Part shown: positions 1-15,859 of the stretch, piece by piece | Position numbering within the stretch: the stretch's first letter is position 1 | Layout: every line of letters begins with the position of its first letter | From: an uncultured bacterium | GTDB lineage: Bacteria > UBA8481 | Direction: 5' to 3' | DNA: 15,859 nucleotides | Assembly (NCBI GenBank): GCA_964637705.1 | Contig: CAZWVM010000073.1 | Coordinates: 1 to 15,859 of the forward strand | The notes under the pieces: generated by a model | Database searches by the model: none | What the model saw: only the letters and a program-made list of their open reading frames with translations | Told to the model about the DNA's origin: nothing | Position numbers and translations under genes: made by a program

Positions 1-232
1 GGCCCTGGGAGAGGAGGTAGCGGTAGCGCGCGTTCGATTCCTCCGCGTCGCCCATGCCCGCATACTGGCGCATCGTCCAGAGCTGGCCGCGGTACATGGT
101 GGAACGGATCCCGCGCGTGTAGGGAAAGACGCCCGGTGCCTCGGCGTCGCCGTACACGTCGGCGATGGGAAGTCCCGAGAGGGTCTGGAACCCGGGCTTG
201 CGCAGTTTCGGCCGTGTCGGCTTCTCGGTCAT
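1..232 (-). CDS. B12-dependent acyl-CoA mutase (methylmalonyl-CoA mutase family) large subunit, N-terminal fragment; the gene runs off the window start
   Basis: Absent from the ORF track because it is truncated by the window edge. The reverse complement of 1-232 reads from ATG (232-230) as [109 protein letters not shown] is the hallmark N-terminal motif of MCM/ICM-type mutases. Confidence 0.75.
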
Positions 233-290
233 GACGGGTTCATCTTACCGCCCCGCGCCGCGAAAAGCAAAAGCGCGGCGGGCCGGGGTG

Positions 291-299
291 TGGTAAAAT
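291..299 (+). promoter_or_regulatory. extended -10-like element TGgTAAAAT overlapping ATG 298, 7 nt upstream of in-frame ATG 307 (candidate leaderless fabI start)
   Basis: Sequence read directly. There is no SD before ATG 307. The same -10-then-ATG geometry recurs at moaA, the RCK-channel gene and the mutase gene. Confidence 0.3.
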
Positions 300-1089
300 G
301 CCGCGCATGGAGACAAACGTCGAAGCCGCACGGCCCCGCACCGCGCTCGTCACCGGCGTGGCGAACAAGCAATCGATCGCCTGGGCCATCGCCAAAGCCC
401 TCGCCGACGAGGGTTACGAGATCTGCCTGACCCACGCGAGCGCGCGGCTGAAGGAGGACGTGGAGTCGCTGGCCTCGACCCTCCCGAAGGCCTTCACGGC
501 GCCCCTGGACGTGACCAACGACGTGGAAGTGGCGCGGATCGGCGAGACGCTCGCCGCGCGCTGGGCCTCGCTCGACGCCCTCGTCCACTCCATCGCCTTC
601 GCCAACCGCGAGGATCTCGGGGGGCGCTTCGTCAACCTCTCGCGCGGCGGATTCCGCACGGCCCTGGAGGTCTCGGCCTATTCGCTCGTCTCGCTGACGC
701 ACGCGGTCCTGCCCCTCCTGGAGTCGGCTCGCGGCTCCGTGGTCACGCTCTCCTACCTCGGCGGCCAGAAGGTGATCCCGAACTACAACGTCATGGGCGT
801 CGCGAAGGCGGCGCTGGAAATGAGCGCGAAGTACCTCGCGGCGGACCTCGGCCCCTCCGGCGTCCGCGTCAACGTCCTCTCCCCCGGGCCCATCAAAACC
901 TTCGCGGCGCGCGCGATCTCGAACTTCTCCGAGCTCCTGGGGAAATTCGAGGAGAAGGCGCCGTTGAGGCGCCTGATCACCACCGACGAGGTCGCTTCGA
1001 CGGCCGCGTTTCTGCTTTCGGAGAAATCCGCGGGCATCACCGGCCAGGTCATCTTCATCGACGGCGGTTACGAAATCCTCGGATACTAA
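298..1089 (+). CDS. fabI: enoyl-[acyl-carrier-protein] reductase (NADH), FabI, SDR family
   Basis: 263-aa ORF. N-terminal LVTGVANKQSIAWAIAKAL is a FabI-type Rossmann motif. A Y-x6-K region (SAKYLAADLG) and LSPGPIKT are present. A weak GGGGTG purine run precedes ATG 298. The alternative start ATG 307 sits 7 nt after a TGgTAAAAT extended -10 and could be a leaderless start. Confidence 0.9.
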   Translation: MPRMETNVEAARPRTALVTGVANKQSIAWAIAKALADEGYEICLTHASARLKEDVESLASTLPKAFTAPLDVTNDVEVARIGETLAARWASLDALVHSIAFANREDLGGRFVNLSRGGFRTALEVSAYSLVSLTHAVLPLLESARGSVVTLSYLGGQKVIPNYNVMGVAKAALEMSAKYLAADLGPSGVRVNVLSPGPIKTFAARAISNFSELLGKFEEKAPLRRLITTDEVASTAAFLLSEKSAGITGQVIFIDGGYEILGY

Positions 1090-1394
1090 ATTACCATCCT
1101 GACGCCCACGATGAGGCGCAATTCCCGGTCGATCCGATCCATCGCCTCACGGCTCTCGACGCGCGTCGTGAAGTGGTAGCTCACGTACTTGCCGGCGCCG
1201 GAGACGTTGCCGGGAAGGAGCGGGGAGCGGACGCCCAGTTCCATGAGAATCGTCTCGATCGTGAAGTGCATGTGCGGGTGATCCTCCGCGATCACGCGGA
1301 AGTGGCAGTCGAGCGGGAAGACGAGTTCGGCCGGGCGCACGGACGGCGCGGGGCCGTCCTTCCCTGCACGCGCCCCGGCGTCGTCCCCGCTCAT
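1086..1394 (-). CDS. ybeD: YbeD/DUF493 (UPF0250) family small protein, 102 aa with a ~20-aa N-terminal extension
   Basis: The C-terminal 80 aa (LVFPLDCHFRVIAE...SGAGKYVSYHFTTRVESREAMDRIDRELRLIVGVRMVI) align with E. coli YbeD (LEFPTPFTYKVMGQ...[38 protein letters not shown]). Start is taken as ATG 1394-1392, which overlaps the giant gene's TGA (1393-1391) as ATGA. The upstream part of the 191-aa track ORF is Arg/Gly-rich out-of-frame overlap with the giant CDS and is not credible coding. The stop overlaps the fabI stop convergently. Confidence 0.7.
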   Translation of the reverse strand: MSGDDAGARAGKDGPAPSVRPAELVFPLDCHFRVIAEDHPHMHFTIETILMELGVRSPLLPGNVSGAGKYVSYHFTTRVESREAMDRIDRELRLIVGVRMVI

Positions 1395-4300
1395 CGCGGA
1401 TGGCGCGAGCGCGGCCGCCCGGCCGGCGCGGCGGGCGGAACCTTCGGCACGCCGCCCGGTCCCACGACCGGCTGGATCTTCAGGTGCATCGAGGAATAAG
1501 GCGCGAACTTGCCGTCGGGGTTCACGATCGTGAAGGGCAGGATCTCCGTGTGCGGCACCTCCAGCCCCCGGTTCGTCACGTTCAGCCACTGGAAGGTGAG
1601 GCGCGCCTGGTTCTCCGAGGTGATCTCGAACGAAAGCGCGACCTCGCCGCGTTCCACGCACGGCCGGTTCTTCGGATCCGCCGGAGGAACGTGAGTGATC
1701 GTCGAGCCGTCCCGGATGACGACGGGACGGACCTTGTCGTAGATGAAGAAGTGGGAGCCGGGACGGAATCCCGCCCCGTTCAAGGTGTAGACCCGCGGAG
1801 CGAAGCTCACCGTCTCGCCCAGCGGCAGTTCAAAGACGTCGCTGTATTCGCCCTCGAACTGGGGCGAGCCGTCCGCGGAGACGGCCGGGTAGGGCGTCTG
1901 GTCCGCGACGCTCGAGGCGGCGAGTTGGTTCGCCGTGGGCGCGGCCCCCGACGATCCCGCCGGCGCGGGAGCGGCGGCCGGCGTCGGCATCACGAAGACC
2001 TGCGGCTCCGGCATCGTGATCTGCGGCTCCACGCTCACCTGCGGCGCCTCCACGTTCACCTGCGGCGCCGTCGCCGCGGTCGCCGGGGAAGCCGTGAAGC
2101 GCAGGTCCGCGGCGAGCGCCTTCAGGGCCGCAAGCGTCTCGGGGGCGAGCGAAGTCTCCGTCCGGACCGTCTCAGCCTCGGGCTTCTTCACCATCTCCGC
2201 CGCGGTCGCGACCGCCGTCGAGAAGGCCTTCGTGATCGTCGACTGCAGGGCATCGATGCCCTCGCGGAACGAGGAGAGTTGCGCGACGACGCGGCCGACC
2301 GGGTCGGCGGGATCCCCCTGCCCCATCACCAGGTGGCGCTTGTAGGCCTTCTTGATCTCGTCCCACCGCTCCGCGTCCTTCTGCGAGAGCTTCCCGGCCA
2401 TCTCCTTGAACTTCAGGAGGTTCGCCTCCGAGCCCGTGGTCAGGGTCTGGGCCTCGTTCTTGTAGTGGTCGTACAGGAGGTCGTCGATCTCGGATTCCGT
2501 CATGATCGGCAGGACCTTCTCGGCGAGCCGATTCATGTTGCGGTAGGAGCCCTGGAGCTTGAAGGGCGGCTCGGTGCGGTAGGCCTCCGCCATCGCCGCG
2601 GAACGGATGTATTCCTGGTTCACGCGGTAGACCGTCTCGCGCACCTTGAGAAGACGCTTCATGACCTCCGTCATCTCGTTCAGTTCCTCGGGCGAGTAGT
2701 TCCCCTCCAGTTCCACCGACTCGCCGCGCCCGCTCCGCGCCAGCCGGATCACGCCCTGCACGTCCTTCTGGCTCGAGCGCGCGAGGCGGGCGAGGATGGG
2801 ATTGGAGGTGATGGAGTTCTCGAGGTAGCTGTCGCGGAACATCTCCTCGTTGTTCGAGACGACGTCGCCGAGGTTGTAGGTGTCGGCGCGGTTGGCGAGC
2901 ATGTCCGGGATGCGGAACTTCTCGCCGCTCTCGGTGTATGGGTTTCCCGCCATGACGACCATCACCTTGCGCCCCCGCAGGTCGTAGGTGCGCGGCGTTC
3001 CTCTCCAGACGCCCTCGATCCGCCGCTGGGCATCGCAGAGGGAGATGAACTTCTGGAGGAACTCGGGGTTCGTGTGCTGGATGTCGTCCACGCAGATCAT
3101 GACGTTGTCGCCCATCTCCAGGGCGAGGTTCAACTTGTTGACCTCCTCGCGCGCCGAGGCGTTGGGCGCCTCCTCGGGATCCAGCGAGAGGACGCGCTCG
3201 CCCAGGGCCGGGCCGTTCACCTTCATGAAGACGATGCCCAGCCGGTTCGCGATGTATTCCATCAAGGTCGTCTTGCCGTAGCCGGGCGGAGAGACGAGCA
3301 GGAGAAGTCCCATGCGGTCGGTCCGCTTCGCCGCGCCGACGACGCCCAGTTGCTTCGCCATGTTCGCGCCCACGAGCGGCAGGTAGAACTTGTCGATGAG
3401 CTGGTTGCGGACGAAGGTCGTCAGGACCTTGGGCATGTACTCCGCGAGCCGCAGTTCCGTCCGGCGGCGCTCGAGCAGTTCCTTCTTCATCGCGGTGTAG
3501 CGCTCGAAGGCGGGCTTCTCGACCCCCGCGAATCGCGCGAGCCGTTTCATGAACTCGTGGTAGTGGATCTCCATCCGCCCGCCGGTGATCCGCGCATGGG
3601 TGCCGATGAGGCCGTCGACGGTGACGGAGAGCGAATGCGCGGCCTCGGTCGTGACGGTGGCTCCTCGACCGAGGAGCACGACGGCGGCCTTCTCCACGAG
3701 GGCCGCGTCGTGCCTCGATCCCTCGCCCGTGCGGAAGGCCGCGAGCCAGCCGCGCACCACGGCCAGCTCCGTCCGGCGGTCGGCGCGCACCGCCTCACGC
3801 GCCGCCTCGAAATCCTTCAGCGCTCCCTTCCCTCTCAGGTTCTCCTGGAAGTCGGACAGGAAGGCCGCGACCTCGGGGCTCACGGGGAACTTCGCCCCGC
3901 CCGCGCAGAGCAATTCGAAGAGGTATTCCGCGGCCTCGCCCGCGTGCTCCTCGTCGAACCACCCGGACCGGGCGAAGGCGAGGAGCCGCGCCTGGAGGTC
4001 GCCGACCTCCGAGCGGTCGTCCCAGGCCGGGAAGAGTCGCCGCGCCGCGCCGAGCGACTTGAGGCGCGCGGCCATGAGCGCCTTCTCCTCGGCCTCGGAG
4101 GGATCCTCCCACCAGAGCCGCGCCGCCGCGCGCGCGCCCGGGGAGAACCGGAGGAGCCTCAACTCGGCGTGGAAGCGGAGGAGTTCGCGGAGGATCCGGG
4201 CGGCGTCCACGTCGTGCACGCCCTTGACGTAGCCCTCCGCGTAGCGCGGAGCCGCCGCCTCCTTCACCTTCGCCTGCCGCTCCTCGGCGGAAAGCGCGCG

Positions 4301-7114
4301 CAGGGCCTCGATCGCGTCGTCGCCCCGCGCGGCCGCCTCGCGGAGCATCTCGTAGGCGAGATACTCGGCGCGGTAGACCGCGCGGTTCTCCGAGACGATC
4401 TCCTGGTCCCAGACCTCGCGCGTCGCGAGGAATTCCGGGTCCTCCACCCTCTCGAAGTAGTTCGTTCCCGTGAGGTGGACGTGCATGGCGCCGTCCTTGA
4501 GGACGAGCGTGCAGTCGAGCGGCTGGGTGTTGACGGAGAAGGAATGGGGACCGAAGCGGATGACGTTCTCGCCCTCGGTGTAAAGCTCCAGCTTGTCCTT
4601 GATCTGCCTCACGGCGTCCTGCTGGATCGTCTTCAACCGGCCGAGGACCTCGTCGGCCCGGACCGTGTCCTCGATCTCCGTGAGCTTCGCGGCCGTGTCG
4701 CGCGCCTTCTCGACCATGAGGTCGGAGGCGAACCAGGCGTTGAGCTCGTCGAGCGACTTGAAGCTCATCGCCCTGTTGCGGATCCCGGCGAGGATCCGGT
4801 CCGCGGTCTCGGCGAGCGCGTTGGCGCGCTTCTGCCGCGCCTCGGCCAGCTGGACCTTGCGCGTCGAGAAGGCGGAGTAGATCTCCTCGCGCTTCGCGCC
4901 GAGCTGCGTCACGAACTCGTCGAAGTCCGCGAACCGCCCCTCCAGCTCCTCGACCTGCACCATCAGCTTCGTCAGGTACTCGTCGCACTTCTGCGTCGTG
5001 TCGCAGAGGTCGATGAAGTTGGTGACGGCCTGGCCGAGGAGCTTCAACTGGGCCCCGAACTGGGCCGCGCCCTCGACGGAGGAGAGGTCGCGGCGGCGGC
5101 CCCTCACCAGCGACTTGACCTGGTTCAGGGTGGCGTAGATCGTCGAGATGGAGTCGATGATCCGCGTCGATTCGGTCGCGTCCTCGATCTTCAGCCCGCC
5201 CACGATCTCGATGAGCATCTCGAGCTCGCCCGCCGCCTTCCCGATCTCCTCCTCCGCCCTCGTGGCGTCGACGACCTTCGCGATCCCCGCCACGCCGCCC
5301 CGGAAGGACTCCGCCCGATCGGCGTATGGCTTGAGCGCGGCAGGCTCGAGGAGGAATTTCACGCAGAGCTGCGAGAGCCGGTCCGCGTGCTCGATGACCT
5401 GGGTCTCCATGGCCTGGAGGCGCGCCGCGTCGATGTAGCGGACGTCGCGCGCCGAGACGATCTCGCCCCGGAGAGCCCTCAAGCCCGAGAGGTGCCCGAC
5501 GAAGACGTCGATCGAAGGGAGATTGTGGTAGTCGATCGCGCCCGCGCGATCCTTGAGCTTCGCTTCCAGGGCGTTCAGCGCCTCGCGGGCGTTGCGTTTC
5601 AGTCGCGAGACCTTCTCGAACTCTTCGATCGCCGCCGCCGCCGCGTCGCGGATCCCCGCGAGGGGCGCGGAGAGGTCGCCGATCTCCCCTTCACCCAGCC
5701 AGAAGTAGGTATCGAGGATGGTGGAGGTCTTCCGGACCAGGTCGAGGTAAAGACCGCCGTAGGTGTCCTCCTTCCGGCAGAGCGTCAGCACCTCGAAGCA
5801 CTCCGACATCGCGTTGACGACCGCGGAGTTTCCGACCTTGAAGAGGAAGGAATCGGTCTTGGCCTCCGTGACGACGTTGGAGCCGAGGAAGGGCGTGCGC
5901 CAGACCTGGAGCGCGTGGTGCTTCTGGGGCTCGACGGGCGAGCGGAAGAGGATCATCTCGCCGTTCTCGAAGACCGAGAAGCCGTTGCAGATGATCGGCG
6001 TCTTCACCTTCTGCTCGATGCGGTTGTACGCCAGCAGGATATCGACACCCGTCTCGCGGTTCAGGAAGTCGTAGAGGTAATCCTCGCCGTTCGGGGCGTC
6101 GACGCGCGCGGCATAGACCATGTCCGTGAACTCGTTCTCGAAGATCTTGTACTCGCCCGTCTGCAAGTAATAGCCGTGGGCGAAGATGATGCCGTGCCCG
6201 TCGGGCAGGAGGACGCAGGCCTTCTCGATGTCGTCGATCCGGCGGACCTCCTTCACCTTCTCGCTGTAGACGAGGTAGCGGAATTGTTTCTCCTGGAAGG
6301 GGCGGATCTTGAGGATCACGAGGGCGTCGAGGATCGCGTAGTAGATCTCCGCGTCGTCGAGCGTCTGGTCCCGGTTCTCGACCGGCTCGGAGTAGATGCC
6401 CTCGCCGCTCTCGGTGTTGTCCTCGATCTTGACGGTCAGGTCGCCGCCGAGGCACTCCACGAAGACGCGGTCCTCGATCGAGACGTGCGGGAAGCGACCG
6501 GCCCTGTGGTAATCCCTGACGGCCCGCTTCCACTCGAACTCGTGCTGGGGCGGGTACTTGAACTCGTGGTCGCTCCGGTTGTCGAGATACTGGATCCCCC
6601 GCTCGTCGATCGCCCACTTGAAGACCTTCAGGTCGGAGAGGGACTTGCCGACCTGGAAGGCCATGTAGAGGAACGGCCCGATCACGCGGAAGGCCGAGAA
6701 GGTCGACTCGCGGTAGTACTTGTAGAGTTCCTTGAAGTCGGACTCGAAATCCCCCGACTTCAAGGGATCGAGCGGCTCCTCGTGGAACATCCGCCCGCGA
6801 TACGAGTAGATCGAGAAGACGTCCTCGAGCTTCGTCTCGGTCTTCAGCCCCATCCGGACGTTGTAGCCGAAGAGGAACCTGTTCCCGCCCAGGGGCACCA
6901 TGTCCCTCGGCACGCAGTTGTTCGGAGTCGTGATGCGCTCGGTCCCCAGGAGCGTGAACTCGATCGCGCCGAAGACGTCCCGCCGCTTCGCGTTGAGGAT
7001 CTCGAGGCGCTCGGAGAGCGACTCCGCGTGAGTCGCGAGGCGCTGGCGGAGGATCTCGTAGGTGCCGGTCTCCAAGCCGCCCGGTCGAGCGGTGACGGGC
7101 GCGCTTTCAGCCAC
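1391..7114 (-). CDS. giant (1907 aa) hypothetical protein with a single central MoxR/dynein-like (AAA_5-type) P-loop ATPase module, a Pro/Gln/Val-rich linker and a C-terminal ~150-aa globular domain
   Basis: Long ORF with normal amino-acid composition; the opposite-strand 2067-aa ORF is Arg/Leu/Gly-biased junk. Walker A is LLLLVSPPGYGKTTL (K~1281). Walker B is NVMICVDDIQH (D1343-D1344), about 62 aa later. A sensor-1-like VMVVMAGNPYTESGEKFRIPDMLANRADTYNL parallels the MoxR ATQNP..E.G...LPEA.LDRF pattern. The start is GTG 7114, 53 nt after the flotillin stop. No other domain was recognised in the ~1240 N-terminal residues. Confidence 0.85.
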   Translation of the reverse strand: MAESAPVTARPGGLETGTYEILRQRLATHAESLSERLEILNAKRRDVFGAIEFTLLGTERITTPNNCVPRDMVPLGGNRFLFGYNVRMGLKTETKLEDVFSIYSYRGRMFHEEPLDPLKSGDFESDFKELYKYYRESTFSAFRVIGPFLYMAFQVGKSLSDLKVFKWAIDERGIQYLDNRSDHEFKYPPQHEFEWKRAVRDYHRAGRFPHVSIEDRVFVECLGGDLTVKIEDNTESGEGIYSEPVENRDQTLDDAEIYYAILDALVILKIRPFQEKQFRYLVYSEKVKEVRRIDDIEKACVLLPDGHGIIFAHGYYLQTGEYKIFENEFTDMVYAARVDAPNGEDYLYDFLNRETGVDILLAYNRIEQKVKTPIICNGFSVFENGEMILFRSPVEPQKHHALQVWRTPFLGSNVVTEAKTDSFLFKVGNSAVVNAMSECFEVLTLCRKEDTYGGLYLDLVRKTSTILDTYFWLGEGEIGDLSAPLAGIRDAAAAAIEEFEKVSRLKRNAREALNALEAKLKDRAGAIDYHNLPSIDVFVGHLSGLRALRGEIVSARDVRYIDAARLQAMETQVIEHADRLSQLCVKFLLEPAALKPYADRAESFRGGVAGIAKVVDATRAEEEIGKAAGELEMLIEIVGGLKIEDATESTRIIDSISTIYATLNQVKSLVRGRRRDLSSVEGAAQFGAQLKLLGQAVTNFIDLCDTTQKCDEYLTKLMVQVEELEGRFADFDEFVTQLGAKREEIYSAFSTRKVQLAEARQKRANALAETADRILAGIRNRAMSFKSLDELNAWFASDLMVEKARDTAAKLTEIEDTVRADEVLGRLKTIQQDAVRQIKDKLELYTEGENVIRFGPHSFSVNTQPLDCTLVLKDGAMHVHLTGTNYFERVEDPEFLATREVWDQEIVSENRAVYRAEYLAYEMLREAAARGDDAIEALRALSAEERQAKVKEAAAPRYAEGYVKGVHDVDAARILRELLRFHAELRLLRFSPGARAAARLWWEDPSEAEEKALMAARLKSLGAARRLFPAWDDRSEVGDLQARLLAFARSGWFDEEHAGEAAEYLFELLCAGGAKFPVSPEVAAFLSDFQENLRGKGALKDFEAAREAVRADRRTELAVVRGWLAAFRTGEGSRHDAALVEKAAVVLLGRGATVTTEAAHSLSVTVDGLIGTHARITGGRMEIHYHEFMKRLARFAGVEKPAFERYTAMKKELLERRRTELRLAEYMPKVLTTFVRNQLIDKFYLPLVGANMAKQLGVVGAAKRTDRMGLLLLVSPPGYGKTTLMEYIANRLGIVFMKVNGPALGERVLSLDPEEAPNASAREEVNKLNLALEMGDNVMICVDDIQHTNPEFLQKFISLCDAQRRIEGVWRGTPRTYDLRGRKVMVVMAGNPYTESGEKFRIPDMLANRADTYNLGDVVSNNEEMFRDSYLENSITSNPILARLARSSQKDVQGVIRLARSGRGESVELEGNYSPEELNEMTEVMKRLLKVRETVYRVNQEYIRSAAMAEAYRTEPPFKLQGSYRNMNRLAEKVLPIMTESEIDDLLYDHYKNEAQTLTTGSEANLLKFKEMAGKLSQKDAERWDEIKKAYKRHLVMGQGDPADPVGRVVAQLSSFREGIDALQSTITKAFSTAVATAAEMVKKPEAETVRTETSLAPETLAALKALAADLRFTASPATAATAPQVNVEAPQVSVEPQITMPEPQVFVMPTPAAAPAPAGSSGAAPTANQLAASSVADQTPYPAVSADGSPQFEGEYSDVFELPLGETVSFAPRVYTLNGAGFRPGSHFFIYDKVRPVVIRDGSTITHVPPADPKNRPCVERGEVALSFEITSENQARLTFQWLNVTNRGLEVPHTEILPFTIVNPDGKFAPYSSMHLKIQPVVGPGGVPKVPPAAPAGRPRSRHPR
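1995..2070 (-). repeat. about 4 imperfect tandem copies of an 18-21-nt unit (ctgcggc[tg]cc...) encoding the PQV-rich linker (APQVNVEAPQVSVEPQITMPEPQVFVMP) of the giant protein
   Basis: ctgcgg recurs at about 2000, 2021, 2039 and 2060. The encoded peptide is low complexity and Pro/Ala/Val/Gln-rich. Confidence 0.5.
2855..3400 (-). other. AAA+ (MoxR/McrB/dynein-clade) ATPase module of the giant protein. P-loop codons lie at about 3266-3292 and Walker B codons at about 3074-3097
   Basis: SPPGYGKTT and VDDIQH motifs read from the translation. These codon positions are frame-consistent with the 7114 start. Confidence 0.7.
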
Positions 7115-7167
7115 GGTCCACGCCCGACGAGCCGCGCTTCACGCCGACGCCCCTACGCCGAACGCAC

Positions 7168-9093
7168 TCAGCCCTTCTTCCCCAGGACGTTCTCCAGCAG
7201 TTCCTGCGCGATGCCGGACTTGGCCTCGTCCTTGCCGCCCTTCAGGAGCGCGCGGGCCTCGGTGAGAACCTGGCTGGAATCGACCGCCCGGTCGACGGCC
7301 TTGCCCGCGGTGATCGCGTTGACGATCCGGTCGAAGAACTGCGTCTCGCCGCCGACGATGTCGACCTTGGCGTTGGAGAGCGCCTCGCCCAGGACCTTGG
7401 CCTGGCTCTCCGCGACGTCCTTGCGGATGCCGATCTCCGCGAGCGCGACGTCCTTCTCGACGTTGAGCCTCAGCTTGAACTCCTCGTGCTGGCGCCCCGC
7501 CTCGTGGAAGAGCTTCATGGCCTCGGCCTTCTTCGTGATCCCGTCCGCCTCGGCCTTGAACTTGAGCTGGGCCACCGAGGCCTCGGTCTCGCCCTGCTTC
7601 TGAAGCGCCGCCGCCTTCGCGCCGATGACGTTGGCCTCCGCCAGCCCCGACGCGGCCTGTTCCGCGGTCACGCCCTCCGCGAGGGCCTTCTTCCCGACCG
7701 CGATCTTGATGCTGGCGTTCTGCTCGCCCTCGGCCTCGATCACTTCCTGCTCGGCCTCGAGCTCCGCGGCCTTTTTCGCGGCCTCCGCCGCCTTCAAGCG
7801 GACGATCATGTCCTGGTCGGCCTTCAATTCCGCCGCCTTCTTCGCCGCCTCCGCGGCCTTCACGTTCTTGACGACCGCCTGCTCCGCCTCGGCCTCGGCC
7901 ATCGTCAGCATGACCTTCTTCTCGCGCTCGGCGGTCGCGAAGGCCTCGGTGTCCTTCACCCTCTGTTCCTCGGCCACCACGTCCTTCTGGACCATGACCC
8001 GGGCGCGGATGACCTCCTGGATGTTCTTCTGCTCGGTCTCCACCGCCTTGGTCTTCTCGATCGTGGCGAGCGAGGTGATCTTCTCGCGCTCGATGTCCTC
8101 CAACTGGCGGTCCTTCTCGACGCGCACCTTCTCCACGGCGTCCGTGCGCTCGCGGTTGCGCGCCGCCACGATGACCTGCCGGTTCTTGTTCTCCTCCGAG
8201 ACCTGGATCTCCTCGTCCGAGGCGATCCGCGCCTTCTCGTGCTTCAACCTCTGCTCCTGCTGGAACTTGATCGTCTCGGCCTCTTCCCGCGCCTTGATCG
8301 AGGCGACCTCGCGCATCTGCTTCTGCTCGGCCTCCGCCAGTTGGCGATTCTGCTCGAGGATGATCTCGCGGGTCTCGACGTCCTTCTTGTTGATCTCCCG
8401 CTCCTTGTCGCGGTTCCGCTCGTTGGTGAGGACCGCCTGCGCGGCGGTGCGCTCGGTGATCAGCTTGATGCCCTCGGCGTCGAGGATGTTGTTCGGATCG
8501 AGCTTCTCGACCTTGGACTGCTCGAGGATGTCGATGGCCGCGTCGTCGAGGACGTAGCCGTTGAGATCGGTGCCGACGTGGCGCTTGATCGCCTCGCGGA
8601 ACTCCGCGCGCTTGTTCAGGAGATCCTCGAAGTTGAAGTCGCGCCCGGCCGTTTTCAGGGCGTCCGAGAACTTCGGCTCGAAGAGTTCGGCCAGGACCTG
8701 GGGATCGGAGGCGCGCACGCAGCCGAGCGTCTGCGCCACCATCTTCACGTGCTCGGGAAGCTTGGAGTCCACGCGGATGTAGAAGGTGACCTTGATGTCG
8801 GCACGGAGGTTGTCCTTGCAGATGAGGCCGGTCGAGCCCTCGCGATGGATCTCCACGCGCTTCACGCTGATGTCCATCATCTCGAGCCGGTGCACGATCG
8901 GGAAGACGAAGATGCCCGAGTCGAAGGAGATCTGGATGCCGCCCACGCCCGTTCGGACGAGCGCCTGACCCTGCTGGGGAATCCGGTAGGTCCAGCCGAT
9001 GATGAGCCGCAGGATTCCATACAACACGGCGAAGCCCACGAGAGCCGCCAGGACCATGCCGATGGCGGAAACGATCCAGGTGATGATTTCCAT
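7168..9093 (-). CDS. flotillin-like SPFH/band-7 domain protein (FloT/YqiK type). It has an N-terminal TM helix, an SPFH domain, and a long Ala/Glu/Lys-rich coiled coil
   Basis: 641 aa. The N-terminus is MEIITWIVSAIGMVLAALVGFAVLYGIL (TM). The SPFH core is KDNLRADIKVTFYIRV...NFEDLLNKRAEFREAIKRHV. The C-terminal half carries KAAEAAKKAAEL-type EA repeats. An AAAGGGG SD-like run lies 7-9 nt before ATG 9093. The alternative-frame 863-aa ORF is Arg/Gly junk. Confidence 0.9.
   Translation of the reverse strand: MEIITWIVSAIGMVLAALVGFAVLYGILRLIIGWTYRIPQQGQALVRTGVGGIQISFDSGIFVFPIVHRLEMMDISVKRVEIHREGSTGLICKDNLRADIKVTFYIRVDSKLPEHVKMVAQTLGCVRASDPQVLAELFEPKFSDALKTAGRDFNFEDLLNKRAEFREAIKRHVGTDLNGYVLDDAAIDILEQSKVEKLDPNNILDAEGIKLITERTAAQAVLTNERNRDKEREINKKDVETREIILEQNRQLAEAEQKQMREVASIKAREEAETIKFQQEQRLKHEKARIASDEEIQVSEENKNRQVIVAARNRERTDAVEKVRVEKDRQLEDIEREKITSLATIEKTKAVETEQKNIQEVIRARVMVQKDVVAEEQRVKDTEAFATAEREKKVMLTMAEAEAEQAVVKNVKAAEAAKKAAELKADQDMIVRLKAAEAAKKAAELEAEQEVIEAEGEQNASIKIAVGKKALAEGVTAEQAASGLAEANVIGAKAAALQKQGETEASVAQLKFKAEADGITKKAEAMKLFHEAGRQHEEFKLRLNVEKDVALAEIGIRKDVAESQAKVLGEALSNAKVDIVGGETQFFDRIVNAITAGKAVDRAVDSSQVLTEARALLKGGKDEAKSGIAQELLENVLGKKG
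7735..7866 (-). repeat. in-frame tandem duplication (~66 nt, 22 aa) inside the flotillin coiled coil. KAAEAAKKAAELKADQDMIVRL is followed by KAAEAAKKAAELEAEQEVIEAE
   Basis: Two near-identical DNA copies (gcggcctttttcgcggcctccgccgccttca and gccgccttcttcgccgcctccgcggccttca) lie about 66 nt apart. Coordinates are approximate. Confidence 0.5.
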
Positions 9094-9174
9094 GCCTGAC
9101 CCCTTTCAATCCCCCGAGTTGTTCCGTGAGTGCGTAGAAGCGGCGTGCCGGTAAAACGGTACCGTGAAGACCTT

Positions 9175-10890
9175 TTATGTCAACGTCTTTGAAGCGACGA
9201 CGGTTCCCTCCCGCGATTCCTCGACCGTCAGCGAGGCGATCGCGGACGACAGTCCGATCTCCCAGGAGGCCGACTCCCCCCCGCGCCGGTCGATGACCGA
9301 AAGCACGACCGGGATCTCGGAGGGGTCGGAGAGCCCGTTCAGGTGGACCGAGCCGAAGAAGACGGCGACGCCCTCGAACGCCAGCGTCCGCGCCTCGGCG
9401 AGAGCGCGCTCGACCTGGGTCCGGGCCTGGAGAACGGCCACGAGCAGGGGGCGCGCAGCCTCGCCGCAACCCCGGATCTCGTCCAGGTCGCGGCCGGAGA
9501 GCGTGGCCGCCACGTCCGCGATGCGCGGGATCGCGTGGTCGCCCTCGAGAACCGCCCGCAGTGCGCCGCAGCAGTGAGACTCCCGGCCGTAGCGGTCCAT
9601 GCATCCGTAGACCCGCCGACCCTCCTTCTCCATCACGCCGCAATGCGACTGGAGACGCGCGATGAGCGCGAGCGTCCCGCCACCATCGAAGTGGCGGGCC
9701 GCGATGGAGAGCGATCCGGGTTCGTAGCATCCGCCGCGGTTGGAGGTGACGACCGCCGAGCCGCGGCCCTCGGACAGGGCGGGCAGCATCAGGCCCACGC
9801 CGCTCCGGGCGAAGCGCACCCGCGAATCCTGCTCCGCTTCGTCGGTGCAGGTCACGTGCAGGGCCCCCACGCGATCACAGGCGAAGTACCGGACGAGCGC
9901 CGCCAGGAGCACGTTCGTCCGGAAGAGAGGCGTCTCGCGTCCGATCACGGCACGGATGCGTTTCTCGAGGAACCGGTCAGACAAAAGGCCCGGCGCGCCT
10001 GCGCACCGGTTCGGGAACCGCGACGCCGGGGTGCTCGGCGCGGAGATCGTCGCGGCGACGGAGACGTCGGCGGCGGAGAGGATGCGCGCCGGCTCCAGGG
10101 TGGGGCCGGCCATCGGCTTCTTCTCGAGCGCGGCGGCCGCGGCGGCGGGAGCCATGACGTCCATGCGGGGCGCGTCGACCGGGCCAGTCTCGGAGGTGGC
10201 GACGTGCGGCGGCGCATGAGGATCCTCGGGGACCACCGCCCGCGCCGCCTCCAGGGACTCCTGGACGCGCTCGTGAATCTCGTTCGGATCCAGCCGTCCC
10301 TTCTTCGCGTCGTCCCAGACCTCCCCGAGGTCCTGCGATGCCTTCCTCGCCATCTCCTCGATCGCCGCACGGCCCTCGTCGTACTGCTTCCTGAGGACAC
10401 CGGTCACGTCGACGACCTGTTCCGCGATCGTCGCCTCCGGCCTAGCCGCCGCGGCCGCGGCCGGCGAGAACTCGCCGAGGAGATCCCTCACCGCCGAGGC
10501 CACCTCGTCCGGCTTCGCCTTCCCGCGCGCCGCCGCCTCGATCTGGGACTTCACCCACTCGGCGCGCCTCAGGACATTCTCGCGTTTCTCCTTCAGCCGG
10601 TCCTCGCCGTCGGAGAGGAGGTCCTTCACCTCGGCGGCCGTCTCCGTCCAGTCAGGCGCTTCACCGCGCTTCGACGCGGTTCGCGCCGCCACGCGAGCCA
10701 AGACGTCGGGCTGATCTTTCAGTTCGCCGAGAGCGTCGTTGATCAGGGCGCGGAGCGCCTTGCGATTCTGCTTGCGGAAGAGCGGCAGCAGGGTCTCGGC
10801 CGCGCCCTTCGTCTCGAAGGAATCGTGGAGGGTGCGCGCCTGCTCGAGAAGCGACTCGAGAGCCGAGGACTCAACCGGATTCGTTCTCAC
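9175..10890 (-). CDS. hypothetical protein (571 aa) with an N-terminal alpha-helical/coiled-coil region, a Pro/Ala-rich linker and a Cys/His-rich C-terminal domain
   Basis: ORF with plausible composition; the opposite-strand 665-aa ORF is Arg-rich junk. The GTG start at 10890 overlaps the upstream gene's TGA as GTGA. C-terminal Cys pattern: FAC, TCT, GGCYEPG, SHCG, YGCMD, SHCCG, RGCGE. No family recognised. No TM segment, so it is not NfeD. The 5' end is uncertain because few in-frame Met are present. Confidence 0.6.
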   Translation of the reverse strand: MRTNPVESSALESLLEQARTLHDSFETKGAAETLLPLFRKQNRKALRALINDALGELKDQPDVLARVAARTASKRGEAPDWTETAAEVKDLLSDGEDRLKEKRENVLRRAEWVKSQIEAAARGKAKPDEVASAVRDLLGEFSPAAAAAARPEATIAEQVVDVTGVLRKQYDEGRAAIEEMARKASQDLGEVWDDAKKGRLDPNEIHERVQESLEAARAVVPEDPHAPPHVATSETGPVDAPRMDVMAPAAAAAALEKKPMAGPTLEPARILSAADVSVAATISAPSTPASRFPNRCAGAPGLLSDRFLEKRIRAVIGRETPLFRTNVLLAALVRYFACDRVGALHVTCTDEAEQDSRVRFARSGVGLMLPALSEGRGSAVVTSNRGGCYEPGSLSIAARHFDGGGTLALIARLQSHCGVMEKEGRRVYGCMDRYGRESHCCGALRAVLEGDHAIPRIADVAATLSGRDLDEIRGCGEAARPLLVAVLQARTQVERALAEARTLAFEGVAVFFGSVHLNGLSDPSEIPVVLSVIDRRGGESASWEIGLSSAIASLTVEESREGTVVASKTLT

Positions 10891-11381
10891 CGGGCCTCAA
10901 ACTCCGCCGGTGGCCTCTTCGCGATGACCTCCTCGAGCAGGGCCGCGATCCGGTCCAGCCGATCGATGATCCTGTTATCGGCGGGCGGAAGAAGTTCACG
11001 GGTGCCTCGCTGTTGCACGCCCTCCGCCACGGCCAGTCCCTGCATGGCCGGGCCGATGCCCATGACCAGGCCGAGGATGTACTTGCCGAGGGGCGTCACC
11101 GCCCCTCCCCCGTCGGAGACCGCGGCGATGCATGTGCTGACGGTCCAGAAGGCGTCCGCGAAGGACGTGACCCGGGGATTCCGATCCTCTTCGGCGAGAA
11201 AGAAAAGGATCGAGCCGGCCAGAGTCGCCGTCATGATGCTGTCGATCGGACGCTCCGAGACGTGGCGCACCGCGAGTTCCTTGAGCATGGGAGAAGAAGA
11301 ACCGGGCGCGGGCGTCGGCCGCGAACCCGTGACGGCGTAAAGGAGATCTCCGGTCAGACCATCGAGAAAGGACTCCGCCAT
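10887..11381 (-). CDS. small two-TM pore-loop ion-channel homologue (KcsA-like fold) with a non-canonical selectivity filter
   Basis: 164 aa from ATG 11381. A perfect GGAGGA SD lies at about 11394-11389, 7 nt upstream; the track ORF's GTG at 11387 is less likely. The layout is TM1 (SIMTATLAGSILFFLAE), a pore helix (SFADAFWTVSTCIAAV, compare KcsA YPRALWWSVETATTV), a filter position reading SDGGG instead of GYGD, and TM2 (GKYILGLVMGIGPAMQGLAVA). Confidence 0.7.
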   Translation of the reverse strand: MAESFLDGLTGDLLYAVTGSRPTPAPGSSSPMLKELAVRHVSERPIDSIMTATLAGSILFFLAEEDRNPRVTSFADAFWTVSTCIAAVSDGGGAVTPLGKYILGLVMGIGPAMQGLAVAEGVQQRGTRELLPPADNRIIDRLDRIAALLEEVIAKRPPAEFEAR

Positions 11382-11425
11382 GGTCACATCCTCCCCAACC
11401 CGCCCCGCCTCGGGTCTCCGGGGGG

Positions 11426-11454
11426 AATCTCCGGGAGAAGACTCATTCTGTCAA
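11426..11454 (-). promoter_or_regulatory. candidate sigma70-type promoter of the five-gene minus-strand cluster. Perfect -35 TTGACA (11454-11449), 17-nt spacer, weak -10 GAGATT (11431-11426)
   Basis: Read from sequence. It lies in the 173-nt divergent intergenic region, about 45 nt upstream of the SD/ATG of the channel gene. The -10 is poor, so this is tentative. Confidence 0.3.
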
Positions 11455-11534
11455 CGTGAAACGCCCGGTCGGGAGCGCGCCTGTTCACATGAGTCGCCGG
11501 CATTTCTAGCGTGCACCCGCCCCGGGCGATCGAG

Positions 11535-11564
11535 TTGACGGCGCCCGGTGCGCCGTGGTCCAAT
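11535..11564 (+). promoter_or_regulatory. candidate promoter of the RCK-channel gene. -35 TTGACG (11535-11540), 18-nt spacer, TGg + TCCAAT (11556-11564), then 8 nt to ATG 11573. Possibly leaderless
   Basis: Read from sequence. No SD precedes ATG 11573. Confidence 0.3.
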
Positions 11565-11572
11565 CCTCGCCG

Positions 11573-12583
11573 ATGACCTCATTGCGCGCGCGCCTCGTCT
11601 ACGCCCGGATCCTCTGGAAGGAATTCCGCGCTTCGATACTCGCCTTCATCGCGGTCCTCGCGCTCGGCACCCTCGCCACGCACGCTCTCTACGACATCGC
11701 GCCCCTCAGCCTGCCCGAGGCGCTCTGGGGCACCTTCACGCTCATCTTCTTCCAGCCGTCCCTCGCCTTTCCCCGTCACCCCGCGCTCGAGGCCGTCTTC
11801 TTCCTCATTCCCGTCGTCAGCTTCCTCATGGTCGTCGAGGGTTTCCTGCGCTTCGGCGCTCTCGTCGTCAACCGCAACCAGAACCCGGAGGTGTGGAACA
11901 TGGCCCTGGCCCAGTCCTTCGAGAATCACGTCGTGATCGCCGGCATGGGAAAGATCGGGCTCCGCGCCGCCCGACTGCTCCTCGACGACGGCGAGCGCCT
12001 GGTCTGCGTGGAGAAGAACCCGGAATCGCTGCCGCGGACGGAGTTCGAGGAGCGCGGGGCGGCCCTGATCACCGGCAACATCCTCGCCGACGACGTCTTC
12101 CGCAAGGTTCACGTGGAGAAGGCCAAGTGCTTCATGGCCTGCACCGACGACGACCTCGTCAACTTCGAGTCGGCGCTGAAGGCGCGCGCGGTCAACCCCG
12201 GCATCCGCGTGGTGCTGCGTCTCTTCAACGACAAGCTGGCGTCCCAGATGGAATCGAACTTCAACATCTCGATCGTCTACAGCTCCTCCGCCCTCGCCGC
12301 GCCCTCCTTCGCCTCCGCGGTCTACTCCAAGAACATCAAGGACTCCTTCGTGATCGACCACGAGCGTTTCTGCCTCCTGCACTGCCTCGTCGACGCGGTG
12401 TCGCCGTTTTGCGGCCTGGTACACGCGGACGTGGAGCGGCAGTTCGAGGCGACGATCGTGGTGCACAAGGATTCCGCGAAGAGGAAGAAGCCCGGGGATC
12501 CGCAGACGCCGGTCGAAGAGGGAGACAACCTCATCCTCATCGTTCCCTTCCGCGTGGTGAAGGCAAAGGCGGGACGGATCTAG
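11573..12583 (+). CDS. MthK-like 2TM + RCK (TrkA-N / TrkA-C) ion-channel family protein with a degenerate pore signature
   Basis: The N-terminal TM pair flanks a pore-loop-like LPEALWGTFTLIFFQPS (MthK: SLYWTFVTIATVGYGD). The TrkA-N Rossmann motif is HVVIAGMGKIGLRAARLLLDDGERLVCVEKNPE. The TrkA-C-like C-terminus is DNLILIVPFRVVKA. The track ORF begins at GTG 11555; ATG 11573 is preferred (see the promoter note). Confidence 0.8.
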   Translation: MTSLRARLVYARILWKEFRASILAFIAVLALGTLATHALYDIAPLSLPEALWGTFTLIFFQPSLAFPRHPALEAVFFLIPVVSFLMVVEGFLRFGALVVNRNQNPEVWNMALAQSFENHVVIAGMGKIGLRAARLLLDDGERLVCVEKNPESLPRTEFEERGAALITGNILADDVFRKVHVEKAKCFMACTDDDLVNFESALKARAVNPGIRVVLRLFNDKLASQMESNFNISIVYSSSALAAPSFASAVYSKNIKDSFVIDHERFCLLHCLVDAVSPFCGLVHADVERQFEATIVVHKDSAKRKKPGDPQTPVEEGDNLILIVPFRVVKAKAGRI

Positions 12584-12586
12584 CGC

Positions 12587-13462
12587 CTACAGGAACGCCG
12601 CGCCCACGATCCCGGCGTCGTTGCCGAGTTCCGACTTGACGATCTGGTAGCTGTCCCGGAGCACCGGGTAGACGTGCTCCGAGGTCGCGGTGCGCAGGGG
12701 ACTGAAGAGGACGGTGCCGGCCTTGGCGATCTGACCGCCGACGACGATCCGCTCGAGGTTGAGGACCTGGATCATTCCTCCGAGGACCTGCCCCAGGTTC
12801 TGGGCCACGCCCTCGTAGACGGCCTTCGCCCACTCCTCGCCGTCGTGAGCCCGCTTCGCGACGATCTCGGGGTCCACGTCGACGATCTCGGGCTTCATCG
12901 AACGCGCGCGCCGCACGATCGCCTCCTTCGCCACATACTGCTCGAGGCACCCCTTGTTGCCGCACGGACAAGGGTGCCCGCCCGGAATCAGCGTGAAGTG
13001 CCCGATCTCCCCGGCCGTCTGGTCCTTGCCGAGGTGGAGACTGCCGTTGAGGATGAGCGCGCCGCCGAGACCGGTGCCGAGGGTGATGACGAGGATGTCG
13101 CGGAAACCGACGCCGGCGCCGAAGAGGAATTCGCCCCAGGCGATGGCGTTCACGTCGTTGGCGACCTTGACGGGAACGCCGAGCTTGGAGGAGAGCAGCT
13201 CCGCCAGGGGCACCTCGTTCCAGTGAGGAAGGTTCGGCGAGGTGCGCACGATGCCGCGCGCGTGATCAATGAGGCCGGGCGCTCCGATGCCGACGGAATC
13301 GAACTTGCCGAGCTTCTGGCAGAGCGACGCCATGATCTCGACGACCCTTTCCGGCCCGTCCCCCGCCGGGGTCGCCACGCGCGCCCGCTCCGTGACCTCT
13401 CCCTTCGGACCGACGAGGCCCGCGCGCAGGTTGGTTCCGCCGAGATCGATGCCGATCTTCAT
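12587..13462 (-). CDS. glcK: ROK-family glucokinase
   Basis: MKIGIDLGGTNLRAGLV is the ROK N-terminal ATP-binding motif. The Zn-binding motif is GHPCPCGNKGCLEQY. Start is taken at the Met of MKIG (codon 13462-13460), preceded by purine-rich AAAGAGAGA. The 11 extra N-terminal residues in the track ORF are probably not translated. The stop lies 3 nt from the convergent RCK gene stop. Confidence 0.9.
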   Translation of the reverse strand: MKIGIDLGGTNLRAGLVGPKGEVTERARVATPAGDGPERVVEIMASLCQKLGKFDSVGIGAPGLIDHARGIVRTSPNLPHWNEVPLAELLSSKLGVPVKVANDVNAIAWGEFLFGAGVGFRDILVITLGTGLGGALILNGSLHLGKDQTAGEIGHFTLIPGGHPCPCGNKGCLEQYVAKEAIVRRARSMKPEIVDVDPEIVAKRAHDGEEWAKAVYEGVAQNLGQVLGGMIQVLNLERIVVGGQIAKAGTVLFSPLRTATSEHVYPVLRDSYQIVKSELGNDAGIVGAAFL

Positions 13463-13537
13463 TGTCGTCTCTCTTTCGCCCGGCCCCGCCGCCACCCCTC
13501 TCGTGGGTTCCGCGCGACGCCCGCATGAAGTGCGGTT

Positions 13538-13565
13538 ATCATACTCGTCCCATGGTCAAAGTCGA
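13538..13565 (-). promoter_or_regulatory. possible glcK promoter (minus strand). TCGACT, 16-nt spacer, TATGAT
   Basis: Reverse complement of about 13538-13565 reads TCGACTttgaccatgggacgagTATGAT, about 75 nt upstream of the glcK ATG. Coordinates are approximate and the -35 is weak. Confidence 0.25.
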
Positions 13566-13674
13566 CCCCTGCCCGTCTCCAGATCCCCGGGAACGGCCCA
13601 AAGAGACCTAACACGAACACGTGGAGGCTGCGGCGTGCCGATCCAGAAAAAGAACCTTCCATGGAAGTATTTGC

Positions 13675-13704
13675 TTGACGAGGACCTGCCGGGAGGCCGA
13701 TAAT
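13675..13704 (+). promoter_or_regulatory. sigma70-like promoter of the cold-shock gene. TTGACG (13675-13680), 18-nt spacer, GATAAT (13699-13704). The leader to the csp ATG is about 140 nt
   Basis: Hexamers read directly and frame-checked against the overlapping track ORF. A long 5'UTR is typical of cspA-family genes. Confidence 0.5.
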
Positions 13705-13849
13705 AGCCATGAAATTGATCAGGGAAGTATCTGTGCCTGAGTTCTTGGTGATTAGGCTTGGACCTCTCACAGAATAGCGGGGCCGCCGGCCGATAGGCCG
13801 CGGGCTAACAGACCTCCTTGAGCAATGAATTGTAAGGAGGTGGCCTAGC

Positions 13850-14050
13850 ATGGCAACCGGAACAGTCAAGTGGTTCAACGCCCAGAAGGGCTTCGGCTTC
13901 ATCAAGCAGGAGAACGGCGAAGATGTCTTCGTCCATTTCTCCGCGATCAAGTCTGAAGGCTACAAGACGCTCGACGAGGGCGCGAAGGTGAACTTCGAGG
14001 TCGTCAAGGGCGAGAAGGGTCTTCAGGCGGCGAACGTCACGCTCGGCTAA
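13850..14050 (+). CDS. cspA: cold-shock protein, CspA family (S1-like cold-shock domain)
   Basis: 66 aa [33 protein letters not shown]... with RNP1 (KGFGFI) and RNP2 (VFVHF) motifs. A strong SD AAGGAGGTG lies 8-9 nt upstream. Confidence 0.95.
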
Positions 14051-14066
14051 GAACCTGTCAACGAAG

Positions 14067-14097
14067 CGCCCGCCGGGCAACCGGCGGGCGTTTTCCT
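14067..14097 (+). terminator. rho-independent terminator downstream of csp. A 10-bp perfect GC stem (cgcccgccgg / ccggcgggcg) with a gcaa loop, followed by TTTTccTTT
   Basis: Read directly. It starts 17 nt after the csp stop (TAA 14048-14050). Confidence 0.7.
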
Positions 14098-14120
14098 TTA
14101 ACCGCCTCCCCATCCGCCCG

Positions 14121-14129
14121 TGGTACAAT
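14121..14129 (+). promoter_or_regulatory. extended -10 TGgTACAAT located 8 nt upstream of the moaA ATG (14138). Candidate leaderless promoter
   Basis: Read directly and frame-checked against the track. No SD or -35 is present. It sits immediately downstream of the csp terminator. Confidence 0.35.
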
Positions 14130-14137
14130 TCCCCCTG

Positions 14138-15133
14138 ATGGAATCCCTGGTCGATAGCCGTTCCCGCGCGCACCGGACGCTCCGCGTCTCCGTCACGGAC
14201 CGCTGCCAATTGCGCTGCCGTTACTGCCTTCCGGACGGAGCGGCCGCCCTCGTCACCCACGACGAGATTCTCCGCTTCGAGGAGATCGAGCGCATCGTTG
14301 CGGTCGGGGCGCGGCTCGGCTTGTCGCGGATCCGCCTGACGGGCGGAGAGCCGCTCCTGAGGCGCGGTTGCCCCGATCTCGTGCGGATGCTCCGTCGCGT
14401 CCCGGGCGTCGAGTCGCTGGCCCTGACCACCAACGGGATCCTGCTCGGCTCTTTCCTCCCGGAACTCGTCGCATCGGGCCTCGACGAGATCTCGATCTCG
14501 CTGGACACCGTGGACCGCGACCGCTTCCGCGCCATTACCGGCGCGGACGAACTTCCGGCCGTTCTCGACTCGGTCGACGCGGCCGCTCGCACCGCGGCCC
14601 TGAAGGTGGAACTGAACGCCCTCGCCAGGCGGGGCGCGTCGGAGCCCGACATCGTGCCACTCCTGGAGTTCGCGCGGCCGCGGGGAATGACGGTGCGCTT
14701 CATCGAGATGATGCCCTTCGAGGGCGTTGCGTGGACCCGCGCGATGACGCTGCCGGGCTCCGAGATTCGTGAAATCATCGCCGGTCACTACGGGGGGGAC
14801 TCTTTCGAGGAGATCCCGCGCGAGCGCGCCGCGGCCTCCTCCGCGCGTTACCGTTTCACGGACGGGCGCGGCGGCTTCGGACTCGTCACCTCCGTCTCCA
14901 GCCCCTTCTGCGACGCCTGCGACCGCCTGCGTCTCCGCTCCGACGGACAGCTCTTCAACTGCCTCTACGGCCGCGACGGCGTGGATCTCCGCGCGGCGGT
15001 GAGGTCGGGCACGGACGAGGAGATCGCCGCGTTGTTTCTCGGCGCGGTCCGCGCAAAGGGGCCGGGCGGCATGAAGGAACTCGGCGAAGGCAACGAGCCG
15101 GACTTGCGCGTCATGTCCTCCATCGGCGGCTGA
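14138..15133 (+). CDS. moaA: GTP 3',8-cyclase MoaA (radical-SAM molybdenum cofactor biosynthesis protein A)
   Basis: MESLVDSRSRAHRTLRVSVTDRCQLRCRYCLP carries the CxxxCxxC radical-SAM cluster motif. The C-terminal second cluster is CDACDRLRLRSDGQLFNCL, with GGEPLL in between. The track ORF starts at GTG 14120; ATG 14138 fits MoaA N-termini. Confidence 0.9.
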   Translation: MESLVDSRSRAHRTLRVSVTDRCQLRCRYCLPDGAAALVTHDEILRFEEIERIVAVGARLGLSRIRLTGGEPLLRRGCPDLVRMLRRVPGVESLALTTNGILLGSFLPELVASGLDEISISLDTVDRDRFRAITGADELPAVLDSVDAAARTAALKVELNALARRGASEPDIVPLLEFARPRGMTVRFIEMMPFEGVAWTRAMTLPGSEIREIIAGHYGGDSFEEIPRERAAASSARYRFTDGRGGFGLVTSVSSPFCDACDRLRLRSDGQLFNCLYGRDGVDLRAAVRSGTDEEIAALFLGAVRAKGPGGMKELGEGNEPDLRVMSSIGG

Positions 15134-15486
15134 CCGACCGCGGCGGAGTGCGGATTCTGAATTCCCGGAACAGGTGTTCATTCACCACCCGCCCGCCGAA
15201 GCGTCCGCTCCGGCGGGCTCGAGGCACGGAGAACACCGAGACGATCAGGGATCGAATCAACGCAATCTGTGATCCAGAGATCATGGAAATCGTATTGAGT
15301 TCAAAGTAAAGCCGGATCGGGTTCTGGGTCCTGTCAAGTCCTCGTTGACTGCGGGAGTCGGCTTTCCCGGGTGAAAGAGAAAAACTTCATTTCCCCCGCC
15401 TCGAGAAGGGGGAGCAGGACCTTCTCCGTGTCTCCCTGCCTCGGTGGCGATTCAACCTTCGGGGATCAAGGGCGGGCTTCCATCTC

Positions 15487-15515
15487 TTGACTCGTCCGCC
15501 GCCGGCCCGTAACGT
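15487..15515 (+). promoter_or_regulatory. candidate promoter of the downstream permease gene. TTGACT, 17-nt spacer, TAACGT
   Basis: Read from sequence. It lies about 45 nt upstream of the ATG. Coordinates are approximate. Confidence 0.3.
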
Positions 15516-15561
15516 CCGCGTGACGCCCAACACTCGTCGGGGGAAGAAGGAGAAGTCAGTC

Positions 15562-15859
15562 ATGTTCCAGAGGTTCGCTGGACTCATCGTCGTTTTTCTG
15601 CTCCTTGCCGCCCCGGTGCTGGCCCAGGAAGCTACCGCGCCCGCGGCCACGTCCGCCGCTGAGGCTTCCGCGGCGCCGGCGCACGGAACCGCGCAGGCGG
15701 GGAGCCACGAGGAATCGATCGGCAAGACGCTCGGGCTCTGGACCACCCTTCCCTTCGTCACCATCCTCCTCTGCATCGCCCTCTTCCCTCTCTTCGCCCC
15801 GCATTGGTGGGAGCACAACGCGAACAAGGCGATCGTCTCGGCCGTGATCGCGATCCCGA
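15562..15859 (+). CDS. ArsB/NhaD-superfamily permease (Na+/H+ antiporter or anion permease-like), N-terminal fragment with a cleavable-looking signal peptide. Continues beyond the window end
   Basis: Strong SD AAGGAGAAG lies 7 nt before ATG 15562. The translation is MFQRFAGLIVVFLLLAAPVLAQEATAP...GLWTTLPFVTILLCIALFPLFAPHWWEHNANKAIVSAVIAIP. The first-TM motif LFPL.APH.W.H is typical of NhaD/ArsB-like permeases. It is partial, so absent from the ORF track. Confidence 0.6.
   Translation, partial: MFQRFAGLIVVFLLLAAPVLAQEATAPAATSAAEASAAPAHGTAQAGSHEESIGKTLGLWTTLPFVTILLCIALFPLFAPHWWEHNANKAIVSAVIAIP

Follow-up and report, generated by a model that had tools for sequence, protein, structure and literature searches.

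SPFH assemblies can confine AAA+ enzymes, as HflK/C does with FtsH, and MoxR-type ATPases, which are ~270-500 aa long and normally paired with a VWA/MIDAS partner, typically mature or activate other enzymes (e.g., CbbQ and NorQ). The closest described relative of the locus considered here is a phage-shock-related operon, delineated in silico, that combines a Band-7/flotillin gene with YqiJ/YuaF and a gene for a beta-propeller/coiled-coil/AAA+ protein, as exemplified by the neighborhood of Dokdonia donghaensis ANH61663.1 (Ravi et al., 2024; PMC11237479). That operon occurs with or without CesT-PspA, including abbreviated forms without PspA, and carries phospholipase D (PLD) as an occasional extra gene; the same study notes a potassium channel in another type of PspA-CesT operon (Ravi et al., 2024; PMC11237479).

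We analyzed a 15,859-nucleotide stretch of DNA from an uncultured bacterium (GCA_964637705.1 CAZWVM010000073.1:1-15859; hereafter the window), in which a preliminary description had recognized a flotillin-centered cluster of five genes that it considered unlike any described module. All five genes are real and co-directional on the minus strand between 1086 and 11381 (Table 1), and both the open reading frame coordinates and the junction sequences agree with the layout originally proposed: 4-nt overlaps at G1/G2 (GTGA, 10887-10890) and G4/G5 (ATGA, 1391-1394), and gaps of 81 nt (9094-9174) between G2 and G3 and 53 nt (7115-7167) between G3 and G4. For G1, the ATG at 11381, located 7 nt after GGAGGA, is the likelier start and was preferred over 11387. 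The upstream -35 element that had been claimed is present as TTGACA; however, the best -10 at a 17-nt spacing (GAGATT) agrees with only three of six consensus positions, so that no full sigma-70 promoter emerged from a consensus scan. A scan for terminator-like hairpins recovered 8, against 5.5 +/- 2.5 expected, all of them within coding sequence and none in the 81-nt or 53-nt gaps. The five genes probably constitute one operon.

Table 1. Coordinates of the genes and sequence features of the cluster in the window.
Feature	Position (nt)	Strand	Length or remark
G1	10887-11381 (alternative start 11387)	-	164 aa
G2	9175-10890	-	571 aa
G2 C-terminal LCIB-type beta-carbonic-anhydrase-fold domain (aa 283-571)	9175-10044	-	
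G3	7168-9093	-	641 aa
G4	1391-7114	-	1907 aa
G4 DUF3686 domain (aa 33-471)	5702-7018	-	Pfam PF12458
G4 AAA+ module with helical lid/extension (aa 1200-1660)	2135-3517	-	one module
G5	1086-1394	-	102 aa
TTGACA, candidate -35 of the cluster	11449-11454	-	sequence read; suggestive

The cluster is chromosomal and host-like in composition. Third-position GC content (GC3) is 0.80 in G1, 0.88 in G2, 0.95 in G3, 0.94 in G4, and 0.88 in G5, compared with 0.87-0.92 in fabI, a TrkA_N gene, glk, and moaA, which bears out the match to housekeeping flanks noted previously; the flanking genes comprise fabI, glk, a cspA-like gene, and moaA. The TrkA_N gene, a second channel-like gene, adjoins G1 and is divergent from it.

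By sequence, G3 is a YqiK-type flotillin and a clear homolog of Escherichia coli YqiK (31% identity across 459 aa; E = 7e-48). A hydrophobic helix at aa 14-32 (Kyte-Doolittle 2.46) forms an N-terminal membrane anchor and is followed by the SPFH/Band_7 domain (Pfam Band_7, aa 40-222; E = 1.6e-13) and, C-terminal to it, a long Ala/Glu-rich coiled coil.

The giant protein encoded by G4 matched DUF3686 (PF12458; E = 3.4e-177), DUF7902, and AAA/AAA_5 in Pfam. From the N terminus it comprises DUF3686, a region of beta-propeller repeats according to Ravi et al. (2024; PMC11237479), then DUF7902, an Ala/Glu/Arg-rich helical region of ~750 aa, the AAA+ module (Walker A, SPPGYGKTT; Walker B, VMICVDD), a Pro/Ala linker, and a clade-specific C-terminal beta domain. 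It is soluble, with no hydrophobic helix and no membrane anchor, and no protease domain was detected by Pfam. Fold comparison placed the AAA+ core nearest to the MoxR members CbbQ and NorQ, such that the MoxR-type assignment made earlier stands at the level of fold; Pfam sequence scores were equally good for AAA_5 (28.6 bits; cutoff 22) and AAA (28.2 bits; cutoff 21.2), and matches among PDB sequences comprised only CDC48/RuvB P-loops. None of the nine window proteins contains a VWA domain detectable by Pfam. Homologs of G4 number more than 5700 at E <= 1e-10, and at least 594 matches were recovered from a species-representative genome set.

Synteny was evaluated in the 70 related loci whose flank exceeds 2.2 kb; the search for homologs of the other genes covered 84 loci that encode the giant. 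A flotillin lies upstream and on the same strand as the giant in 66 of the 70 loci, separated by a median of 126 nt (53 nt in the window), and a YqiJ/NfeD-like gene precedes the pair in 56. The pair is syntenic in Planctomycetota, Verrucomicrobiota, Bacteroidota, Desulfobacterota, and other phyla. PspA (PspA_IM30; E = 1e-36) is encoded no more than 10 kb from the giant in 13 loci, all assigned to Bacteroidota by record title, at 12 of which it is upstream on the same strand and at one downstream on the opposite strand; CesT_Tir_1 (E = 1e-56) precedes PspA in 11 of the 13. Neither PspA nor CesT is encoded among the genes of the window. The slot after the giant varies in content among loci, and most loci comprise the flotillin-giant pair without an accompanying enzyme gene. 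A PLDc_2 gene directly follows the giant in one locus (L125), and six more loci have PLD homologs in their 10-kb flanks, at no constant position or orientation. In another locus (L016), the gene in the slot reads by eye as a CoaBC-like housekeeping gene and overlaps the giant by 4 nt in the same way. Since the flotillin-giant operon had already been published (Ravi et al., 2024; PMC11237479), the pairing is not unreported, contrary to the preliminary description.

That description had also pointed to the lack of an NfeD-type partner. The absence itself was confirmed, in that a profile built from 56 YqiJ/NfeD-like partners, run against all six frames of the window, gave no match at E <= 10; however, the relatives' partner aligns end-to-end with YqiJ, and the count above indicates that the module normally carries it. 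YqiJ was likewise absent, by profile search, from the loci of the clade that carries G2. The window belongs to this small clade of six genomes, each with an enzyme-like accessory gene (G2 in five and PLD in one, L125) that directly follows the giant in five of the six. On these comparisons, the clade has lost YqiJ/NfeD and carries an enzyme-like accessory gene instead.

The N-terminal half of G2 is helical and of low complexity and the C-terminal half contains an LCIB-like domain. G2 has no Pfam match above threshold, with LCIB_C_CA reaching E = 0.29 and 10.8 bits (cutoff 25); the same family was matched by 14 of 50 relatives (best E = 1.2e-6). The LCIB/beta-carbonic-anhydrase fold was assigned by two methods together with this weak Pfam support, at 13-18% identity to LCIB/LCIC structures (PDB 5b5y, 5k5w, and 5b5x). 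Residues Cys348, Asp350, His416, Arg433, Cys441, and Gln492 are invariant in the domain, and the candidate zinc-site residues among them (Cys348, Asp350, His416, and Cys441), invariant in 50 sequences, map to the end of a strand or the start of a helix, the placement seen in beta-carbonic anhydrases. Among 1.84 billion representatives, the full-length relatives of G2 fall into approximately five clusters. Wherever their flank can be seen (four of four cases: L003, L004, L008, and L090/L091), they lie 3-20 nt downstream of the giant; G2 thus follows the giant in every relative and is ahead of the flotillin only in the window. We predict that G2 most likely serves the module as a zinc-binding accessory subunit or effector, and the presence of a carbonic-anhydrase-fold partner in place of the usual NfeD/YqiJ, in this small lineage, is the one new feature.

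G1 had been described as a protein with a K+-channel fold. A resemblance to the channel pore was recovered, but it is weak and below all thresholds: G1 has no Pfam match, scores 21.9 bits (E = 1.3e-4) against NCBIfam K_channel_Meth, far under the cutoff of 300, and matches PDB K-channel pores at E = 0.16-0.8. An alignment of G1 to KcsA (25% identity) spans TM1, the pore helix, and TM2 and places AVSDGGG at the filter position, where the canonical sequence is TVGYGD; G1 has no T-V-G-Y-G filter. The only homolog found (P0125; 47% identity) has AVSDAGG at this position and is encoded in an unrelated neighborhood. G1 is best viewed as a small two-helix protein that weakly resembles a K-channel pore. 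The YbeD-like nature of G5 was corroborated by PF04359 (DUF493; 40.6 bits, cutoff 24), although NCBIfam HP0495_fam was matched below its cutoff (33.5 bits; cutoff 45). Homologs of G1 and G5 were found in none of the 84 giant loci; sequence preceding the flotillin is available for few relatives (only L003 and L125), and the absence of G1 elsewhere is therefore weak evidence. G5 is probably co-transcribed with the giant. We regard G1 and G5 as probably co-transcribed local neighbors whose membership of the system is not demonstrated, although their 4-nt overlaps could reflect real functional coupling in this organism.

Collectively, these observations are probably best explained, albeit with considerable room for doubt, by a widespread and conserved flotillin-giant membrane module in which the giant would remodel the flotillin scaffold, with G2 as a lineage-specific accessory and G1 and G5 as neighbors. 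The flotillin would oligomerize on the cytoplasmic face of the membrane, and a hexamer of the giant might dock on it via propeller and coiled-coil arms and use ATP to assemble, disassemble, or reorganize the flotillin (and PspA) scaffold or its clients, presumably during envelope stress. The absence from the window of the VWA/MIDAS partner usual for MoxR ATPases speaks against remodeling. Control could also run in reverse, with the flotillin assembly confining or regulating the giant, whose substrates would be lipid-modifying enzymes (PLD or G2) or further proteins located in or beneath the membrane. The precedent of HflK/C with FtsH, the enzyme-like genes directly after the giant (LCIB-like G2, and PLD in L125), the PLD homologs within 10 kb in six further loci, and the enzyme-activating CbbQ and NorQ as top fold matches are all in keeping with such an arrangement. 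We nevertheless consider it a possible but unlikely account, given a giant with neither membrane anchor nor protease domain and the lack of an enzyme gene beside the pair in most loci.

The original proposal, that the five genes together encode a single conserved machine, with a flotillin scaffold gating or organizing the G1 channel, the giant acting as remodeler, and G2 and G5 as subunits, is improbable. It draws on the shared orientation, the overlaps at G1/G2 and G4/G5, the terminator-free gaps, the pore-like features of G1, the divergent TrkA_N channel-like gene beside it, and the potassium channel in the other PspA-CesT operon type (Ravi et al., 2024; PMC11237479). The five-gene order did not recur, however: G1 and G5 are missing from all 84 loci, G2 is confined to a few close relatives and changes position between genomes, and no link between flotillin and channel gating was found, the sole G1 homolog being elsewhere and the G1 filter lacking GYG and reaching no curated family threshold. 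Three of the five genes are thus not syntenic as envisaged, and the giant belongs to a system already described. That an SPFH protein and a large NTPase here form the core of a system for phage defense or another conflict is very improbable. Large multi-domain ATPases and variable downstream accessory genes would suit such a system, and PADLOC returned two marginal P-loop matches for G4 (mad8, E = 1.3e-3; IetA, E = 2.1e-3), yet no defense family scored meaningfully and the other four proteins had no PADLOC match. Moreover, the flanks are housekeeping genes of matching GC3, the pair accounts for at least 594 matches in the species-representative set, its synteny is stable from phylum to phylum, and mobile-element genes were not seen, in line with the earlier view that this is not a defense island. 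Scarcely credible is the role implied by database names such as 'DNA repair ATPase' and 'ATPase involved in DNA repair'. The RuvB_N matches that might favor it are weak and confined to the P-loop, spanning only ~50 residues around Walker A far under cutoffs, whereas the fold is nearest MoxR, the invariable neighbors of the giant are membrane proteins rather than repair genes, and DUF3686 is not mentioned in any paper of the literature searched. The cluster is neither a new five-gene system nor a defense island but a lineage-specific variant of a conserved housekeeping module that would remodel a membrane scaffold.

Compared with known systems, G3 shares YqiK homology, an N-terminal membrane helix, and an SPFH domain with the E. 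coli yqiJK and Bacillus subtilis yuaFGI operons; the window differs in lacking their NfeD/YqiJ partner, and yqiJK, as annotated, has no giant ATPase. G2 differs from LCIB/LCIC beta-carbonic anhydrases in its fusion to a 280-aa N-terminal region and its place in a flotillin operon of non-photosynthetic-looking context. G1 follows KcsA-type K+ channels in its TM1, pore helix, and TM2 alignment and weak pore matches, but has no GYG filter, only mildly hydrophobic helices, and no score at a curated family threshold. G4 departs from CbbQ, NorQ, and RavA in its 1907-aa length, with large N-terminal additions, and in having no VWA gene nearby. HflK/C-FtsH and prohibitin-m-AAA protease, in which an SPFH scaffold is likewise genetically paired with an AAA+ ATPase, offer a working analogy for mechanism, although FtsH is a membrane-anchored classical AAA protease and G4 is soluble, MoxR-like, and devoid of a protease domain. 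Three components of the operon described by Ravi et al. (2024; PMC11237479), namely YqiJ/YuaF, CesT, and PspA, are missing from the window, which encodes three proteins that go unmentioned in that paper: G2 with its LCIB fold, the channel-like G1, and DUF493. The window nonetheless shares the order and orientation of flotillin then giant; PLD recurs as an occasional extra among the related loci, and Bacteroidota loci that reproduce the published gene order exactly encode the same giant family.

The five minus-strand genes of the cluster, denoted here as G1 (K-channel-pore-like), G2 (LCIB-like), G3 (flotillin), G4 (the giant DUF3686/MoxR-like AAA+ ATPase) and G5 (DUF493), span positions 1086-11381 of the window. 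G1 and G2 overlap through GTGA (10887-10890) and G4 and G5 through ATGA (1391-1394), while G2/G3 and G3/G4 are separated by gaps of 81 nt and 53 nt, respectively; coordinates and junction sequence thus agree with the arrangement in the preliminary description. The ATG at 11381, the likelier start of G1, lies 7 nt downstream of GGAGGA, and a GTG at 11387 is open as well. The upstream -35 noted previously, TTGACA, is present (11454-11449, minus strand), but the best accompanying -10 is only GAGATT and a consensus scan of the window recovered no complete sigma-70 promoter. A hairpin scan identified no terminator-like hairpin in either gap, and the number of such hairpins overall (8 versus 5.5 +/- 2.5 expected) did not exceed chance. 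Composition is host-like, with GC3 of 0.80-0.95 in G1 to G5 versus 0.87-0.92 in the flanking fabI, TrkA_N, ROK glucokinase and moaA genes. G1 and G5 are probably co-transcribed with the cluster.

Searches of the window for Rfam families and tRNAs yielded no match at threshold. The stop codons of G5 and fabI (plus strand), a convergent pair, overlap by 4 nt (1086-1089), leaving no space for a terminator between them. A gene for a 66-aa cold-shock protein, missing from the flanking genes listed previously, is located between glk and moaA, where the Rfam cspA thermoregulator model scored 54.5 bits, under its gathering score of 78.

Coordinates of features in the window and in giant-encoding loci (L numbers) from other genomes
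Locus	Feature	Positions	Strand	Length
Window	G1	10887-11381	-	164 aa
Window	G2	9175-10890	-	571 aa
Window	G3	7168-9093	-	641 aa
Window	G4	1391-7114	-	1907 aa
Window	G5	1086-1394	-	102 aa
Window	G4 C-terminus (aa ~1620-1907)	1391-2250	-	
Window	channel-like TrkA_N gene	11555-12583	+	
Window	cold-shock protein gene	13850-14050	+	66 aa
Window	cspA thermoregulator, sub-threshold	13717-14095		
L125	PLDc_2	10583-11269		
L034	PspA-like, by eye	6790-7479		
L035	TerB-like, by eye	8439-8864		
L077	TerB-like, by eye	14878-15255		
L021	DUF4178-like, by eye	14989-15633		
L040	DUF4178-like, by eye	7084-7632		
L053	helical protein	15484-16395		~300 aa
L065	helical protein	15589-16494		~300 aa
L066	helical protein	15617-16495		~300 aa
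L075	helical protein	8422-9285		~300 aa
L082	helical protein	15500-16417		~300 aa
L083	helical protein	15524-16378		~300 aa

The flotillin-giant pair is conserved. We compared 84 giant loci from Planctomycetota, Verrucomicrobiota, Bacteroidota, Desulfobacterota, Kiritimatiellota, Omnitrophota and one Clostridiaceae genome, and in 66 of the 70 whose upstream flank exceeds 2.2 kb, flotillin was encoded directly upstream of the giant on the same strand (median gap of 126 nt). YqiJ is frequent company: in 56 of these 70 loci, flotillin was preceded by a protein of ~210 aa that aligned end to end with Escherichia coli YqiJ and had sub-threshold matches to YqiJ_N and NfeD. So is PspA (E 1e-36): 13 loci, each assigned to Bacteroidota by its record title, encode it within 10 kb of the giant. 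Twelve of them have it upstream and co-directional, and the remaining one has it downstream on the opposite strand. CesT_Tir_1 (E 1e-56) preceded PspA in 11 of the 13, with a divergent HTH regulator beyond. Homologs of G1 and G5 were detected in none of the 84 loci; the five-gene order therefore does not recur, and membership of G1 and G5 in the system has no comparative support.

By Pfam, G5 is a DUF493/YbeD-like protein. The 4-nt overlap between G4 and G5 was considered as proof that this protein belongs to the system. The argument loses weight because the position after the giant differs in content between loci; in L016 it is taken by a gene, CoaBC-like by eye, with the same overlap. In single genomes, genes that by eye resemble PspA, TerB or DUF4178 directly follow the giant (see table). 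In verrucomicrobial loci without a detected YqiJ, a helical protein of ~300 aa with a low-complexity tail and no Pfam family directly follows the giant in either orientation, although the L075 contig begins ~330 nt before flotillin and does not cover the YqiJ position. A relationship between these helical proteins and the N-terminal half of G2 was rejected (hhalign probability 0.3%).

G3 carries a Band_7/SPFH domain (Pfam, E 1.6e-13) and is membrane-anchored, with a single hydrophobic helix at its N-terminus. It matches E. coli YqiK with 31% identity over 459 residues (E 7e-48) and, by sequence, is therefore a YqiK-type flotillin; a sequence search of the PDB with the flotillin returned no match. 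The giant is soluble, with no membrane helix found in G4, and comprises DUF3686 (E 3e-177), DUF7902 and one AAA/AAA_5 module (Pfam). Matches to solved structures in a PDB sequence search were limited to the P-loop of CDC48/RuvB. The fold supports placing this ATPase among members of the MoxR clade, and the earlier 'MoxR-type' label is retained despite the absence of a VWA partner. The database name 'DNA repair ATPase' has nothing behind it except P-loop similarity. PADLOC gave no meaningful match in the window, and a literature search for 'DUF3686' identified no paper that mentions it. The giant family is large, with more than 5700 homologs at E <= 1e-10.

At its C-terminus, G4 has a linker rich in Pro and Ala, followed by a beta-rich domain of ~150 aa. 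This region aligned in the closest relatives only (query coverage of 98-99% versus 85-90% elsewhere). We rejected the beta domain as a marker of partnership with G2, since P0004, a relative whose locus bears phospholipase D (PLD), gives an alignment that covers 98% of the giant in the window and apparently keeps the domain.

A profile of 56 YqiJ-like proteins detected no YqiJ in the window, all frames included, nor in the closest relatives, and the view of a native cell-biology module that lacks an NfeD partner in this genome is upheld. The giant of the window belongs to a small clade (55-69% identity) that comprises L003 (Candidatus Lindowbacteria), L004, L008, L090/L091 and L125, in which an enzyme-like gene directly follows the giant. 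In all of these except L125, a G2 homolog is encoded 3-20 nt past the stop codon of the giant; in L125, this slot is occupied by PLDc_2 (HKD phospholipase D), which overlaps the stop codon of the giant by 4 nt. G2 is encoded upstream of flotillin in the window only. PLD homologs were also identified in the 10-kb flanks of six more loci (L075, L082, L083, L021, L077 and L042), in varying position and orientation.

The most interesting element of the window is its LCIB-fold partner, G2. G2 had no Pfam match above threshold, and a PDB sequence search with its family profile returned none. A confident AlphaFold model of residues 283-571 (50 family members, pLDDT 92.6) yielded LCIB/LCIC proteins as all of its top eight Foldseek matches (E 9e-12 to 3e-6), and 14 of 50 relatives match Pfam LCIB_C_CA (best E 1.2e-6; G2 itself, E 0.29). 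Cys348, Asp350, His416, Arg433, Cys441 and Gln492 are invariant in the family, and in the model Cys348 sits where a strand ends and Cys441 where a helix begins, which fits expectation for a beta-CA zinc site. His and Cys are 25 residues apart in G2, a spacing presumably nearer to that of LCIB than to the HxxC of canonical beta-CAs. LCIB proteins are regarded as a subgroup of the beta-CAs (PMC9614477). G2 is best read as a predicted lineage-specific zinc-binding accessory or effector, whether catalytic or not.

Full-length G2 is rare: an exhaustive profile search identified ~5 clusters among 1.84 billion representatives. The C-terminal domain alone accounted for ~160 further clusters, in contexts without giant or flotillin. 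A metagenome scan for G2-bearing loci added only a single close relative, located on a contig of 1.6 kb; the remaining 31 loci (L093-L123) encode stand-alone LCIB-like proteins with neither giant nor flotillin nearby. These stand-alone proteins (~280 or ~410 aa) belong to a rare family that no Pfam model covers, and in 15 of 32 loci the gene has as conserved neighbor one for a secreted repeat protein of ~450 aa (TPR-like by eye only).

G1 had no Pfam match. It aligns with KcsA across TM1, pore helix and TM2, although matches to K-channel pores are weak (NCBIfam E 1.3e-4; PDB E 0.16-0.8) and the filter position reads AVSDGGG, not TVGYGD. A large protein collection contained a single homolog, in an unrelated neighborhood with no TrkA or G2 relatives nearby. 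The product of a second channel-related gene, which is divergent from G1 across a common 167-nt intergenic region, has a pair of hydrophobic helices at its N-terminus together with a TrkA_N (RCK) domain; a comparison with G1 detected no sequence similarity.

Bacterial flotillins have been widely studied, and their molecular job is still debated. As the most likely mechanism, we propose that oligomeric flotillin would serve as a scaffold at the cytoplasmic membrane face, on which a hexamer of the giant may dock via its propeller and coiled-coil parts. During envelope stress, the giant would then spend ATP to assemble, dismantle or reorganize the assemblies of flotillin and PspA or the clients of these. 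A serious alternative reverses the direction of control: the flotillin scaffold would confine the ATPase in the manner of HflK/C with FtsH, and PLD, G2 or other partner enzymes would be matured by the ATPase. An unlikely reading is that in the small NfeD-less clade the flotillin-giant machine swapped its canonical membrane partner for enzyme-like subunits, either an LCIB-fold protein or phospholipase D, and here also gained a K-channel-like pore, coupling the SPFH scaffold to local chemistry of CO2, bicarbonate and pH, to that of lipids, or to ion flux. If true, such a functional link would be without precedent among described flotillins.

With at least 594 matches in a species-representative genome set and its place beside flotillin in several phyla, the giant is an obvious candidate for the assembler or remodeler of flotillin scaffolds. 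It may also connect these scaffolds to the stress response of PspA, an ESCRT-III-like protein. The LCIB-fold partner, unexpected and lineage-specific, could provide a biochemical handle on the role of the module; we found no report in the literature of an LCIB-type domain linked with flotillin.

The window reveals no new system but rather separates core genes from local additions. The only literature found to link YqiJ, flotillin and an ATPase was Ravi et al. (2024, mSystems, PMC11237479), who described a four-element operon in which CesT/Tir-PspA and a YqiJ/YuaF 3TM protein accompany a Band-7/flotillin protein and a beta-propeller/coiled-coil/AAA+ protein. The flotillin-giant pairing is therefore already published, in silico only, and this, together with the distribution of G1 and G5, overturns the earlier suggestion of an unreported five-gene system centered on a channel. 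The same authors noted a wider distribution for abbreviated operons that lack PspA, some of which include phospholipase D (PMC11237479). Their supplementary table lists the neighborhood of Dokdonia donghaensis, the order of which is exactly that found here in Bacteroidota loci (PMC11237479).

Follow-up and report, generated by a model that had tools for sequence, protein, structure and literature searches.

What is a protein with the fold of a potassium channel and no potassium selectivity filter doing at the head of an operon that encodes a flotillin and a AAA+ ATPase? The question is raised by the window analysed here, a stretch of 15,859 nucleotides from an uncultured bacterium. The original prediction held that two divergently transcribed K+-channel-fold genes without the TVGYG signature lie head to head in this DNA, and both gene calls, both folds and both filter losses have been confirmed. 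The targets of bacterial flotillins are a long-standing question; many clients have been proposed and few of them are encoded together with the flotillin gene. A channel-fold partner from the same operon, if the reading given below is true, would be a concrete and genetically linked candidate for such a client.

Organization of the locus

The features of the locus are collected in Table 1. The GTG start of the gene for the 571-aa protein overlaps the stop codon of the small KcsA-like gene (GTGA), and this is the one gene that separates the small channel gene from the flotillin gene. The two lengths listed for the divergent intergenic region result from the choice of start codon for the RCK gene, as a longer form of 342 aa begins at the GTG at position 11555, the start that was used in the original prediction.

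Table 1. Positions of the genes, domains and filter codons at the locus, numbered along the window.
Feature	Position	Strand	Basis or remark
1907-aa gene, DUF3686 + DUF7902 + AAA+ ATPase domain	1391..7114	minus	PF12458 E 3e-177, PF25472, AAA_5/AAA
Flotillin gene, 641 aa: N-terminal TM, SPFH/Band_7, long coiled coil	7168..9093	minus	Band_7 E 1.6e-13
571-aa soluble protein gene (P0181), family not recognised	9175..10890	minus	Between small gene and flotillin gene
Small KcsA-like gene (P0001), 164 aa	10887..11381	minus	NCBI call by exact-sequence lookup; first gene of the minus-strand cluster
C-terminal cytoplasmic helix of small protein, residues 136-155, RLDRIAALLEEV	10917..10976	minus	AF2 secondary structure and alignments
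Codons A86-A-V-S-D90 of small protein (degenerate filter), opposite KcsA T75-V-G-Y-G79	11112..11126	minus	hmmalign and MAFFT with KcsA
Divergent intergenic region	11382..11572		191 nt (NCBI starts); 173 nt (GTG 11555)
RCK gene (P0003), MthK-like 2TM+RCK, 336 aa	11573..12583	plus	NCBI call; TrkA_N E 4e-17
Codons F60-Q-P-S-L64 of RCK protein (336-aa form), opposite TIGYG of canonical relatives	11750..11764	plus	Alignment with RCK-bearing T[VI]GYGD relatives
TrkA_N (RCK Rossmann) domain, GxGxxG intact as GMGKIG	11930..12256	plus	Pfam TrkA_N; sequence read directly

Fold and filter of the small protein

The layout of TM1, pore helix, filter and TM2 that had been ascribed to the 164-aa protein is borne out by the helix order of its AF2 model and by structural matches. 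The monomer model (pLDDT 85.8, built on 50 family sequences) places TM1 at residues 45-64, the pore helix at 74-86, the loop at 87-96, TM2 at 97-126 and a C-terminal helix at 136-155, and the best PDB matches found with Foldseek are KcsA chains with a target-normalised TM-score of ~0.66-0.79. The C-terminal helix is conserved throughout the family and aligns with the segment RFDRLERMLDD of the KcsA bundle. Taken alone, the small protein does not match Pfam Ion_trans_2; it matches NCBIfam K_channel_Meth weakly (E 1.3e-4, far below the cut-off) and gives weak matches with Kv, KvAP and KCNQ chains (E 0.16-1.5). A total of 163 relatives were found at E < 1e-3. The profile of this family matches KvAP at 2e-13 and KcsA at 1e-9, and Ion_trans_2 is matched by 45 of 50 family members. 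These profile comparisons show that, at the level of sequence, the family is homologous to K-channel pores.

It was determined with both hmmalign and MAFFT that the segment TTVGYGD of KcsA aligns with I85-A-A-V-S-D-G91 of the small protein. In KcsA numbering the changes are G77V, Y78S and G79D; the filter has lost its two glycines along with the tyrosine, and AAVSD stands where the K+ channel signature T-[VI]-G-[YF]-G is expected. A mis-registered canonical GYG had been set beforehand as the refutation of this loss, and the whole sequence of the small protein contains none. The loss of TVGYG that had been read from the filter therefore stands, while the register originally given, AVSDG opposite TVGYG, is shifted by one residue in both alignments. 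The same shift weakens the analogy that had been drawn to the NaK-type filter TVGDG(N): the loop does carry an acidic residue, but AVSDG fits xVxDG only when it is moved one residue away from the profile register AAVSD. Additionally, no NaK-family chain is among the best 50 Foldseek structural matches listed for the small protein. G77V is incompatible with the backbone of a canonical filter, so that the pore may well be closed or collapsed.

A family of mini-channels with a degenerate filter

The relatives of the small protein are Ion_trans_2 proteins of 100-200 aa, in which the filter mostly reads SVGY[A/S/D/C]D and only a minority keeps GYG. At the position of the second glycine, 151 family sequences have A (50), S (41), D (18) or G (14) as the most frequent residues, and this glycine is missing in ~90% of the members. 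The clade of the window reads AAVSD[G/A]GG, with both glycines and the tyrosine gone. The filter has degenerated stepwise within the family, from GYG to GY[A/S/D/C] with the loss of the second glycine and on to AAVSD with the loss of both glycines and the tyrosine. The degenerate AAVSD loop is itself tightly conserved, as 15 of the 17 positions of C84-K100 are invariant among four members that are only ~46% identical overall. The glycine of TM2, G110, is invariant and the pore helix is conserved. In most family members the S-V-G-Y residues, which supply the ligands of the inner ion sites, are retained.

Linkage of the family to flotillin genes

The locus scan was seeded on the small protein alone and gave 58 non-redundant loci that had enough flank for evaluation. 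In 45 of these 58 loci the channel gene has a flotillin gene next to it on the same strand, and several of them continue into a DUF3686-AAA+ gene. A YqiJ/NfeD-like gene goes with the pair, and in one class of loci the DUF3686-AAA+ gene does so too. This gives strong synteny support to the earlier claim that the small channel is tied to the flotillin/AAA cluster. Members with the canonical SVGYGD filter are likewise flotillin-linked (13/16). The order channel, YqiJ-like gene, flotillin, DUF3686-AAA+ occurs in L105, L142, L151 and the Myxococcales MAGs (L163-165), and the order YqiJ_N, Band_7, channel occurs in Tepidisphaeraceae (L166/167) and others; the YqiJ_N matches in these related loci have E-values of 2e-8 to 6e-6. 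Among the closest relatives, the order is flotillin, channel, DUF3686 in L090 and flotillin, channel in L085. The window is a variant of the order channel, YqiJ-like gene, flotillin, DUF3686-AAA+ in which the 571-aa gene fills the slot of the YqiJ-like membrane protein. No adjacent flotillin was found for the close relative P0002 (L001) or for the group with TVG-[ST]D (L086, L106). The linkage recurs in dozens of metagenomes that are unrelated to each other; most small-family loci come from soil and freshwater metagenomes, and the taxa are possibly related.

The linkage was also examined from the side of the AAA+ gene. Of the 80 closest DUF3686 loci, 71 have a flotillin orthologue immediately ahead of the DUF3686 gene, on its upstream side. 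All 80 are without a channel gene, small or RCK, and the channel is therefore an optional accessory of the cluster, not a core part. The sole homologue found for the 571-aa protein is encoded downstream of DUF3686 in L005. When the cluster proteins were compared with the PADLOC models of anti-phage defence, only marginal P-loop matches of the AAA+ protein were obtained (E ~1e-3). Taken together, we consider it probable that the small protein belongs, as a strongly diverged member, to this mini KcsA-like family and that the genes of the family are operon partners of bacterial flotillin.

The RCK protein

The divergently transcribed protein had been said to align along its length to MthK, and the structural comparison agrees: in Foldseek it pairs best with full-length MthK (6u68; 327 aligned columns at E 4e-13) and with GsuK. 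The AF2 model (pLDDT 90.9, pTM 0.80) has TM1, a pore helix at residues 47-58, a loop at 59-69 and TM2 at 70-103, which are followed by the RCK domain. Pfam Ion_trans_2 does not match the protein. An hhalign comparison of its pore region (probability 24%, E 8.5e-4) keeps the register through TM1 and the pore helix and ends at the filter. In the alignment with the RCK-bearing relatives P0010, P0023 and P0025, FQPSL is found opposite TIGYG, so that TVGYG is absent here as well and the register that had been given for the replaced filter is upheld. The closest homologues conserve the motif LIFFQP[ST]L.FP. The protein appears to be an MthK-derived 2TM+RCK protein in which a hydrophobic loop, F-[Q/E]-x4-[F/Y]-P, has taken the place of the filter. 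MthK-type channels build an octameric gating ring with soluble RCK that is translated from an internal start codon; in the window and in L004 a GGAGG-N8 stretch comes before the conserved Met110, but these bases also encode a conserved E-V-W.

Proposed role of the small protein

It is proposed that the small protein would assemble as a tetramer through its pore domain and a bundle of its C-terminal helices, with its cytoplasmic ends facing a cytoplasmic flotillin assembly. It may serve the flotillin/AAA+ module as a membrane-bound client or partner, and flotillin and the AAA+ ATPase could control its activity or its placement in envelope stress. The loop, pore helix and glycine hinge of TM2 stay conserved, and for this reason we lean slightly to a pore that would still pass cations after K+ selectivity was lost. 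A broader model is offered tentatively, as a possibility of somewhat less than even weight: flotillin operons may carry a dedicated KcsA-like subunit that is the prokaryotic counterpart of SPFH-controlled channels. The flotillin assembly would keep this tetrameric pore beneath or within it, and the DUF3686-AAA+ ATPase would release or remodel the pore. Its filter would have evolved away from K+ selectivity, and its new role could be to leak cations under stress or to sense the state of the membrane.

Rather unlikely, in our estimate, is a scaffold that conducts no ions, in which the K-channel fold would serve as a tetrameric anchor or adaptor for the flotillin/AAA+ machine. Such a scaffold would agree with the replacement of both filter glycines and the tyrosine, with the tolerance of second-glycine loss in ~90% of the family, which suggests that selection does not maintain K+ selectivity, and with the retention throughout the family of fold, C-terminal helix and flotillin linkage; a pure anchor, however, needs neither a conserved pore helix, nor an invariant G110, nor a loop as constrained as C84-K100, and the inner ion-site ligands kept by most members likewise speak against it.

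The two head-to-head genes had also been regarded as one system, a co-regulated or hetero-assembled pair that would form a flotillin-organised, RCK-regulated non-selective conductance. We consider this improbable, even though the genes are adjacent, divergent and both without a filter, and the chance adjacency of two rare folds is unlikely a priori. A gene of the RCK clade is found in none of the 76 small-family loci, no channel gene of either kind is found in the 80 DUF3686 loci, and neither a small channel nor flotillin is found in the five RCK-clade loci (L004, L170, L171, L172 and the closest relatives of the window), where the neighbours differ from relative to relative. The adjacency seen in the window did not recur in any other locus examined, and in the Myxococcales loci the divergent neighbour is a TerB-domain gene, not an RCK gene. 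The case against RCK linkage is thin for the nearest relatives, because L001 is the only locus of the AAVSD clade with enough upstream flank for an RCK neighbour to be seen. The pore domains of the two proteins come from different subfamilies and differ in loop length. The 173-nt control region that the genes were thought to share has that length with the start at GTG 11555, but a shared regulatory element was not seen: the intergenic region has no sigma-70-like promoter, only short GC-rich repeats, and bears no mark of common control. The claim of a single system is not supported; at no other locus does the RCK gene occur together with the small channel or with flotillin, so that the head-to-head pairing looks incidental. 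The RCK gene is probably outside the flotillin cluster and most likely lies opposite the small gene by coincidence. Chance alone is unlikely to put two channel-fold genes side by side, which counts against coincidence.

It is very improbable that we are dealing with an ordinary leak channel that stands alone and whose flotillin linkage is a by-product, without functional meaning, of genome neighbourhood in a few related lineages: some members do stand alone (L001, L106, L108, L121, L168), and the metagenomic origin and possible relatedness of the taxa would agree with it, but the linkage survives three gene orders and two flotillin subtypes (phmmer E ~1e-40 versus ~1e-130 to the flotillin of the window), it occurs in Planctomycetota (Tepidisphaeraceae), Myxococcales and unassigned contigs, and an adjacency that is rearranged yet retained is the usual mark of functional coupling.

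Comparison with known systems

The small protein resembles KcsA in its topology, size and pore-helix length, in the turret motif LAER and in a filter-to-TM2 segment of equal length (TATTVGYGDLYPVTLWGR versus TCIAAVSDGGGAVTPLGK). It differs in having two additional N-terminal helices and a conserved Gly-Pro at the TM2 hinge and in being encoded in a flotillin operon. With the non-selective NaK of Bacillus cereus and with CNG-type pores the small protein, a predicted tetramer, has in common a K-channel fold with an altered filter and an acidic loop residue. On a single scaffold, its family presents the filter at successive natural stages of degeneration (GYG, GYA/GYS/GYD, AAVSD), and this series is useful for asking what role the K-channel fold plays after selectivity is lost.

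The RCK protein is a second and independent example, a small MthK-like clade with a hydrophobic loop for a filter. Like MthK and GsuK, it consists of a 2TM pore fused to a C-terminal RCK region (TrkA_N and a TrkA_C-like lobe) and has a conserved internal Met just ahead of the RCK domain; unlike them, it has FQPSL in place of TVGYG and a loop after the filter that is three residues shorter. CASTOR, POLLUX and DMI1 of the plant nuclear envelope also combine a channel fold and RCK domains with a non-GYG filter, but they are eukaryotic proteins with additional TM helices and with RCK domains in tandem, and their ADxGNHA-type filter is apparently unrelated to F-Q-P-S-L.

Operons of flotillin, a AAA+ protein with coiled coil and beta-propeller, and YqiJ/YuaF have been described (Ravi et al. 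2024, PMC11237479). The window carries a Band_7 flotillin gene and a DUF3686/DUF7902/AAA gene in the conserved order, and we infer that its 1907-aa protein is the 'novel AAA+ ATPase with coiled-coil and beta-propeller' of that study, with DUF3686 as the beta-propeller region. The window differs in having no 3TM YqiJ/YuaF-like ORF, which related loci do have, and no PspA/CesT gene; the 571-aa protein of unrecognised family is present instead. The flotillin/AAA+/YqiJ operon is therefore already known, and the channel-fold partner family is, as far as we found, little known: none is named in PMC11237479, and no other paper reporting one was found. The yqiJK genes of E. coli and yuaF-floT of B. 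subtilis are known systems of the same flotillin-operon kind.

SPFH proteins are paired with dedicated membrane proteins in other systems. FtsH sits within the HflK/C cage, QmcA-YbbJ is another SPFH cage with a client, and in eukaryotes ion channels are controlled by stomatin-type proteins, as in MEC-2/MEC-4, stomatin/ASIC and STOML3/Piezo. The pairing proposed here is of the same form, and the eukaryotic partners are ion channels; the difference is that the bacterial partner would be a predicted KcsA-like tetramer, unreported as far as we found. If the proposal is true, bacterial flotillins would join the eukaryotic theme of SPFH proteins that control ion channels.

Gene Organization of the Window

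The window has a GC content of 65-70%, and the NCBI calls are identical (exact match) to the products of all five genes discussed here, the coordinates of which are collected in the table below along with those of features at related loci. The GTG start of the gene encoding the 571-aa protein overlaps the stop of the gene encoding the 164-aa small protein, and this overlap suggests that the two genes are co-translated in the window organism. A short minus-strand ORF lies directly 3' of the DUF3686-AAA+ gene; its end resembles YbeD/DUF493 by eye (…FRVIAEDHPHMHFTIETILMELG…VESREAMDRIDRELRLIVGVRMVI…), and the minus-strand cluster may end with this ORF.

Coordinates of the features in the window and of features at related loci (L-numbers, contigs from other genomes or metagenomes)
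Feature	Locus	Coordinates	Strand	Product or remark
Small gene	window	10887-11381	minus	164 aa
Unknown-family protein gene (P0181)	window	9175-10890	minus	571 aa
Flotillin gene	window	7168-9093	minus	641 aa; Band_7, E 1.6e-13
DUF3686-AAA+ gene	window	1391-7114	minus	1907 aa; DUF3686 (E 3e-177), DUF7902 and AAA+
Short ORF	window	about 1086-1400	minus	
RCK gene	window	11573-12583	plus	336 aa (342 aa from alternative start GTG 11555); TrkA_N, E 4e-17; divergent from small gene
GGAGG-N8-ATG element	window	11887-11902	plus	within RCK gene
Intergenic region	window	11382-11572		between small and RCK genes
FabI, ROK kinase, MoaA	window			flanks of the region
RCK homologue gene	L004	10001-11065		63% identical to RCK protein
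TerB-domain protein gene	L163-L165	4903-5838	minus	divergent from channel operon
Homologue of 571-aa protein	L005	5599-7245		
Weak Band_7 gene, then helicase gene	L001	3597-6934	same as P0002 gene	250-aa protein; HrpB-type helicase

No family and no PDB relative of the 571-aa protein were found in profile and PDB searches, nor any similarity to the YqiJ-like proteins found in the same slot at other loci. A homologue was found solely at the closest DUF3686 locus (L005). Because it sits there directly downstream of the DUF3686 gene, the 571-aa protein looks like an accessory of the flotillin/AAA+ module that can change position.

Fold and Selectivity Filter of the Small Protein

The small protein is difficult to place from its own sequence. 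There was no match in Pfam, the match to an archaeal K-channel NCBIfam model (E 1.3e-4) was far under threshold, phmmer against the PDB returned marginal matches to Kv, KvAP and KCNQ chains (E 0.16-1.5), and a word-indexed search of 5.8 billion proteins gave a single homologue, P0002, with 47% identity. Single-sequence searches are nearly blind for this protein and exhaustive HMMER was needed. A two-sequence profile searched in this way recovered 163 relatives at E < 1e-3, 100-200 aa in length, with the common motif AE+G+NPKV.S..DAL.F.STCLSVGY.D.FA.TP.GK.I....MT.GPA. Pfam Ion_trans_2 is matched by 45 of 50 chosen members, and a profile of these 50 detects KvAP at 2e-13 and KcsA at 1e-9. In the AF2 model built on the 50-member alignment (pLDDT 85.8), two N-terminal helices precede TM1 (45-64); a pore helix at 74-86 and a loop of ten residues lead to TM2 (97-126), after which comes the C-terminal helix, residues 136-155. 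The solved structures closest to it are KcsA entries, the full-length KcsA model among them, and the bundle segment RFDRLERMLDD of KcsA aligns with the C-terminal helix RLDRIAALLEEV. The model thus assigns the KcsA fold to the small protein, in agreement with the original prediction that both it and the RCK protein are K+-channel folds without a canonical filter (AAVSD and FQPSL stand at the filter position).

The loss of the filter in the small protein was correctly predicted and the exact register was not. Both hmmalign and MAFFT with KcsA align T74-T-V-G-Y-G-D80 of KcsA to I85-A-A-V-S-D-G91. This segment is free of gaps and is anchored by conserved flanks, as TC and TP.GK match T72 and T85..G88-R89 of KcsA, which places the predicted register one residue off. 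In the anchored register the substitutions relative to KcsA are G77V, Y78S and G79D, so that both glycines and the tyrosine are lost. The proposed NaK-like TVGDG filter requires a one-residue shift that is unsupported by the profile alignments, and this reading was rejected. Four members of its clade (the window protein, P0002, P0030 and the L090 protein) share about 46% overall identity, and C84-K100 is invariant at 15 of 17 positions. Such near invariance despite the low overall identity argues that the loop of this AAVSD clade is not decaying.

In the wider small family the filter reads S-V-G-Y-x-D (151 sequences), where x, the second glycine of GYG, is alanine in 50 members, serine in 41, aspartate in 18 and glycine in only 14. 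Most members keep S-V-G-Y with the second glycine replaced (SVGY-A/S/D/C-D), and since glycine is rare at this position the family shows the canonical filter being lost by degrees while the scaffold is conserved.

Fold and Pore Loop of the RCK Protein

The AF2 model of the RCK protein (26 homologues; pLDDT 90.9, pTM 0.80) runs from TM1 through a pore helix at 47-58, a loop at 59-69 and TM2 at 70-103 to a linker helix, which is followed by a Rossmann domain and a lobe at the C-terminus. Foldseek matches it over its whole length to MthK (6u68, E 4e-13, 327 columns) and GsuK, and on this modelled structure the protein adopts the MthK fold. In hhalign the first 118 residues of the RCK clade gave a weak match to canonical pores (probability 24%, E 8.5e-4), which is in register and ends exactly at the filter; the assignment of the N-terminal fold comes mainly from AF2 and Foldseek. 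RCK-pore-RCK proteins contain the most similar RCK domains, and several of them have T[VI]GYGD or TTGFGD. In a joint alignment the pore helices are in line, FQPSL takes the place of TIGYG as had been predicted, and the next loop is 3 residues shorter. LIFFQP[ST]L.FP is kept in the closest homologues (59-63% identity), and more distant members of the clade have the pattern F-[Q/E]-x4-[F/Y]-P. The Rossmann GxGxxG is intact (GMGKIG). It is probable that the RCK protein descends from MthK-like channels and is a membrane protein regulated by nucleotides. A hydrophobic loop takes the place of its filter.

Non-canonical loops were also observed in seven RCK-pore-RCK relatives (P0012, P0018, P0019, P0021, P0022, P0024 and P0026), including STELG, NAFGD, TALGN, AGSSPD and GAGGQE/GAGGNE, and filter loss therefore seems to have occurred repeatedly in RCK-bearing channel folds. 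Additionally, the Met110 codon, an ATG that closely precedes the RCK domain, has a GGAGG element 8 nt upstream of it, and GGAGG-N8-ATG is also present in the 63%-identical homologue at L004. The arrangement at Met110 recalls MthK, in which soluble RCK for the gating ring is made from an internal start at M107. The GGAGG may be coincidental, because its bases also encode a conserved E-V-W.

Relationship between the Two Channel-Fold Genes

The original prediction treated the two divergent genes as one system, which is wrong or at least unsupported, as the two did not co-occur in the loci examined. None of the small-family or DUF3686 loci examined contains an RCK-clade gene, and the neighbourhood of P0004, the closest RCK homologue, has no small channel and no flotillin. 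The contexts of the RCK-clade members P0004, P0005, P0006 and P0009 are unrelated (a GAF-HD protein, an ABC ATPase, a PEP-utilising enzyme with a methyltransferase, and RNase T). In the Myxococcales loci L163-L165 the channel operon has a divergent neighbour that codes for a TerB-domain protein, for which additional weak DUF533/DUF697 matches were noted. Because RCK relatives and channel operons occur apart, the head-to-head pairing is treated here as incidental, a reading based on locus comparisons in which only a single locus from the window's own clade extends far enough upstream to be informative.

A shared control region between the two genes was also considered and rejected. Scans of the intergenic region, which have little power in a non-model genome of 67% GC, gave no sigma-70-like promoter or convincing operator-like repeat, and the repeats present are short and GC-rich only.

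Flotillin Linkage of the Small Family

A defence-system reading of the cluster was set aside, as PADLOC gave no match. A first-pass reading held the small gene to be a chance neighbour outside the flotillin cluster, since P0002, initially the sole known homologue, lies among unrelated genes without a flotillin neighbour. This reading was in keeping with a DUF3686 domain scan with one genome per species (80 loci, mostly Verrucomicrobiota, Planctomycetota and Bacteroidota MAGs), in which no small-family or RCK-clade gene was found in the 80 nearest loci. It was overturned by a metagenome scan with peptide patterns of the small protein as the sole seed, which gave 74 loci, and 76 distinct small-family genes after more sensitive flotillin and YqiJ-like queries and removal of duplicates. 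A same-strand flotillin gene adjoins the channel gene in 45 of the 58 loci evaluable by flank (at least 400 nt upstream or at least 1500 nt downstream), and two further evaluable contigs end just past a YqiJ-like gene. On a 1-kb contig, the gene directly upstream of P0030 encodes a flotillin C-terminus 52% identical to the window flotillin. The predicted tie of the small protein to the flotillin cluster is thereby borne out.

Three gene orders were distinguished. The commonest (order A) is YqiJ-like > flotillin > channel, in which the upstream gene matches Pfam YqiJ_N (2e-8 to 6e-6), as in Tepidisphaeraceae with a YqiJ_N protein, Band_7 (644 aa) and the channel (141 aa). Order B, channel > YqiJ-like > flotillin > DUF3686-AAA+, was found at L105, L142, L151 and L163-165 and on partial contigs; in Myxococcales MAGs it comprises the channel (148 aa), a 266-aa 3TM protein, Band_7 (667 aa) and DUF3686/DUF7902 (about 1860 aa). 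Order C, YqiJ-like > flotillin > channel > DUF3686, is that of L090, whose channel is the nearest relative of the window protein among those linked to flotillin and has the filter IAAVSDA. The approximately 270-aa protein of orders B and C has weak profile support as YqiJ-like and shares the YqiJ layout (N-terminal TM, acidic spacer, two TMs and a C-terminal beta-rich domain). The window is order B with the soluble 571-aa protein replacing the YqiJ-like protein. Filters in order-B operons are mostly SVGYSD or SVGYCD, and those of order A are SVGYGD, SVGYAD or SVGYDD. Canonical SVGYGD members are linked to flotillin as well (13/16 evaluable), and the linkage is therefore older than the filter changes. 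Exceptions, which are solitary even though their flanks are long enough, are P0002, a TVG-[ST]D group and a few others.

A weak Band_7 gene followed by a helicase gene was observed 3.5 kb upstream of P0002 at L001, and it may be what is left of an SPFH linkage or another form of one. The flotillin > DUF3686-AAA+ pair is itself extremely conserved and spans Verrucomicrobiota, Planctomycetota, Bacteroidota, Myxococcota, Bacillota and others. In 71 of the 80 loci (L005-L084) the gene directly preceding that for DUF3686 encodes a flotillin, usually with less than 150 nt between the two.

Proposed Role and Comparison with Known Systems

A canonical K+ filter requires glycine at both positions and, judged from the aligned filter, the window's clade of small proteins therefore cannot be a classical K+-selective channel. 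An inert scaffold and a non-selective cation pore with a ring of Asp90 may both be considered. We lean slightly toward the cation pore, because the pore helix, the loop and the invariant TM2 glycine (G110) stay conserved. K-channel pore domains tetramerise, and both termini of KcsA-type proteins are cytoplasmic, as are the SPFH and coiled-coil parts of bacterial flotillins. SPFH proteins form large cages around dedicated clients (HflK/C with FtsH), and animal ion channels are tuned by stomatin-family proteins. On these grounds it is proposed that the small protein could be a tetrameric client or partner of a flotillin assembly, that its conserved C-terminal helix would be the likely bundle and contact site, and that the AAA+ ATPase would remodel the assembly.

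Flotillin operons with an AAA+ ATPase and YqiJ/YuaF, which are sometimes joined to CesT/Tir-PspA, were described by Ravi et al. (PMC11237479), who proposed that they assemble membrane-linked complexes under envelope stress and named a potassium channel solely in another, polyamine-linked operon. Channels are unmentioned in the study of prokaryotic SPFH evolution by Hinderhofer et al. (2009). The literature searched, mostly without subscription journals, gave neither a paper on DUF3686 by name nor any account of channel genes within flotillin or NfeD operons. The core flotillin operon is known, and its channel-fold partner appears to be unreported within that literature. The main outcome, beyond the framing of the original prediction, is that a mini KcsA-like family recurs in the flotillin operons of bacteria, where it is an apparently undescribed member, and that it displays stepwise loss of the selectivity filter.
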